A DNA stretch of 45,592 bases, taken from IMG/VR virus record IMGVR_UViG_3300045988_166338; one strand, given 5' to 3'. Every line of letters starts with the position of its first letter. The stretch's first letter is position 1. The notes under the pieces are model-generated. The model saw only the letters and a list, made by a program, of their open reading frames with translations. It had not been told where the DNA came from and did not search any database. The DNA comes from a virus. Positions 1-45,592 of this stretch are shown here, one piece after another. Both the position numbers and the translations under genes were made by a program.

Positions 1-119
1 CGGATACCCAGCCTGCCCTTTGCTAACACTCCCACCCTGCCCTATCATCTTGCACAATCCGTTTCTCCTATCACCAACCCGCATTTCCCTGCTTTGATGC
101 TACGAAACTTTACATTTTA
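1..119. repeat. Left copy of 119-bp direct terminal repeat (identical to 45474..45592)
   Basis: The first 119 nt are repeated exactly at the window end. This fits a T7-like DTR, or the end-overlap of a circular assembly. Confidence 0.85.
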
Positions 120-324
120 CTGCGGTTTTTACTGGTTTTAGGGGTTTTGGGCTTTTTTAAATATTATGAAAGAGTAATGTAAAATGTAAATTTACAATTT
201 ACAAAACACTTTCGGAACCCGTCATATAATATGACCACAATACCCCTATTTTCAGCCCTCTCAGCCCCATTTTTTCATCATTTCCCCTGATTTTAGTGCT
301 GTCTTACATCATAATCACACAGCC

Positions 325-520
325 CATAATCGCATAGCGCATACCAAGAAAATCTTCCTCCGTCCAGTAGCATACACCTGTATCTGCACTCCGTCCCGCC
401 TACCTGTCCTGTATATGCACACTGTCCCGCATAGCATACCATACCTGCACCCAGACATATTTGCATAGCACCTACCTGCCTGTGCATACCACTCACACAT
501 AGCATACCTGCATACATAAC
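325..520. repeat. Iteron-like degenerate repeats (CGCATAGCATACC / CATACCTGCA variants, at least 4 copies) in a strongly C-rich, G-depleted segment
   Basis: Recurring 'gcatagc(g/a)catacc', 'catacacctg', 'gcatagcataccatacctgca', 'gcatagcacctacctgc' and 'catagcatacctgcatac'. The plus strand has almost no G from about 300 to 540. Confidence 0.6.
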
Positions 521-582
521 ATATTTTTTTTCTTTGTTCCTGTTTCGTTCCACTGTCCAAACAAGTCCAAAATTCAACCTCT

Positions 583-599
583 GGTTGCAAAATGCAACC
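583..599. promoter_or_regulatory. Perfect palindrome GGTTGCA-aaa-TGCAACC upstream of the early promoter (candidate operator)
   Basis: 7-bp inverted-repeat arms read directly from the sequence. Confidence 0.4.
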
Positions 600-649
600 G
601 CCAAAATTGCCGTGAGCAAATCGTGAAAATCAACAAAATTCCAAGAAAT

Positions 650-670
650 AAGATTTCCGAAGGAAATCTT
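650..670. promoter_or_regulatory. Perfect palindrome AAGATTTCC-gaa-GGAAATCTT upstream of the early promoter (candidate operator)
   Basis: 9-bp inverted-repeat arms, about 35 bp upstream of the -35 element. Confidence 0.45.
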
Positions 671-703
671 AAATGTCAAGGAAAAAGATTTTGAAAAAAA
701 TTC

Positions 704-732
704 TTGACAGCCCAAAGCGATTTTGGTAAGCT
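704..732 (+). promoter_or_regulatory. Early sigma70-like promoter: TTGACA-17-TAAGCT with TGg extended -10
   Basis: 'ttcTTGACAgcccaaagcgattttggTAAGCT' lies about 110 nt upstream of the first early gene. It shares the ttcTTGACA motif with the other promoters. Confidence 0.5.
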
Positions 733-845
733 TGCCTTGTTTCGCCGGCCAAAGGGGACGGCGGAACGGTTTGGCTTCCTGCGTATGCGTTATGCGTAAT
801 GCGTAGCGTGAATGCGTAGCGTGAGAGTTGAAAAGGAGAAAAACA

Positions 846-1316
846 ATGTCAAAGATTGATGAACTGTTAAAGCTTGCTATGGAAAAATCGGGCATCCCTG
901 CCTACACGTCCAAACGGTTGCGTAGGAAAGGTATTGCGCCCTACCCCAAGCTTGCTACTCCAGAAGATATAGCGGCACGTAATCGTGGCATTCGTGCCAA
1001 CATACGCAAAGAGCGTGAGTTTCTAGAAAGCTTAACACCTGCACAGCGCAAAGACCTTGCTATGCCCAGCGTCCAACGTAAGACGATGGCAGAGTGCCTG
1101 GAAGAAAATCCCGACTATCTTGCCAAAGTTGAACATAATCTTGAGCGTCAGCAGAACTACGAGCATACGCTCGAACAGAACGTCCTGCACGCCGAAGCGT
1201 GGGAATTGCAGCTGTTCAAAGCTGCAGTCGAAGGCGAGCGTATGCGTCGCAAGATGCTGCGCAAACAACGTGCTATGCACGAAACTCGTGCTAATACTGC
1301 TAATATGGAAGCCTAA
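846..1316 (+). CDS. Hypothetical early protein. Its N-terminus, MSKIDELLK, is related to the tags on the 4883 and 8422 proteins
   Basis: ORF with AAGGAG RBS 8 nt upstream of the ATG at 846. The upstream in-frame ATG at 828 lacks an RBS. Confidence 0.6.
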   Translation: MSKIDELLKLAMEKSGIPAYTSKRLRRKGIAPYPKLATPEDIAARNRGIRANIRKEREFLESLTPAQRKDLAMPSVQRKTMAECLEENPDYLAKVEHNLERQQNYEHTLEQNVLHAEAWELQLFKAAVEGERMRRKMLRKQRAMHETRANTANMEA

Positions 1317-1350
1317 ACCAAACTTAATTATGAACAAGGAGATTGTTATT

Positions 1351-1449
1351 ATGACAGAAACTAAACTCCGTCCTATTTGCTATCTGTGCAACGAGGACAA
1401 AGACCTCTACAACGACCGCGTTAAACATCACGAAGACGAGGAGGACTAA
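1351..1449 (+). CDS. Small protein (32 aa) with a CxxC motif and an acidic C-terminus (HHEDEED)
   Basis: AAGGAG RBS ('aacaaggagattgttattATG'). Short, so coding is uncertain. Confidence 0.4.
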   Translation: MTETKLRPICYLCNEDKDLYNDRVKHHEDEED

Positions 1450-1451
1450 TT

Positions 1452-2057
1452 ATGGAACACGTCTATAATCAAACACGAGCTATCAGCAACGCCCGCGCCG
1501 CACAAACAGTTGACGATACGCGGCACGTCCAGCCTGTACGTCTAGCCGACAATACAGTCCGTGCAACGCGGCGTTCAGCAAGTCTGGCTAACAAAAGCGC
1601 CGAAGAAATCATCCTCGGCAGCGGCTTCACTACCGTAATCGAGTTTATGGAAGCGTGCAAAAGCAATAACCTGCTGACTAGCACGGACCAAGAAAACGTC
1701 CGCGTTCGTAAGTGCTACTCCGAGCTTCAACAGTACGGGCTGCTTTCAGCGTTCTGGGCAATGTTCCGCGCCTACCGTGCGAACAAGGGCAAGCCCGTCC
1801 AAGACTATACGTTCGAGCCGCCTGCAACGTGGCATGCACATAACACGACGGTAATTCTGGACAAAGCAAACCGCCAGATTATCATCCACAACCGAATTGA
1901 CCTCAACACTAGCAAGTACGTGTTGAACTATTCGTGGATGCCGATATCAAAGTCCAGCATCGACAGCGAAGCCAACTTCAAACGGGTTATGCGCATCGTC
2001 GCTAACAGCGGCATCAAACGTGCCATTGACTTTGCTATGTCGGAAGTAAGAGGTTAA
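1452..2057 (+). CDS. Hypothetical protein
   Basis: 201-aa ORF tightly packed after the previous stop (GAGGAGGAC RBS). Confidence 0.6.
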   Translation: MEHVYNQTRAISNARAAQTVDDTRHVQPVRLADNTVRATRRSASLANKSAEEIILGSGFTTVIEFMEACKSNNLLTSTDQENVRVRKCYSELQQYGLLSAFWAMFRAYRANKGKPVQDYTFEPPATWHAHNTTVILDKANRQIIIHNRIDLNTSKYVLNYSWMPISKSSIDSEANFKRVMRIVANSGIKRAIDFAMSEVRG

Positions 2058-2058
2058 G

Positions 2059-2388
2059 ATGAAAACACGAGTATCCAATGTCAAGCTCGAAAAGGGCAAG
2101 TGGTACTTATTGCGTCCCGACGTTCCGTACCATCTCTGGGTAGCTTTCACGCCTAAGCGCACTGTCAAGTTCGATACCGTGCTAAAGGATATGTGCCATC
2201 TTCAGAACGTGATGAGCCTCGCACCTACAGCCGCGTTTGGCTTAGCAATCGACTCGCGCAATATAGCCCTCAGGTATAGCAAGCCGAAACGTGCCGACAT
2301 CGCAGAAAGATATGTAATATGCTTCTGCAAATCAGCTGACGGCAAAAGTAAGATTTCTGCGTACGCGGAAAGAGTTGCACTTTACTAA
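2059..2388 (+). CDS. Hypothetical protein
   Basis: 109-aa ORF whose start abuts the previous stop (translational coupling). Confidence 0.55.
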   Translation: MKTRVSNVKLEKGKWYLLRPDVPYHLWVAFTPKRTVKFDTVLKDMCHLQNVMSLAPTAAFGLAIDSRNIALRYSKPKRADIAERYVICFCKSADGKSKISAYAERVALY

Positions 2389-2400
2389 AGGAGAACCACA

Positions 2401-2778
2401 ATGTCAATGACAACTATGCGGCTCGTTACACCGCGTGAACCTGCGAGCCTAAAAGCTACCAAAGCCTTGATACTGCATCAAGGTGAAGTGTACTCTATCG
2501 AATACGAATGCAAACCGCTCACCCTGTATGTCTGCTTGCAAAATATTACATTTGAGCTATTCTACGCATACGCTATGCGCAAAGCCAAGACCTGCGGTAC
2601 GCAGGCGGGGTTCAACGCCGCGTTAGAGCGTTATTTTGTACCGTTTGTGGACAATCCCTCCGCAGCGAGTGTCAGCGGTCATACGTTCAGGTTTACACCG
2701 TCCACACGCAAGCACGCCACGTACGACGTCCTGTGCGTGTACAAGGAGCAGAAGTTTGTGGAGAACATCTACAAATGA
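2401..2778 (+). CDS. Hypothetical protein
   Basis: 125-aa ORF, GGAG RBS. Confidence 0.55.
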   Translation: MSMTTMRLVTPREPASLKATKALILHQGEVYSIEYECKPLTLYVCLQNITFELFYAYAMRKAKTCGTQAGFNAALERYFVPFVDNPSAASVSGHTFRFTPSTRKHATYDVLCVYKEQKFVENIYK

Positions 2779-2891
2779 AAAAGATAGACAAACTTCTAGA
2801 ATATGCAGAGATTATCTGCCTGATACTTGCGGCAGTATTCTTTCTGCTCTGGCTGATACTAACAATCATCGGCTTAATTATTAACTTGTAA
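2775..2891 (+). CDS. Small membrane protein (38 aa, single TM: ICLILAAVFFLLWLILTIIGLIINL)
   Basis: ATG overlaps the previous stop (ATGA). Hydrophobic core. Below the 60-aa ORF-track cutoff, found by reading the sequence. Confidence 0.4.
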   Translation: MKKIDKLLEYAEIICLILAAVFFLLWLILTIIGLIINL

Positions 2892-2908
2892 GGGAGGTTT
2901 CCCTAATT

Positions 2909-3757
2909 ATGATAGAAAAAGATGAGAAAATCTATTGCTATTGCTGTAGCACCGGGCTCAAACTATACGAGCTGGATGACAACACGATAGCATACATTCA
3001 GGAGTGCGACCCATCGGGGCAGATGCTAGCAATGATAGCGTCCCAGCAAAAGCACCCTGCACTATCTGCGTTCAGGCAGGACTGGGGACGGCTGGCAGAC
3101 TGCTGCCCGCACGTATTCCTGTGCTTCCTACTGCACAAATTTATTGTTATTCCAAACCTAACTCGTGAGACTTATGCCTACGTCAAGGCTATGGGACAGG
3201 TTAGCGATAGCATTGTGCAGATGTACGAACAGGACATCATCGACGACAAAGTCATCCTTGCCATGCTTGAACACCTAACACTTGTACCAGTAATTACAAA
3301 TCCTAACGGCAATCGTCCGCTACCTGTTTTGCTGGCACACCTGAACATCGAAACACACCAGTACTATATCACGCTGGACGACATTGAGAAGCTCGAACAA
3401 GACATCATCGCTAACACCCGCACGATGTCCTGCGCCCAAGTTTCAAGGTGCCTGTCATCGTACTGGGCAGACAATCACTGCTACGTCCCAACGTTAGCGG
3501 CGATGTATGGCGTGAAAGAAAAGCCTGCGGATACGGTTCGCCGTGTGGTCAAGAAGCATACCAAGTTGATGCTAACAGAAAGCACGCTTGATGCTCTGGA
3601 CTTCCACTACGTCCATCCGCTACTGGCCAAGGACAGAGTCGAGGATAAGAGGGCACTCAAGGTGCTAAATCATCCGCCCGCTGTCCAAAGTCGCCTTGAG
3701 CAAATGGAAGCTCTGACGGCGTTAATATGTAAGGCACATCCAGAAAATAATTCTTGA
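2909..3757 (+). CDS. Hypothetical protein (Cys-rich N-terminus CYCCS)
   Basis: 282-aa ORF, GGGAGG RBS. Its TGA stop is embedded in the -35 TTGACA of the next promoter. Confidence 0.6.
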   Translation: MIEKDEKIYCYCCSTGLKLYELDDNTIAYIQECDPSGQMLAMIASQQKHPALSAFRQDWGRLADCCPHVFLCFLLHKFIVIPNLTRETYAYVKAMGQVSDSIVQMYEQDIIDDKVILAMLEHLTLVPVITNPNGNRPLPVLLAHLNIETHQYYITLDDIEKLEQDIIANTRTMSCAQVSRCLSSYWADNHCYVPTLAAMYGVKEKPADTVRRVVKKHTKLMLTESTLDALDFHYVHPLLAKDRVEDKRALKVLNHPPAVQSRLEQMEALTALICKAHPENNS

Positions 3758-3782
3758 CAAACTGGAATGCTTATGCTACTAT
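3754..3782 (+). promoter_or_regulatory. Sigma70-like promoter: TTGACA-17-TACTAT with TGc extended -10
   Basis: 'ttcTTGACAaactggaatgcttatgcTACTAT' precedes gene 3851..4609 by about 70 nt. Confidence 0.6.
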
Positions 3783-3850
3783 CTAATCATCGGGCGGCGG
3801 GATTGTCCTGCCGTCCTAACCAGACAACATAGCTATGAGGAGTTAAAAAT

Positions 3851-4609
3851 ATGTCTGATATTGAAAACAAAGAAAGCAAGGTTGCTGTACGTTCCATCAT
3901 TTTTGAAACGCTGGATGATGCTATCAACAGCGTTGCTGAAAAAGATTACGCCGGTATGGATGACGTGGAACTGGTCGCGTGCCAGACGTCCCTGCCGAAA
4001 AAGGTAATGCTCCAGCTGCAAGGCAAGACCGTGGTCGGGCTGAAAGAAATTCCCATTCCGCAGTTCTCACTGGACTGCTTCGTACCTGTCGAGGGCGAAA
4101 CGGACGAACAGCGTGCCGAACGTATGAACTTGGCTGCTAAAACGATAGCCCTGTACGACAAGTTCCTGCAGAAAGAAGCCATCCGTTTGGCGAAAGCGGA
4201 CTGCATGCCTGCTAACATGGAAGCGTTCTTGGACGTGGTCACTGCTACGCGTGGCGGTGTGGAAATCACCACGAAAGAAACCAAGGAAATCATCACGGAA
4301 TGGTTGCGCGACAACAACCGTGCTACCAAAGAACGCACCGCGACCGACGGCAAGAAGCGTCCTATCTTCTTCGAGTCTGCCAACAAGCTCATCGAATGCA
4401 TCAAAAGTCAGGTGTATGCTATGCAGGTCTTTGCTGGCACGCCTGAAGACTTGGTCATCAAGCTGGTTGACAAGTTCTACGCTGCGGTCTGCGCCGAGTT
4501 CAAAGCGCGCGGTAAGTCCACGGTCGTCGTTGACAAGTGGTACAATAACCGCAACGTCAAAGCCGAAACTGCCACGGTTGAACTGGACGTTATTGACGAC
4601 TTGTTCTAA
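3851..4609 (+). CDS. Abundant early protein. A possible T7 gp2.5-like ssDNA-binding protein (own promoter and terminator, C-terminus ...ELDVIDDLF)
   Basis: 252 aa, GAGGAG RBS. Monocistronic between a strong promoter and a strong terminator. The acidic C-terminus ends in Phe, like the SSB/gp2.5 tails. The function call is inference only. Confidence 0.3.
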   Translation: MSDIENKESKVAVRSIIFETLDDAINSVAEKDYAGMDDVELVACQTSLPKKVMLQLQGKTVVGLKEIPIPQFSLDCFVPVEGETDEQRAERMNLAAKTIALYDKFLQKEAIRLAKADCMPANMEAFLDVVTATRGGVEITTKETKEIITEWLRDNNRATKERTATDGKKRPIFFESANKLIECIKSQVYAMQVFAGTPEDLVIKLVDKFYAAVCAEFKARGKSTVVVDKWYNNRNVKAETATVELDVIDDLF

Positions 4610-4742
4610 GCCGAACCATTGCTACTACTTGATGCGGACTAGTAGCCCACTAGGCTTCTTGTGCCGCACCAACTAAGCACTGCGATACTTCTCGCAGGTT
4701 GGACGACGCAATGTTTGTCAACTAGCACCGCATCAAGTACCA

Positions 4743-4774
4743 AGGCGGCAGGTTTCCCTGCCGCCTATTATTTG
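4743..4774 (+). terminator. Rho-independent terminator: AGGCGGCAGG-tttc-CCTGCCGCCT plus ATTATTTG
   Basis: 10-bp perfect GC-rich stem followed by a T-rich tract, downstream of gene 3851..4609. A second hairpin (GCTACTA..TAGTAGC) sits at 4621..4646. Confidence 0.7.
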
Positions 4775-4882
4775 ACCCTTGCAATAGCCTGCTACACGCT
4801 GGCGGTCTATTGGAAAGGCCAAACAGCGCAAAGATGCGCACCCTTTCCCCTCCACTAACATATAACATAGGAGTAATTTATT

Positions 4883-6646
4883 ATGCCTTCAATTTCTGAA
4901 CTGCTTGCTAAAGCCCGTGCTAAACAGGCACAGGCACAGGCCAAGCAAGATAAGACTGCGCCCGTCACACAGTACGGCATCGCAGCCGTAGCCAAAGCCA
5001 CAGCCCGCGCCGATAAGGTAGCGTTGAAGACTGCGGCCGAAGGCAAGCTTGATAGTACAGGCATCCTGCAAGTGCAAGACCTCGATGCTATCACGCTGGA
5101 TGACAGCCAAGCCAAGGCGTTAGAAACGATTTCACAGCACAAGATGGTCGCGCTAACCGGTGCGGCCGGTACAGGTAAGACCACGGTTCTGCGTGCCTTT
5201 GTTAAGAAAAACCCGCCCACGTTCAAGTGGCAACATATACGTGTGGGCGAAGTGACGGACACGCTGTTCCTGTCGCTGACCGGCAAGGCCGTAGCACAGA
5301 TGCGTCTGGTTCTGCCTAAAGAATACGCCGCGTCCTGCATGACAATCCACTCCGCGCTGGCGGTCTACCCTGAGAAACAGGAAGATGGCAAGCTGCGCTA
5401 CGTTCCGCGCTACCACCAAGGTAACAAGCTGGAGTGCAAGCGTGTCTTCATCGACGAAGCTACGATGTGCAGCGTCCAGCTCTGGAATATGCTGCGTGAA
5501 GCCCTGCCTGACGATTGCAAGGTATGCTTCATCGGCGACATTAATCAGCTGCCGCCTGTAGCAGGACGTCCCATTCTAGCGTACGCACTGATAGCGTTTC
5601 CCTACGCGGCGTTGGAAACTATCCACCGCCAAGCCGAGGAAAGCCCTGTGCTTAATGCCTGCCACAAAATCCTGCGCGGCGAGCCGATTGATACGACCCG
5701 CGGCATGGTTATACGCCAGTGTCCTAACGACCCGGTCGATGCCAGCTACGAGATTGTCAAGCGCATCATCGCACTCTACCACAATGGGCAATACAAGCCG
5801 ATGGAAGACCAGATTATCACGGCCGGCAACACGGACGCGTTAGGACAGGAAGAGTTAAACGCTCGCCTGCTTCCTCACCTGACCCGTGAGGGCAACCCTA
5901 TGCACAAGGTCTTCTATGCACGGCGGTTCCGTACGTTCGCGGTAGGCACCAAGGTGATGTACACAGAGAACGACTATGAGCTGGGCATCTTCAACGGATT
6001 GCAAGGCGTAGTAGAAAGCATCGAGCCTAACCCTGCAGCCGACCCAGACATCGAGTTTGAAAGTATAGGGTTCGGGCGTCCGCTCACGGTAGAGGACGTG
6101 CAAAACCTCGACGACCTGACCGACTACAAACGTAGCGAAGAACTGGGCGTCACAGGCAAGGAAGTCCTCGACGAGGAAGATGCAGGACGTCAGGCTAGCC
6201 ACGTCGTAACCGTCCTGTTCAACGACGGGACAAGGGTCAAGCTGTCAAGAAGTTCTCAGATTGCCAACCTGCAAGTAGCGTTCGTGTGTACCTGCCACAA
6301 GATGCAAGGTTCAGAATGCCGCAAAGCTATCATCATCTGCCACAAATCTCAAGCCCTGCTTCACTCCCGTGAATGGCTGTACACGGCCATATCGCGTGCC
6401 AAGGAAGCGGCTATGATTTTCACCAGCACAACGATTAGCAAGCGCAAACTGACACACCACAACGATGGCGACATAACGCAGACGCTTGCTAACAAGGCAT
6501 CGTTGAACACCAGCATCCAACAATGCATCGACAGCCCGCGTATCTTGGGACGGTCTGCAGCCGAGAAAATCAAGACGTACATCCGCACCGTCATGGCTAA
6601 CAAAGAAGAAGAGCGGCCGCACTGGTTGCCTGACTTGGAGGGCTAA
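4883..6646 (+). CDS. SF1B DNA helicase, RecD/Dda-like
   Basis: Walker A 'LTGAAGTGKTT' and Walker B 'VFIDEATM'. The C-terminal 'CTCHKMQGSECRKAIII' fits the RecD motif VI region. AGGAG RBS. Confidence 0.75.
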   Translation: MPSISELLAKARAKQAQAQAKQDKTAPVTQYGIAAVAKATARADKVALKTAAEGKLDSTGILQVQDLDAITLDDSQAKALETISQHKMVALTGAAGTGKTTVLRAFVKKNPPTFKWQHIRVGEVTDTLFLSLTGKAVAQMRLVLPKEYAASCMTIHSALAVYPEKQEDGKLRYVPRYHQGNKLECKRVFIDEATMCSVQLWNMLREALPDDCKVCFIGDINQLPPVAGRPILAYALIAFPYAALETIHRQAEESPVLNACHKILRGEPIDTTRGMVIRQCPNDPVDASYEIVKRIIALYHNGQYKPMEDQIITAGNTDALGQEELNARLLPHLTREGNPMHKVFYARRFRTFAVGTKVMYTENDYELGIFNGLQGVVESIEPNPAADPDIEFESIGFGRPLTVEDVQNLDDLTDYKRSEELGVTGKEVLDEEDAGRQASHVVTVLFNDGTRVKLSRSSQIANLQVAFVCTCHKMQGSECRKAIIICHKSQALLHSREWLYTAISRAKEAAMIFTSTTISKRKLTHHNDGDITQTLANKASLNTSIQQCIDSPRILGRSAAEKIKTYIRTVMANKEEERPHWLPDLEG

Positions 6647-6650
6647 GCGC

Positions 6651-6869
6651 ATGCCAAGTAAACGCAAGAAGCAACACTACAAACGCTGCGATATGGACGA
6701 GGTAATTGTACGGCTATGCGACCTGTATAAGGACCTCGCTAACGTACTGGATGAACCGTACTACGCAGCAGAGGTAGCGCGCATAATCTACGACCTTACA
6801 GGTGATGTAGACTGGACGCGTAAGCGACAGGAACAATTTGACATCTGGGTAAAGGGAGGCATGCAATGA
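6651..6869 (+). CDS. Hypothetical protein
   Basis: 72-aa ORF immediately after the helicase stop. Confidence 0.45.
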   Translation: MPSKRKKQHYKRCDMDEVIVRLCDLYKDLANVLDEPYYAAEVARIIYDLTGDVDWTRKRQEQFDIWVKGGMQ

Positions 6870-7030
6870 TATTCTGGAAAAGCAAGAAGCAGAAGCTAGC
6901 AGAGCAAGCTAAACGCGAGCAGAAAGAACTGCGGCAGCAATACATGAAAGACTTTATCCTGCAATACATACTGCGCAGACTTGAACAACAAATGCAAGAA
7001 CAACTCAATCACGAGGGAGAACAGGTATGA
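6866..7030 (+). CDS. Small basic coiled-coil protein (54 aa)
   Basis: ATG overlaps the previous stop (ATGcaATGA). Stop overlaps the next start (ATGA). Found by reading the sequence. Confidence 0.35.
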   Translation: MIFWKSKKQKLAEQAKREQKELRQQYMKDFILQYILRRLEQQMQEQLNHEGEQV

Positions 7031-7323
7031 AAATCGTAACTTATAATTCCGTATTTAGCAAACAGGTCTACGGCCAGACCGTAACAACGTCCGCGTCAAC
7101 GTCCATAGTTCTGGACGGCGTTCGCGTTATCAAGTACAGTCCGAACAAGAACTGCACCGTACTGAACTTTGACGTCTATGGTTCCAAGTTCATCACCGGC
7201 AACCACGTCGATACTATCACTGCATTCCTGACTGATGACGGTGCTTCGCAGCTCAACCTCGGCGACATCCCGTACATCAATAGCCAGAACCAGAACCGCG
7301 ACGATGACGATGATTGCGACTGA
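7027..7323 (+). CDS. Hypothetical protein with poly-Asp C-terminus (DDDDDCD)
   Basis: 98-aa ORF, GGGAGAACAGG RBS-like. Confidence 0.5.
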   Translation: MKIVTYNSVFSKQVYGQTVTTSASTSIVLDGVRVIKYSPNKNCTVLNFDVYGSKFITGNHVDTITAFLTDDGASQLNLGDIPYINSQNQNRDDDDDCD

Positions 7324-7987
7324 GGCCGAGCTTCTGGACATCCAGAGGCGTACGCTCGAAGACATCAGCAACCACGCAGACAAGGTGAGAAGCGTCCTGC
7401 TACACGGTACGGCAGAGAAGAAGCAGCAGTTCATCACAGACCTCGGTGTGCTAAACATCTGCGGCACGTGTGAACTGGCGTTCTTCAAAGCCCTGCTATA
7501 CTGCATCACCATACCAAAGGCTATGACCATGGCCGCGTTACAACAACCGCTATATGAACGTACTACCTACGCTGTGCCGTTCCAATATGCCAGCCCAAAG
7601 ACGTTCTTTAGCAGCATGTATGTAGCCAAGACCAGACTGTTAGCCGACGCCACAGGTGAGAGCAGGATGGACATGTACCAAGCTGCGCGTGACAAGATGT
7701 GGAAAGAGTTTACGCCGAACGAGGCTGCCCCGCCTGCACGTATATTCCAGGCGGCCAGCATCCCGTACTGGTGTTTCACGATATATCGAACGCAGGTAGG
7801 CGAGGGCAAGCCACGCGGCTACTTCCCGGAAGCACCCGCTATCAAGCGCGAACCTACTGCGTATACCTTAACAGATATTGGCGAGGAACTTGGAGTTAAA
7901 GAACCACCCCGCCATATCTTAGCAACCAAACCGTGCGCCCGTAAGGTCGTACAAACTTTTACTGAAGAGGACTTAGAAGATGATTAA
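7304..7987 (+). CDS. Hypothetical protein with acidic C-terminus (EEDLEDD)
   Basis: Start set at the internal ATG 7304, which overlaps the previous stop. The ORF-track start 7235 would overlap the upstream gene by about 90 nt. Confidence 0.5.
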   Translation: MTMIATEAELLDIQRRTLEDISNHADKVRSVLLHGTAEKKQQFITDLGVLNICGTCELAFFKALLYCITIPKAMTMAALQQPLYERTTYAVPFQYASPKTFFSSMYVAKTRLLADATGESRMDMYQAARDKMWKEFTPNEAAPPARIFQAASIPYWCFTIYRTQVGEGKPRGYFPEAPAIKREPTAYTLTDIGEELGVKEPPRHILATKPCARKVVQTFTEEDLEDD

Positions 7988-8435
7988 ATCACCCTGCATT
8001 TCTCTGCTAACAGCGGCGCGACGCGCTCAAGTTGCAGATAACTATCCCGAAGCTGACTGCTTCAACGTTACGCCTAACTTTGGCAAGCGTTCAATTCGCA
8101 TCACCGCTATGCGTGGCGACCTGACGCTGGGCAGCATGGAATTTGACAACCTGATTATCCCGCCGCACATCTCGCCGACGCCGGTACTGTATCCTCGCGT
8201 GCCTTTCGTGTACGGCGTGGTAATGTGCACGGTAAACGGGACGCCTGCCTACTACTTCGGCAAAGCGTTGAGTCCGATTGACGACCGCCAGATGATTTCG
8301 ATTGCCGAACTGGACGGTAGCGATTGGAACCCTACGGAAATCGTGGACGACATCACGTCCTGCGTCATTCTGCACGCCCCGATTGGTGAACTGGAAAGCC
8401 TGTACCAGCCTGAGGTGCAAGATGCCGACGATTGA
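7980..8435 (+). CDS. Hypothetical protein with acidic C-terminus (VQDADD)
   Basis: 151-aa ORF overlapping the previous stop. Confidence 0.5.
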   Translation: MIKSPCISLLTAARRAQVADNYPEADCFNVTPNFGKRSIRITAMRGDLTLGSMEFDNLIIPPHISPTPVLYPRVPFVYGVVMCTVNGTPAYYFGKALSPIDDRQMISIAELDGSDWNPTEIVDDITSCVILHAPIGELESLYQPEVQDADD

Positions 8436-8886
8436 TGAGCTGCTAAAGGCACGCGCCGCGCGCCAAGCTCAGGCCAAAGTCCAAAGCCAAAGCCAAAGTC
8501 AAAGTCAACCCGAAGCTAAACCAACTACCGCGCCAACGATTGACCGGCATGAACCTACCTTATCACCTCAAACCATGGCTTTGCCACCCTATGCTCCTGC
8601 ATTACAAGAGCGGCTGAAAGGTCTGGCGGATGAAGAGGACTACATGGACGTTGAGCTTTCTGCACAGTCATTGGCTGAAACCATGAGCGCGGTTATGGCT
8701 ATACCGTATCCGCCGGACGTCTTCATCGACCAGTGTGTTGAGTATGCAAGCCAGGCTTTGGAAAATCAGAAGCGGGTTTACATGCAACGCGTCCTGTCCG
8801 GCGAACGGCAGAGCGGCAAGCGCGACAAGAAGAAAGCCGTGGCGGTTGCTATGACTATCACCAACCTCGACAACCTGTTCGACTAA
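8422..8886 (+). CDS. Hypothetical protein with N-terminal tag MPTIDELLKARAARQAQAK, shared with the helicase, and a (QS)n linker
   Basis: Start at ATG 8422 overlaps the previous gene end. Contains a QSQSQSQSQ stretch encoded by a hexanucleotide repeat. Confidence 0.5.
   Translation: MPTIDELLKARAARQAQAKVQSQSQSQSQPEAKPTTAPTIDRHEPTLSPQTMALPPYAPALQERLKGLADEEDYMDVELSAQSLAETMSAVMAIPYPPDVFIDQCVEYASQALENQKRVYMQRVLSGERQSGKRDKKKAVAVAMTITNLDNLFD
8474..8504 (+). repeat. Hexanucleotide coding microsatellite (CCAAAG/TCAAAG) x5 encoding (QS)n
   Basis: 'ccaaagtccaaagccaaagccaaagtcaaagtcaa' read from the sequence. The unit is in frame, so slippage would change linker length without a frameshift. Confidence 0.6.
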
Positions 8887-8887
8887 C

Positions 8888-9793
8888 ATGACAGTCATAG
8901 TATCATCGTCAACCATCGCGTCCCTGATTAACTGTCCCAGACGGTTCATCCTGAACTATCATCACACGGAACGTACGCCGTCGCTGGCTACCGAAGTGGG
9001 GACGGCAGTGCATCAGGCTTTACAGGACGCAACGGAAACGGGCGATAGACGTGCCGCGTTAAAGGCACTTATCAAACGCTATCCGTATGAACTGTGGCTG
9101 ACCGCCACGAACAAGGAGCGGGCCTCTCGCTCCTTGCTATCTTGTGCTGTTGCTATCGATACGGCCCTCGATACCCTCGACCTGAACGGTATGCGTCTGG
9201 CCGAAGTGAATGGCAGGAAAGCTACAGAGTTGGACTTCCTGCTGACGCTGACGGACAAAGATGGCAAGCCGTTAGATGTCGCGTACTCCGGCAGTATCGA
9301 TAGCGTATTCGTTGACAGTACGGGCATGCCTATCATCACGGACTACAAGACAACGACCAAGGATATAAACCTGGCGGTGCTGCAATACTCGCACTCGTTG
9401 CAGGCCTGCATCTACGCCATCGTTGTAGCGTCCGCGTTAGGCATTGAGCCGACCGACATCGAGTACCAGTACATCATCATTAAGCTTGACAACGGCATGG
9501 GCGAAGTGCAGACCGAACGGGCCAGGGTAACGCCTGCGAAACTTAACGAGGTTCGTGGCTACCTCAAGGTCTACACTACCGTCCTGCAACAAATGCTGGC
9601 TGAGCGGAACTTCCCGCCCAACTGTTCAAGCTGTGCATCTTTCGGCAGGCCCTGCTACTTCGCTAACCAGTGCGACATGGCCCACGTCAACGAAGCGATA
9701 ACGTCAGCGTTGACTACCAGCCCGGCGTACAGGTATGCGTATCTGGAAACGGGCAAGACCGATTACGACATCAGAGGGAGGCTATCACTATGA
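8888..9793 (+). CDS. Cas4/RecB-family PD-(D/E)xK exonuclease with a 4-Cys Fe-S cluster
   Basis: N-terminal Cys (NCPRRF), 'GSIDSVF' and 'ITDYKTT' nuclease motifs, and the C-terminal 'CSSCASFGRPCYFANQC' triad, as in Cas4/AddB nucleases. Confidence 0.6.
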   Translation: MTVIVSSSTIASLINCPRRFILNYHHTERTPSLATEVGTAVHQALQDATETGDRRAALKALIKRYPYELWLTATNKERASRSLLSCAVAIDTALDTLDLNGMRLAEVNGRKATELDFLLTLTDKDGKPLDVAYSGSIDSVFVDSTGMPIITDYKTTTKDINLAVLQYSHSLQACIYAIVVASALGIEPTDIEYQYIIIKLDNGMGEVQTERARVTPAKLNEVRGYLKVYTTVLQQMLAERNFPPNCSSCASFGRPCYFANQCDMAHVNEAITSALTTSPAYRYAYLETGKTDYDIRGRLSL

Positions 9794-10677
9794 TGCAAAC
9801 AGGAATACCACACCAACTTGACAACTTGTTTGCCCTGTTCTACGGTGCGCCCAAGTCCGGCAAGACAACGTTCGCGTTGCAGCCGTGTGAAAGCAACTAT
9901 GCAATCACGGTGCTGGACTTGGAAAACAACTTGTACCCTGCAAGCAGGTGGAAGAACTGCGATAACATCAACGTCATCAACCTGAAGTGGGAGGGCGAAG
10001 CGAACCAAACGCCCGCTATCATTTTCCTGCTGGCCTTGCGGGACGCACGGCGCAGACCTTTTACCTGGGACTGCACCGACAAACAGATGGCCAAGGCAAC
10101 GTTAAACCCGACGCACATTTATTGCCGGGTTAATCTTGCCAAGGCACGGCCGGACGACTTGCTCGTACTGGACAGCTGGACGATGTTCAGCCAACAGATT
10201 ACGGCTGCCAAAGTAGCGAACGCGTATAGCGTCAACGCCCAGACGGCTGAGATTTCCCAGCCGATGTGGGGCAACATGGTACGCGACGCGGAAGGAACCA
10301 TCAACATACTGAACAGCATACCTGTTATCAGTAAGGTCGTTCTGGCTCACGAGTACATGGAACCGAGCCTGACTACGCCGATGAGCGTGACACGCGCCCA
10401 TGGCCAAAGTCTGGCAAAAAGTTTCACGGTAGTAGCAAGGTTTCTGAGCGGGAACATTGACATCATAGCGGGCGCCAACAAGGCGCAGCGTGAGAAAAAA
10501 GTTCTTGACAAATACACGTTCAGTATGCTATTATCAGAATTAGGGAGAACAGCTCCCACTACTTTCACACCCAGCGAAGCGTTCGTCTTCGAGATGGGCG
10601 ATGAAATGGCCAAGCTTGTAGCAAACGATAGCAAGCTTGCCATCAATACCACAAACGTTAACGTTAACATAAAATAG
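9790..10677 (+). CDS. AAA_24/Sak4-like RecA-fold ATPase (recombination or replication accessory)
   Basis: Walker A 'YGAPKSGKTTFAL' near the N-terminus. Start ATG 9790 overlaps the upstream stop, with GGGAGG RBS. Confidence 0.5.
   Translation: MMQTGIPHQLDNLFALFYGAPKSGKTTFALQPCESNYAITVLDLENNLYPASRWKNCDNINVINLKWEGEANQTPAIIFLLALRDARRRPFTWDCTDKQMAKATLNPTHIYCRVNLAKARPDDLLVLDSWTMFSQQITAAKVANAYSVNAQTAEISQPMWGNMVRDAEGTINILNSIPVISKVVLAHEYMEPSLTTPMSVTRAHGQSLAKSFTVVARFLSGNIDIIAGANKAQREKKVLDKYTFSMLLSELGRTAPTTFTPSEAFVFEMGDEMAKLVANDSKLAINTTNVNVNIK
10505..10534 (+). promoter_or_regulatory. Sigma70-like promoter inside the 3' end of the ATPase gene: TTGACA-18-TATTAT with TGc
   Basis: 'gttcTTGACAaatacacgttcagtatgcTATTAT' precedes gene 10689..11159. 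Confidence 0.5.
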
Positions 10678-10688
10678 GAGTTATCACT

Positions 10689-11159
10689 ATGGCCGAAAAA
10701 GTTGTAATGTCTTTGTCCACGCAAGAAGAAGTCGCTGCCAAATCTTTGGGTATCACACCGAACTTCATCTACCACTTCGTTGTGAAGAAAGGTGAATATT
10801 CCGTCACGACAGGCACGTCCAAAACGGGCGAACCGTTCAACATCCCGCAGATTGAATATGATTGCGAAGTCATGTCCGAAACGACGGGTGCACTGCCCGA
10901 AGAAAGCGTCAAAGGCTTACATTGCAGACTGCGCGTCGGCGTCCGTAAAGGCGAACCGAACGCTGCTATCCTGGGTTACAACCGCGGCGTGTTGGAAGCG
11001 GCCGGCATGAAGCTGTCCTGCTACAACGACACGGAAAGCATGTTCAGCGAAGTCATCGGACAGGAATTCGACGGCTACGTCAAAGAAGATAAACAGGGCT
11101 ACGCCTACATCGATGCCAACAGCCTGCGTCGCATTAACGCAGCCCCGGCTCAGGCGTAA
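10689..11159 (+). CDS. Hypothetical protein
   Basis: 156-aa ORF, AGGAG RBS, followed by a strong terminator. A likely abundant early product. Confidence 0.55.
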   Translation: MAEKVVMSLSTQEEVAAKSLGITPNFIYHFVVKKGEYSVTTGTSKTGEPFNIPQIEYDCEVMSETTGALPEESVKGLHCRLRVGVRKGEPNAAILGYNRGVLEAAGMKLSCYNDTESMFSEVIGQEFDGYVKEDKQGYAYIDANSLRRINAAPAQA

Positions 11160-11188
11160 GGTACAAGACACACACCTCGAAACTAACT

Positions 11189-11223
11189 GGGTGGCAAGGC
11201 TACGGCCCTGCCACCCTTTCTTT
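11189..11223 (+). terminator. Rho-independent terminator: GGGTGGCAAGGC-tacg-GCCCTGCCACCC plus TTTCTTT
   Basis: GC-rich stem with one bulge, followed by a T-tract. Confidence 0.7.
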
Positions 11224-11243
11224 AACCTTTCTGGAGATTTGCT

Positions 11244-12158
11244 ATGAAAGATAAACGATTACACTTCAGCCCCATGCTACTGCGAAACGTCAAGATGCGT
11301 CCCGCCCAGCTGGACAGGCTGAAAGGTTTGACGGCACAGCCAAAGATTGACGGCGTGCGTCTGGCTATCGGCATCAAGTCTTGGTCTGACAGTCCAATGT
11401 TCTTTTCACGTTCCGGACAGGAAATCAGCCCGGTCGTCAAGGAAACACTGACTGATATGCTGTCCGAAGTCAAAGACAGCTCTCTGACTAACTACCAGCT
11501 GTACGACTGCGAGCTGGTCTACGACAAGGACTGTGCTGCTACGACAGGTATCCTGCACGCCAAGCACAAGGAACTCGACCAGTCCAAACTGGAGCTGTAC
11601 ATCTTCGACACCATCCAGCTGGACGGCAACGGCAATCCGTGCTGCTTCTCTACGCTAGCGTTCCGGATGGTACAGCTGGAAGTGATAGGCAAGATGTTCA
11701 CCGACAAGCGCGTACATATCGTACCATGCTGGCAGCACGCCGGGCACGATAGTTCTGTACATCTTGCACAGAAGTTCGCTAATGCACATGACCTACCGCT
11801 TGAGGGCTACGTCCTGAAGCCAGAAAACAGCCAGTATCTTGAGGGGCAACGCCTGCCTGGCAGCTACAAGTTCAAGGTATCGACCGAGGCCAAGGCTACG
11901 GTTATCGCTATCATGCCGCAGACCGACAGCCAAGGCAACTGCAAACACCTAGCCGGCACGCTGGTCTGCAAGATAGGCGACGCCGACGTCAACGTCACAG
12001 TCGCGGCCGACAACAAGGTACGCAAAGCTATCTGGGACAAGGCCGGGCTAATTACCAAAGACAAGCCGACAGTCACGGTTGAGCTGTTTAATTGTCAGAG
12101 CGGCAAGGACAATCAGTTCCGTATGCCGCGTTACGTTTCTGGTTTGGAGGGTTACTAA
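11244..12158 (+). CDS. ATP-dependent DNA ligase
   Basis: Nucleotidyltransferase motif I 'KIDGVR', motif III 'YDCELVY', motif IV 'EGYVLKP' and motif V 'YKFKV' in the canonical order. Confidence 0.8.
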   Translation: MKDKRLHFSPMLLRNVKMRPAQLDRLKGLTAQPKIDGVRLAIGIKSWSDSPMFFSRSGQEISPVVKETLTDMLSEVKDSSLTNYQLYDCELVYDKDCAATTGILHAKHKELDQSKLELYIFDTIQLDGNGNPCCFSTLAFRMVQLEVIGKMFTDKRVHIVPCWQHAGHDSSVHLAQKFANAHDLPLEGYVLKPENSQYLEGQRLPGSYKFKVSTEAKATVIAIMPQTDSQGNCKHLAGTLVCKIGDADVNVTVAADNKVRKAIWDKAGLITKDKPTVTVELFNCQSGKDNQFRMPRYVSGLEGY

Positions 12159-12159
12159 C

Positions 12160-12495
12160 ATGGCTACAGAACAAGATAAAGAAATCATCCGCAAGATGGC
12201 TGCAAGCTTGCAGCTCTACCTTGACCATCGCTACCCGATTGAATACGAGCATGAAACTCGTGGGCCATATGGTTTCTCAATGCTTATTGTCACATCGCCT
12301 ATAACGGGCCGGCTAATGCTTACCAAGATGAATATGGTTGGCACGGCTAGTACGCTGTATCGCATGGACCACGAGAGCATGCAAACACCTGAGGACATCG
12401 TCCTCGAATTTCAAAAAGAGTTCCGCAACATGTACGAAGAAACTGCACGATGCTTCGCGGAACAGGGCAACCAATCCACAGCTATGGAGGCCTAA
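12160..12495 (+). CDS. Hypothetical protein
   Basis: 111 aa from ATG 12160, next to the ligase stop (GGAGGG RBS). Confidence 0.5.
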   Translation: MATEQDKEIIRKMAASLQLYLDHRYPIEYEHETRGPYGFSMLIVTSPITGRLMLTKMNMVGTASTLYRMDHESMQTPEDIVLEFQKEFRNMYEETARCFAEQGNQSTAMEA

Positions 12496-12496
12496 C

Positions 12497-12766
12497 ATGA
12501 AGATAATGATTATCTACGAAACCCTGCCTGAACGCACCGATGTTTACTTGGTCGATGACAATGACGGTAATCGCAACATGGCCGACGTCCTGTCGGGACA
12601 CTACGTCGGTGTCAACGAAAGCGACCAGTTTCTCGATGCATATGAACACCTGCTCGAACTGATGGACAGCGGCGATGCCCGACTGATTTGGTCATCAGAT
12701 GGACTCGGCGACATGATTGATGCTACAGATATCTCGATGGTATGCATCACGGGCGCTTTATTGTAA
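12497..12766 (+). CDS. Hypothetical acidic protein
   Basis: 89 aa from ATG 12497, next to the upstream stop. Confidence 0.45.
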   Translation: MKIMIIYETLPERTDVYLVDDNDGNRNMADVLSGHYVGVNESDQFLDAYEHLLELMDSGDARLIWSSDGLGDMIDATDISMVCITGALL

Positions 12767-12805
12767 ACACTGGCACTGAGCCGGCGAAGCCGGCGGGAGG
12801 AAGAT

Positions 12806-13189
12806 ATGGCACTGGTGCATAAGGCGTTGGCCGTGCAGAAGAAAGAGCGAGCGAAGCTCGCGGAGGAGCAAGCGAAGCTTGCATTGATGGAGGCACGGCT
12901 GAAGAACCAAGCCTTTATTATGGAGATGATGCAGGAAGCTGAGCTGGCACGATGCGAAAGGTTAGGCAAGGGACAAGCAGTTATTGAATACATACCATCT
13001 TGGGATAAAGACCATCCTGACATTCACGTATCGCTGCCACCGCTGTATGATGTCAAATTCAAACATGGTTGTGGATTAGATGGCAAGGAAGTCATGATGT
13101 ATGTCGAGGACACTATACTTGTACCAGCAACTGAAAACATCTACAACTGCATTAAACAACTTTATTACTTTTTCCTGAGGGAGAGATAA
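12806..13189 (+). CDS. Hypothetical protein
   Basis: 127-aa ORF, GGGAGGAAG RBS. Confidence 0.5.
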   Translation: MALVHKALAVQKKERAKLAEEQAKLALMEARLKNQAFIMEMMQEAELARCERLGKGQAVIEYIPSWDKDHPDIHVSLPPLYDVKFKHGCGLDGKEVMMYVEDTILVPATENIYNCIKQLYYFFLRER

Positions 13190-13192
13190 CAA

Positions 13193-13600
13193 ATGGAAAA
13201 ACAGAAAACGAAAAATAAATCGGCAGTACAAGCTGCCTTGGAAAGCACACAAATTTTGAACGCACAGGACGCGGTAACGTCCATGATTTTGGTTTCACAG
13301 ACCGGCCTTACTCGATTGGTAATGGGCGAAACATCTGACGGCGACCAATACATCAGGACGGAAAACGGCATCATCCCGTACCGCATGCGCTACAACAAAC
13401 GCATGAAACGGGCTGAGCTGTTCCGTGGCGACCTCAAGTTCTACCTGGTGTCAAAGTACGTGCAACGCTACGTTGACGAATTGTGGATGCAGCTGCTGCA
13501 AGCGTACTCCGTCTTGGAAGCCAAGTCAAAGTCTTCGGCAACACCTGATAATATGCTGTTCGCAGCCAAAGACAAAACGGAGGGCAAGGATGCAGAATAA
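13193..13600 (+). CDS. Hypothetical protein
   Basis: 135-aa ORF, GAGGGAGAG RBS. Confidence 0.5.
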   Translation: MEKQKTKNKSAVQAALESTQILNAQDAVTSMILVSQTGLTRLVMGETSDGDQYIRTENGIIPYRMRYNKRMKRAELFRGDLKFYLVSKYVQRYVDELWMQLLQAYSVLEAKSKSSATPDNMLFAAKDKTEGKDAE

Positions 13601-13937
13601 GACAAGTATCGAGCAGCTCGAAGAACTCAAGGCCGCAGCATTCCTTAAAACATGGCAGGAACAACTGATGAAGCTGCGCGATAAAGACCAGCGCATAGCA
13701 GAACTTGAAGAAAACGTCAAGGTTCTCGAAGGTGATTGCAACAGACTGCTAAAAGAGCGCAACGAATTCGCACAGCAGTCTGGCGATGCAATACGCGAGC
13801 TGGAAACAGCTCGCAAACAGACCGAGTTAGCACGTGCTACCTACACCAGGCAGCGCGACGAACTCGAAAAGCTTCAGGGCATCTTGGATAATGCTCCTGA
13901 AAACATCCAAAACTACTTTAGCAAAAGGACAAAGTAA
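13590..13937 (+). CDS. Coiled-coil protein
   Basis: 115 aa from the internal ATG 13590 (GGAGGG RBS). Heptad-rich sequence. Confidence 0.45.
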   Translation: MQNKTSIEQLEELKAAAFLKTWQEQLMKLRDKDQRIAELEENVKVLEGDCNRLLKERNEFAQQSGDAIRELETARKQTELARATYTRQRDELEKLQGILDNAPENIQNYFSKRTK

Positions 13938-14417
13938 ATGGAAAACACTGAAAACAAAGAAAACAATAGCACCCCCACCGCGCGTGAAGAAGCGCAGGCC
14001 ACAATTATCAACGCCGTTCGTCACCGCTTGGAGCGAACGCTTGACGAAATCAAAGATTGGAACATCGAAACGTTTCCTGATGCTAACCAGTCCGGCCAGT
14101 TAATGAAGCTGGAAGAGGAGCTGCACGAATACGTCGTCGTTCACGACGACAGCGAAAATAGCGACAAAGAATTAGCAGACGTTATGATTGTATGCGCAGG
14201 TCTGCGTCGCTGGGGCAGCTTGGTAGGACAGCATATCTTAGCCATGATACTGGCCGGTGCCAATGCTTCGCAGGTAAATGCCTTGCTAGACTTGGTAGAT
14301 AATAAGATGGCCAAGAACCGTTCCCGCGTCTGGCTCAAAGATGGTGATGGCAAGTATCACCACGACGTCAAGCTGGACGAACCGGCCAACGCCAATGGCG
14401 AAAACGCACCTGCGTAA
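13938..14417 (+). CDS. MazG-like nucleotide pyrophosphohydrolase (putative)
   Basis: 'KLEEELHEY' (EExxE) and 'ELADVMIV' (ExxD) motifs, in a protein of about 160 aa typical of the all-alpha NTP-PPase family. Confidence 0.4.
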   Translation: MENTENKENNSTPTAREEAQATIINAVRHRLERTLDEIKDWNIETFPDANQSGQLMKLEEELHEYVVVHDDSENSDKELADVMIVCAGLRRWGSLVGQHILAMILAGANASQVNALLDLVDNKMAKNRSRVWLKDGDGKYHHDVKLDEPANANGENAPA

Positions 14418-14727
14418 ACCGCACGTACTGATAGCTGCAACACTGCAAAGCCCGCACGTTTCATGGCTCGATAAGGCCACGTTGGTGCGGGCATTGCTCT
14501 ACTCGGACAGGCTGGCATTCCGCCAAGATGCTAAGCCTGAACGGGTAGATGAAGCTATCAAGTTAGAACTTACCTGGCTATCACCGCTGATGCAAGTTTC
14601 CTCACTCGGTATCTTTTCTGCTATCGAACTTGCCGAGAACTACTGGCAGACAAGGGAGGGTGAGGAAACGCTGCGGTTCTACGTTGAAGATTACTTAGGG
14701 AGTTTACGAAAGCATGATTATATCTAA
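14395..14727 (+). CDS. Hypothetical protein (start uncertain)
   Basis: ORF fills the gap between the MazG-like and polymerase genes. First plausible ATG is 14395. Confidence 0.35.
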   Translation: MAKTHLRKPHVLIAATLQSPHVSWLDKATLVRALLYSDRLAFRQDAKPERVDEAIKLELTWLSPLMQVSSLGIFSAIELAENYWQTREGEETLRFYVEDYLGSLRKHDYI

Positions 14728-17269
14728 ACGCCTATCACCGAGGCCCATCTTCGCGCTCTACGATATGCACGAGATGAGCAAGCCTCAACTTATGAAAGCC
14801 TTAATGAACGTGATGACCTCACAATACATGAAGGCGTTGACCAAAGAGTTCATTAACATCACGCCGATTACAACAACGAATGGCATCCCGGCAGACAGCG
14901 TAGTGCTGGTCTATTCGTCAGGGTTTGCTAAGACATTCATCAACAACGGCAAGTTCTCGGACTACAACGGCAGCGTCTACCACATGGGACAGACCACGTT
15001 CATCATCGGCCTTTCACTTAACTACATCCGTTGCCTGTTGATACAGAGCCCGCGTGGCGACCAGGAAGATACGGTTATTAAGGGACACTACCTGTGTGCC
15101 TTTAACATCTACAAGGCCTGGCGATTTGCCAGTGGCGACTTCGACACAGACCATCACTACGGGTTCTACTACACGTTGATTAACGAGCCTGAGGAATGGG
15201 ACGCTACCAAACAGTACATCGAACAGAACAGCCACAAAATATTCGGCATTTCGTTCGATATTGAAACGGCTGGCTTCCCGAAGTTCATCTCTGCGTTCGG
15301 GTTCACGTTGATGATGGGCAGCATCGAAAAGCCGGAGTTCAAATCCTACTGTATCTCGATGGGCGTCCACTCGTATCCGTGGCACATTCGGGCCATGCAG
15401 TATCTATGCTACCATCCTGCACCGAAGATTGCACACAACGGCGCGTATGACTGTACCGTCCTGTTGCGTTATCGCATCCCGGTCTGGAATATGCTGTACG
15501 ATACAATGCTCATGGCCCATTCCTTGATATGCGATGCGCCTAAACGTTTAAGCGACTGTGCTTCGTACTACCTGCCTGACTACGTGTACTGGAAATCAGA
15601 GATTACAGGGAAAGAAAATGGCATTAGCAACGAAGAAAGCAACAACGACTCAGAAGATAAACATGGCGTACCGGCGACGCAAGAGGGCCGGCTGGTATAT
15701 TATAAGTACTGCGCCAAAGATACGTACTATACAGCGTGCATCTGCCTGGAAATGCTTGCTCTGTTCCAACAGAAACCCTGGGCGGTCAAGAACTACTGTC
15801 TGGTACACTTCCTGCAATACCGTGTAGGTATGTTTATGGGGCTGGCCGGCATGCCGATTGACAAGGCCAAGTTCGACGTCTTTGTCAAGGAAGTGTGTGC
15901 TACACGGGACGAGCTGCTGTCCGACCTGCGTACCTACGCCAAGGATGAGCTGTTCAACCCGGCCTCGCCGAAAGAGGTTCAGCAATACCTGTATGGCACG
16001 CTAGGCCTCAAGCTTCCACGTGGCATCCGACTCAAGAAACCTAAAGCGCCGCGTCCAAGTTCAAAGCCTGCGTCGCGTCCAAAGGCCATTTCCGTAACCG
16101 ACCTCAATGACCTGGACTTGTTTAGCACGTCGGACATCGGGCCGGCCCAGAAACCTGAACAGGACTTCTCGCTGTACCCGACGGACAAGGTCGCGTTGCG
16201 GTTCCTGATTGACCAGAACCCCGAATACGAAACGCAGATACAGAAGCTGCTGGACTATCGGTGGTATGCTAAGGTCATCAGCAACTACTTGATGAGCAAT
16301 ACGCTGCTGGTCGATAGCACGACGGACAAGGACGTCAAGGTTCTGCTGTACAATCCGAGTATTGCAAAGACAGTAACGTGCCGGTACGGCGGTGGTGAGT
16401 CCAACCTCGGCGTCGGCGCGTATCACTTGAACCTGCCACCCGGCCTATGGAAATGCATCAAGGTTCCTGACGGGCATGTACGGTACAGCATCGACTACTC
16501 GCACAGCGATGACTACTTCGTAGCGTTCTACTCTGGCGTTCCGACCATGATGGACAACGTGGTACGCACCGACCTTGACTTGCACATGAAACATGCATCG
16601 CTTATCTTCCAGCGTCCGTATGACTACTTAATGGAACACAAGAAAGACCAGAACAGCGAAGCACCATTGCTGCGTAAGCTTACTAAGAGCATCGGCCACG
16701 GATGCAAATACCTGATGGGTGGCTACACCATGTACACTCACATGGGTGACCCGAACATCTGTGCTGCTATTGATGCCTTGCACGCCGATGTCGATAAACA
16801 CAGCCTCGACCAGAAGATACAGTTCGCGTCCTACCTGCAGAGCTTGTTCTACAAACAGTACGACGGCCTGACACAATGGCACAAGGACGTGTTCACGAAG
16901 CTGATGGCTAATCCGGACAGGCTAATCACAGTAGGCAACTGGACACGTCAACTGTTAGCACCGGCCAGCTGGTTCTCAGTACACAGTGGTAGCGTTGCAC
17001 AGTACGGTCAGGCCGGCACGTCATCGAACAGTAACGCGTTCCTGCGCAAGTTCTTTCGCAAGCCTCTTGACAGTTCGTCTTACCTCTTCGCCCAAGTCCA
17101 CGATGCTATGGACGGGTTTGCAAGGAACGAGGACGAAGTCAAAGCCATAGCGAAGATTATGGAGGAACCGATTACCGTGACGGACATCTACGGCACGACC
17201 CGTACATTCTCAGTGGCAACTGAAACTGAGGAATTTTGGCCGGAAAGCACCAAAGAAAATAATGCTTGA
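14714..17269 (+). CDS. Family A DNA polymerase with a 3'-5' exonuclease domain and a roughly 170-aa N-terminal extension
   Basis: Exo I 'FDIETAG', Exo II 'IAHNGAYDCTVL' and Exo III 'YCAKDTYYT'. Pol motif C 'AQVHDAMDG' (QVHDE-like). The TGA stop is embedded in the next promoter's -35. Confidence 0.8.
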   Translation: MIISKRLSPRPIFALYDMHEMSKPQLMKALMNVMTSQYMKALTKEFINITPITTTNGIPADSVVLVYSSGFAKTFINNGKFSDYNGSVYHMGQTTFIIGLSLNYIRCLLIQSPRGDQEDTVIKGHYLCAFNIYKAWRFASGDFDTDHHYGFYYTLINEPEEWDATKQYIEQNSHKIFGISFDIETAGFPKFISAFGFTLMMGSIEKPEFKSYCISMGVHSYPWHIRAMQYLCYHPAPKIAHNGAYDCTVLLRYRIPVWNMLYDTMLMAHSLICDAPKRLSDCASYYLPDYVYWKSEITGKENGISNEESNNDSEDKHGVPATQEGRLVYYKYCAKDTYYTACICLEMLALFQQKPWAVKNYCLVHFLQYRVGMFMGLAGMPIDKAKFDVFVKEVCATRDELLSDLRTYAKDELFNPASPKEVQQYLYGTLGLKLPRGIRLKKPKAPRPSSKPASRPKAISVTDLNDLDLFSTSDIGPAQKPEQDFSLYPTDKVALRFLIDQNPEYETQIQKLLDYRWYAKVISNYLMSNTLLVDSTTDKDVKVLLYNPSIAKTVTCRYGGGESNLGVGAYHLNLPPGLWKCIKVPDGHVRYSIDYSHSDDYFVAFYSGVPTMMDNVVRTDLDLHMKHASLIFQRPYDYLMEHKKDQNSEAPLLRKLTKSIGHGCKYLMGGYTMYTHMGDPNICAAIDALHADVDKHSLDQKIQFASYLQSLFYKQYDGLTQWHKDVFTKLMANPDRLITVGNWTRQLLAPASWFSVHSGSVAQYGQAGTSSNSNAFLRKFFRKPLDSSSYLFAQVHDAMDGFARNEDEVKAIAKIMEEPITVTDIYGTTRTFSVATETEEFWPESTKENNA

Positions 17270-17294
17270 CATTTGCAGGCAGTTATGCTAGTAT
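17266..17294 (+). promoter_or_regulatory. Sigma70-like promoter: TTGACA-17-TAGTAT with TGc
   Basis: 'gcTTGACAtttgcaggcagttatgcTAGTATataat' precedes gene 17347. Confidence 0.6.
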
Positions 17295-17346
17295 ATAATA
17301 GTCTGGTAAACTGTCTGCAAACATTACCAAACAAGGAGAAAACGAT

Positions 17347-17616
17347 ATGGCTACGTACTACGAAGCTAATATTACCTCGGTCGTTCCGGGGGTATCCAAC
17401 CTGTTTACCGCTACGGACAAAGTAGCTGACCGCTTGCTGAAAGCCAAGAACGCCATGGGCGTTGAAGTTGCTAACGGCAAAAACGTCATCGCCGGCGAAG
17501 ACTTTCTGGTGAAAGAACCTTTGCTGTCGAAGCTATCCGTTGACCAGAAATTGCGCATCGCGCAGTTGATGGACTTGGTCGTTGGCAATGCTACCGACCC
17601 GGCCGGTGGTGGCTAA
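17347..17616 (+). CDS. Hypothetical protein
   Basis: 89-aa ORF with AAGGAG RBS, flanked by a promoter and a terminator. Confidence 0.55.
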   Translation: MATYYEANITSVVPGVSNLFTATDKVADRLLKAKNAMGVEVANGKNVIAGEDFLVKEPLLSKLSVDQKLRIAQLMDLVVGNATDPAGGG

Positions 17617-17626
17617 AACATCACAT

Positions 17627-17665
17627 GGGCTACCGAGCTATCACGGTTCGGTAGCCCTTATTTGT
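17627..17665 (+). terminator. Rho-independent terminator: GGGCTACCGA-loop-TCGGTAGCCC plus TTATTTGT
   Basis: 10-bp perfect stem followed by a T-rich tract. Confidence 0.7.
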
Positions 17666-17678
17666 AGGAGGACTTACT

Positions 17679-19025
17679 ATGGCATACAGCAACAAATTAT
17701 TCCGGGACGTTGATGCGTTCTGCGCTCATTTTGAATGTCCCAAGAGTTTCACGTATTGGTCAATCATTCAGGCAACATCCATTTTAGCAGCAGGTCAATC
17801 TAAACTTATCATTGGAAGTGATGCGATACCTTTAAACCTTTTCACAATTTTGTGTGGCAGCCCGTCCGTCAAGGCCAAGCAAGCTATCAAGTTGTGCCGC
17901 GATATGCTGGACGATAGCCAGTACGAACATTTCCTGCCGGACAACCTGGGACTGCGTAAAACGTCAGGTTTGCTGGTAGCCATGTTGCGTAAGCAGTCAA
18001 GCGATGCTATCGAGGAGGACGATATTAGCAGCCTGGAGTTGGCTACGTCCGCACCGAAGCAAAACAAAAACGCACGGGACTGTGCCGCGTTCTTCGGCGA
18101 GAATACCGGGCCGGTAGCGTCGAACTATTCGACACCGCAGTACACCAACACCACCCATGCCAAAGCCTATGTCAGCGATGACTTTGCATCGTTCTGCTCA
18201 GGCGCACAGACAGACTTCTACGGCCTGCTCATGGCCATGTGGGAGTGCAAGAACTACAGCCTGTCCAGTCCCAAGGGCATGTTGAAGCTGACAGACCCGT
18301 ACATGAACATCTTCGCGTCCATGACGCAGCTAGGCCTGATGGATACGTTTCCGGACTCGTACGTTGGCATGAACGCGTTGTCATCGTTCATCGTAGTGTT
18401 CGAGGAAAAGCCGCGTCAACGTTGCCCGTACAGAGGCCAGCTTGACCAGCGTAGTTTCATCGACATCACGCAGGCCTTGGCATTTGTCCGGGACAACCCG
18501 TTGACCTTGTCGATGTCCGCGGACGCGATGAAGGCCGGGTCGGAGTATTATGAACAGCCGGCCCTGGAAGAAGATACAAGACTGCTAACCTATGCGGGCC
18601 TGCGTCATAATCAACTTCACCGTGTAGCAGCCTGTCTGGCACTGTACGAGAACCGCAACGTAATTTCCGGTAGCGATATTCATGATGCTAATGCGTTGCT
18701 ATCCGAGGCAGAGTCGCGTCTGGGTGATGCGTTAGGTGAGTTCGGCAACAGCAAGATTTCAGCGGGCCGGCAGAAATGTATGGACTTATTGAAGCGTGAG
18801 GAAATCATGAAGAAGAGTCTGTACCGCGCTCGCTGTGCAAGCTTCTTGTATAGCAAGGACTTTGAAATCTTCCTGACAGATATGATGGTGCAAAAGAAAA
18901 TCATCGAAGAATGGAACGCGGCCGCGAACGACTACAATGTAATCTACAACCCGAACTGGAGGAAGAAAAATGGGGCAATTAGCATGGCTGACCTTAGTGA
19001 TTGTACTAATGGTGGCACTAATTAA
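17679..19025 (+). CDS. Hypothetical 448-aa protein
   Basis: Large ORF with GGAGG RBS. No recognisable catalytic motif. Confidence 0.6.
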   Translation: MAYSNKLFRDVDAFCAHFECPKSFTYWSIIQATSILAAGQSKLIIGSDAIPLNLFTILCGSPSVKAKQAIKLCRDMLDDSQYEHFLPDNLGLRKTSGLLVAMLRKQSSDAIEEDDISSLELATSAPKQNKNARDCAAFFGENTGPVASNYSTPQYTNTTHAKAYVSDDFASFCSGAQTDFYGLLMAMWECKNYSLSSPKGMLKLTDPYMNIFASMTQLGLMDTFPDSYVGMNALSSFIVVFEEKPRQRCPYRGQLDQRSFIDITQALAFVRDNPLTLSMSADAMKAGSEYYEQPALEEDTRLLTYAGLRHNQLHRVAACLALYENRNVISGSDIHDANALLSEAESRLGDALGEFGNSKISAGRQKCMDLLKREEIMKKSLYRARCASFLYSKDFEIFLTDMMVQKKIIEEWNAAANDYNVIYNPNWRKKNGAISMADLSDCTNGGTN

Positions 19026-19197
19026 AACAGCCGCAGGTGCGGCAAAGAGGGAGGAACGCTATGAGCGGAAAATACATTATCTTACTAATCAGATTGATGC
19101 TCTCGAACAGGCTCGTGCAATTCGTAATAGCTACAATAACGGCGGTGCTGATGCTGAACGGATGCGCGATACGTTCGACAGAGCGTCCAAGTCTTGA
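18970..19197 (+). CDS. i-spanin-like protein (N-terminal TM plus coiled coil)
   Basis: 'LAWLTLVIVLMVALI' TM helix followed by charged coiled-coil residues. GGAGG RBS. Contains an embedded +1-frame lipoprotein ORF. Confidence 0.5.
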   Translation: MGQLAWLTLVIVLMVALIKTAAGAAKREERYERKIHYLTNQIDALEQARAIRNSYNNGGADAERMRDTFDRASKS

Positions 19198-19318
19198 CTT
19201 TTGCCAGGTGTACGAGCCCGTCCTGTTCGATAGTGCAAACGATACACCTGAAACAATCAATGCTATCATGCAGAACAATATCCTTTGGGCAAAGTTCTGC
19301 AACGCAACTAAGGAGTAA
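19061..19318 (+). CDS. o-spanin-like outer-membrane lipoprotein, overlapping the i-spanin in the +1 frame
   Basis: GGGAGG RBS 7 nt upstream. Signal peptide ends in lipobox-like 'LMLNGC'. Begins inside the i-spanin ORF and ends beyond it (overlapped spanin architecture). Confidence 0.45.
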   Translation: MSGKYIILLIRLMLSNRLVQFVIATITAVLMLNGCAIRSTERPSLDFCQVYEPVLFDSANDTPETINAIMQNNILWAKFCNATKE

Positions 19319-19323
19319 ACACT

Positions 19324-19674
19324 ATGCGAAAATACTTCCACGAGTGGCAAAAGCCGTTCGATATTGTGGGTTTCCATTTCAGTAGCATCCTGCAGGCCGA
19401 AGCCGTTTTGCTGTTTCTAAACTACCGCGGCAACGTAAAGCTCATTGCCAGCAAGATGGGCAATACCAACCGCATCCCAATTGATGCCAAACTGCGTCGT
19501 TTCCGCAAAGACAACAACATGGATAACAACATACACATGGTAATGCGCTTGGTTGGCCGCATGGGTTTTTGGAACGAGCTGGAAGGCTACCTGATGCTGC
19601 ATCGCGACTTGCTCGCAGAGGCTAAACAGCGGGCCGAACAGGGCCGGCAAGCTTTGATAAAACGGAGGAAATAA
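19324..19674 (+). CDS. Hypothetical basic protein
   Basis: 116-aa ORF, AAGGAG RBS. Confidence 0.5.
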   Translation: MRKYFHEWQKPFDIVGFHFSSILQAEAVLLFLNYRGNVKLIASKMGNTNRIPIDAKLRRFRKDNNMDNNIHMVMRLVGRMGFWNELEGYLMLHRDLLAEAKQRAEQGRQALIKRRK

Positions 19675-19675
19675 C

Positions 19676-20359
19676 ATGAACGAAGAATACGGATTGAGGC
19701 CGGTAATTGCACTGTGCGGCCGGAACGGCGCCGGCAAGTCTACACTGGCCAAAGCTTTAGCTGACAGCTGGGCTACGCGGGACGACCTGTTCATCGGGCC
19801 GCACCTCACCAAAGTTATGAGTTTCGCGGAACCGCTCAAAGACTCGTTGATAGCGATGCTGAACGTACCGCGCAAACTGTTCTACCCTGAAACGAAGCAG
19901 GATAGGATTGACCGTGAGACCATCTATCGGCCACTGGTAAATGCATTTAACGATAGCAAGATGTCGGCCCGTAAGCTTATGCTGGACTACGGCGCTGCGA
20001 TGCGTGAAGCGTTTGGCAGGGATATTTGGGCAAACATTATGAACTATCGTATGCAGGATTTCTTTACCAGGCACTCGGTAGAAAGCCCAGTGCTAATCAT
20101 TGACGACGTTCGGTTCGAGAATGAGTTTGTCTTGCTGCACAGCTGGAACGCGTTGTTCGTGGCTGTCCATGTCGAAGGTGATGATGTAAGCAAGGTGGAC
20201 ATCAGAAGCCCAGAATGGCAGTGGACTGACAACCTTGTGCAGACAAAGAGTATGGAGATTACTACCAACCACACGGAAGAAGCCTTGAGGCGTAACGTTC
20301 ACGAAATTACTCAGGTTGCAAACAGGAAGTTTCGTATGTTTCTTCCCGATTACGACTAA
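19676..20359 (+). CDS. P-loop dNMP-kinase-like protein
   Basis: N-terminal Walker A 'LCGRNGAGKSTLA'. Size and the 'IIDDVRFENE' region fit the phage deoxynucleoside monophosphate kinase family. Confidence 0.45.
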   Translation: MNEEYGLRPVIALCGRNGAGKSTLAKALADSWATRDDLFIGPHLTKVMSFAEPLKDSLIAMLNVPRKLFYPETKQDRIDRETIYRPLVNAFNDSKMSARKLMLDYGAAMREAFGRDIWANIMNYRMQDFFTRHSVESPVLIIDDVRFENEFVLLHSWNALFVAVHVEGDDVSKVDIRSPEWQWTDNLVQTKSMEITTNHTEEALRRNVHEITQVANRKFRMFLPDYD

Positions 20360-20360
20360 C

Positions 20361-20398
20361 AAAATAGGCGGTAGGGCTTCGCTCTACCGCCTATTTTT
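20361..20398. terminator. Bidirectional rho-independent terminator between the convergent early (+) and late (-) modules
   Basis: Perfect 14-bp stem AAAATAGGCGGTAG / CTACCGCCTATTTT with a 9-nt loop. A runs lie on one side and T runs on the other. Confidence 0.8.
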
Positions 20399-20429
20399 GT
20401 GCCTTTTTCCGGCTGGCCATGCTAGCATA

Positions 20430-23400
20430 CTAGTCAAGAAATCTTTGCAGTGCGTACATACCAAGGGGAGAAAGGGACTCAGGATGCTCGGCTGCTTCAC
20501 GCAACATACGCATCTTGGTATCGTCCGGGGCTTCCTCGATAGCACGCATCAGCGCACTTGTCATAGCCTCAGGGTCGCCGCCGTACAATCTGACTGCCTC
20601 GGTAATCAGGCCGTCCAGGGACGTACCTTGGCGTGTAGCCGTTTTGACGAGTTTCATCAGACGCTTGCGGGACTCCTGCATCTCAGCTTCGCGTGTACGT
20701 TCAGTTCTGTCGATGTCCTGCAGGGCCAGGTCTTCATAGCTCATAATGCCAGATACCAGTTTCAGCCGTCCGACCGTTTCGTCCCAGAGGCTTTCAGCGT
20801 CACGGGCATCGAAGATGATATTGCCGGCCGCCGATACAGAGTAGCCTTGCGCGCCCTGCAGCACCCTACGCACGAACGTGAGCGGTATCTCGGTCGAGGC
20901 CAGTTCCCACGTACTCTGCATACCACCGCCAGTCATCAGTTCAGCCATGGCCTTGCTGGTGAAGTTATACGTGCCTTTGACAAAGTTAACGTTAGCAGGA
21001 CTGCGTAACGAAGATAGCAGACCGCGCTCGTTCTGATGCATAGCTCGTCCGATGCCCAAGTTCATGAGGCCGGCGATGCCACCGTCCAGCAATACGTCCT
21101 GACGCCATTCATCGTCGAAGTCATACTTGCTGACCCACAGGCCAACGAACGGAGCGGACTTAGCACCGAACAGCATGGAGTTAGTAAGGTTAGCAGCTAT
21201 GAACTTTCGGTTATCGTGATTAGCGATGAAGTCCAGATTGCGGAACATCAAGTTCAAGTTGAACGTCTGGAACAGACCAAGCGGTGCAGTAACAGGATAG
21301 TTCGACAGGCCAATACGTTTGAACGGTGAATAGCTACCCATGGACTCCTCTGCGAACTTGACTGCCCATTCGATGCGCTGCTTACCGTCAAGTTTCAGGA
21401 CGCTGCCTGCATACTCATCACCAGCGAACAAGGCCAAGATACGCGACCATTCTTCTGTCTTCATCGTCGGCCAGGACAGGATGTTCTCAGTTGTCTTCCA
21501 CGCTTTGCCAAGCAGAGTGGTAGGCTGCTTCGGATTGTAGAACTCCTCCAACGCCTTGATGTCGCTGCCGACCACGCCGGCAATACGGGCACGTTCAACC
21601 AGAGCTTTATCAGCATCAGTCATGCCGAACATACGCCGGATGGAACGTGTAGCGAAGTGCATCGCGTCCATGTAGCCGGCCCCGCGTATACTTCCATCTG
21701 CCATCTTGAACCCTGTACGCGTCATATACTCGCTTGCGTTTTCACGTGTGAGTGGACGGTACCAGTTCGTAGCCAGAGGAATACCTTGCAGGGTAGACAA
21801 CAAGTTAACCAACGCGCCGCGGACGTTGCCCCAGGTGTAATACGACTTGCTGACCAGGCCGGTCAGTTCTGCCATGCGGGCACGCAAAGGTTCACGCAGT
21901 TCGTTGCCAACCATCTGGTATAGGTTCTCAGGGTCTAGGTCAGGTTTGGCCTTGCTCCATCCGCGCGACCAGTTCAGGAAACCGTCCAATGCCTCGTCAA
22001 GTTTCCGCACGAACGGAATATCTGGCAGGTTGCCAACCAGCACTTGCTCCATTTCCTTCATCGTTTTCTCTGACACGACGGAGGAAGCCTGACGCATGAG
22101 CGGGTCGTATGCAGCCTGGGCTACACGGATAGAGGCAGCGTCCACGGCCTTGACCTGGGCCTGCATCGTAGCACGCAAACGTTCAAACGGATTGTTATAC
22201 ATGCTACCGCCCTGATGGCCAAGGGATTTGCCGGACGTCTCCGCACCGATGTATCGAGGCTCCATGCCGGATTTCATCATACGCTGTTCGAACTGCTTGT
22301 TGCCTTTAGCAATTTCCCAGCTCCACTTATTGGCACTGCCTTGCTGTGCCTGCTGAGCCAGGAACTTCTGCGCGCTGACCTCATCCATGAACGTTACGTA
22401 GTCCTTGCCGCCGGCCATGCCATTGCGTTCAAGTACACGGTAGAACTGTTCAGGGTTCTTTTCCATCATTGCGATGTAGTGTGCTTTCATGCTGGCCTGA
22501 CCTGTAACAGGGTCAAGTGTACTGGCGTAGCCCTTGGCACGGTCGATAGCTTTCTGGATGGCATCGAACTTGCCCTGTATCTCTTTGCCAAGTTCCGTTG
22601 AAATCTTGGCAGGAACAGGTGTACCGCTCTTTTGGTACAGGCTCGTAACGTCCGGCAGCAGCCAGTCACACTCGTCAGCGTCCAAGCCAAACCGTTCAAA
22701 GTTACGAGCATTAGCAGTGGTATCCTTGACTTTGATAGTCAAGCTGCCATCATCTAACTTGTGATAGCCGGGTTCAACGTCAAAGCCGCGCGTCAGAGCA
22801 TCCTGCATCTTGCCAACTTCAAGAACAGCCGCCTGTACAGCCTCGTCCTTGTCGTTAAAGATGAGCTTGGAAATTTCCTCCTGTTGAGCCAACACGCTAC
22901 GCTTGTTTTCCAGACGCATACGGTTTACTTTCTCACCAATGTTTTCCACAGCCTTGCGCATCGGGTCGTCCATGGCTTTCTGGTCGTAGGTTGATATCAA
23001 ACCGGACGCTCCGTATTCTTTGGTATCAGCCTTGCCGAACGCATCAATGAAGTCATTAGTCAGCTCACCAGCCTTGCCCGTCAGTTCAGGCAGGTAGTCT
23101 TTGCCGCTCGTGATGAAGTTATCCGTTGAATGATACTCCAGATACGCGATACGTTCCTGTGCAGCTTTCATAAGGTAGCCATTGCTGAGCGGGTCAGTGT
23201 GGCGTTTAAAGGTAAGCAAAATGGTGTTCTTATTGTTACGAGCCTCAGCATTGTTGATGCCTTCAAATATAGACCCGGTATCCTTATCAATCCAAAAGGC
23301 CGACTCATCTTTGGCAACCAATTTATCAAAGCTTTCAGATGAACGTTTGAACATTTTAGTGTTGATGTTCTTAGTAGCATCCATTCGGACAGAGTAATCA

Positions 23401-24638
23401 TGTAGCTTTGAGTGCATAGCATCGGCCAATTTCTCGCCGGCTTTGTGCGTATGGGGTACGATGGTGTGGAACGCACTCTTGTTGCCTTCACCGAAGCAGA
23501 TGTCGTGCAGACGTCTGAACAGTACTTCATGCACCGTATCGTTCTTGTTGGTGAAGAAGTCCGTGGCCACGCCAAGTACCTTAGCCATAGTCAAGCGATA
23601 CTGCTGTTCAGCCTGTCCTACGAACGCGTCAGCAATGCCACCTTTAGCACCACCGCCGGCCGCGCCTGCGTCGCCGAGTGCAATCTCGTGTTGCAGGTTT
23701 CGGGTTTCCATGTACACGGTAGCGTCCCTGACAAACGTCCCGTCCTTGCCGAAGTGATTGTAGATGCCCTGGTCTTGCAGGTCTTTGACAGCCTCGCGGA
23801 CCGCGGCAGTGTCCTTGGTCTGGGCTGCGACGCGCATCTTCTTGGCCGCTTTAGCCCAGCGGTAACCACCGACCATAGAGCCGAGGATAGCGTTGATGCC
23901 AAGGTTAGTAGCCACAGCCGGTTTATCAATATGCACGCCAGTTTCGTCTTCCTGCATGCCCCACCAGCCAATCGTAGCCATGTCAGCAGCGAAGCCTTTG
24001 GCAGTTTCACGCGTAGCTGTTGTCCAGAATGACGGAATATCAGCAAGCGTCCCCTTTAAGGTAGCCGCGTCCATGCTGCTATTTCCACCAAGCGTTTTAA
24101 TGAACGTACTAACCTTACCGGTCCCAAGAAACTTAGCACCTGCCAGCCTGGACCAAATGAGGCCCCCGGCCTCGCCCGTGCCAATAGTAGCAGCGGCGAT
24201 AGCGGGGAAGTCAGCTGCCAGGTTCGTGGCTGTGCTGTGTTCTGTTTGAATACCCTCAAACCAGTCACCGACGCTGTCACCGAACAGATCACGAACACCT
24301 TTAGTTACTGACTCTACCATGCTCTTAGCTACCACAGGCCGTCCTGCAGCCCAGGCCATCATCTTTGCACCTGTATCATAAGCCTTAGCTGCGGCTAACG
24401 ATGACCCCACTAGCAAACCCTGCGCAGTTCCGGCTACACCACTAACTATCTTGGACAGGACGTTATCGCCCTCATCGCTATCTTCTTTCTGCGTAACAAC
24501 TTCAGGTATATCGTACTGGCCTGGCAGGTACGTGACATTATCAGGCGTTAACGTAGTCTGGCTATACGGCATTGCTTCGCCTACACCGAGGGGCCCCGTA
24601 AGGGACCCCGCTGCATAATCTTCAATAAATTGTTCCAT
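20430..24638 (-). CDS. Large internal virion/ejection protein (1402 aa)
   Basis: Last gene of the late operon. Its size and position resemble the podovirus internal core proteins. Confidence 0.45.
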   Translation of the reverse strand: MEQFIEDYAAGSLTGPLGVGEAMPYSQTTLTPDNVTYLPGQYDIPEVVTQKEDSDEGDNVLSKIVSGVAGTAQGLLVGSSLAAAKAYDTGAKMMAWAAGRPVVAKSMVESVTKGVRDLFGDSVGDWFEGIQTEHSTATNLAADFPAIAAATIGTGEAGGLIWSRLAGAKFLGTGKVSTFIKTLGGNSSMDAATLKGTLADIPSFWTTATRETAKGFAADMATIGWWGMQEDETGVHIDKPAVATNLGINAILGSMVGGYRWAKAAKKMRVAAQTKDTAAVREAVKDLQDQGIYNHFGKDGTFVRDATVYMETRNLQHEIALGDAGAAGGGAKGGIADAFVGQAEQQYRLTMAKVLGVATDFFTNKNDTVHEVLFRRLHDICFGEGNKSAFHTIVPHTHKAGEKLADAMHSKLHDYSVRMDATKNINTKMFKRSSESFDKLVAKDESAFWIDKDTGSIFEGINNAEARNNKNTILLTFKRHTDPLSNGYLMKAAQERIAYLEYHSTDNFITSGKDYLPELTGKAGELTNDFIDAFGKADTKEYGASGLISTYDQKAMDDPMRKAVENIGEKVNRMRLENKRSVLAQQEEISKLIFNDKDEAVQAAVLEVGKMQDALTRGFDVEPGYHKLDDGSLTIKVKDTTANARNFERFGLDADECDWLLPDVTSLYQKSGTPVPAKISTELGKEIQGKFDAIQKAIDRAKGYASTLDPVTGQASMKAHYIAMMEKNPEQFYRVLERNGMAGGKDYVTFMDEVSAQKFLAQQAQQGSANKWSWEIAKGNKQFEQRMMKSGMEPRYIGAETSGKSLGHQGGSMYNNPFERLRATMQAQVKAVDAASIRVAQAAYDPLMRQASSVVSEKTMKEMEQVLVGNLPDIPFVRKLDEALDGFLNWSRGWSKAKPDLDPENLYQMVGNELREPLRARMAELTGLVSKSYYTWGNVRGALVNLLSTLQGIPLATNWYRPLTRENASEYMTRTGFKMADGSIRGAGYMDAMHFATRSIRRMFGMTDADKALVERARIAGVVGSDIKALEEFYNPKQPTTLLGKAWKTTENILSWPTMKTEEWSRILALFAGDEYAGSVLKLDGKQRIEWAVKFAEESMGSYSPFKRIGLSNYPVTAPLGLFQTFNLNLMFRNLDFIANHDNRKFIAANLTNSMLFGAKSAPFVGLWVSKYDFDDEWRQDVLLDGGIAGLMNLGIGRAMHQNERGLLSSLRSPANVNFVKGTYNFTSKAMAELMTGGGMQSTWELASTEIPLTFVRRVLQGAQGYSVSAAGNIIFDARDAESLWDETVGRLKLVSGIMSYEDLALQDIDRTERTREAEMQESRKRLMKLVKTATRQGTSLDGLITEAVRLYGGDPEAMTSALMRAIEEAPDDTKMRMLREAAEHPESLSPLGMYALQRFLD

Positions 24639-24653
24639 GCTATTTCTCCTTAA

Positions 24654-27095
24654 CTACGCTGACTTTGCAGTTACGCCTGCTGCAGCGTTAGTTCGTTGAG
24701 TCTGTTCTGTCTTTCTAATCATGTCATTGACTGCAGCACTGACCAAGCTGTCAATGTCAAAGCTATTACCACACAACGTCCGGATGAACGCGATGTTTTC
24801 CTTGCTCTTGTACAAGGCCTTTTTAGCTTCAGTAAGGATTGTGCTATAGTTAGCACGAACAGGAGCCACAGCATTGGCAGCCAAGGAAGCCACAACATCA
24901 TTAATCGTGCTAATTATGTGGGCGACACCAAAGTCTTTGGCATTACCGGTCAGCATATGGTCCTCAATTTTAAGTCCCTTGTTTGTAGCAATCTTCGTAT
25001 AGCCTGATTGAGCCATGGCATTTTCCATCTCAGGTGACAAACGTACCGAAAGCGGCCGATTAGCAAACTGTGTCTGCAGGTAAAAGGCCTGTGCACTTTG
25101 CAACCGTTCCTTAGTCAGTTCAGACGGTACAAGACCTTGTAACTGCTGGCTAGACCGCATTATCGTAACCAAGTCTTTCATAGTATCAGCAGATATCTTT
25201 GACTGTATGCGGTTAAGCACTTTCTCAGACATCTTCTTTTTACCACTTCGCACTGCACTGAATAGCTCCTGCAGGTCTTTCATCATCGCAGGGTCGTCCA
25301 GTGGAATGCCAGCGTTTACTTGGTTCAGCATGAGGCCCAGGCTAGATTTAACTGCTACCATTACTGGAGCGTCCGTACCAGAGAATGCTACGTTAGAAGC
25401 AATCATGACATCATGGGCATCTCTGATATCGACACCATTGATGCCACCCTCGAAGAACTTGCCCAGTACTCTGTCCCCGGCGTTTTTGCTGTTCTTCAGT
25501 TTCTCGTTAGCTTCCTGTGCAACCTCGACTTGGTCTGCACGAAGTGAACCGCTAACCGGGACCGGCAGGCCGTCCGGGCCAATCACCTGCGTAGTAGCTG
25601 CAGCCACGGATGCGTTAATATCTCTGGCCGCTTCGGTGTCCGATACTTGACTGAGCAGGTTATCGTTAGCTTCCGTGAGGTTCTTCATCAACGGGGTGCC
25701 ACGAGCAATAACAGCCATGTCCAGGTTGTTGTTGAACGCTTGCACCGTCCCGTAGGTATTGACAATATTCGCGATATCGCGAGAGTTAAACACCGTAGCC
25801 AAAGCTGCCATAGCTTCTTTCTGCTGTCCGGGCAGCTTAGCAGCGTTGCCCTGTGCAATAGATACGGCCATAGACCGCAGTTCAGGAACTGCCATCATAG
25901 CCATGGCACGGCGTGCACCTTCACGGCTGAAACCGTATTGCATCGACAGTTGGTTAGCATAGGCAAGCTGGCCATCCGACCAAAGCTCATCTTGTTCTGC
26001 AGCTGCGTTAATCATGCCAATAGCCTGGCCAACATCCAGCAAACCTTGCTGTTTGTTGCTCCAAATCCCACCGAGCACACCAGCCATAACGCGTGATTTA
26101 ACGCGGGCCGGAGCATTCTTCAAGTCTTTCGTAGCAGCTTCCATGCTCTTACGCATAGCTGCTTCCGAGTCCTGCAAACGTTTAGCCTTATCGCTGTCAG
26201 CGAATGCAGCCAATGCACCTTGTTCAGCACGATAGTTAATGTGTTCACCGCTTGCATGATAGATGCCGTCAGCATAGTCCTTGCCGGCACCAATTCTGTG
26301 CTGGTCGTTAAATGCCTGAGCCTGAGCAATCTTTGCATCGATAGCTTCGCGTGCTGCCTCATTGGTTTCATAGGCCATCTTGGTAGCATTGATTTTCACG
26401 CCCCATTCTGTAACCATGCCATTGTACAATGCGATAGCATTGGACACTTCGTAGGACGGATTGCGATGCACCTGGTTGTAAATCATGCCAATCAGCGCTG
26501 CATGGTTAGAGTAACGCTTGACGCTTTCTGCATCCCCGCCAGGTGTGAAAGCCTGCAAGAAGCCTTGTTTGATGTCCAGCTCGCCCTGCACAGCGTTCAT
26601 AGCCATCTGCCGGGCATCCTTCAACTGCTGCGGTTCCTTGACCTCTTCCACCTTGGTAGGCTTCATTGAGTATTCTTTGGACTTCAGGTCGAACATCTGA
26701 TTGGCAGGACGCATCGGAGCTTGCTGTGCTTGGTCAGCACGTACATCGTTGATGACGGTCGGAAGCGGAACATCGCCGCCTTGAGGCGTAACAGCCTGAG
26801 GCGCAGTAATCAGCAAGTCATCAGCGTCGCTGTCAGCATTGTGCATGATTTCCGGAGCCGGAGCTGCGTTACGGTTGACACTGGCTTGAGCATTTTGAAC
26901 ATAGGCATTAGCTTCGTCAGGGGTGTCATTGGCTGTCAATGCATTGATAGGGTTCTTTTCCTGCATAGGATTGAACGGCTGGCCGCCATAGCGGTCAAAA
27001 AGATTAATACGCTGTGCGGCCTGTTCCGTGTCACTCACGATAGTCTGGTCGATATCTTTAGGTCTGGGTTCTGTGAACTTGTCAAATAATCCCAT
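24654..27095 (-). CDS. Internal virion/ejection protein (813 aa)
   Basis: Large late-operon ORF with a low-complexity, Ala/Gln-rich sequence. Confidence 0.4.
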   Translation of the reverse strand: MGLFDKFTEPRPKDIDQTIVSDTEQAAQRINLFDRYGGQPFNPMQEKNPINALTANDTPDEANAYVQNAQASVNRNAAPAPEIMHNADSDADDLLITAPQAVTPQGGDVPLPTVINDVRADQAQQAPMRPANQMFDLKSKEYSMKPTKVEEVKEPQQLKDARQMAMNAVQGELDIKQGFLQAFTPGGDAESVKRYSNHAALIGMIYNQVHRNPSYEVSNAIALYNGMVTEWGVKINATKMAYETNEAAREAIDAKIAQAQAFNDQHRIGAGKDYADGIYHASGEHINYRAEQGALAAFADSDKAKRLQDSEAAMRKSMEAATKDLKNAPARVKSRVMAGVLGGIWSNKQQGLLDVGQAIGMINAAAEQDELWSDGQLAYANQLSMQYGFSREGARRAMAMMAVPELRSMAVSIAQGNAAKLPGQQKEAMAALATVFNSRDIANIVNTYGTVQAFNNNLDMAVIARGTPLMKNLTEANDNLLSQVSDTEAARDINASVAAATTQVIGPDGLPVPVSGSLRADQVEVAQEANEKLKNSKNAGDRVLGKFFEGGINGVDIRDAHDVMIASNVAFSGTDAPVMVAVKSSLGLMLNQVNAGIPLDDPAMMKDLQELFSAVRSGKKKMSEKVLNRIQSKISADTMKDLVTIMRSSQQLQGLVPSELTKERLQSAQAFYLQTQFANRPLSVRLSPEMENAMAQSGYTKIATNKGLKIEDHMLTGNAKDFGVAHIISTINDVVASLAANAVAPVRANYSTILTEAKKALYKSKENIAFIRTLCGNSFDIDSLVSAAVNDMIRKTEQTQRTNAAAGVTAKSA

Positions 27096-27106
27096 TGTAC
27101 ACCTCC

Positions 27107-27682
27107 TTAGTCGCCGTCAAACAGCGAACCGAATTGGCCGCCCATCTGCATACCAGCACCAGCGCCCTGCGGCCCGCCAAGCATAGCACCAATTCCACCA
27201 CCGGCCAAAGAACCAAGGGCAGAGCCCCAGTTTCTTTTCTTTTTCTGCATAACTTGTGTCTGCCCCAACAACTGCTCCAGCAGGTTCTCGTATGTCGAAG
27301 TCTGGTTGCCATACTGGTTGAGCAGGTTAGTCAGCTGCGACGTGTTGTAGTTCGCAATCTGGTTTTCAGCATTAGCATTGATGTTTGCAACTGACGATGC
27401 CGTAGCCTGTTGTGCAGCGTTCTGGGCTGCAGTGTTGAAGGCAGAACCGGCCTTGGTAGCAGCTTTGCCAAGTAATTGTTTCTGTGCCTGGTTTGTCTTT
27501 TCGATTGCATTTTCGCGGATAGCAGATGCATATGCTTCAGGCTGATAAGCTTCCAGAAGTTTCTGCAATGCGTCCTGTTCGCGATTGAAGTTAACCTGTG
27601 CATTGCCAGCATACAGGTCAGCAGCATTACGGAGGCCACCGGCCTGTGAGCCAAGCATGTCAATCGTTTGATATTTAGCCAT
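27107..27682 (-). CDS. Virion protein with Gly-rich C-terminus (191 aa)
   Basis: Late-operon ORF. C-terminal 'GGGIGAMLGGPQGAGAGMQMGGQFG'. Confidence 0.4.
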   Translation of the reverse strand: MAKYQTIDMLGSQAGGLRNAADLYAGNAQVNFNREQDALQKLLEAYQPEAYASAIRENAIEKTNQAQKQLLGKAATKAGSAFNTAAQNAAQQATASSVANINANAENQIANYNTSQLTNLLNQYGNQTSTYENLLEQLLGQTQVMQKKKRNWGSALGSLAGGGIGAMLGGPQGAGAGMQMGGQFGSLFDGD

Positions 27683-27693
27683 TGTAGTTCTCC

Positions 27694-28419
27694 CTATTTA
27701 ATAGTGCCAGTTGGCAACAGTTGAGCCTTCGTATTGCGTCCGCTGTATGTTTTGTTGCTACCCCGGCCCTGCCACATGATTTGTTCAGGTGTGGTAAAGC
27801 CACCTGCAGCTTCCGCTGCCGTCTTCAAAAAGTCAGCAACAGCACGCGGGTCGCCCCATTCGTTACGAACCTCTAACGGGTCCATACCCAGAGATTTCTG
27901 TTTGGTCAGCCAATCGTTGAACAGTGCAATCTGCATGTCTTCAGGCAAGTTTTTGTCAGCCTTATAGCCAATTTGTTTCATCATGGCCAGTGCGTTATCA
28001 CCATCAAACATATAGCCAGATGACCGCTGCTTGTCAGATAGCCATTTTTCGTACTGCGGCATCTTGTCTTTGGCTGCTTTGTCGATGTTCGGTGTATCAT
28101 CAAATTCTTTCGAGTAGACACCGAGCTGCGATAATGCACGTTGCATTGCTTTACGATAAGCCCGTTCTTGCTGTTCGGTCTTTGCACCAGCCATTTCTTT
28201 CTGGGAACCCTTGGTACCGAAAGTAGGCAGGTAGCCAAGCAGTTTGTCCCACCATGACGAGCTGTCCTGTGCGGTAGCATTCAAACTGTTCAGTTCGTTC
28301 GGCGTGGGATTAGAGGATGCCGAGGGTGCTATCGTCTTCGACTGCACCTGTAGCTTAACAGCAGGCTTAGCAGCAGGCTTAGCTGCAACCTTCTTCATCT
28401 TAGTAGCTTGTTTAGCCAT
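27694..28419 (-). CDS. Hypothetical virion/late protein (241 aa)
   Basis: Late-operon ORF. Lys/Ala-rich N-terminus. Confidence 0.4.
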   Translation of the reverse strand: MAKQATKMKKVAAKPAAKPAVKLQVQSKTIAPSASSNPTPNELNSLNATAQDSSSWWDKLLGYLPTFGTKGSQKEMAGAKTEQQERAYRKAMQRALSQLGVYSKEFDDTPNIDKAAKDKMPQYEKWLSDKQRSSGYMFDGDNALAMMKQIGYKADKNLPEDMQIALFNDWLTKQKSLGMDPLEVRNEWGDPRAVADFLKTAAEAAGGFTTPEQIMWQGRGSNKTYSGRNTKAQLLPTGTIK

Positions 28420-28666
28420 GTCGTTGTCCTTTCAATTTCTCTGAGGCAAGAGTACGAAACGCTTCTGTAGTATCAGCGAAAGAGGCCTGAGATAATTTCC
28501 AAAGTATGCTGTTCTTTGGATATTGTGTCTCTGGGCGGTCGCTGGGTTTACGCTTCATCGGTTGCATTTTCGGCTCCTCTTGCTTTTTGTGTTCTGCCAA
28601 GCGGTGCATGATGTATCCGAACATCGCGCACTGGATGAGTATCTGTGTTAGGATTAAATATACCAT
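28412..28666 (-). CDS. Small membrane protein (N-terminal TM). A holin/antiholin candidate
   Basis: GGAG RBS. 'LILTQILIQCAMFGYIM' TM segment followed by a charged tail. Sits next to the endolysin. Confidence 0.35.
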   Translation of the reverse strand: MVYLILTQILIQCAMFGYIMHRLAEHKKQEEPKMQPMKRKPSDRPETQYPKNSILWKLSQASFADTTEAFRTLASEKLKGQRHG

Positions 28667-28700
28667 AGTGGTGCCAACTCCTCAATGTAAATTCGATGAA

Positions 28701-29081
28701 TTAGGGTAAGAAGAAATGCGTCCTGCGCTGAATGATGTCGAGGTGTACCCAGCCTTTAGTGTACATCGGGTTTTCCATGTACAGCCCAAACTGTGCCAGG
28801 TATACAGAATTGTTCAGCAGCCAGTTGCAAAACTCGCCGCTCTTATCTCGCAGGTCAATGGCCCGGCAGGTGCAGTGTGCGCTGTTCGGCGCCCCGCCTA
28901 TATCGGCATTGTGCAGCGGTGTACGAAAACCTGACGTTACAATCAGCGGTTTCATGTACAGGTTTCTGATGCGGTTTACACGTTGCAGTAGCTCTGCAGC
29001 GTTCCGCTCGTGTGTTTCGGACGGGTAATCTAGCCCGCCCATGTATTCATCTTCGGTGATTTTCCATGTCGCCTTGTTCAT
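28701..29081 (-). CDS. Endolysin, Peptidase_M15 (L-Ala-D-Glu / DD-peptidase-like zinc peptidase)
   Basis: 'SGFRTPLHNADIGGAPNSAHCTCRAIDL' and the C-terminal 'WVHLD' match the M15 metallopeptidase zinc-ligand pattern. Confidence 0.65.
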   Translation of the reverse strand: MNKATWKITEDEYMGGLDYPSETHERNAAELLQRVNRIRNLYMKPLIVTSGFRTPLHNADIGGAPNSAHCTCRAIDLRDKSGEFCNWLLNNSVYLAQFGLYMENPMYTKGWVHLDIIQRRTHFFLP

Positions 29082-29316
29082 AAGCGTGGTATCCTGCTTC
29101 TAAATTGTTAAGCCTGTGGTGGGCAGAGCGCGTGCTTTCTTCGCATCTTGCCAACCGGGTTTGTATCTCTTGGTAGTCCTTAAGCTGAGTGCTCAGGGCA
29201 TCCTGCTTGTACTCGACCACCGCGAGGCGCCTATCCATCTTGGCTATGAAACACCAAAAGGTTATTACGTAGCCGGCGACAGATATGATTGCGTCAAGAC
29301 TTATGGTCCACTGCAT
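29047..29316 (-). CDS. Membrane protein with N-terminal TM plus coiled coil (holin or lysis-regulator candidate)
   Basis: 'AIISVAGYVITFWCFIA' TM segment, then a heptad-rich region. Overlaps the endolysin start. Confidence 0.35.
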   Translation of the reverse strand: MQWTISLDAIISVAGYVITFWCFIAKMDRRLAVVEYKQDALSTQLKDYQEIQTRLARCEESTRSAHHRLNNLEAGYHAYEQGDMENHRR

Positions 29317-29509
29317 CTTTCACGTGTCCTTCTTTTATTCGGTCCAATGCAAGCGTCTGCGAGAAATACTTTCGTTCCGCAAACTCTTGTTTCTTCCCGA
29401 TGTTGAAATTGTCTACGGGCCTGAAGTAACCCATACATCTGGTCCATATCTCACACGGAGTCCGTTCTGCATCATCGAGTTTGATATCTTCTTTCTTCTC
29501 TTCTTCCAT
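29294..29509 (-). CDS. 71-aa protein resembling the glycyl-radical C-terminal segment of anaerobic ribonucleotide reductase NrdD
   Basis: GGAGG RBS 6 nt upstream of ATG 29509. 'PCEIWTRCMGYFRPVDNFNIGKKQEFAERKYF' aligns with the NrdD consensus 'TRRvCGYLG..d.RpFNaGKqeEv..Rv' (TR-C-GY / FN-GK-QE). Preceded by a 280-nt G-rich structured leader. Confidence 0.35.
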   Translation of the reverse strand: MEEEKKEDIKLDDAERTPCEIWTRCMGYFRPVDNFNIGKKQEFAERKYFSQTLALDRIKEGHVKDAVDHKS

Positions 29510-29790
29510 ATCGTGCCTCCATTGCACCAGCGAGGTGACTCACCGCCAGTGCCAAATTGCTCCCGAAACCAAACAACCTCCCAGCCCGTCCCAACGGAGC
29601 GTCCTGTCAGACGCTCCTAATCAACAATCGTGCCGGCTTCGCCAGCACTCCTCCCGCTCGCTCCGCTCGCTCCAACCAACCGGCTCGGCTTATCGCCTCG
29701 CCATCAACAGTGTGCCAGCCTCCAGACTTGGCACGCGTCCTGGCACGCGAACGTGGCACGCAGGCTTGACTATCGGGACGGGCCGGCCCG
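29510..29790 (-). other. GC-rich noncoding element A (late-mRNA leader of the NrdD-like ORF), paralogous to 41611..41947
   Basis: Shares blocks with element B: 'ct(c/t)ccgaaac', 'agcccgtccca', 'cctcccaacgg', 'ctcgctccgctcg', 'ccagcctc'. Contains the perfect hairpin GGAGCGTC-ctgtca-GACGCTCC (29596..29617). Overlapping ORFs have Arg/Gly-rich noise composition. Confidence 0.55.
29729..29762. repeat. Tandem direct repeat TGGCACGCG x3 (12-13 bp period), with an inverted GTGCCA just upstream (29712..29717)
   Basis: 'tTGGCACGCGtccTGGCACGCGaacgTGGCACGCAgg' read from the sequence. Candidate protein-binding array. Confidence 0.6.
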
Positions 29791-29967
29791 GTCATTTGCG
29801 TTTAATGACAGAGAGTTTCTCGACCACAGTCGCGATTTTGGCTACAACGGCATCGTCGCGTTTGCTGGGCGTCAACTTGGTGATAGCCGTGGCCATCGAA
29901 ACGGCCAGGCCGATGATGGTGAACAGGTCGTCCCAATGTGCTTGAATGTATGCAAATACTTCCTGCA
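29791..29967 (-). CDS. Small membrane protein (58 aa). A holin-like candidate
   Basis: Strong RBS ('aaaggagaaagaaaATG'). Hydrophobic 'LFTIIGLAVSMATAITKL'. Below the ORF-track cutoff, found by reading the sequence. Confidence 0.4.
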
Positions 29968-30051
29968 TTTTCTTTCTCCTTTGTTAGTGATTACAATTAT
30001 AGACTAGCACAGTTGCCCGTGCTAGTCCATGTAAATTTGGCAGAGGGTAGG

Positions 30052-30426
30052 CTAAGCCTGTCCTGCAAGCCAGTTATCGAAGTCAAGCGGATTTTGCTTG
30101 TACCAGTCCGTCTGTTCCGGGTAGTGCCGCAGGTATTCACGGTACTGCCGGTACTGTTCTTTCTGCTCGTCTGTGATAGGAAAGTCAGTAACAGAGAGAT
30201 ATTTGTCCGTCTGCTCCAGGTATCTGTTGCGAACAGCTCGTACTTGCTCCTTATACTGCTCAATCGCTTTATCTGATATTGCGAGGACAAATTGGCCATC
30301 CTTGCAGTGGACGTAATCAGAAACCTGATGTTCAGTGTCTTCCTCTAAAGAGTCATAATTCATAAGAGGAAACTTTCCGGTTTCGTTAATTCCAACTATC
30401 TTCCCATTTTTGATTGCTTTAAACAT
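30052..30426 (-). CDS. Hypothetical protein downstream of the tail fiber (possible fiber assembly or chaperone, by position only)
   Basis: 124-aa ORF. Confidence 0.3.
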   Translation of the reverse strand: MFKAIKNGKIVGINETGKFPLMNYDSLEEDTEHQVSDYVHCKDGQFVLAISDKAIEQYKEQVRAVRNRYLEQTDKYLSVTDFPITDEQKEQYRQYREYLRHYPEQTDWYKQNPLDFDNWLAGQA

Positions 30427-30463
30427 TGTTGATATCCTTTTAGTCTAGGTTGTACGTTATTGA

Positions 30464-33361
30464 TTAGTTGCCCTCTGCATAGATAAAATTGAAGGTGTCA
30501 ACAGTAAAGTTTGAATACGCAATAGTAAATGTATCGCCTTTTCGTACAGGTATGAATGTCCGAGCATACCCAGTGGGGCCCGGTGACAGTAGTGAGCTTA
30601 GTGTACTAGTTTGACAAAACAGTACAAGATAACCAGTGCATGCACCACCTATGTATACCCACCCGTTTGCAGGTGCTGTATAGGATGCTTCTGATGCACC
30701 TAATGTCAGCTCGGTATGTCTCATGCTAGGCATGCCCATTTCTGACAGCACCGCTTTCCCGGCCACGCTGAAGTTATCTGCATTGATGTTAGCTTTAGTA
30801 GCTGCAGCACCTTGTACCCAAGCCGTAGTCGGCACAATATTAGAAGAGTCTGTAGCATCCGGCATAGTAGACAATATAGTAACATCATCATTGAACCGTA
30901 TCCGGTCGCCAGCCGAAGCACTCTTGTTGAAGTCAAATAGCCAGTTGTATTCGTTGCCCATGCATCTCAAGCGGCCTGATGAATAACCGATATTAACATC
31001 GTAGTTCAGTTCTGCATCAGTATTACAGGTGAAGGCAGTACCCTCATACCCGTCCCCGACAACGAGTATGTGCGCGGTAACGGTGCCTTTGGCTGTGATA
31101 GAGTTAGCAGTAAGGTCAGATGTTTCAGTAATACTGTCCTGCTTTCCTGCAATGGCAGCGTTGAGAGTTACTATACTGGTTTCATTAATTCTGACGTTAT
31201 CACCTGTCAGTACCACCGCACCGGTATTGCCGTTCACCGAGGCTACAGCCCCGCCGCCACCGGCCGCAGCAATAGCAGCATTAACCCACTGTGTAGTAGC
31301 CAGCTGCTGGCTGCTGTCGCTGGCTGCAACAGTTGCAGAGCAGGTAACGGCACCGGTGAATTCCGTGGCAAAGTTATGCGTAGCCTTTGAGTCTGTTCTG
31401 GACACCAAGATACCAGTGGGCGATTTGAATTGGTAGCCAATGTGAAGGTCATTTCCCATAAAAAGCATACCCGTACCACGACGGCCAATGATACCACCAA
31501 GGTAAACGCCGTTAGGGCGGAACTCGATTTCGCCGTCCTGGCCGGTTAGTTTAAGTGTTCCTACATCTCCGGTACTGCTATTTGCCAGCGTAATAGAGTT
31601 AAGACTGAGTACAGAGTCTTGGACAATCTCACTCTGTTTTCCGGAAATCCTTGATGACAGTTCAGCCCAGTCCTGGTATATAGTATTAGCAGCGTTCGGG
31701 TCCGTCTTGATATCTTGGCCGGACAGCACAACCGCACCAGTTTTACCATTGACGCTGGACACGGCCCCGCCGGTTCCGCCACCACCACCTCCACCAGCTG
31801 CAATGGCCGCCTGTACCCATTTGGTATTGGGCACTTTGTCAGAGGAGTCAGCTGCATCTGCAATGTCAGGAACAGTCGGTGTAACACCAAACGCTGCCAG
31901 CCACTTGCCAGAGGTTGTAGTATCTGAACGCAGAACTTTGAACGGGACACCGTCAGGTTTATAGTCATTTATCAGACCAATTTGCAGGCCATTTACAAAC
32001 CGACCAATCAGTTCGCTGTAGATATATCGTTTGGTAGCATAGGCCTGTCCGCTTGCATTACCCAGACGAATAGCTTCAGTACTGGACGATTTGTCGCCTT
32101 TGTCGAAGTAAGTAAGCAGGGATGTACCAAGTTGAGTTTCGCTGTCGTGCATGTCCAAGTATGACAACAGCCCAGTGCCGGAGTCCTCAGTCTTCAACAT
32201 GACGTATGAGTTGTCGGTATCAGATGTAGCTCTGTGTGCCAGCATAGTCACTGAACTTTTAGACCCATTAGTCTTGGTGCGTTCACCATAAATGCTAAGC
32301 GTCCCAAGTATAGAAAGTTTCGGGTTGGTTTCAGCATCATCCTCATGCGTATTAGTAACGATGAATGCACTTTCATTAGTGCTTCTGTTCTTGACGTACA
32401 GACCATTGTTAGCACGGATAGGCAAATCGCAGCTCAGCTGATGTGTCCAAGGCGTTTCAAACGTACTTCTGAGGCCAATGTGTAAATCAACAGGAGAGCT
32501 GTCGCTATCGCCGACAGTAATCTCCATGCGGCCCGGAACTTTAACCTGCATCAGTGTATTGGTCATGTACAGCTGCGCCGGGTATTCCCAGTTAGAAGTA
32601 CGAACATCTAATGTAATGCTGCTTGCAGTGCCTTGTGTAGCAGGGGTAACTTTGATGCTTGAGGTCTCATTGCGCTCGGCAGAGTATTCCGCAATTAAGT
32701 TAGCACCGCCACCATTAGCAGTAATGCTTTTGCAAGTAATATCGCTACCCGGGCTAACTCCTCCGCCGCCACCTGCCTGGATTGCGTTTTGCACCCATTC
32801 CGTATTCGGAACGCGAGTGCTACTATCATTTGACGAGAGGGCGCCGGTAACTGACAGCTTGTCAAAGCTTGCCTCGCTGGGCAGGCCAGTAGAGATAATC
32901 TCGCTGGCCCGCAACGCCCAACCTCTCGCTGAGTGTTCACCACCATACGAGGCTACGTCTTCATCGCTACCCTCTGCCCAGATTTCAGCTTCATCAGCAA
33001 ACGCCGAGCAGCTTTGCAGTACCAGCTGTACCTCTGCCTTTAGGGTATTGATACTTTGCTGCTGTTCGTTGGCCTGCGTAATCAGCTGTTGGATTTCAGC
33101 CACCTGTGTAGAAATGTCCACTTCCATCTGAGCAATGCGCGCAATGATATCATCACCGACCGCTTGCATAGCCTTGCCATCCACGATAATGAACAGGCTG
33201 GCCACATGGGGCGTTGTCAAGTCATTGTACCCGATGAACATTGTCCGGTTGTATTTGTCCTCGGTGTTCCAAAAGTTCCAGTCGTCCTCGGACTTTGCAA
33301 TTACCGGCATCTTCCATTTAAAGTATGCTTTAGCCGGATTTCTTATTTCGTTATCAGCCAT
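30464..33361 (-). CDS. Tail fiber protein with four Phage_fiber_2-type repeats
   Basis: Repeated 'VPNTxWVQxAIxAGGGGG...SVNGKTGAVVLxGxDI' units (VPNTEWVQNAIQAGGGGG, VPNTKWVQAAIAAGGGGGGG..SVNGKTGAVVLSGQDIK, LATTQWVNAAIAAAGGGG..SVNGNTGAVVLTGDNVR, VPTTAWVQGAAATKA). GGAGG RBS. Confidence 0.75.
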   Translation of the reverse strand: MADNEIRNPAKAYFKWKMPVIAKSEDDWNFWNTEDKYNRTMFIGYNDLTTPHVASLFIIVDGKAMQAVGDDIIARIAQMEVDISTQVAEIQQLITQANEQQQSINTLKAEVQLVLQSCSAFADEAEIWAEGSDEDVASYGGEHSARGWALRASEIISTGLPSEASFDKLSVTGALSSNDSSTRVPNTEWVQNAIQAGGGGGVSPGSDITCKSITANGGGANLIAEYSAERNETSSIKVTPATQGTASSITLDVRTSNWEYPAQLYMTNTLMQVKVPGRMEITVGDSDSSPVDLHIGLRSTFETPWTHQLSCDLPIRANNGLYVKNRSTNESAFIVTNTHEDDAETNPKLSILGTLSIYGERTKTNGSKSSVTMLAHRATSDTDNSYVMLKTEDSGTGLLSYLDMHDSETQLGTSLLTYFDKGDKSSSTEAIRLGNASGQAYATKRYIYSELIGRFVNGLQIGLINDYKPDGVPFKVLRSDTTTSGKWLAAFGVTPTVPDIADAADSSDKVPNTKWVQAAIAAGGGGGGGTGGAVSSVNGKTGAVVLSGQDIKTDPNAANTIYQDWAELSSRISGKQSEIVQDSVLSLNSITLANSSTGDVGTLKLTGQDGEIEFRPNGVYLGGIIGRRGTGMLFMGNDLHIGYQFKSPTGILVSRTDSKATHNFATEFTGAVTCSATVAASDSSQQLATTQWVNAAIAAAGGGGAVASVNGNTGAVVLTGDNVRINETSIVTLNAAIAGKQDSITETSDLTANSITAKGTVTAHILVVGDGYEGTAFTCNTDAELNYDVNIGYSSGRLRCMGNEYNWLFDFNKSASAGDRIRFNDDVTILSTMPDATDSSNIVPTTAWVQGAAATKANINADNFSVAGKAVLSEMGMPSMRHTELTLGASEASYTAPANGWVYIGGACTGYLVLFCQTSTLSSLLSPGPTGYARTFIPVRKGDTFTIAYSNFTVDTFNFIYAEGN

Positions 33362-33374
33362 TATTTAGTCCTCC

Positions 33375-34067
33375 TTAGCTTATGGGCAACAGGCCGTATT
33401 CGTAGATTTCGCTGCACTTGCTGCAGACGTACCGCTGGCCTTTGGCAACCTGGATGCACAGTCGCATATAGCTCAGCACATTCCCTTGGATGTGCAGGTT
33501 GGCAACCTCGACATTGTTGATTTTCATGTTGCCTTCAAAGATGAACTGACTGTGCTTACCTGCAGCCGTCATGCTGGCCCGGATGGTTACATAGCAGTTG
33601 CGCTCGGCCAGATATGCAACATCATTTGCACGAGCCTTGCCGCTGCCAGTGTCAATGCCAAAACCGGGTAGGCCATCCACCAGGTTCCCTGCTTTCATCC
33701 TCCTGTCTTTCTTGTCAACATACAGGTAGTTCTTTTCCGGTATGTCCGCAGTGCTAAGCATGGCCGGGCCGAACAGCTTGGTCCAGGCATTGTCACGCTG
33801 TGCATCTGAAACCTGGTATGCATTGTTGACATTGAAAGCACCGAAAGCATTCAGCGCATTGTTCATGCTTTCCTGCGTAACGTTCGTAAGGTCTTTCAAA
33901 GCATAGTTGCCCAGCTCTGCACTGGTAGGCTGGCCCCATCCATTAGGCGTCAAGCCGTCATGGACGTGAATGGCACGGGTTACTGTATCGACTGTTAGCA
34001 CCCCTGCCGGATACGTATGCAGCTCTCGCGAGTGGTCGTACGTAATATTATGTATTCGTAGCGTCAT
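33375..34067 (-). CDS. Tail-associated structural protein (230 aa)
   Basis: Late-operon ORF between the tail genes. Stop overlaps the next start. Confidence 0.4.
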   Translation of the reverse strand: MTLRIHNITYDHSRELHTYPAGVLTVDTVTRAIHVHDGLTPNGWGQPTSAELGNYALKDLTNVTQESMNNALNAFGAFNVNNAYQVSDAQRDNAWTKLFGPAMLSTADIPEKNYLYVDKKDRRMKAGNLVDGLPGFGIDTGSGKARANDVAYLAERNCYVTIRASMTAAGKHSQFIFEGNMKINNVEVANLHIQGNVLSYMRLCIQVAKGQRYVCSKCSEIYEYGLLPIS

Positions 34068-35896
34068 AACGTTCCTCCTCCTAAGAGTGTTGCACGAAGT
34101 TCGCTCAACTTGGTGGCGCCACGCACGCGGACCTCGTGATTGTTTCCGATTACTTTACCTGTGAACAGGTTATTCTTTTGATAGTTGAACTCAACGCCAT
34201 CTACCTTGACGGTTACAGGCTGAGTAACAGTTTGCAGCCAGTCCTCATCCGGAATAGAGTTGCAGTTATAGTCACCATCGTCGGTATTGCAGAAGATATC
34301 CCTGTCCTCCGACCCGGCATACTCATAAATTAACAAGTCCGTAACTCTGGTCTTCTGGTTAGCATCGTTCTCGTTGGCCCTGATACCAGTAAACACAACG
34401 TCCGGCACCAGATACTCAGATATGATGTTGGCCTGACTGCCATACGTGACCGTCCAGCCGTCCTGCACGTCGATGATGTCGTCCCAGTTATTGACTGCGT
34501 CATAGTACAAGTCCCAGGCCGGCATCAAGTCAATGCCGATATCTTGCGGAACCTCGGTGTGCTGGTCAAGTTTGCACGGTAAGTAGTTACTGTGCTCAAG
34601 CCAGAACTTCTGGTACTCGTCACCCCAGGCCGGCTCTGTCGGGACGGTGTCCAGGTCGAACTCACCATCAGGGTTCATCAGTTCAAAGTCAACATCATAC
34701 ATTGCACCTTCGGCATAGCCCGCCGGAGCCTGTCCTGCGAACCAGCCATCGTACTGCTGGACGGGACAGTCTTCCTCGTTGCCTACGTCGCAGTACATGA
34801 CGTTGTCCGGGTAGGTAGTCTTGGCTATGTTCCCGCTAGTAATCAGGTTGGTTTCCAAACTCAGCCGGTACTGATTGCCATGTGCATCAATCGCGATGCT
34901 GGTTCCCGGTATCAGCACAATCCACTTCTGCTTGGTCATCATGCCGAACATCTGCGATGATGCTTCCATGAAGTAGATATTCGTGGGCGTTTCAAACGCA
35001 ATGTAGCCACCGAAGAAGTTGTAGGCTTTAACCTTGGTGCGTACTTCCTCGGCCTGGCCGATGAATGGGTTGATTGTTTCAACCTTCGCGGTCGCGGTAA
35101 GCTGTGATGCAATCGAAATCTTGCACAGGCCGCGTCCCTTGAAGATGGCCAGTGGCTCGAACCCTGCCGAGGAACATTGCCCGTATGGGCTGGTCAGTAC
35201 GTAGCCGGGCAAAATGGACGTCTGGAATGAGAACGGGATATTGGCATCGTTGGTATTAGCCGCCACCAAGATACCGCGTGTGGTGTAGATGACGAAACCG
35301 TCCGGGCTCTTGCCCAAGGCCTGCAATTCGCCGTATGCACCCAACACGTTAATAGCCTGACTGCCGGCCCCGGTCCCGGTGCTGCTAAAGTCCAGCCTGT
35401 CCGTAGCACTTGACCAAGATACCGTATCGTTGGTTCCTATGATTAGACGCAAGCCAGAGCTCTCGACCCGCGTCGGTGTATAGGGAAGTTTGGTTGTTAC
35501 ATCCTCCACGCTACGCAACGTCCCATTGATACGCCATACGGCATGGCCGCCACAACATAGCCAGTAGTCGCCTTCGATGAAGGTGCTGCTCCATATCGTG
35601 TCCTCGTCATAGTTATAGCCTGTAACGGTGAACAGGTATTCCATGCCGTGGTCGGTTTCAATGTAGACTTTGTTGCCTGTAATCATCAAGCTGTTCAGTA
35701 CTGTGGCCTGCATCAATTGCGGCGTGGTCAGCCTGAATTTGTGGGCAAATTGCGTTTCAGTTCCGTAGCCAGCCTGTAGATGCGTGCCAACAGGGATGTA
35801 ATTGTCCATGCTAGCAACGGCAAGTTCACGCTGACGTGCAACTGTTCCGGGGGCAAACGTAACGGTGTTTGTTTGTACTGCTACAATAGCACTCAT
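34064..35896 (-). CDS. Tail structural protein (610 aa; tubular or nozzle-like by position)
   Basis: AGGAGG RBS. Follows an internal promoter. Its size and position are typical of podovirus tail tubular proteins. Confidence 0.4.
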   Translation of the reverse strand: MSAIVAVQTNTVTFAPGTVARQRELAVASMDNYIPVGTHLQAGYGTETQFAHKFRLTTPQLMQATVLNSLMITGNKVYIETDHGMEYLFTVTGYNYDEDTIWSSTFIEGDYWLCCGGHAVWRINGTLRSVEDVTTKLPYTPTRVESSGLRLIIGTNDTVSWSSATDRLDFSSTGTGAGSQAINVLGAYGELQALGKSPDGFVIYTTRGILVAANTNDANIPFSFQTSILPGYVLTSPYGQCSSAGFEPLAIFKGRGLCKISIASQLTATAKVETINPFIGQAEEVRTKVKAYNFFGGYIAFETPTNIYFMEASSQMFGMMTKQKWIVLIPGTSIAIDAHGNQYRLSLETNLITSGNIAKTTYPDNVMYCDVGNEEDCPVQQYDGWFAGQAPAGYAEGAMYDVDFELMNPDGEFDLDTVPTEPAWGDEYQKFWLEHSNYLPCKLDQHTEVPQDIGIDLMPAWDLYYDAVNNWDDIIDVQDGWTVTYGSQANIISEYLVPDVVFTGIRANENDANQKTRVTDLLIYEYAGSEDRDIFCNTDDGDYNCNSIPDEDWLQTVTQPVTVKVDGVEFNYQKNNLFTGKVIGNNHEVRVRGATKLSELRATLLGGGTL

Positions 35897-35927
35897 TTTG
35901 TCCTCCTATTTGTTCTAGAACAGGTAT

Positions 35928-35956
35928 ACAATACCATATCCCGGAAATTTAATCAA
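35928..35956 (-). promoter_or_regulatory. Internal late promoter (minus strand): TTGATT-17-TATTGT with TGg extended -10
   Basis: Minus-strand 'TTGATTaaatttccgggatatggTATTGT' lies directly after the terminator at 35961..35990, upstream of gene 34064..35896. Confidence 0.45.
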
Positions 35957-35960
35957 TGTA

Positions 35961-35990
35961 AAAATAAAGGGCCGGTCTTTCGACCAGCCC
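35961..35990 (-). terminator. Rho-independent terminator (minus strand): GGGCUGGUC-gaaa-GACCGGCCC plus UUUAUUUU
   Basis: 9-bp stem with one G-U pair and a U-tract on the minus-strand transcript. On the plus strand it is flanked by an A-run on one side and TTT on the other. Confidence 0.65.
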
Positions 35991-35996
35991 TTTGTG

Positions 35997-36533
35997 CTAA
36001 GCTCTGAAATACAGACGATATGCGTTGGTGTAACTGCCACCTTTAAACAGACGAATGGGCGAAGGAAGCTGAGAGCCGATCGAGATAATCTCAGTATGGG
36101 CAGGTTCCTGCGTGTCCGTCATGGCACAGAACAAGTTCGTATAGGCCTTGTCCCAGTTATCGTTCTCGGCGCCACAAGTGAACGTTACCGGCGTGAACAG
36201 CAATGCTGTAACGGTTTGGGATGATACCGTAGTTCGGATAACGTCCTGGATGGTACACGTTTGCCGGCTGTACCCCTGAGCCGCAGTCGGTTCTGTCCAA
36301 GCATGAATTTCATTAGTGTCATCTTTGGTGCTGACACCGGACAGGCACCCTACTTGCCACGTGGCCGGCGTAACCTTCTGGGCAATAACGCTCGTCAGGA
36401 TGTCGATGCCGGCGTACGTAAGGAAGTTTTTGGTCCGGCACACTTCGTTGCCGGCTTTATCGTACGTGATGTATTCACCGCCGTACGGCTTCAAGCCGCG
36501 CAGGGCTTCAGAGAGTTTCTTGTAATCAATCAT
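35997..36533 (-). CDS. Structural protein (178 aa)
   Basis: Late-operon ORF whose stop and start overlap its neighbours. Confidence 0.4.
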   Translation of the reverse strand: MIDYKKLSEALRGLKPYGGEYITYDKAGNEVCRTKNFLTYAGIDILTSVIAQKVTPATWQVGCLSGVSTKDDTNEIHAWTEPTAAQGYSRQTCTIQDVIRTTVSSQTVTALLFTPVTFTCGAENDNWDKAYTNLFCAMTDTQEPAHTEIISIGSQLPSPIRLFKGGSYTNAYRLYFRA

Positions 36534-37237
36534 GTGTATATCCCCTTAATTCCTGTCAGGTTCTTGAAGATTTGTTTGTGATTGTTGGCAACCGCCGTCC
36601 ACGTCGAGGAGTTGGCAACGTCATTGAAAGCATTAAATACTTCACGGACGGCGATTGCACGTACAGCTTCGTAGTAGTCCTCAAGCAGCCAGTTCGTAAC
36701 CTTGGCTCTGGCCTCATAGTCGGCTTCCTCACTGCCAAGAGTGTCAACGTATGAGTAGCGCTGGGTATCCGGGTCGAAGTAGCAGTACTTCCATGCAGAC
36801 TCTTGATCCTCACGAATAGCAGGCTGTTCGTCCTTAGCTGCGTAATACTTTAAACGAGGCTGTATCTGGTAATAGGCAACGTCAATATCGCCGCCCAGAG
36901 GCGCACCCGAGAAAGCAATATAGCTTCCTGCGATATAGTAATAGTTGCCTTTAAGTTCTTCCAACTTCCGGCTGACCTTTACAGGAACCGGAATAACTCC
37001 GTTTGAATATCTCACGTGGGAGATGGCTCTGAGGTTCTTCGGGGCATCCCGCCACATGAACGGCTGCGTAGATGCACCATCTGTCTTGATGCGAACCTCA
37101 ACAAGGTCCTGCTCGTACAGCCCCAAGCTTTCCAGCTCGCGGACTGCACCGTTTACCAGAGATGCAATCAATTGCTCCTCACCTTTGCGGCAGGTAACCT
37201 CGGCAATGTCATCAACTAATGTCGAAAAAGTTTGCAT
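36530..37237 (-). CDS. Structural protein (235 aa; tail tubular A-like or adaptor, by position)
   Basis: Late-operon ORF downstream of the capsid genes. Confidence 0.35.
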   Translation of the reverse strand: MQTFSTLVDDIAEVTCRKGEEQLIASLVNGAVRELESLGLYEQDLVEVRIKTDGASTQPFMWRDAPKNLRAISHVRYSNGVIPVPVKVSRKLEELKGNYYYIAGSYIAFSGAPLGGDIDVAYYQIQPRLKYYAAKDEQPAIREDQESAWKYCYFDPDTQRYSYVDTLGSEEADYEARAKVTNWLLEDYYEAVRAIAVREVFNAFNDVANSSTWTAVANNHKQIFKNLTGIKGIYT

Positions 37238-37250
37238 CTACGCCTCCATC

Positions 37251-37544
37251 TTAGTTACGTTTAACGGCCGCGGGCAGTTCCGCAACCTTGGCTTCGGCTT
37301 TGGCCGTTTCCTCGACCACCTGTTTCGCCAGGCTGGCCTGGGTCGGCGACTCCGTCGGGTCAACGCGACCGTTGCGCTTACCAGCCAGCTTGTACAAGCG
37401 GTCTTTCAGCAGGCGGTCGGCCAGCGATTTTGAAACACGCACAACGCCGTACGCATCAGCATCGTAGACGACACCGTCCAACACAACTTTGTTCGAACCA
37501 ATCGGGCATTGGACTGCAACCAGTCCTTCGAAAATGTTTTCCAT
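37251..37544 (-). CDS. Small structural protein (97 aa; head decoration or adaptor candidate)
   Basis: AAGGAG RBS. Immediately downstream of the major capsid gene. Confidence 0.35.
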   Translation of the reverse strand: MENIFEGLVAVQCPIGSNKVVLDGVVYDADAYGVVRVSKSLADRLLKDRLYKLAGKRNGRVDPTESPTQASLAKQVVEETAKAEAKVAELPAAVKRN

Positions 37545-37565
37545 TTGTTAACTCCTTTGTTAGGA

Positions 37566-37591
37566 GGGTGAGCAGCGGTAGCCGCCCACCC
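37566..37591 (-). other. Stem-loop just downstream of the capsid gene (GGGTGAGCAGCGG-tag-CCGCCCACCC)
   Basis: Imperfect GC-rich hairpin in the 55-nt gap after the capsid stop. It has no U-tract on the minus strand, so it is more likely an attenuator or an RNA-stability element. Confidence 0.35.
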
Positions 37592-37599
37592 TGTTGTTA

Positions 37600-38790
37600 T
37601 CACGGTTTCAACCCGCCCATCAAGCCGGTGATGATGCCGTGGCAGCGTTCCTGACGGACACGCAAACCGACCTGCGTAACCAGCGCGTTCATCGTGACGA
37701 ATTTAATCGGCGAGAACTTGCGGACGTTGGTCTTTTCGAAGTACACCGTGTTAATCAACGTCGGGTTGAACACGACGGCCGTACCTCTGTAAGCGGCCAG
37801 TTCATCGAACAGCTTGTAGCCGACGAAGTTAATCGTGCCCGAACCGGTTTCCAGACGCATAATCTTGATACCGTATTGGGCTTCGCCGTACGAGATGTTG
37901 TAATGAGCTTTGTCCGAAACCATGTCGTTCAAGCGGTGCAAGAACGCATGAGAGACGAACGCGATGTGGCCGTTGTTGCTGTGGCCTTTAACAGTACGTT
38001 CCTGAATGGTGGACAGGGCCGTGTTAATGGCCGACAGCGAAACTTCGCCGTCCGAGATGTTGATGCGGTTCGTTTTAATCTGAGCCATCAGACCGGCAGT
38101 CGTGTACAATTTCTTGTCCTGGCCGTCTTGGTCGCGGATGATGTTTTCGGAAGCTTTACCGAACATCAAGGCGCGTTCAACCTGCATCGCATGGTCATCC
38201 AACGAACGTTCGCGGATATACTGTTCCGGCTTGTAGCCATCCACAGTCTTTTCTTTCAGAGCATCTTCATCGATTTCCGTCGTGCTGACGATTTTCTGAA
38301 TGAAGTTTTTCTGGAAGGTCGTGTGGAAGAACTTGGGCGGCGGCAGGTAGGAAGCTTCCGGAGTAGCCTGAGCCAACAGGACGAATTCATCATTCGCCGT
38401 GACAGCTTTGGCTTCCGTGCCGGAGAACCCACGTACGACCGTCAGTTTGTTACCGTCTTGTTCCGTGACATACATATCTTCACCCGTTGAGGTGTTAGAG
38501 ATGACGAACATCTTCAAGTTGGTGTTTTGAGCGTTGGCGACCGTGATTTCAGTTTTAGTCACGTCCGCTTCTGCTCCGCATTTGAAAATGGGGAAGTCGA
38601 TGGTTTCATCTTTCCATTCAAAGATGCGGCTGCTCGTAGACTGCGACGGCAAGGCCGACGTCAGAGCGAACAGATTTCCGTTGTCCCCGGGGTACGACGT
38701 CAGAATTTCCCGCGCGGCATCGTTCACAAAGAAGTTGCCGGCAGACATACCCGTGGTGAACAATCCTTTAATACCGAATTGCTGAGCCAT
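37600..38790 (-). CDS. Major capsid protein
   Basis: 396-aa ORF directly after the scaffold gene. AAGGAG RBS. Size and position fit an HK97-fold MCP. Confidence 0.65.
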   Translation of the reverse strand: MAQQFGIKGLFTTGMSAGNFFVNDAAREILTSYPGDNGNLFALTSALPSQSTSSRIFEWKDETIDFPIFKCGAEADVTKTEITVANAQNTNLKMFVISNTSTGEDMYVTEQDGNKLTVVRGFSGTEAKAVTANDEFVLLAQATPEASYLPPPKFFHTTFQKNFIQKIVSTTEIDEDALKEKTVDGYKPEQYIRERSLDDHAMQVERALMFGKASENIIRDQDGQDKKLYTTAGLMAQIKTNRINISDGEVSLSAINTALSTIQERTVKGHSNNGHIAFVSHAFLHRLNDMVSDKAHYNISYGEAQYGIKIMRLETGSGTINFVGYKLFDELAAYRGTAVVFNPTLINTVYFEKTNVRKFSPIKFVTMNALVTQVGLRVRQERCHGIITGLMGGLKP

Positions 38791-38815
38791 TTTGTATCTC
38801 CTTGGTTAGTGGTTG

Positions 38816-39577
38816 TTAAGGCTGCATACCTCTCATTCCGTTCCACCAGTCGTCGTTGATTGACTTACCATCTGTCTGCGTTGTCTGGGGCTGAACCAGC
38901 GCGTCTGGGAAATTCTTCTTGAGATATTGTACAACAGCTTTGGCGGCTTCGTTGGGCTTTAACTTGGTCAAGGCCTGTCCGTATTTCTCGCGGACAATCC
39001 GGCGATACTTGGGACTCTGAGCATTGGGATACTGTTCCAGCTGTTTGGCCAGAGCAGCGTCCGCTTTAGCGGCCTTGGCGCGTTCCTTGGCTGAGGCGTT
39101 GAAGCTTTGCACCGCACCATCGGCGTAGTGTTTAGCTAGCACCATGTTGGAACGGATAGCCTGGATGTGCATTTCTGTCAGGATGTTTTCCAGAGCGGCA
39201 ATGAACGTTTCGGGCTTACCGTCGGCCAGGGCGCGCTGCAGGTCGCCGGACTTCATCGCGGTCTTGACCTGAGTTAAAGCATATTCGTGGATGCCTTCCT
39301 CGAACTTCTTCTGCTCTTCAGCATTGGGAGCGGTAGCAACCACATCGAATGAGTCGTCCTCGCTGTCATCGTCATCATTATCTGATAAATCGAGCGAATT
39401 GTCAATGTTAATTTGACCCTCATCAGACTTCTGTGCAGATTTTTCTTCATCTGTAAGTTCAGTCTGACCTTGTTCGTCTAGCCCCAAATTATCGGCCATG
39501 TTCGGGTCGTTGGGAACTGTCGTGGAAGTGTACTTGTCAGCTTCAGCTGCGAAATCAACTCCGGTTGTAATTGTCAT
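38816..39577 (-). CDS. Scaffolding protein
   Basis: Acidic, alpha-helical, Ala/Lys-rich 253-aa protein between the portal and capsid genes. 'DNDDDDSEDDSFD' acidic stretch. Confidence 0.6.
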   Translation of the reverse strand: MTITTGVDFAAEADKYTSTTVPNDPNMADNLGLDEQGQTELTDEEKSAQKSDEGQINIDNSLDLSDNDDDDSEDDSFDVVATAPNAEEQKKFEEGIHEYALTQVKTAMKSGDLQRALADGKPETFIAALENILTEMHIQAIRSNMVLAKHYADGAVQSFNASAKERAKAAKADAALAKQLEQYPNAQSPKYRRIVREKYGQALTKLKPNEAAKAVVQYLKKNFPDALVQPQTTQTDGKSINDDWWNGMRGMQP

Positions 39578-39612
39578 GATGTAACTCCTTGTTTAATTTG
39601 GAATGTTTGTTG

Positions 39613-41547
39613 TTATTGTTGAGGCATACCGCCGAGCTGTTCCATCAGGATAGCTTCGGGCGACATAGCCGGTCCCTGTTCAGGTGTAGGCAGTGCAGCC
39701 TGTGTTTGCTGCGCAGCCTGTTCTTCCGGTGTAGGTGCAACGGCCGGGGCCGCAGGGCTTGCCTTGAATTGGTTAAAGTCGATGTTGCTGCCACGCAGAC
39801 GCAGAACATAGTTAATCGCACCATAGACGTCAAAGTTCTGCAGCACTTGCGGCATCTGCAACATGTTGTAGATAGCCTGCTGCAAAGCCTCAGCGACGCC
39901 GAGCTTATCAATGCCAGCCATGCCGTCAGCGATGACGTAGCGCAGATTGAGGCCGATGAAATTCGAGATATCAGCATCGTAGCGCTTGCCGTCCTTATCG
40001 TCGACGACCTCCAGTGATGTAACGTGACGCAGCAAGTTATCAACCATAATCTGACGCAACGGCGCCATCATCTGTGTATCAATGCTTGCAGCGACCAGGA
40101 CGTTACGCTTGTTGCCTGCCTGAACCGTGGCTGCGGCCTGGTACTGCGTTGCACGTTCCAACGAGGCAATCTGCTTGAGCATGTCCGTCGGGAAGATGCG
40201 CTGCATCATCTCCAGAGCCAGGTTGATGTCCTGCGGAATGTTCGTCAGGTTGACAGGGTTAGACAGCGGAACAACGTCCTGTGACAAAGGCTTATCCGGC
40301 ATCTGGCGCGTAGCAGGAACCACACCGCCCAGAGCAGCAGCCTTGGACATCTTCTGAATATCAAACACATCAGAGCTGACGCCAATCACGCCGCCTGCAA
40401 TGTTCTTCAACAATGAACGTTGGTAAGCAGAGAAAACAAATGAAATGAAACGCTGGCAAGAGATAAGCTGCGAGGCCAGCGAGCCGATGGTGTTGTAGTT
40501 TGTTTCAGGGTCGAACTGGAACATGCACACCGGCAGATACGAGCTTTCGGTATCCTCCGCGCCAACTACCCAGTGAGCAGAACGCAGCAAGGTGAACTTC
40601 CACACGGACGGTTCCGTGCTATCGGACAGGCCGAACAGTTTGGGGTAGATGCGTACGTACAGCGTAATCACGCTATCACCGCGAATGGTGATATCCGCAG
40701 AGGAGGGCGGTGTATAGTAGTCAGAGCAATCGCCGGACGTGACGGGGAAGATGTACGGGTCGTAGTCCTCGCCCTCCGGCAAGGCCCACACACCAAGACG
40801 CAACTTATCGAAAATTGCACTGCGCGTCATCATCTTGACGTAGCCGGCATATTCGCCTTCGCGATACATCTTATCCGGAGTAACGCGCTGGTCAAGTATC
40901 AAGTTGAAGATGTTCGTCGGAACCAGCTTGTTACCGGCCCGCAACGTGGAGGAAACCTCGGTACCATTGGGTGTGTCTTGGATTTCCTGCACAGCGTCCT
41001 CCGTCCAATCAACGAACACGCCGCCCAGGTTGCTAACCAGACCGTGCCGGAAAGCAGCAGTTAGCGCCGCGGAATGTGAGAACGTCTGAGCGTCCAGTTT
41101 GAGGCGGTCAGCGATAGCATTAGCGTAGGATGCTTTAGTGGGGTCAGCGTTAGCGGACCAGATGCCATCCTCGACAGTAATAGTAGAGCCGAGATAGGCT
41201 ACAGCGGACTCGACGTGAGCCTTTGCTGTGGTAAGGTTTGTGGGAGGAGGGGCAGTGGGATAGCCCTCTTTGTACTCATCGTCCAACAGCTTGTCCGTGG
41301 CGGAGTATTTCACGCGTCCGTTATACTCCTGGATGAGCCCCTCCAACGTTTCACGTTTATCACCCGCCGGGATGACGCGCCCCAGGAGTATCATATCCTG
41401 CAGGAAGTTCTGCAGTTTACAGTACTGTTCCTGGGACAACTTCGTCAAGATGTTTTCTGACGAGCGAAGATTGAAGCCAAGGGCGGACGCCGTAGTATCC
41501 GGTGCCTTCTTAGCTTTCGGTATTTTCTTTTCAAATTTAACAACCAT
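39613..41547 (-). CDS. Portal protein
   Basis: 644-aa ORF after the terminase genes. Start set at ATG 41547 (AAAGGA RBS), downstream of the predicted promoter. The ORF-track start 41610 would lie inside that promoter. Confidence 0.6.
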   Translation of the reverse strand: MVVKFEKKIPKAKKAPDTTASALGFNLRSSENILTKLSQEQYCKLQNFLQDMILLGRVIPAGDKRETLEGLIQEYNGRVKYSATDKLLDDEYKEGYPTAPPPTNLTTAKAHVESAVAYLGSTITVEDGIWSANADPTKASYANAIADRLKLDAQTFSHSAALTAAFRHGLVSNLGGVFVDWTEDAVQEIQDTPNGTEVSSTLRAGNKLVPTNIFNLILDQRVTPDKMYREGEYAGYVKMMTRSAIFDKLRLGVWALPEGEDYDPYIFPVTSGDCSDYYTPPSSADITIRGDSVITLYVRIYPKLFGLSDSTEPSVWKFTLLRSAHWVVGAEDTESSYLPVCMFQFDPETNYNTIGSLASQLISCQRFISFVFSAYQRSLLKNIAGGVIGVSSDVFDIQKMSKAAALGGVVPATRQMPDKPLSQDVVPLSNPVNLTNIPQDINLALEMMQRIFPTDMLKQIASLERATQYQAAATVQAGNKRNVLVAASIDTQMMAPLRQIMVDNLLRHVTSLEVVDDKDGKRYDADISNFIGLNLRYVIADGMAGIDKLGVAEALQQAIYNMLQMPQVLQNFDVYGAINYVLRLRGSNIDFNQFKASPAAPAVAPTPEEQAAQQTQAALPTPEQGPAMSPEAILMEQLGGMPQQ

Positions 41548-41581
41548 GGTAGTATTCCTTTTGGTTTGTTGCCATGTATGT

Positions 41582-41610
41582 ATACTAGCATATCTTATGG
41601 CAGATGTCAA
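41582..41610 (-). promoter_or_regulatory. Late promoter (minus strand): TTGACA-17-TAGTAT with TGc
   Basis: Minus-strand 'gttcTTGACAtctgccataagatatgcTAGTAT', about 30 nt upstream of the portal start. Confidence 0.55.
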
Positions 41611-41947
41611 GAACTATTTTCTGGACTGCGCGGGTGGCGGAGTGTGCCTCACCAATGTGCCCAAATCACCAGCCGAGGTAGCCTCACTGTCCGTGCCACG
41701 GGTGGCTTCGCCACCCTTTTGCTTCCGAAACAAGGAGTAAGCCCGCCCGTCCCAGCCAACCATCCAACAGAGTGCCTCCCAACGGCCGGCTACCGCCGGC
41801 CTCTCCCACGGGTGCCTCCGGCACCCTCCTACCAGCCTCGCTTCGCTCGGCCATCCCAACGCTCCCTCGACTCGCTCCGCTCGTCTGCGTCCGCTTCCAG
41901 CCTCTGCACTAAATGGAACGTCGGAGTTGGAACCTTGGCCTCGACGT
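41611..41947 (-). other. GC-rich noncoding element B between the terminase large subunit and the portal promoter, paralogous to 29510..29790
   Basis: A roughly 340-bp gap with a C-rich plus strand. Shares several sequence blocks with element A. The overlapping 142-aa minus ORF is Arg/Gly-rich noise. Confidence 0.55.
41700..41720 (+). terminator. Plus-strand-oriented terminator-like hairpin inside element B (GGGTGGC-ttc-GCCACCC plus TTTT), antisense to late transcription
   Basis: 7-bp GC stem followed by T4 on the plus strand only. Confidence 0.35.
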
Positions 41948-43609
41948 CTAACCTTGGCCTTGACCTTTACGCGACGCGTCCCATGGCATCGAGATGTTCT
42001 GCCCGGCCAGGCTGTCGGCCCAGTCGCTGCGCTTGTATTCATAACGGAGGGCGTCCACGCCTGTGAAGCCCGTCCGGTTCAGCGAGCTTTCCTGTATCAT
42101 GGCCAGGCGCGGGTCGCCGACCGACTTACGCATCAGGTGCCGGTACGATTGGGCGGCCATGGTAATCATGGCGCAGCAGTCGATGCGGTCATCGTGGCAC
42201 GTCTTGCTACCTACAACGTAGGTGTTTAGCTGGTCAAGTATTGCCCAGTCCGTCCTGGCCAGCCGGTAGACGTGGTTACGCAGCATTGATATCCAGGCAT
42301 CAATGCGGCTCGCCTTGCTGGCCCGGCTGGCTATGGGCCGCACGATGATGTCGCCCGTCAGGCCACGTGTAGCAAGTTCGCGGTCCATGAGCGGTATCAA
42401 GGCCTTCTGGTAGGCTATGGCCTCGATGCAGACTAGACGTATGCGGTACTGCAGCGCCATAGATATGGCTGTGTGCAACAGCTTGATTGGGTCCATGCCC
42501 GTCCCGTGCCGGCACGCGACCAGGTTCCAGGCCCGGTTTGCCCAGCCATGCACGCACACGACGCTCTCGTCGGCCCGGCTGCTATCGCTGATGGCCGGGT
42601 CGATAGTGATGCAGCCGTACTCGATATCGTCCGGGTACAGGCCGGAATGGTACTCAATCTCGTCCGCGCCGATGATACCGCAGGCGTCCTCGTCCACGCG
42701 GGACATCTTCTGGGCCAGCCATTCCTTCTTCATGCCAATCTCGCAGTACTGCCTGAACTCTGCAAGCAGTTTATCGAGCGGGAAGCGTTGTTCCCACAGG
42801 GCCGTCCCGTCCGATTTGATGGCCGACAGGATGATACTGTGCCAGTTGGTTAGGCTGGGCAGCTCGGCAATGAGGCTCTGCTTGTTGTTCATGTTGCCGA
42901 TGTAGACGCAGCGTTTATTTTGCTCGTCCATCAAGAACAGCATGGTTTCAAAGAACCAGGCCTTGGTATCCTCGTACCGTATATCCTCGTTCTTGTCCTT
43001 GGCCTGCTCAATATCGTCGCAGATGATGAGGTTGGGACGCATATTGTGGACGTTCATACCTTGCAGGGCACTATCACGTCCGCGTGCAAGCAGTACTTTG
43101 TACTGGCCGTTCTGCATGAACTCATACTCACCGAGGCCATCACGTTCGATGATGGGCTCGACCTTGCCATAGACCTGCTGGAAGAACGTGCTGTTGATGA
43201 TAGACCAGATTTCACGCGTACTGTTGGTTGCATCCTTGATGTTTCGGTTGATAACCACGACGAATGGGCTCTGATTTGTCATCAGAGCCTTGGCCGCGGT
43301 CGCACGTGCAATCATTGTCTTGGAAAATCCACGCGGACATACGCATACGAGGTACTGGATGGCCGGGTTGGACATGGCCTCGAGCAGTTCGCCGTGGAAA
43401 TCCGGGATGTCCAGTGTCAAATCAGGGTAGCACTTGGCCAAAAAGAACTTGGGATGGGCCTCCAGCAGCTCCCGCGCCTCTTTCACTGTACCTTGCAGGA
43501 CGGTTTCGGGCGTGCTGGCCAGGTTTATGGTCGTATCGCCTAACGTTTCCGCCTGCTCAGTGCTTCCAGATGAACGTAGAGGCGGGCATTTCTCGTCAAT
43601 TTCACTCAT
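41948..43609 (-). CDS. Terminase large subunit
   Basis: P-loop 'VCVCPRGFSKT' and Walker B 'LIICDD'. C-terminal nuclease-like acidic residues. GGAGG RBS. Start overlaps TerS. Confidence 0.8.
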   Translation of the reverse strand: MSEIDEKCPPLRSSGSTEQAETLGDTTINLASTPETVLQGTVKEARELLEAHPKFFLAKCYPDLTLDIPDFHGELLEAMSNPAIQYLVCVCPRGFSKTMIARATAAKALMTNQSPFVVVINRNIKDATNSTREIWSIINSTFFQQVYGKVEPIIERDGLGEYEFMQNGQYKVLLARGRDSALQGMNVHNMRPNLIICDDIEQAKDKNEDIRYEDTKAWFFETMLFLMDEQNKRCVYIGNMNNKQSLIAELPSLTNWHSIILSAIKSDGTALWEQRFPLDKLLAEFRQYCEIGMKKEWLAQKMSRVDEDACGIIGADEIEYHSGLYPDDIEYGCITIDPAISDSSRADESVVCVHGWANRAWNLVACRHGTGMDPIKLLHTAISMALQYRIRLVCIEAIAYQKALIPLMDRELATRGLTGDIIVRPIASRASKASRIDAWISMLRNHVYRLARTDWAILDQLNTYVVGSKTCHDDRIDCCAMITMAAQSYRHLMRKSVGDPRLAMIQESSLNRTGFTGVDALRYEYKRSDWADSLAGQNISMPWDASRKGQGQG

Positions 43610-44267
43610 TATCGTCCTCCTCGCTGTTCACAAACAGAATATCTTCGATATCCTCGACGCGCAACGACATAACTTCCTTCACCGGCTTGGTGGGCAGGGC
43701 CGGTCCCGAGGCCTGGTCTATGCCCATGGCCCGGTTGTACAGCGTATCGGTGTCCAGGCCGTTGACTACGGACTTGCTGCTGTCCGAAAACACGACTGTG
43801 CCGCCGTCCTGGCCGTTGTGCAGGGCGTTTTGCAGTAACGTATTCATGTTAATCACGATTTGGGTGTTGGCGTTGAAGCTGGCCTGCTTCTCCTGCTCTA
43901 GCTTGCGCTCCTCGAGCCGCACCTTGGTCGCGTACTTGAGCGCGTCCAGGACGAAGGACGGGTCCGCGTACCCTTGCTGGACGTTGTAGATGGTCTGTTT
44001 GAGGGCCTCTTCCTCCAGCGTGGCTATGCCCGTGGCTGTTTTTATGGGTCTAACCTCGGTGGCTGCTTCCTCAATCTCGTACTTGGCAGTGTATTCGGGA
44101 CAGGTTTGCAGGATAGCCAGTTCGGACGGGCTAATTCCGCAGACCGTGCAGACGGACTTGTCACTTATACCGTTGGCTTTGAGGCGTGCTATCTTGTCTA
44201 TTATCTTGCCCAGCCGCGCGACCAGCTCGGCCTGCGGGCTCGCTTCTTGAATTTCAGTATTTGTCAT
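43602..44267 (-). CDS. Terminase small subunit (putative)
   Basis: First late gene, overlapping the TerL start. N-terminal HTH-like 'GISDKSVCTVCGISPSELAILQ'. AGGAG RBS. Confidence 0.5.
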   Translation of the reverse strand: MTNTEIQEASPQAELVARLGKIIDKIARLKANGISDKSVCTVCGISPSELAILQTCPEYTAKYEIEEAATEVRPIKTATGIATLEEEALKQTIYNVQQGYADPSFVLDALKYATKVRLEERKLEQEKQASFNANTQIVINMNTLLQNALHNGQDGGTVVFSDSSKSVVNGLDTDTLYNRAMGIDQASGPALPTKPVKEVMSLRVEDIEDILFVNSEEDDNE

Positions 44268-44312
44268 GATTTTAACTCCTTTGCCAGGACCGGCTATGCT
44301 TTCCTTGCTAAC

Positions 44313-44341
44313 AGCATAACATAAACTATCTGCTTTGTCAA
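44313..44341 (-). promoter_or_regulatory. Late operon promoter (minus strand): TTGACA-17-TATGCT with TGt
   Basis: Minus-strand 'gttcTTGACAaagcagatagtttatgtTATGCT', about 45 nt upstream of TerS. Confidence 0.55.
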
Positions 44342-44475
44342 GAACTTTTTGTGTGAAAATTCAGGACATCGAGGTCAGGTATGGTGCAAGGGAGGGTTTG
44401 AGGTTGAATATGAGTTGAAAATTTTTGTGGAAAAATACGAGAGGCATCATATGTAAGGGCGCGGCGTGGAAGTTG

Positions 44476-44500
44476 AACGGGGGGACTATGCCCCCCCGTT
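44476..44500. other. G7/C7 stem-loop (AACGGGGGG-actatg-CCCCCCCGTT) between gene 44511..45038 and the late promoter
   Basis: Strong hairpin with no clear U-tract on either strand. Possibly an insulator or attenuator. Confidence 0.4.
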
Positions 44501-44510
44501 GTAGTGAAGC

Positions 44511-45038
44511 TTATTTGCCCAGGGCTATTTGCTGCAAAGCGTTTGTGATAGCTGTTAAGCTATAGCCATTTTCTTTAGCCCTTTCGATGCCAGTCGCTAA
44601 GTCCAGCTTGATAAGCTTAATTAGTTTATCGTCGTCGCTTTCAGGCGGGCAATAAATGCCTTCTTTAATCAAGTCCGCTAAAAGGTTGGCCCAAAAAGCA
44701 AAACGTGTTTTAAACGCGTTAAACTTTTCTTTACCGTCTTTTACAACTATCGGTCTACCTTTTAGGTCATCTTTAAACCCTAATAACAGCATGCCAAAAT
44801 CGGCAATCATCGCCGAAACGTCCTTTTGCGGTCTTATCGCGTAGCGAAAGCCCATTTCAGCAAAGGCGGCGTAATACGCCACTTTAGCAGTGTTATTGTC
44901 AACCTTGCTTAAAGCGTCATCAGCGTTCAATTCTATGTTTTTAACACCTTCAAAGTCCGCCGTGTCAACCATAACCTTTGCTTTGTTAGCTGCTTTCTCT
45001 GCTTGCTTAGCAGTGATGATATCTTGAATAGTAGCCAT
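44511..45038 (-). CDS. Hypothetical protein in an isolated AT-richer minus-strand unit (moron or accessory candidate)
   Basis: AAGGAG RBS before ATG 45038. Sits between the genome-end noncoding region and the late promoter, and visibly AT-richer than the flanks. Confidence 0.5.
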   Translation of the reverse strand: MATIQDIITAKQAEKAANKAKVMVDTADFEGVKNIELNADDALSKVDNNTAKVAYYAAFAEMGFRYAIRPQKDVSAMIADFGMLLLGFKDDLKGRPIVVKDGKEKFNAFKTRFAFWANLLADLIKEGIYCPPESDDDKLIKLIKLDLATGIERAKENGYSLTAITNALQQIALGK

Positions 45039-45338
45039 TGTTTTATTCTCCTTAATAAGTTGTAAAGCCAATTGTTTGATTGTAGTGTGCTATTTGTATA
45101 GCGTTTATCATATTCACTTTATTTAATAGCACATCGCCAAGCCCCGCTTGACAATTATCAATATAGGCTATGCTAACCCACTTTTCAAGAAACTTTTTGT
45201 GATAATTGAAAATTATTTAAAACGTTTCGTTATTAGCTATCCCTTGCTACCCTTGCCGACTACCTACACCTTTTAATTGCACGCTAAACCAAACTACAAC
45301 CTTAGGTTTCCGTTCCCCGTCCAAATCCTTAGTCCGCT

Positions 45339-45420
45339 TATGAGCACGCGGTATGTCAAGCCAAGTTCTGATATGTCAAGCCAAGTTCATGTGCTAACTA
45401 TGAGCGCGCAGTATGGCAAG
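45339..45420. repeat. Terminal-region iterons: 22-bp TATGAGCrCGCrGTATGkCAAG x2 and 20-bp tandem (A)TATGTCAAGCCAAGTTC x2
   Basis: Read from the sequence. Each unit carries CTTGACA on the minus strand. Sits about 55 bp before the right DTR copy. Confidence 0.6.
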
Positions 45421-45473
45421 AAGATTGCTAAGATACCGATGATATGATATGCTATACTATGCTATGCTTGATG

Positions 45474-45592
45474 CGGATACCCAGCCTGCCCTTTGCTAAC
45501 ACTCCCACCCTGCCCTATCATCTTGCACAATCCGTTTCTCCTATCACCAACCCGCATTTCCCTGCTTTGATGCTACGAAACTTTACATTTTA
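45474..45592. repeat. Right copy of the 119-bp direct terminal repeat
   Basis: Identical to 1..119. Confidence 0.85.

Follow-up and report, generated by a model that had tools for sequence, protein, structure and literature searches.

A virus-encoded helicase and a 154-aa protein of the same genome carry a similar N-terminal peptide tag. This tag is a short linear motif that is old and under selection, and it forms a short helix at the outer end of a tether that is disordered and hypervariable. Selection on the tag acts at the level of the peptide, and the motif is common to the helicase and 154-aa protein families over a very large phage clade. The tag is probably a docking motif for a common partner of the two proteins. 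The motif itself appears undescribed, while terminal peptides that dock to a hub are already known as a kind. Here, the window means the whole stretch of 45,592 nucleotides that was analysed, and features lie on its plus strand unless stated otherwise.

The tag and its carriers in the window

The helicase begins with the ATG at 4883 and its N-terminus reads MPSISELLAKARAKQAQAQAKQDK, the 154-aa protein begins with the ATG at 8422 (MPTIDELLKARAARQAQAKVQSQ), and the first early gene begins with the ATG at 846 (MSKIDELLKLAMEKSG). These starts, as quoted in the original prediction, are exact on re-reading of the sequence, and Shine-Dalgarno-like sequences are found 5' of all three ATGs (AGGAG, GAGGTG and AAGGAG, respectively). 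The 154-aa protein is encoded directly upstream of a nuclease gene and is here termed PNP. A count over the six frames of the window gave four occurrences of the pattern I[SD]ELL, compared with a roughly estimated expectation of about 0.25, and three of the four are residues 4-8 of the helicase, the PNP and the gene 846 product. The fourth, MCISELL in an antisense ORF at 11789, is not conserved in relatives and was therefore taken as chance. When helicase residues 1-20 were aligned locally against all six frames, the PNP scored 51 and the next best match 34. Consequently, the proposal that a module of about 20 aa is reused on three proteins holds for the helicase and the PNP, but gene 846 shares only about 9 aa of it.

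The helicase tag comprises residues 1-21 (MPSISELLAKARAKQAQAQAK; 4883..4945), with the core motif SISELLAKARAK at 4889-4924. Residues 4-20 are helical in the model, with a pLDDT of 74-79. Residues 22-71 (4946..5095) form a tether that is disordered according to AF2, the pLDDT being below 50 at residues 22-41 and 47-62, and within it lies a second N-terminal element of the helicase family, YGIAAVAKATARADK, which reads LFGTGLTKKxAExAEK in relatives in the homologue alignment. The core (5096..6646; AF2 pLDDT >90) is that of an SF1B, RecD/Dda-like helicase, with P-loop ATPase domains 1A and 2A and an SH3 insertion of the RecD type. The Pfam matches all lie from residue 72 onward (AAA_19, 5.6e-23; AAA_30, 8e-22; UvrD_C_2, 3.2e-11; SH3_13, 1e-8), and tblastn matches phage genes annotated as Dda-like helicases.

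The PNP tag also comprises residues 1-21 (MPTIDELLKARAARQAQAKVQ; 8422..8484), based on sequence, cluster conservation and AF2, which places a helix at residues 4-21. Residues 1-17 are virtually invariant in the window's clade, as seen in about 90 cluster representatives, whereas the adjoining linker (8485..8592), disordered by AF2 pLDDT (below 50 at residues 19-51) and carrying an SQ repeat, differs in sequence and length even between close relatives. Such a conserved island beside a hypervariable linker is what is expected of short linear motifs within disordered sequence. The family alignment and an HMM define a C-terminal four-helix domain with an acidic-hydrophobic tail (8593..8886; tail TNLDNLFD, 8860-8883), which is alignable over all relatives, and the HMM of this domain finds a match in all fetched loci that cover the region, except in Polaromonas phage Tiera. 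The PNP family has 158 representatives at 50% clustering; the PNP has no significant match in Pfam or PHROGs, and a Foldseek search of its model against the PDB gave nothing below E = 0.4. The AF2 architectures of the helicase and the PNP are alike, that is, a terminal helix, then low-pLDDT residues (about 40 in the helicase) and a confident core. The PNP can be described as an adaptor-like protein in which a linker joins the tag to the four-helix domain and an acidic tail forms the C-terminus, and its family appears undescribed.

Conservation, variation and co-variation of the tag

The consensus of the tag on the helicase and the PNP is [S/T/D/N]-hydrophobic-x-[E/D]-L-L-[A/K]-x-x-[K/R], and a stretch rich in Ala, Lys, Arg and Gln continues the helix C-terminally. 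The check proposed originally, namely whether relatives retain the tag on the same proteins, gave a positive answer, with the tag present on both proteins in every fetched relative, down to about 31-36% helicase identity. Of 120 helicase homologues, 54 have the motif within the first 30 residues, and for many of these the identity is as low as 31-36%; the PNP orthologues in all fetched genomes start with the motif or with the variant of their own lineage. For example, the cultured Pseudomonas phage PaMx41 has the tag on both gp52 (helicase) and gp41, and in Tiera a PNP-like 280-aa protein begins with the motif, while the helicase copy lies inside the annotated CDS. The constancy of the consensus over such distant phages might also stem from a host protein that is itself conserved. 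A megablast search with positions 4600-9000 as query yielded no match among phage records, profile searches with the PNP and the neighbouring ATPase in IMG/VR and JGI metagenomes gained only a few extra loci, and nothing was found with the tag profile among PDB sequences.

The likeness between the two families was then scored with a matrix trained on helicase tags only, with the window's clade left out, which gives the window's own helicase tag 22.7 bits. It was applied to 146 PNP representatives gathered by a whole-protein profile that matches mostly over the C-terminal domain. Scores of 10 bits or more were reached by 62 of the 146 PNP N-termini but by none of the internal control windows, which numbered 730; with the threshold lowered to 8 bits, the counts were 75 and 6, respectively. 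Together with the six-frame count, this independent test rules out chance as the source of the shared tag, which recurs on unrelated proteins beyond chance.

The variants of the tag bear on what it may do. Internal copies occur in some helicases, in PaMx41 gp41 and in the Tiera 280-aa protein, and some proteins carry several copies. The basic tail is variable (Lys, Arg, Gln, Asn, Ser) and absent in some cases, such as MPTFAELLSGSDEH, and in some lineages an alternating, strand-like motif (MKLNIP, FKLNLG) takes the place of the helical tag on both proteins. With Lys/Arg behind three hydrophobic residues in an amphipathic terminal helix, the tag could be a weak membrane-targeting element, broadly similar to the helices at the termini of MinD, FtsA and SecA, that draws its replication and recombination carriers to the inner membrane; this is improbable, since the hydrophobic face is small, particular residues (the N-cap, the acidic residue at position 4 and LL) are kept beyond what amphipathicity demands, and the strand-like motif can substitute on both proteins. 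The 3-4 Lys/Arg per about 12 residues, with the stretch ARAARQAQAK loosely like the arginine-rich peptides of the lambda N type, would also suit a basic arm that adds affinity for DNA or RNA, but the best-kept positions are the hydrophobic triad and the acidic residue rather than the basic ones, and the tail that should bind varies or is missing, so that we give this explanation very little weight. The mostly extreme N-terminal position, loosely recalling the N-terminal ClpX recognition classes of lambda O and Dps, would likewise agree with a signal for degradation or for recognition by an unfoldase, which would set the time at which both proteins are turned over or remodelled. The internal and C-terminal copies and the presence of several copies in one protein speak against such a signal, a lytic phage would have no obvious gain from keeping degrons on its core enzymes, and we regard it as hardly probable. 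In addition, T4-type capsid-targeting sequences are cleaved at I/L-x-E and the tags contain ISE or IDE; however, a capsid-targeting sequence is ruled out by the carriers, which are early and middle replication proteins, and by the internal and C-terminal copies of the motif.

The tags of the helicase and the PNP co-vary within genomes (permutation p ~5e-5, 12 genomes). The helicase/PNP pair is MPSISELLAKARAK/MPTIDELLKARAAR in the window, and the pairs in three other lineages are MPTLQEIIEAKK/MPTLQEILAAKK (L009), ..QQQMANLLKA/..FQQMQNLKA (L010) and MKLTGLTIP/MKLNIGGNKP (L018). At the same time, identical residues of the window's two tags use the same codon in 2 of 9 cases, where codon usage predicts roughly 3-4, and over five genomes in 11 of 32 cases, as codon usage predicts. 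Because the tags co-vary while their synonymous codons are randomised, recent duplication or gene conversion of a 5' segment is ruled out, and the duplicated 5' gene segment offered as an alternative in the original prediction is rejected. The likeness is also not confined to the nucleotide level or to this phage, for the peptide is kept in related phages with differing codons. An mRNA-level operator is ruled out as well, the peptide being kept with different codons and the copies being also internal and C-terminal. It is true that the window examples (3/3) lie directly at start codons, and that genes 846 and 8422 are identical at 16 of 18 nucleotides over IDELLK, as a copied segment or a start-codon mRNA element such as a translational operator, with no peptide function, would lead one to expect. 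Nevertheless, with the synonymous positions of the helicase and the PNP randomised (2/9 codons identical), the peptide pattern kept through different codons in hundreds of distant relatives and the motif found also internally and at C-termini, this explanation is scarcely credible.

Further possible carriers and candidate partners

Gene 846, whose N-terminus (MSKIDELLKLAMEKSG; 846..893) is a lineage-restricted candidate, is a weak third member that has the IDELLK core only, in a narrow clade. Its product has M-x-x-IDELLK in common with the PNP (7 of the first 9 residues), but scores 1.1 bits with the family matrix; its homologues are found only at 66-89% identity, with residues 1-40 all conserved and no variable linker, and it has no significant match in Pfam or PHROGs. 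Therefore, its proposed standing as an equal third carrier is weakly supported, by the core identical to that of the PNP. A possible fourth tag, MATIQDIITAKQAEKAANKAK (minus strand, 44976..45038; 6.5 bits), is the N-terminus of a 175-aa protein that starts at the ATG at 45038, with AAGGAG 8 nt upstream; its putative counterpart in L012, MKLNDIKSAIEAKKAEERK, matched by position, scores 10.9 bits. The 252-aa protein encoded at 3851-4609 (the 3851 protein) has a C-terminus, ELDVIDDLF, that fits the description of an acidic-then-hydrophobic tail; this protein has no significant match in Pfam or PHROGs, and its family profile gave nothing meaningful against PDB sequences.

A docking peptide fits best because the peptide is conserved over a very large clade at the ends of disordered tethers, and because the tags co-vary within a genome and occur in N-terminal, internal and C-terminal placements. 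The common docking peptide originally proposed is thus the reading that agrees with conservation, tethers, co-variation and position independence alike, and the docking itself is what we infer from them. The tag would be an N-capped amphipathic helix carried on the outermost end of a long tether that is disordered, and the three hydrophobic residues of the helix would insert into one groove of the common partner. With one groove for both tags, the helicase and the PNP would be brought to a single site or would compete with each other there.

The common partner is most likely phage-encoded. Instead, it may be a hub protein conserved in the hosts (for instance the replicative helicase, SSB, RNA polymerase or a chaperone/unfoldase), so that the phage proteins, early take-over proteins among them, plug into the host machinery or compete for it. 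The consensus is nearly constant among phages whose helicases are at 31-36% identity, and tag-like N-termini are found on the first early genes of three lineages: gene 846 in the window, PaMx41 gp55 (MANSSFLKSLLQ) and L014 (MFKLNINKSK). A host partner would fit better with such an N-terminus on an early gene (846; PaMx41 gp55), and a Tiera 145-aa protein pairs the tag with a C-terminal DDDIPF, the proteobacterial SSB tip. However, the lineage-wise co-variation of the tags within genomes is easier to obtain with a co-evolving phage partner, and the window tags do not fit the beta-clamp motif definition. A host hub is therefore possible but rather unlikely.

Of the two tag carriers in the replication-recombination module of the phage, the PNP is encoded beside a PD-(D/E)XK nuclease, a RecA-like ATPase and a putative SSB-like gene. 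The nuclease gene (8888..9793; Pfam PDDEXK_1, 6.8e-20) starts one base past the PNP stop codon, and the order PNP-nuclease-ATPase is kept in all loci, with small genes sometimes inserted. The ATPase (9790..10677) is a core-only, RecA/Sak4-like candidate with a Pfam AAA_24 match of 2.3e-4, below the curated cutoff, and its PaMx41 orthologue is annotated as Rad51/RecA-like. It is the first candidate, tentatively, since a similar tethered motif stands at the ATPase C-terminus in many relatives. The controls were 737 C-termini; their 95th percentile is exceeded by the ATPase C-termini of all eight lineages with the standard tag, and the full set of 17 lineages differs from them with a Mann-Whitney p = 3e-6. 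These C-terminal matches, tag-like in many other lineages, are weaker than the tags of the helicase and the PNP. In the window's clade the ATPase ends in NVNVNIK (10654-10674), not in the tag, so that the idea of ATPase mimicry draws on other lineages.

According to this idea, the helicase and PNP tags would mimic the self-association peptide of the ATPase, a relation like that of BRC repeats to the RAD51 oligomerisation motif. It is conceivable, but doubtful, that the tag is a trans-acting copy of this peptide of the core-only RecA-like ATPase, by which the helicase and the PNP, the latter as a dedicated adaptor, nucleate or cap ATPase assemblies on ssDNA. There is a precedent for terminal peptides that recruit partners of a Sak4-type ATPase (PMC5928155). 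An alternative candidate partner is a conserved 156-aa protein encoded downstream of the ATPase (10689..11159; family alignment), possibly an SSB: it has no significant match in Pfam or PHROGs, but one orthologue has weak PHROG matches, among them phrog_378 (single-strand DNA binding protein) at 2.7e-4. The family profile found nothing meaningful among PDB sequences.

Comparison with known systems and significance

Terminal docking peptides organise model replisomes, as with SSB tips, clamp-binding motifs and T7 tails. In T7, the acidic C-terminal tails of the gp4 helicase-primase and the gp2.5 SSB contact the same site on the gp5/thioredoxin polymerase, and here too a similar short terminal peptide occurs on two unrelated replication proteins of one phage. 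However, the T7 tails are C-terminal and acidic with an aromatic end, whereas the tag is mostly N-terminal, helical, and hydrophobic plus basic.

Beta-clamp-binding motifs are, like the tag, short linear motifs in the disordered termini of many unrelated replication proteins, and they compete for one pocket. They are defined as Q-phi-x-[L/M]-[F/L] or Q-phi-x-[L/M]-x-[F/L], and that of Hda is N-terminal (PMC11139829). The beta-clamp motif was rejected, because SISELL, TIDELL and KIDELL lack Gln at position 1 and, in every register, carry Glu at position 4, where Leu/Met is required; in addition, the spacing of the tag, i, i+3, i+4, is that of a helix. The phage showed no clamp gene.

The SSB tip (DDDIPF) and phage SSB tails likewise recruit genome-maintenance proteins through a terminal peptide on a disordered tether, and phage SSB tails recruit Sak4-type ATPases (PMC5928155); a Sak4-like ATPase lies within the module here. 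The tag, N-terminal and net basic, is not an acidic terminal tail of the SSB-tip or T7 type, being opposite to the SSB tip in charge and terminus. Moreover, SSB is one hub whose tip is offered to many clients; in the present case it is the clients, several of them, that display the same tag. The SSB-tip-like element of the PNP is its C-terminal tail NLDNLFD, not the tag.

A last comparison concerns the ATPase. The oligomerisation motif of RAD51 is FxxA, and the BRC repeats of BRCA2 copy this peptide to control or recruit a RecA-family ATPase; in RecA, the corresponding element is an N-terminal helix plus strand. Likewise, a tag-like motif stands at the end of the core-only ATPase in many relatives, and the tags may bind to it. 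Nevertheless, the tags have the spacing phi-x-x-L-L and not the F-x-x-A core of a BRC-like mimic, and the window's ATPase ends in another peptide.

The tag therefore looks like an undescribed docking peptide of a large clade of 45-50-kb podophages, mostly metagenomic, in which the cultured relatives (the PaMx41/119X/PaP2 group and Polaromonas phage Tiera) allow direct testing. It gives a first architectural role, that of a tethered adaptor, to the PNP, a core family with no match in Pfam, PHROG or PDB folds. The 12-residue peptide is also a simple handle for isolating the hub of the replication-recombination module, and a sequence signature useful in annotating genomes of the clade. If the ATPase-mimic reading were true, this would be a phage counterpart of the BRCA2-RAD51 control in a very large, almost uncultured podophage clade.

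The genome and the three N-termini

The window holds all or nearly all of a podophage-like genome, with early and middle genes on the + strand (about 0.8–20.4 kb) and structural genes on the – strand. A nucleotide search found no near DNA match among deposited phages; by helicase similarity, the closest cultured relatives (about 30% identity) are Pseudomonas phages of the PaMx41/119X/PaP2 group (Fredfastierviridae) and Polaromonas phage Tiera. The replication-recombination module on the + strand comprises an SF1B RecD/Dda-like helicase (4883), a 154-aa protein (8422; its family is termed PNP here, after its place upstream of the nuclease gene), a PD-(D/E)XK nuclease (8888) and a RecA/Sak4-like AAA_24 ATPase (9790). 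It also includes a conserved protein of 156 aa that shows a faint SSB signal (10689), together with an ATP-dependent ligase (11244), a family-A polymerase (14714), a primase (17679–19025; phrog_14296, 1e-23) and a dNMP kinase (19676–20359). A dATP/dGTP pyrophosphohydrolase-like protein is encoded at 13938–14417. A new transcription unit probably begins with the helicase, since a strong terminator-like hairpin (4743–4766, +; 10 pairs, 8 of them GC, followed by a T-rich tail) lies 115 nt 5' of its start.

The original prediction placed a common tag of about 20 aa on three proteins, and the N-termini it quoted match the sequence exactly, namely those of the helicase (ATG 4883, +; MPSISELLAKARAKQAQAQAKQDK), PNP (ATG 8422, +; MPTIDELLKARAARQAQAKVQSQ) and the first rightward gene, gene 846 (ATG 846, +; MSKIDELLKLAMEKSG). 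A Shine-Dalgarno-like sequence precedes all three ATGs at the usual distance, and the homologues' starts are called identically by the gene callers of other projects. I[SD]ELL is encoded four times across the window's six frames. Three of these copies are residues 4–8 of the three proteins; the fourth, in a 44-aa antisense ORF (MCISELL; 11655–11789, –) within the ligase gene, is ascribed to chance, the relatives having VSELL and VCKIL. In local alignment of the first 20 helicase residues with the six-frame translation, the 8422 protein scored 51 and the runner-up 34.

A co-varying motif on two unrelated proteins

The Pfam domains of the helicase begin at residue 72, and AF2 (71-sequence alignment) gives a helix at residues 4–20 (pLDDT 74–79), values below 50 for residues 22–62 and above 90 for the core; the tag is thus modeled as a short helix at the tip of a disordered tether. 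The motif occurs within the first 30 residues in 54 of 120 helicase homologues, mostly 31–36% identical to the window helicase and from 45–50-kb contigs (for example, MPSIAELLKQSR, MPTIKELLAAKRA, MTDFKSLLAHK, MSKSLKDLLNKS and MPTFAEILAKRAK), and lies 10–55 residues from the N-terminus in some helicases. Its consensus, [S/T/D/N]-hydrophobic-x-[E/D/S]-L-L-[A/K/N]-x-x-[K/R], reads as a putative helix N-cap, a hydrophobic triad (i/i+3/i+4) and a basic continuation. A third conserved element, LFGTGLTKKxAExAEK, is present in the tether (4964–5017) in most relatives (alignment A3; VTQYGIAAVAKATARADK in the window) and was observed on helicases only.

PNP has no match in Pfam or PHROGs. Its C-terminal ~90 residues align with the same-position protein in every relative (alignment A1), and an HMM of this region alone matches in all compared loci covering the region, PaMx41 gp41 included, with the exception of Tiera; the family has 158 members among representatives clustered at 50% identity. 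AF2 predicts a helix (4–21), disorder (22–57) and a four-helix bundle (58–153; pLDDT 65), and Foldseek found no similar fold in PDB. Residues 1–17 (MPTIDELLKARAARQAQ) are virtually invariant in ~90 cluster representatives of the window's clade, in which the linker that follows changes in both length and sequence. The 68% clade PNPs keep MTP[DE]ELK[AT]FLATGK[KR]P, that is, the hydrophobic-x-x-hydrophobic-L-A-x-x-K/R pattern with a shifted register. The linker carries an SQ repeat (QSQSQSQSQ, 8479–8505), and its length and sequence are hypervariable among variants otherwise 80–97% identical (P0125–P0240); hence the number of 90%-identity clusters, unusually high for a single small protein.

In the related genomes compared, the tag is retained on both proteins. 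The helicase and PNP tags are, respectively, MPSISELLAKARAK and MPTIDELLKARAAR in the window, MPTLQEIIEAKK and MPTLQEILAAKK in locus L009 (63% helicase identity), MATNLQQQMANLLKARM and MDIFQQMQNLKAMSK in L010 (44%), MPSIAELLKQSR and VDINSLLAKSKQQKK in L011, MPTFAELLSG and MAEPSLLDLLNKNK in L013, MSTNKSLSDLLKKS and MSIQNLINKSKSK in L014, MTDFKSLLAHK and MSKFADLLKADK in L015, and MAINFKDLIKAKSAK (gp52) and MDFKAFREKARQQ (gp41) in PaMx41. In L018 (MKLTGLTIPSAKV and MKLNIGGNKP) and L017 (MSLKINLPDKK and MSRLRVQLNQRK), both proteins have jointly switched to an alternating, strand-like variant. A position matrix trained on helicase tags only, leaving out the window's clade, was run on 146 PNP representatives found with a whole-protein profile matching mostly over the C-terminal domain. 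At a threshold of at least 10 bits, it recovered 62 of the 146 N-termini versus 0 of 730 internal control windows, and at 8 bits or more, 75 versus 6. PaMx41 gp41 and a 280-aa Tiera protein have a second, internal copy.

A survey of N-terminal regions (P0241–P0390, P0001–P0120, L017 and L018) also found, after the helical tag, a second, strand-like motif (hydrophobic-K-hydrophobic-N-hydrophobic-G/P; KPFKLNLG, FKLNIP) or NPFxxLxK in ~30% of PNPs and some helicases. In some lineages the strand-like motif stands at the extreme N-terminus of helicase and PNP alike (MKLNIP.., MKFNFG..). Its hydrophobic spacing resembles that of hexapeptide clamp-binding motifs, but it has no Gln.

The window's two tags use the same codon at 2 of 9 identical residues, and those of five genomes at 11 of 32, as codon usage predicts; such randomized codons oppose the suggestion of a duplicated 5' gene segment, if a recent duplication is meant. 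Tag likeness is higher within than between genomes (mean score 26.4 vs. 18.3 ± 1.9; permutation p about 5e-5, 12 genomes). It is the tag peptide, rather than the DNA, on which selection acts. Since the peptide changes correlate without DNA homogenization, gene conversion between the tags is disfavored, and the pattern points to co-evolution of both tags with a shared partner.

Other possible carriers and terminal peptides

Gene 846 and PNP have M-x-x-IDELLK in common, and 16 of the 18 IDELLK nucleotides are identical, but gene 846 has no basic continuation and reaches 1.1 bits on the matrix. Homologues of gene 846 occur in a narrow clade only (66–89% identity), where residues 1–40 are all conserved with no variable tether, and the most divergent one retains NVDELLLLALEK. 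Gene 846 may be a genuine lineage-specific member, though as third carrier it is a weak case. A fourth candidate is the tag-like start (MATIQDIITAKQAEKAANKAK; 44976–45038, –; 6.5 bits) of a 175-aa protein, for which ATG 45038, with AAGGAG 8 nt upstream, is the true start; the L012 protein at the matching position begins MKLNDIKSAIEAKKAEERK (10.9 bits). In Tiera, a 145-aa protein (L019 9156–9593) starts with the tag, as MTTFKEKLAAKLA, and ends in ...DDMDDDIPF, of which DDDIPF is the proteobacterial SSB tip; the protein resembles an adaptor from the tag's partner to SSB-tip-binding proteins.

In many lineages (among them L011, L013, L014, L015, L019, L020, L032 and L034) the RecA-like ATPase ends in a tag-related peptide after a low-complexity linker, such as ...ATFNNLLKKEAK (L011), ...NKLQSLLGKAQ (L013), ...AKLTGLLNKK (L014), ...KPSFLAGLKKK (PaMx41) and ...KPLSLKEKLALK (Tiera). 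With the 8-residue matrix core, 8 of 8 such lineages, with the standard tag, lie above the 95th percentile of a control set of 737 C-termini, and all 17 ATPase lineages differ from the controls at p = 3e-6. The window ATPase ends in NVNVNIK (10654–10674), and its clade has NVNVNIRK, NVNVNLSSK and NVNVNLR, with an alternating hydrophobic pattern.

A second common terminal peptide is an acidic-hydrophobic C-terminal tail of the form L-D-x-x-x-D-L-F, resembling SSB or T7 gp2.5-type tails, on PNP (...TNLDNLFD; 8860–8883, +) and a 252-aa protein (3851–4609; ...ELDVIDDLF, 4580–4606, +). It is kept in orthologues (ILDNLDDLI, SLDDIADLF, SLDDLDTLF; L009, L010, L012) and most PNP representatives (ILNSLDGLNF and similar). 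In distant relatives it (ELDLEDLGDLV and similar) is found on a leftward gene adjoining the early region (L011 6539–7279, L014 6237–6974, L015 6585–7382, L017 6593–7330; all –).

A candidate docking peptide

What the sequences show is a conserved, selected and co-varying short linear motif, carried on disordered tethers by two unrelated proteins that belong to one module. From the original prediction of a common docking peptide, the motif itself stands, and we infer that it would dock helicase and PNP to one site. A docking motif is favored because the tag is position-independent (N-terminal, internal or C-terminal); the internal and C-terminal copies oppose an N-degron, a start-codon RNA element and a co-translational signal.

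A tag profile found no match among PDB sequences. Among candidate partners, the core-only RecA-like ATPase is preferred by analogy: RecA and RAD51 have self-association peptides, and BRC repeats mimic such a peptide. The ATPase itself bears the motif in many relatives. It belongs to a conserved gene block with PNP, the nuclease and the SSB-like gene, and the recruitment of partners of Sak4-type ATPases by terminal peptides has precedent (PMC5928155). The main rival is that the common partner is a host hub, which the very constant consensus favors, as do tag-like N-termini on first early genes (846 in the window; PaMx41 gp55, MANSSFLKSLLQ; L014, MFKLNINKSK). The beta clamp is an unlikely partner, since the tags fail the published definition of clamp-binding motifs (PMC11139829).

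The SSB tip, clamp-binding motifs and T7 gp4/gp2.5 tails are likewise single peptide classes common to unrelated replication proteins, but the tag belongs to none of them by sequence, charge or terminus. The tag motif and the PNP family are absent from Pfam, PHROGs and PDB, and a literature search found no paper describing either. The cultured relatives make the tag directly testable.

Follow-up and report, generated by a model that had tools for sequence, protein, structure and literature searches.

The window, the whole stretch of 45,592 nucleotides that was analysed, is a podovirus genome of ~45 kb (45.6 kb) whose TerL is <26% identical to that of any cultured phage. Its late operon runs on the minus strand and includes the terminase, portal, SU10-type capsid, tail and lysis genes. 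Two gaps of ~300 bp, pointed out in the initial annotation and here called elements A and B, do stand out in this tight gene packing, as the other late-operon gaps are ≤100 nt. A shorter third member, element C, lies in the early/replication operon.

12767-12905, plus strand: element C, the shorter third member, in gene-sense orientation
29510-29791, minus strand: element A, a noncoding hairpin array inside the lysis cassette
41582-41610, minus strand: portal promoter, sigma-70-type (TTGACA-17-TAGTAT), which borders B and is not part of it
41611-41947, minus strand: element B, a noncoding hairpin array between the TerL stop codon and the portal promoter

Each element starts at a stop codon. 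On the minus strand, A is bordered upstream by a gene for a 58-aa membrane protein (29792-29968, minus), whose stop codon it adjoins, and downstream by the ATG of a 71-aa gene (29294-29509, minus) that resembles the NrdD C-terminus. The TerL stop codon adjoining B is at 41948-41950; B lies 2.4 kb from its own promoter and ends at the next one, in which the −35 hexamer TTGACA (41605-41610) is followed by 17 nt and then TAGTAT.

Noncoding status and conservation

A and B had been described as noncoding parts of the late operon that are G-rich in late mRNA, and this was borne out by their composition and by the broken frames in relatives. C and G make up 40% and 24% of the plus strand in A, and 39% and 24% in B; being C-rich there, both elements are G-rich on the sense strand of the minus-strand operon. 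No reading frame across A or B is kept in relatives. The 62-aa sense ORF that crosses A from an ATGA overlap meets a stop in one relative (L008) and a +1 frameshift in another (L007), in which a 1-nt indel breaks every frame across A, while several indels of 1 or 2 nt separate B from its counterpart in a relative with 87% TerL identity (L018). At these positions relatives have no coding sequence but a noncoding element, either homologous or of similar style, or else the spacer is missing. Element C is the exception in this coding test, as its 3′ two-thirds lie within an ORF (12806-13189) that stays open with mostly synonymous changes; C extends over that ORF's ribosome-binding site and its initial ~30 codons. 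It contains TGGCAC twice, GGAGG three times and GAA-loop hairpins at 12780-12794, 12847-12861 and 12868-12882.

All three elements are better conserved than their surroundings. A is 97.8% identical among four relatives, with 12 of 284 columns variable against 10.9-13.4% in the flanking coding sequences. The core of B is 98.2% identical, whereas the coding sequences of TerL and portal reach 94.9% and the variable tail region of TerL 81%; overall, coding sequence flanking A and B is 91.6-94.9% identical. For C, the island that holds it (12750-12905) is 93.4% identical among relatives, whereas the flanking coding sequences reach 66.7-73.6%. Judged from these alignments, A, the B core and the C island appear to be under purifying selection.

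Over longer distances the picture is one of turnover. Clades with no more than 68-72% TerL identity have B at the same site, and between clades with 70% TerL identity nearly all of the element sequence has been replaced while style and position persist. The TerL phylogeny places all B-bearing phages in one clade, which suggests that B was gained once and then kept during sequence turnover. The portal promoter is kept in all relatives and directly follows the TerL stop codon in clades without B (8-60 nt after it in the sister clades); since these clades do without B, the element is accessory and not structurally required for operon expression. Mosaic junctions adjoin the elements: two alleles of the NrdD-like N-terminus occur, and diverged genes surround C.

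Shared words and hairpins of the family

The initial annotation had taken A and B for two diverged paralogues joined by collinear blocks. They are indeed related beyond composition, but they are not just a pair: by their sequence, A, B and the shorter C appear to be mosaic members of a modular noncoding family, with at least three copies in this genome and further elements in related metagenomic phages. A and B share 44 7-mers (12.8 in dinucleotide-preserving shuffles), 21 8-mers (3.6±2.5) and 10 9-mers (1.0), values reached by 0/1000 shuffles in each case; their local Smith-Waterman score was reached by 10/1000. The blocks are thus real and exceed what low-complexity C-richness gives in shuffles. 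Four of those named earlier are found in both elements (ccgaaac, gcccgtccca, ccagcctc and ctcgctccgctcg, an exact 13-mer); a fifth, cctcccaacgg, is whole in B and represented in A only by tcccaacgg. Collinearity holds for the 3′ ~110 nt, which align well in the word order GGGACGGGC ... TTTCGGRAGCAA ... TGGCAC ... ACCTCG.CTGGTG ... GGCAC, while upstream modules are reordered or repeated. Sense-sense word sharing extends across the family (A–B 44 vs 12.8, A–C 33 vs 5.4, A–L040b 29 vs 6.5, B–B_L003 36 vs 14.1; 0/300 dinucleotide shuffles each). Sense-antisense sharing is low, with a single 7-mer for A–C.

Related elements, 140-450 nt in size, occupy three intergenic sites across lineages: TerL–portal, membrane protein–NrdD-like, and portal–next gene (L040). 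They are recognised by GC hairpins of 5-8 bp that end in GAA or GNNA loops and lie without exception on the gene-sense strand, by purine-rich linkers similar to ribosome-binding sites, by a predicted long-range closing helix, and by the words GGCAC, GAGCGRAGCGA and GGACGGGC. All elements are purine-rich on the sense strand (52-67%) and, except L040b (26% T), T-poor (12-19% T). G-richness is not family-wide, as sister-clade elements have about as much G as C, yet are purine-rich and T-poor. GGCAC occurs 29 times against 3.6 expected, in 8/8 islands. Within A it is found in both orientations, and in places its copies follow one another at regular distances (19 nt in L040b and in L003, 7 nt in L018), although individual sites are not kept between the sister sequences L003, L006, L020 and L047, where TGGCAC stands against GGACTC and GGCAC against GGCAT.

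The features of A and B are as follows; pairings of the A closing helix are predicted.

29773-29786, minus strand: 5′ arm of the A closing helix, CCGGCCCGTCCCGA, pairing with 29581-29594 (TTGGGACGGGCTGG)
29729-29761, minus strand: GCGTGCCA in three direct copies, period 12-13 nt
29656-29670, minus strand: A hairpin GCGAGC-GGA-GCGAGC, holding the 13-mer common with B
29630-29648, minus strand: A hairpin GTGCTGGC-GAA-GCCGGCAC, 8 bp, one of them a U·G wobble in the sense direction
29596-29617, minus strand: A hairpin GGAGCGTC-TGACAG-GACGCTCC, relatives varying in the loop only
29581-29594, minus strand: 3′ arm of the A closing helix, with the family word GGGACGGGC
29524-29552, minus strand: A hairpin GCACTGGC...GCTGGTGC, in the 3′ domain common with B
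41650-41905, minus strand: conserved core of B, 7 of 256 columns variable, 98.2% mean identity
41869-41885, minus strand: B hairpin H0, GAC-GA-GC-GGA-GC-GA-GTC
41834-41852, minus strand: B hairpin H1, GGCC-GAGCGAAGCGA-GGCT
41810-41826, minus strand: B hairpin H2, GGGTGCC-GGA-GGCACCC, stem invariant, loop GGA or GAA
41784-41801, minus strand: B hairpin H3, GGCCGGC-GGTA-GCCGGCC, stem invariant
41700-41725, either strand: B hairpin H4, GGGTGGC-GAA-GCCACCC in the sense direction
41644-41754, minus strand: 3′ domain of B, homologous to A 29511-29594, with GGGACGGGC, TTTCGGAAGCAA, TGGCAC, ACCTCGGCTGGTG and GGCAC

The sense strand of A folds with z = −4.45. Its predicted closing helix is present in both the minimum-energy and the centroid structure, encloses ~190 nt of hairpins and is invariant among relatives; within the 3′ arm, TGGGACGGGC has an exact match in B (41745-41754). 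The GCGTGCCA repeats are the TGGCAC word in reverse-complement orientation, and the L018-type B element has GTGCCA three to four times in the same 5′ position. Apart from these 12-13-nt ×3 repeats, Tandem Repeats Finder reported only a 9-nt ×2.2 micro-repeat in A and nothing in B. The hairpin at 29656-29670 is the mini-hairpin GCGGAGC flanked by tandem G·A, and the arms of that at 29524-29552 carry the words TGGCAC and GGTGCA.

Relatives differ within these hairpins in ways that retain pairing. In the L018 clade, H1 is GGCG...CGCC, in which one pair has changed in a compensatory way and one G·U has become G-C (a G·U variant is present in L032), and H4 is GGCGGC-GAA-GCCGCC, a U-A to C-G compensatory change with the T-tract kept. 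The H3 loop is GGTA, GGGA, GAA or GGA across relatives, and H0 is part of a 40-nt block without differences in the 87%-TerL clade. Compensatory changes also separate the L027 and L028 elements at the A position. Among four sister-clade B-like elements, the best covariation set drawn from the ~7 distinct and thus few independent elements, double changes affect 11 pairs compared with 6.0±1.6 in shuffles (2/500), and the covariation score is 0.136 compared with 0.078 (0/500; slid controls 0.03-0.06). One hairpin in this set has four different paired versions and another was replaced wholesale, with GAA or GNNA loops retained during the turnover. The local hairpins, kept by compensatory changes, appear from these comparisons to be selected; the long-range helices are invariant, so they lack covariation support.

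The arrays are strand-specific. All GAA-loop hairpins with stems ≥5 bp in the eight islands (16/16) lie on the gene-sense strand, and the three in C are gene-sense even though C is on the opposite DNA strand. Two C-to-U changes in the A and B comparisons retain G·U pairs on the sense strand only, among them one in L007 within the hairpin at 29524-29552. GAA is the loop in 16 of 45 hairpin calls with stems ≥5 bp, and GCGAAGC (13 vs 0.9 expected), GCGGAGC (9 vs 0.4) and CCGAAGG (8 vs 0.2) are in excess. Sister-clade elements at the A position have mostly true GNRA tetraloops (GCAA, GUAA/GGAA, GGGA). The structured RNA implied by the initial annotation is plausible in that covariation supports the hairpins; this does not separate RNA from single-stranded-DNA folding of the same strand.

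Searches with the elements matched no described family. Rfam 15 (4227 models, including φ29 pRNA, riboswitches, ribozymes, HEARO/GOLLD/ROOL and CRISPR repeats) gave no match at gathering thresholds over the whole window, and E-value searches with A, B, C, the L003 B-like element and L040b returned only chance-level scores of 8-22 bits, where gathering thresholds are 33-70. An ARAGORN search found no tRNA, and no similar DNA to the A or B region was found among GenBank phages. A pattern scan of IMG/VR (GGGACGGGC...TTTCGGRAGCAA) recovered only the same clade and one chance match inside a gene. Paired GAGCGRAGCGA in GTDB gave at least 120 matches, many of them intergenic tandem repeats; since they span very diverse taxa, the word is better seen as a widespread hairpin module than as a host marker, and with 0/80 of the examined stretches related to the window a host or REP origin was rejected. 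Complementarity of 6-8 nt between family words and conserved 16S rRNA regions is presumably what chance would give. The 1402-aa and 813-aa late proteins had no Pfam or meaningful PDB match, and the phage primase (phrog_14296) had no Pfam or PDB match.

Several specific readings were also set aside. An antisense small RNA in B, from a plus-strand promoter-like site (41569-41596) to the terminator at 41700-41725, is contradicted by a promoter that is not conserved in the L018 clade. CRISPR-, TIGR- or ToxI-type arrays (28-37 nt repeats or 36-nt units) would need a regular period, which is missing. Chi-like sites (GCTGGTG, AGCGG, GAAGCGG) are not kept among relatives and lie far from any genome end, the GGA loops of a CsrA-type sponge become GAA in relatives, and the G-runs of a G-quadruplex or R-loop are not kept in the L018 and L003 clades.

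Interpretation and rival explanations

The elements are noncoding, strongly conserved and oriented with transcription, with compensated hairpins and antisense-facing terminator-like sites. Sites of hairpin plus T-tract in 11 islands number 19 facing antisense and one, weak, facing sense, and every element has at least one of the former; H4 of B, read on the plus (antisense) strand, is a canonical intrinsic-terminator sequence, GGGTGGCTTCGCCACCC TTTTGCTT. The elements do not act as intrinsic terminators of their own operon by this measure; an ordinary sense-facing terminator lies elsewhere in the operon (~35960-35997), followed by a promoter-like stretch.

We tentatively favour, at somewhat below even confidence, a family of cis-acting structured RNAs that serve as one-way operon punctuation, resisting Rho and RNases in the sense direction and blocking antisense transcription. 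The elements would be transcribed as parts of polycistronic phage operons, each forming a compact domain in which a closing helix surrounds GC hairpins of 5-8 bp joined by purine-rich linkers resembling ribosome-binding sites. Being untranslated, purine-rich, U-poor and tightly folded, the sense spacer should be a poor substrate for Rho and single-strand RNases, and in this clade it would additionally be G-rich and C-poor. It may keep translation units apart and determine how the adjoining mRNA segments are processed or how stable they are: terS–terL from the head genes, and the small membrane protein from the lysis genes. Transcription from the opposite direction would meet hairpin and U-tract terminators, and in this clade its product would be a C-rich RNA of the kind onto which Rho loads. 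Action at the RNA level, like the arguments on stability, insulation and Rho, is what we infer. Against this reading, an exonuclease barrier or a spacer should require less than 5-8 hairpins and a tightly conserved core of 250 nt that takes in the linkers, and the recurrent TGGCAC word is left unaccounted for. The antisense "terminators" could be a by-product of purine-rich linkers 5′ of hairpins, and no source of antisense transcription was found other than the one plus-strand promoter-like site near B, which is not kept in the L018 clade.

C-G-closed GAA triloops, GCGAAGC and GCGGAGC are hallmarks of mini-hairpin DNA, which counts against a cis-acting RNA and favours arrays of single-stranded DNA mini-hairpins on the sense strand, an explanation we regard as unlikely. 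Hairpins of the GCGAAGC/GCGGAGC type are extraordinarily stable as DNA and much less so as RNA, bind SSB poorly, occur at the primase sites of G4, St-1 and α3 and in RSF1010 ssiA (CCGAAGG), and are carried as GCGGAGC, with GGA or GAA loops, by the virion-polymerase promoters of phage N4 (PMC13037366). The motif as defined there, a stem of 5-7 bp whose 3-nt GNA loop is closed by C-G (PMC13037366), is matched by the 16 GAA-loop hairpins and by further GGA-loop hairpins, all on the sense strand. Such arrays could resist SSB and nucleases and serve as primase or primosome entry sites or secondary origins, or they could be barriers or hotspots for the phage's own exonuclease/Sak4 recombination system. 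The loop statistics, the mosaic junctions right beside the elements and the phage's gene set (primase, SF1 helicase, family A DNA polymerase, ligase, PD-(D/E)XK exonuclease and Sak4-like annealase) fit this explanation. The operons run away from the control region (~44.4-45.6 kb and 0-0.8 kb) in both directions, which would make the sense strand the template of lagging-strand synthesis in either arm if replication starts there. General lagging-strand priming would call for more than three sites per 45 kb, and the GNRA tetraloops of sister-clade A-position elements, a classic RNA signature, fit RNA, as do the G·U-preserving changes and the sequestered tracts resembling ribosome-binding sites. 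An N4-type promoter on the template strand was rejected, as it would yield gene-less transcripts antisense to terL and sequence comparison detected no virion RNA polymerase of N4 type; a diverged polymerase could escape such methods.

Slightly less probable is that the elements are genes for a trans-acting structured RNA cut from the operon transcripts, which might titrate a host defence or RNA-binding protein as a decoy or sponge, or act as a cofactor of assembly or packaging. The φ29 packaging RNA bridges terminase and portal, and B lies exactly between the genes for these two proteins. A discrete domain closed by a predicted 5′-3′ helix, with many GNRA-like loops and purine-rich linkers, very strong constraint on the whole 250-nt core including the linkers, and a 3′ domain common to A and B would all suit such an RNA, and the accessory distribution among clades is typical of counter-defence functions. 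It would be a new RNA, since no Rfam family matches; the φ29 packaging-RNA model is among those without a match. Near-complete sequence turnover at 70% TerL identity is unusual for a specific tertiary fold or partner, the invariant long-range helices bring no covariation, and neither a promoter/terminator pair nor processing sites delimit an RNA.

We think it improbable that (T)GGCAC / GTGCCA and GGACGGGC form arrays of sites at which a phage or host protein binds double-stranded DNA; candidates for this protein would be a regulator of late genes, a nucleoid or partition-like factor, and the small terminase at a pac-like site. The excess of GGCAC in every island, its occasionally regular spacing (12-13 nt for GCGTGCCA ×3 in A, as well as the 19 and 7 nt given above), its two orientations in A and the position of B next to the portal promoter and terminase genes agree with this, and headful (pac) packaging is possible because the 119-bp terminal overlap is probably an assembly k-mer. 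Individual copies, however, are not kept between sister sequences and several are simply hairpin arms; covarying stems point to nucleic-acid folding and not to duplex recognition, and the strict strand orientation of loops and composition is unexpected for duplex sites. TGGCAC as a sigma-54 promoter was rejected, as both the spacing and the −12 GC element are unsatisfied: it needs GG-N10-GC with TTGC, and the sites have TTGA, TTGG or GTGA one base too close, while the one C site that fits GG-N10-GC has CGGC in place of TTGC. We give equally little credence to selfish or recombinational cassettes (MITE- or PeSL-like) that would spread from one intergenic position to another, be made uniform by recombination and do no more for the phage than mark module boundaries. 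Inverted-repeat ends in the form of closing helices (seen as the closing arms in A), three different intergenic sites in different lineages, positions at module boundaries beside mosaic junctions and absence from sister clades agree with cassettes. No transposase, HNH endonuclease or reverse transcriptase was found among the window ORFs scanned with Pfam, and no target-site duplications or clean filled-versus-empty junctions were seen, the empty-site relatives being 65-67% diverged. A single gain of B at one site with compensatory hairpin evolution suggests long-term selection, not recent spread.

Taken broadly, it seems doubtful, though not far-fetched, that the family is a new functional nucleic-acid domain of phages beyond mRNA punctuation, either a trans RNA of 250-450 nt or a lagging-strand mini-hairpin array. 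It would then be an anti-defence decoy or a terminase–portal packaging cofactor, or would recruit primase or recombination proteins, with TGGCAC and GAGCGRAGCGA as the recognition code.

Significance and comparison with known systems

The most conserved stretches in three parts of this genome are strand-specific hairpin arrays and not genes, and one phage clade has long kept such arrays while rewriting their sequence. Because annotation pipelines see genes only, conserved noncoding elements are rarely described in uncultivated phages. If the family acts as RNA, as we favour, its one-way design, withstanding Rho and RNases, would be new among cis-regulators or insulators and useful for understanding and engineering phage operons; if it acts as single-stranded DNA, it would extend mini-hairpin DNA biology to a new phage family and indicate where replication or recombination starts. 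Under either reading it supplies concrete motifs and coordinates for testing. It matches no described RNA family, and the function proposed for it here is a putative one.

REP/BIME arrays of enterobacteria are 3′ mRNA stabilisers present in hundreds of copies per chromosome. Like them, the phage elements are GC-rich imperfect palindromes in transcribed intercistronic or 3′ regions, extragenic and untranslated, modular, mosaic and oriented, with hairpins in the transcript. They differ in copy number (three islands in 45.6 kb) and in having neither a GTAG-type conserved head nor a detectable RAYT (IS200-like Y1 transposase), no transposase family being found among the window ORFs scanned with Pfam. 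Their hairpins are also much shorter, 5-8 bp with GAA triloops, and each element is a closed domain of 140-450 nt with TGGCAC, GAGCGRAGCGA and GGACGGGC.

λ nutL/nutR boxB and HK022 putL/putR are likewise paralogous RNA-hairpin elements of operons with purine-rich GNRA-like loops, and act in cis on the transcribing or translating machinery. They span 15-70 nt just downstream of the regulated promoter, whereas the phage elements span 140-450 nt, and no boxA motif or N- or Q-like protein was identified for the latter. The mini-hairpin DNA signals (G4-type primase origin, RSF1010 ssiA/ssiB, N4 promoters) have in common with the family C-GAA-G, GCGGAGC and CCGAAGG, strand specificity, stems of 5-7 bp capped by GNA loops of 3 nt, and an occurrence in phage noncoding DNA (PMC13037366). 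Those signals come singly or in sets of 2-3 with defined flanks and act on single-stranded or supercoiled DNA with a dedicated enzyme, while the phage elements have 5-8 hairpins within transcribed operons. T4-type PeSLs and "boundary sequences" are conserved noncoding stem-loop cassettes by promoters, at module boundaries and mosaic junctions, and share with the phage elements a conservation above that of flanking genes. PeSLs are ~50-100 nt with an early promoter and one stem-loop and flank hyperplastic regions; the phage elements are large multi-hairpin domains, and only B adjoins a promoter.

Genome organization and the setting of elements A and B

The window holds an entire phage genome, and its bases 1–119 are identical to 45474–45592. 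Because 119 is a common assembler k-mer size (one used by MEGAHIT; related ENA contigs are named k119_...), this 119-bp terminal overlap is probably an artefact of circular assembly and not a physical terminal repeat, and therefore probably no guide to the true ends or the packaging mode. No cultured phage gave a DNA match, and TerL identity to cultured phages stayed below 26%; judged by sequence, the phage is very distant from them. Replication genes occupy the plus strand (~0.8–20.4 kb); the late genes run on the minus strand from 44.3 down to 20.4 kb:

~0.8–20.4 kb, plus strand: SF1 helicase, PD-(D/E)XK exonuclease, Sak4-like annealase, ATP-dependent ligase, family A DNA polymerase, primase, dNMP kinase
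12767–12905, plus strand: element C
29510–29791, minus strand: element A
37600–38790, minus strand: SU10-type major capsid protein
39613–41547, minus strand: portal
41611–41947, minus strand: element B
41948–43609, minus strand: large terminase, TerL
Late genes, minus strand: adaptor, tail proteins, tail-fibre chaperone
Late genes, minus strand: lysis cassette (XhlA-like protein and M15 endolysin)

The promoters resemble consensus sigma-70 sites. Late promoters share an extended upstream conserved motif, AAAA(A/T)AGTTCTTGACA (41582–41625 and 44325–44345; in relatives, L003 6060–6106 and L018), and have inverted repeats that surround or follow the −10 hexamer (TGCCAT...ATGGCA at the portal, CTAGCAC...GTGCTAG at ~30000); both repeats and motif are possible operator or activator sites. 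The large noncoding stretch at 1–830 and 45040–45592, a control region with strong plus-strand C-skew, abounds in short repeats (catagca/catacc units; units of atgcgta at 780–820; 'tatgtcaagccaagttc' twice near 45350) and is likely to be an origin or a regulatory region. The 200-aa ORF that crosses it (293–895, minus) is probably spurious, and the corresponding region of the relative L029 (2400–2760) is rich in AGCGGAGC words. The tail end of the late operon encodes two very large proteins, one of 1402 aa (20430–24638, minus) unmatched by sequence in Pfam, PHROG and PDB, and one of 813 aa (24654–27095, minus) also unmatched in Pfam and PHROG, whose weak PDB hit to a ribosomal protein (E = 0.0035) is presumably due to chance; both are candidate ejection or internal virion proteins of unplaced type.

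Element A fills the entire intercistronic gap that separates a gene for a 58-aa membrane protein from one for a 71-aa protein resembling the NrdD C-terminus; B extends from the stop codon of TerL as far as the portal promoter's −35 hexamer. The initial annotation had described them as G-rich in the late mRNA and as gaps of about 300 bp in a tightly packed genome, and both points held: each is ~40% G and 24% C on that strand, and all other late-operon gaps are at most 100 nt. That they are noncoding was likewise borne out. The sole tempting ORF in A (62 codons, its start overlapping the preceding stop as ATGA) is interrupted by a stop in L008 and shifted by +1 in L007, its own stop is read through in L008 and L009, and the single-base indel breaks every one of the six frames across A. 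Several indels of 1 and 2 nt separate B from its closest diverged homologue. Two neighbouring features deserve mention. The stand-alone 71-aa protein (29294–29509, minus) matches only the extreme C-terminus of NrdD (PF13597 positions 531–562) and carries TRCMGYFRPV of the glycyl-radical region; the protein is conserved in L027, L028 and L029 and, by analogy with GrcA/YfiD, possibly serves as a "spare part" glycyl-radical domain. In the C-terminal tail of TerL and the first bases past its stop (41906–41990, minus; also L001, L002, L017 and L018), the sequence consists of short tandem CAAGGT/CAAGGC units (CAAGTGC in L018). Their number differs among close relatives, giving a TerL of 543–553 aa, and the pattern looks like that of a slippage-prone microsatellite.

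A family of related elements

The shared blocks listed in the initial annotation are present, and kinship extends beyond composition: A and B share 44, 21 and 10 words of 7, 8 and 9 nt, against 12.8, 3.6 and 1.0 in dinucleotide shuffles (0/1000), the longest being CGAGCGGAGCGAG, TGGGACGGGC and TGGCGAAGCC. Collinearity, in pairwise alignment, was confined to the 3′ ~110 nt of the best local alignment; the upstream modules are reordered or duplicated, so that by sequence A and B are related mosaics rather than a simple collinear pair. Nor are they just two paralogues, since a third, shorter island and the elements of relatives make a family of the pair. Element C, picked up by motif density, lies on the other strand in the early operon in gene-sense orientation, holds two TGGCAC, three GAA-loop hairpins and three GGAGG, and overlaps the ribosome-binding site and first ~30 codons of ORF 12806–13189, which stays open in relatives.

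Relatives were gathered via TerL, capsid protein, tail protein and ligase. Close relatives carry near-identical copies of A, B and C. A clade of 87% TerL identity (L018, L030–36) has an intermediate B, with a 40-nt block identical, four hairpins in place and, as in A, GTGCCA heptamer repeats at the 5′ end. The sister clade (L003, L006, L020, L047; TerL 68%–72%) has 430–480-nt elements of other sequence at the same TerL–portal position and ~220-nt elements at the position of A. L040 (TerL 65%) lacks a TerL–portal element. Its own element, 265 nt long, follows the portal gene, a third site (4433–4697), and contains six (C/T)TGGCAC words, three of them exactly 19 nt apart, GGACGGGC and GGAGGCTTGGCAC, and three terminal hairpins with loops GTTA, GCTA and GAA. 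Several clades have just 57–105 nt between TerL and portal, which probably hold the promoter only. Every B-bearing phage falls in one clade of the TerL tree, and the tree thus indicates that B was gained once and then kept.

Sense–sense 7-mer sharing joins A, B, C, L018-B, L003-B and L040b (the element of L040) in one network, most links at 0/300 shuffles, with sense–antisense sharing near background. Across eight islands, C left out, GGCAC (29 observed against 3.6 expected) and CGAAG (27 against 3.6) occur in all eight, GCGAAGC (13 against 0.9) in seven and GCGGAGC (9 against 0.4) in six; GGAGCG and AGGGAGC are likewise enriched. Very different bacteria (Bifidobacterium, Hungatella, Prevotella, Bacteroidales, Coriobacteriia and Ruminococcaceae; genome contigs L054, L056, L088, L095, L103, L114, L115, L119 and L123) carry the 11-mer GAGCG(A/G)AGCGA, in which G·A flanks a GCGRAGC mini-hairpin, in tandem or dispersed repeats between genes. 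This 11-mer looks like a widespread unit from which repeats are built, and one that seems to be undescribed.

Conservation of structure and strand

Among close relatives the elements match promoters in conservation and exceed neighbouring genes. Mean pairwise identity is 97.8% for A (flanking coding sequences 94.3% and 91.6%), 98.2% for the B core (TerL and portal coding sequences 94.9%) and 93.4% for the island containing C, 12750–12905 (flanking coding sequences 73.6% and 66.7%). From one clade to another most of the sequence has been replaced, with position, hairpin layout and loops kept. In the sister-clade alignment (n = 4) double changes fall at 11 predicted pairs against 6.0 ± 1.6 in shuffles (2/500), and the covariation score is 0.136 against 0.078 in shuffles (0/500) and 0.03–0.06 in slid controls. 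One hairpin there exists in four versions (GGCACC/GGTGCC, GGTGCC/GGCACC, GGCGCC/GGCGCC and GGTGC/GCACC), all with a GAA loop, and a second is exchanged whole, GGCGGGGC...GCCCCGCC for GGAAGTTGGC...GCCAACTTCC. From B to L018, GGGTGGC/GCCACCC becomes GGCGGC/GCCGCC and GGCC/GGCT becomes GGCG/CGCC; at the position of A, ATGACC/GGTCAT in L027 is ATGGGC/GCCCAT in L028. Long-range closing helices are predicted and invariant among the sequences compared: in A, CCGGCCCGTCCCGA would pair with TTGGGACGGGCTGG, and in the sister clade a ribosome-binding-site-like 5′ tract, GAGGGAGCCAAGGAGGGAGC, with GCUCCUCUC..CUCUUC.

All 16 GAA-loop hairpins of the eight islands lie on the gene-sense strand, as do all three of C, even though C is on the opposite DNA strand; other loops are mostly GNNA. 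Two C-to-U changes (L007, L036) retain G·U pairs on the sense strand only. That strand is purine-rich in every element (52%–67%) and T-poor (12%–19%) in all except L040b (26%); strong G-skew is limited to the window clade. Hairpin-plus-T-tract sites face antisense in 19 cases and sense in one (11 islands), with at least one antisense-facing site per element, such as GGGTGGCTTCGCCACCC TTTTGCTT in B and GCGAGCTTCGCTCGC TCTTTCTTCT in C. Elsewhere, an ordinary sense-facing terminator at ~35.9–36.0 kb is followed by a promoter-like stretch, and a bidirectional terminator (20361–20397; 17-bp stem AAAATAGGCGGTAGGGC-TTC-GCTCTACCGCCTATTTT) marks the exact convergence of early and late operons, in the GAA/TTC triloop style of the elements.

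Gene boundaries, ribosome-binding sites and promoters are 94%–98% conserved (13151–13250, 12750–12905, 29969–30040), and the bodies of some genes beside them show 67%–74% identity or alternative alleles, among them two NrdD-like N-terminus versions and a tail protein (30464–33361) at 50%–84%. Conserved junctions with divergent gene bodies point to mosaic exchange at junctions.

Possible roles and known systems

The elements lie inside operons, begin at stop codons and are free of sense terminators, and they should therefore be transcribed. The simplest model, which we hold only tentatively, is a cis-acting RNA domain punctuating the operon, passed through in sense and stopping transcription in antisense. 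In the sense transcript the element would be a folded spacer, purine-rich and U-poor (also C-poor in the window clade), and such RNA is the reverse of a Rho loading site or RNase E target. It would keep translation units apart and probably set processing and stability of the flanking segments, terS–terL against head genes and, for A, the small membrane protein against lysis genes; in the opposite direction it would halt RNA polymerase. Purine linkers lying 5′ of hairpins may have given rise to the antisense terminators as a by-product. Operon punctuation leaves the TGGCAC word and the strong linker conservation without explanation, and we count it as a caution that sister clades get by without B.

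The main rival is that the elements act as single-stranded DNA in priming, as secondary origins or in recombination. The C-GAA-G hairpins, like the heptamers GCGAAGC, GCGGAGC and CCGAAGG, belong to the "mini-hairpin DNA" motifs, which are extraordinarily stable as DNA, clearly weaker as RNA, poorly bound by SSB and found at G4-type primase sites, RSF1010 ssiA and phage N4 virion-polymerase promoters (2026 review, PMC13037366). Should replication start in the divergent control region, the sense strand would also be the template of the lagging strand, and the observations thus fit this role too; mosaic junctions adjoin A and C. Against it, there are just three sites, sister-clade elements at the position of A have true GNRA loops, and no N4-like polymerase was detected by sequence. 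A trans-acting RNA, a protein-binding array in duplex DNA and a selfish cassette are weaker alternatives; a Pfam scan of the window ORFs detected no transposase, HNH endonuclease or reverse transcriptase.

An Rfam search gave no match for the elements, and periodicity of the CRISPR, TIGR or ToxI kind was not found in them. In behaviour they come closest to REP/BIME arrays and intercistronic mRNA stabilisers, to mini-hairpin DNA signals, to paired cis sites such as nut and put, and to the promoter/stem-loop cassettes of T4-type phages. For each of these at least one defining feature is missing, and we therefore rate the elements as a variant within conserved structured extragenic elements, carried by an unstudied phage lineage.
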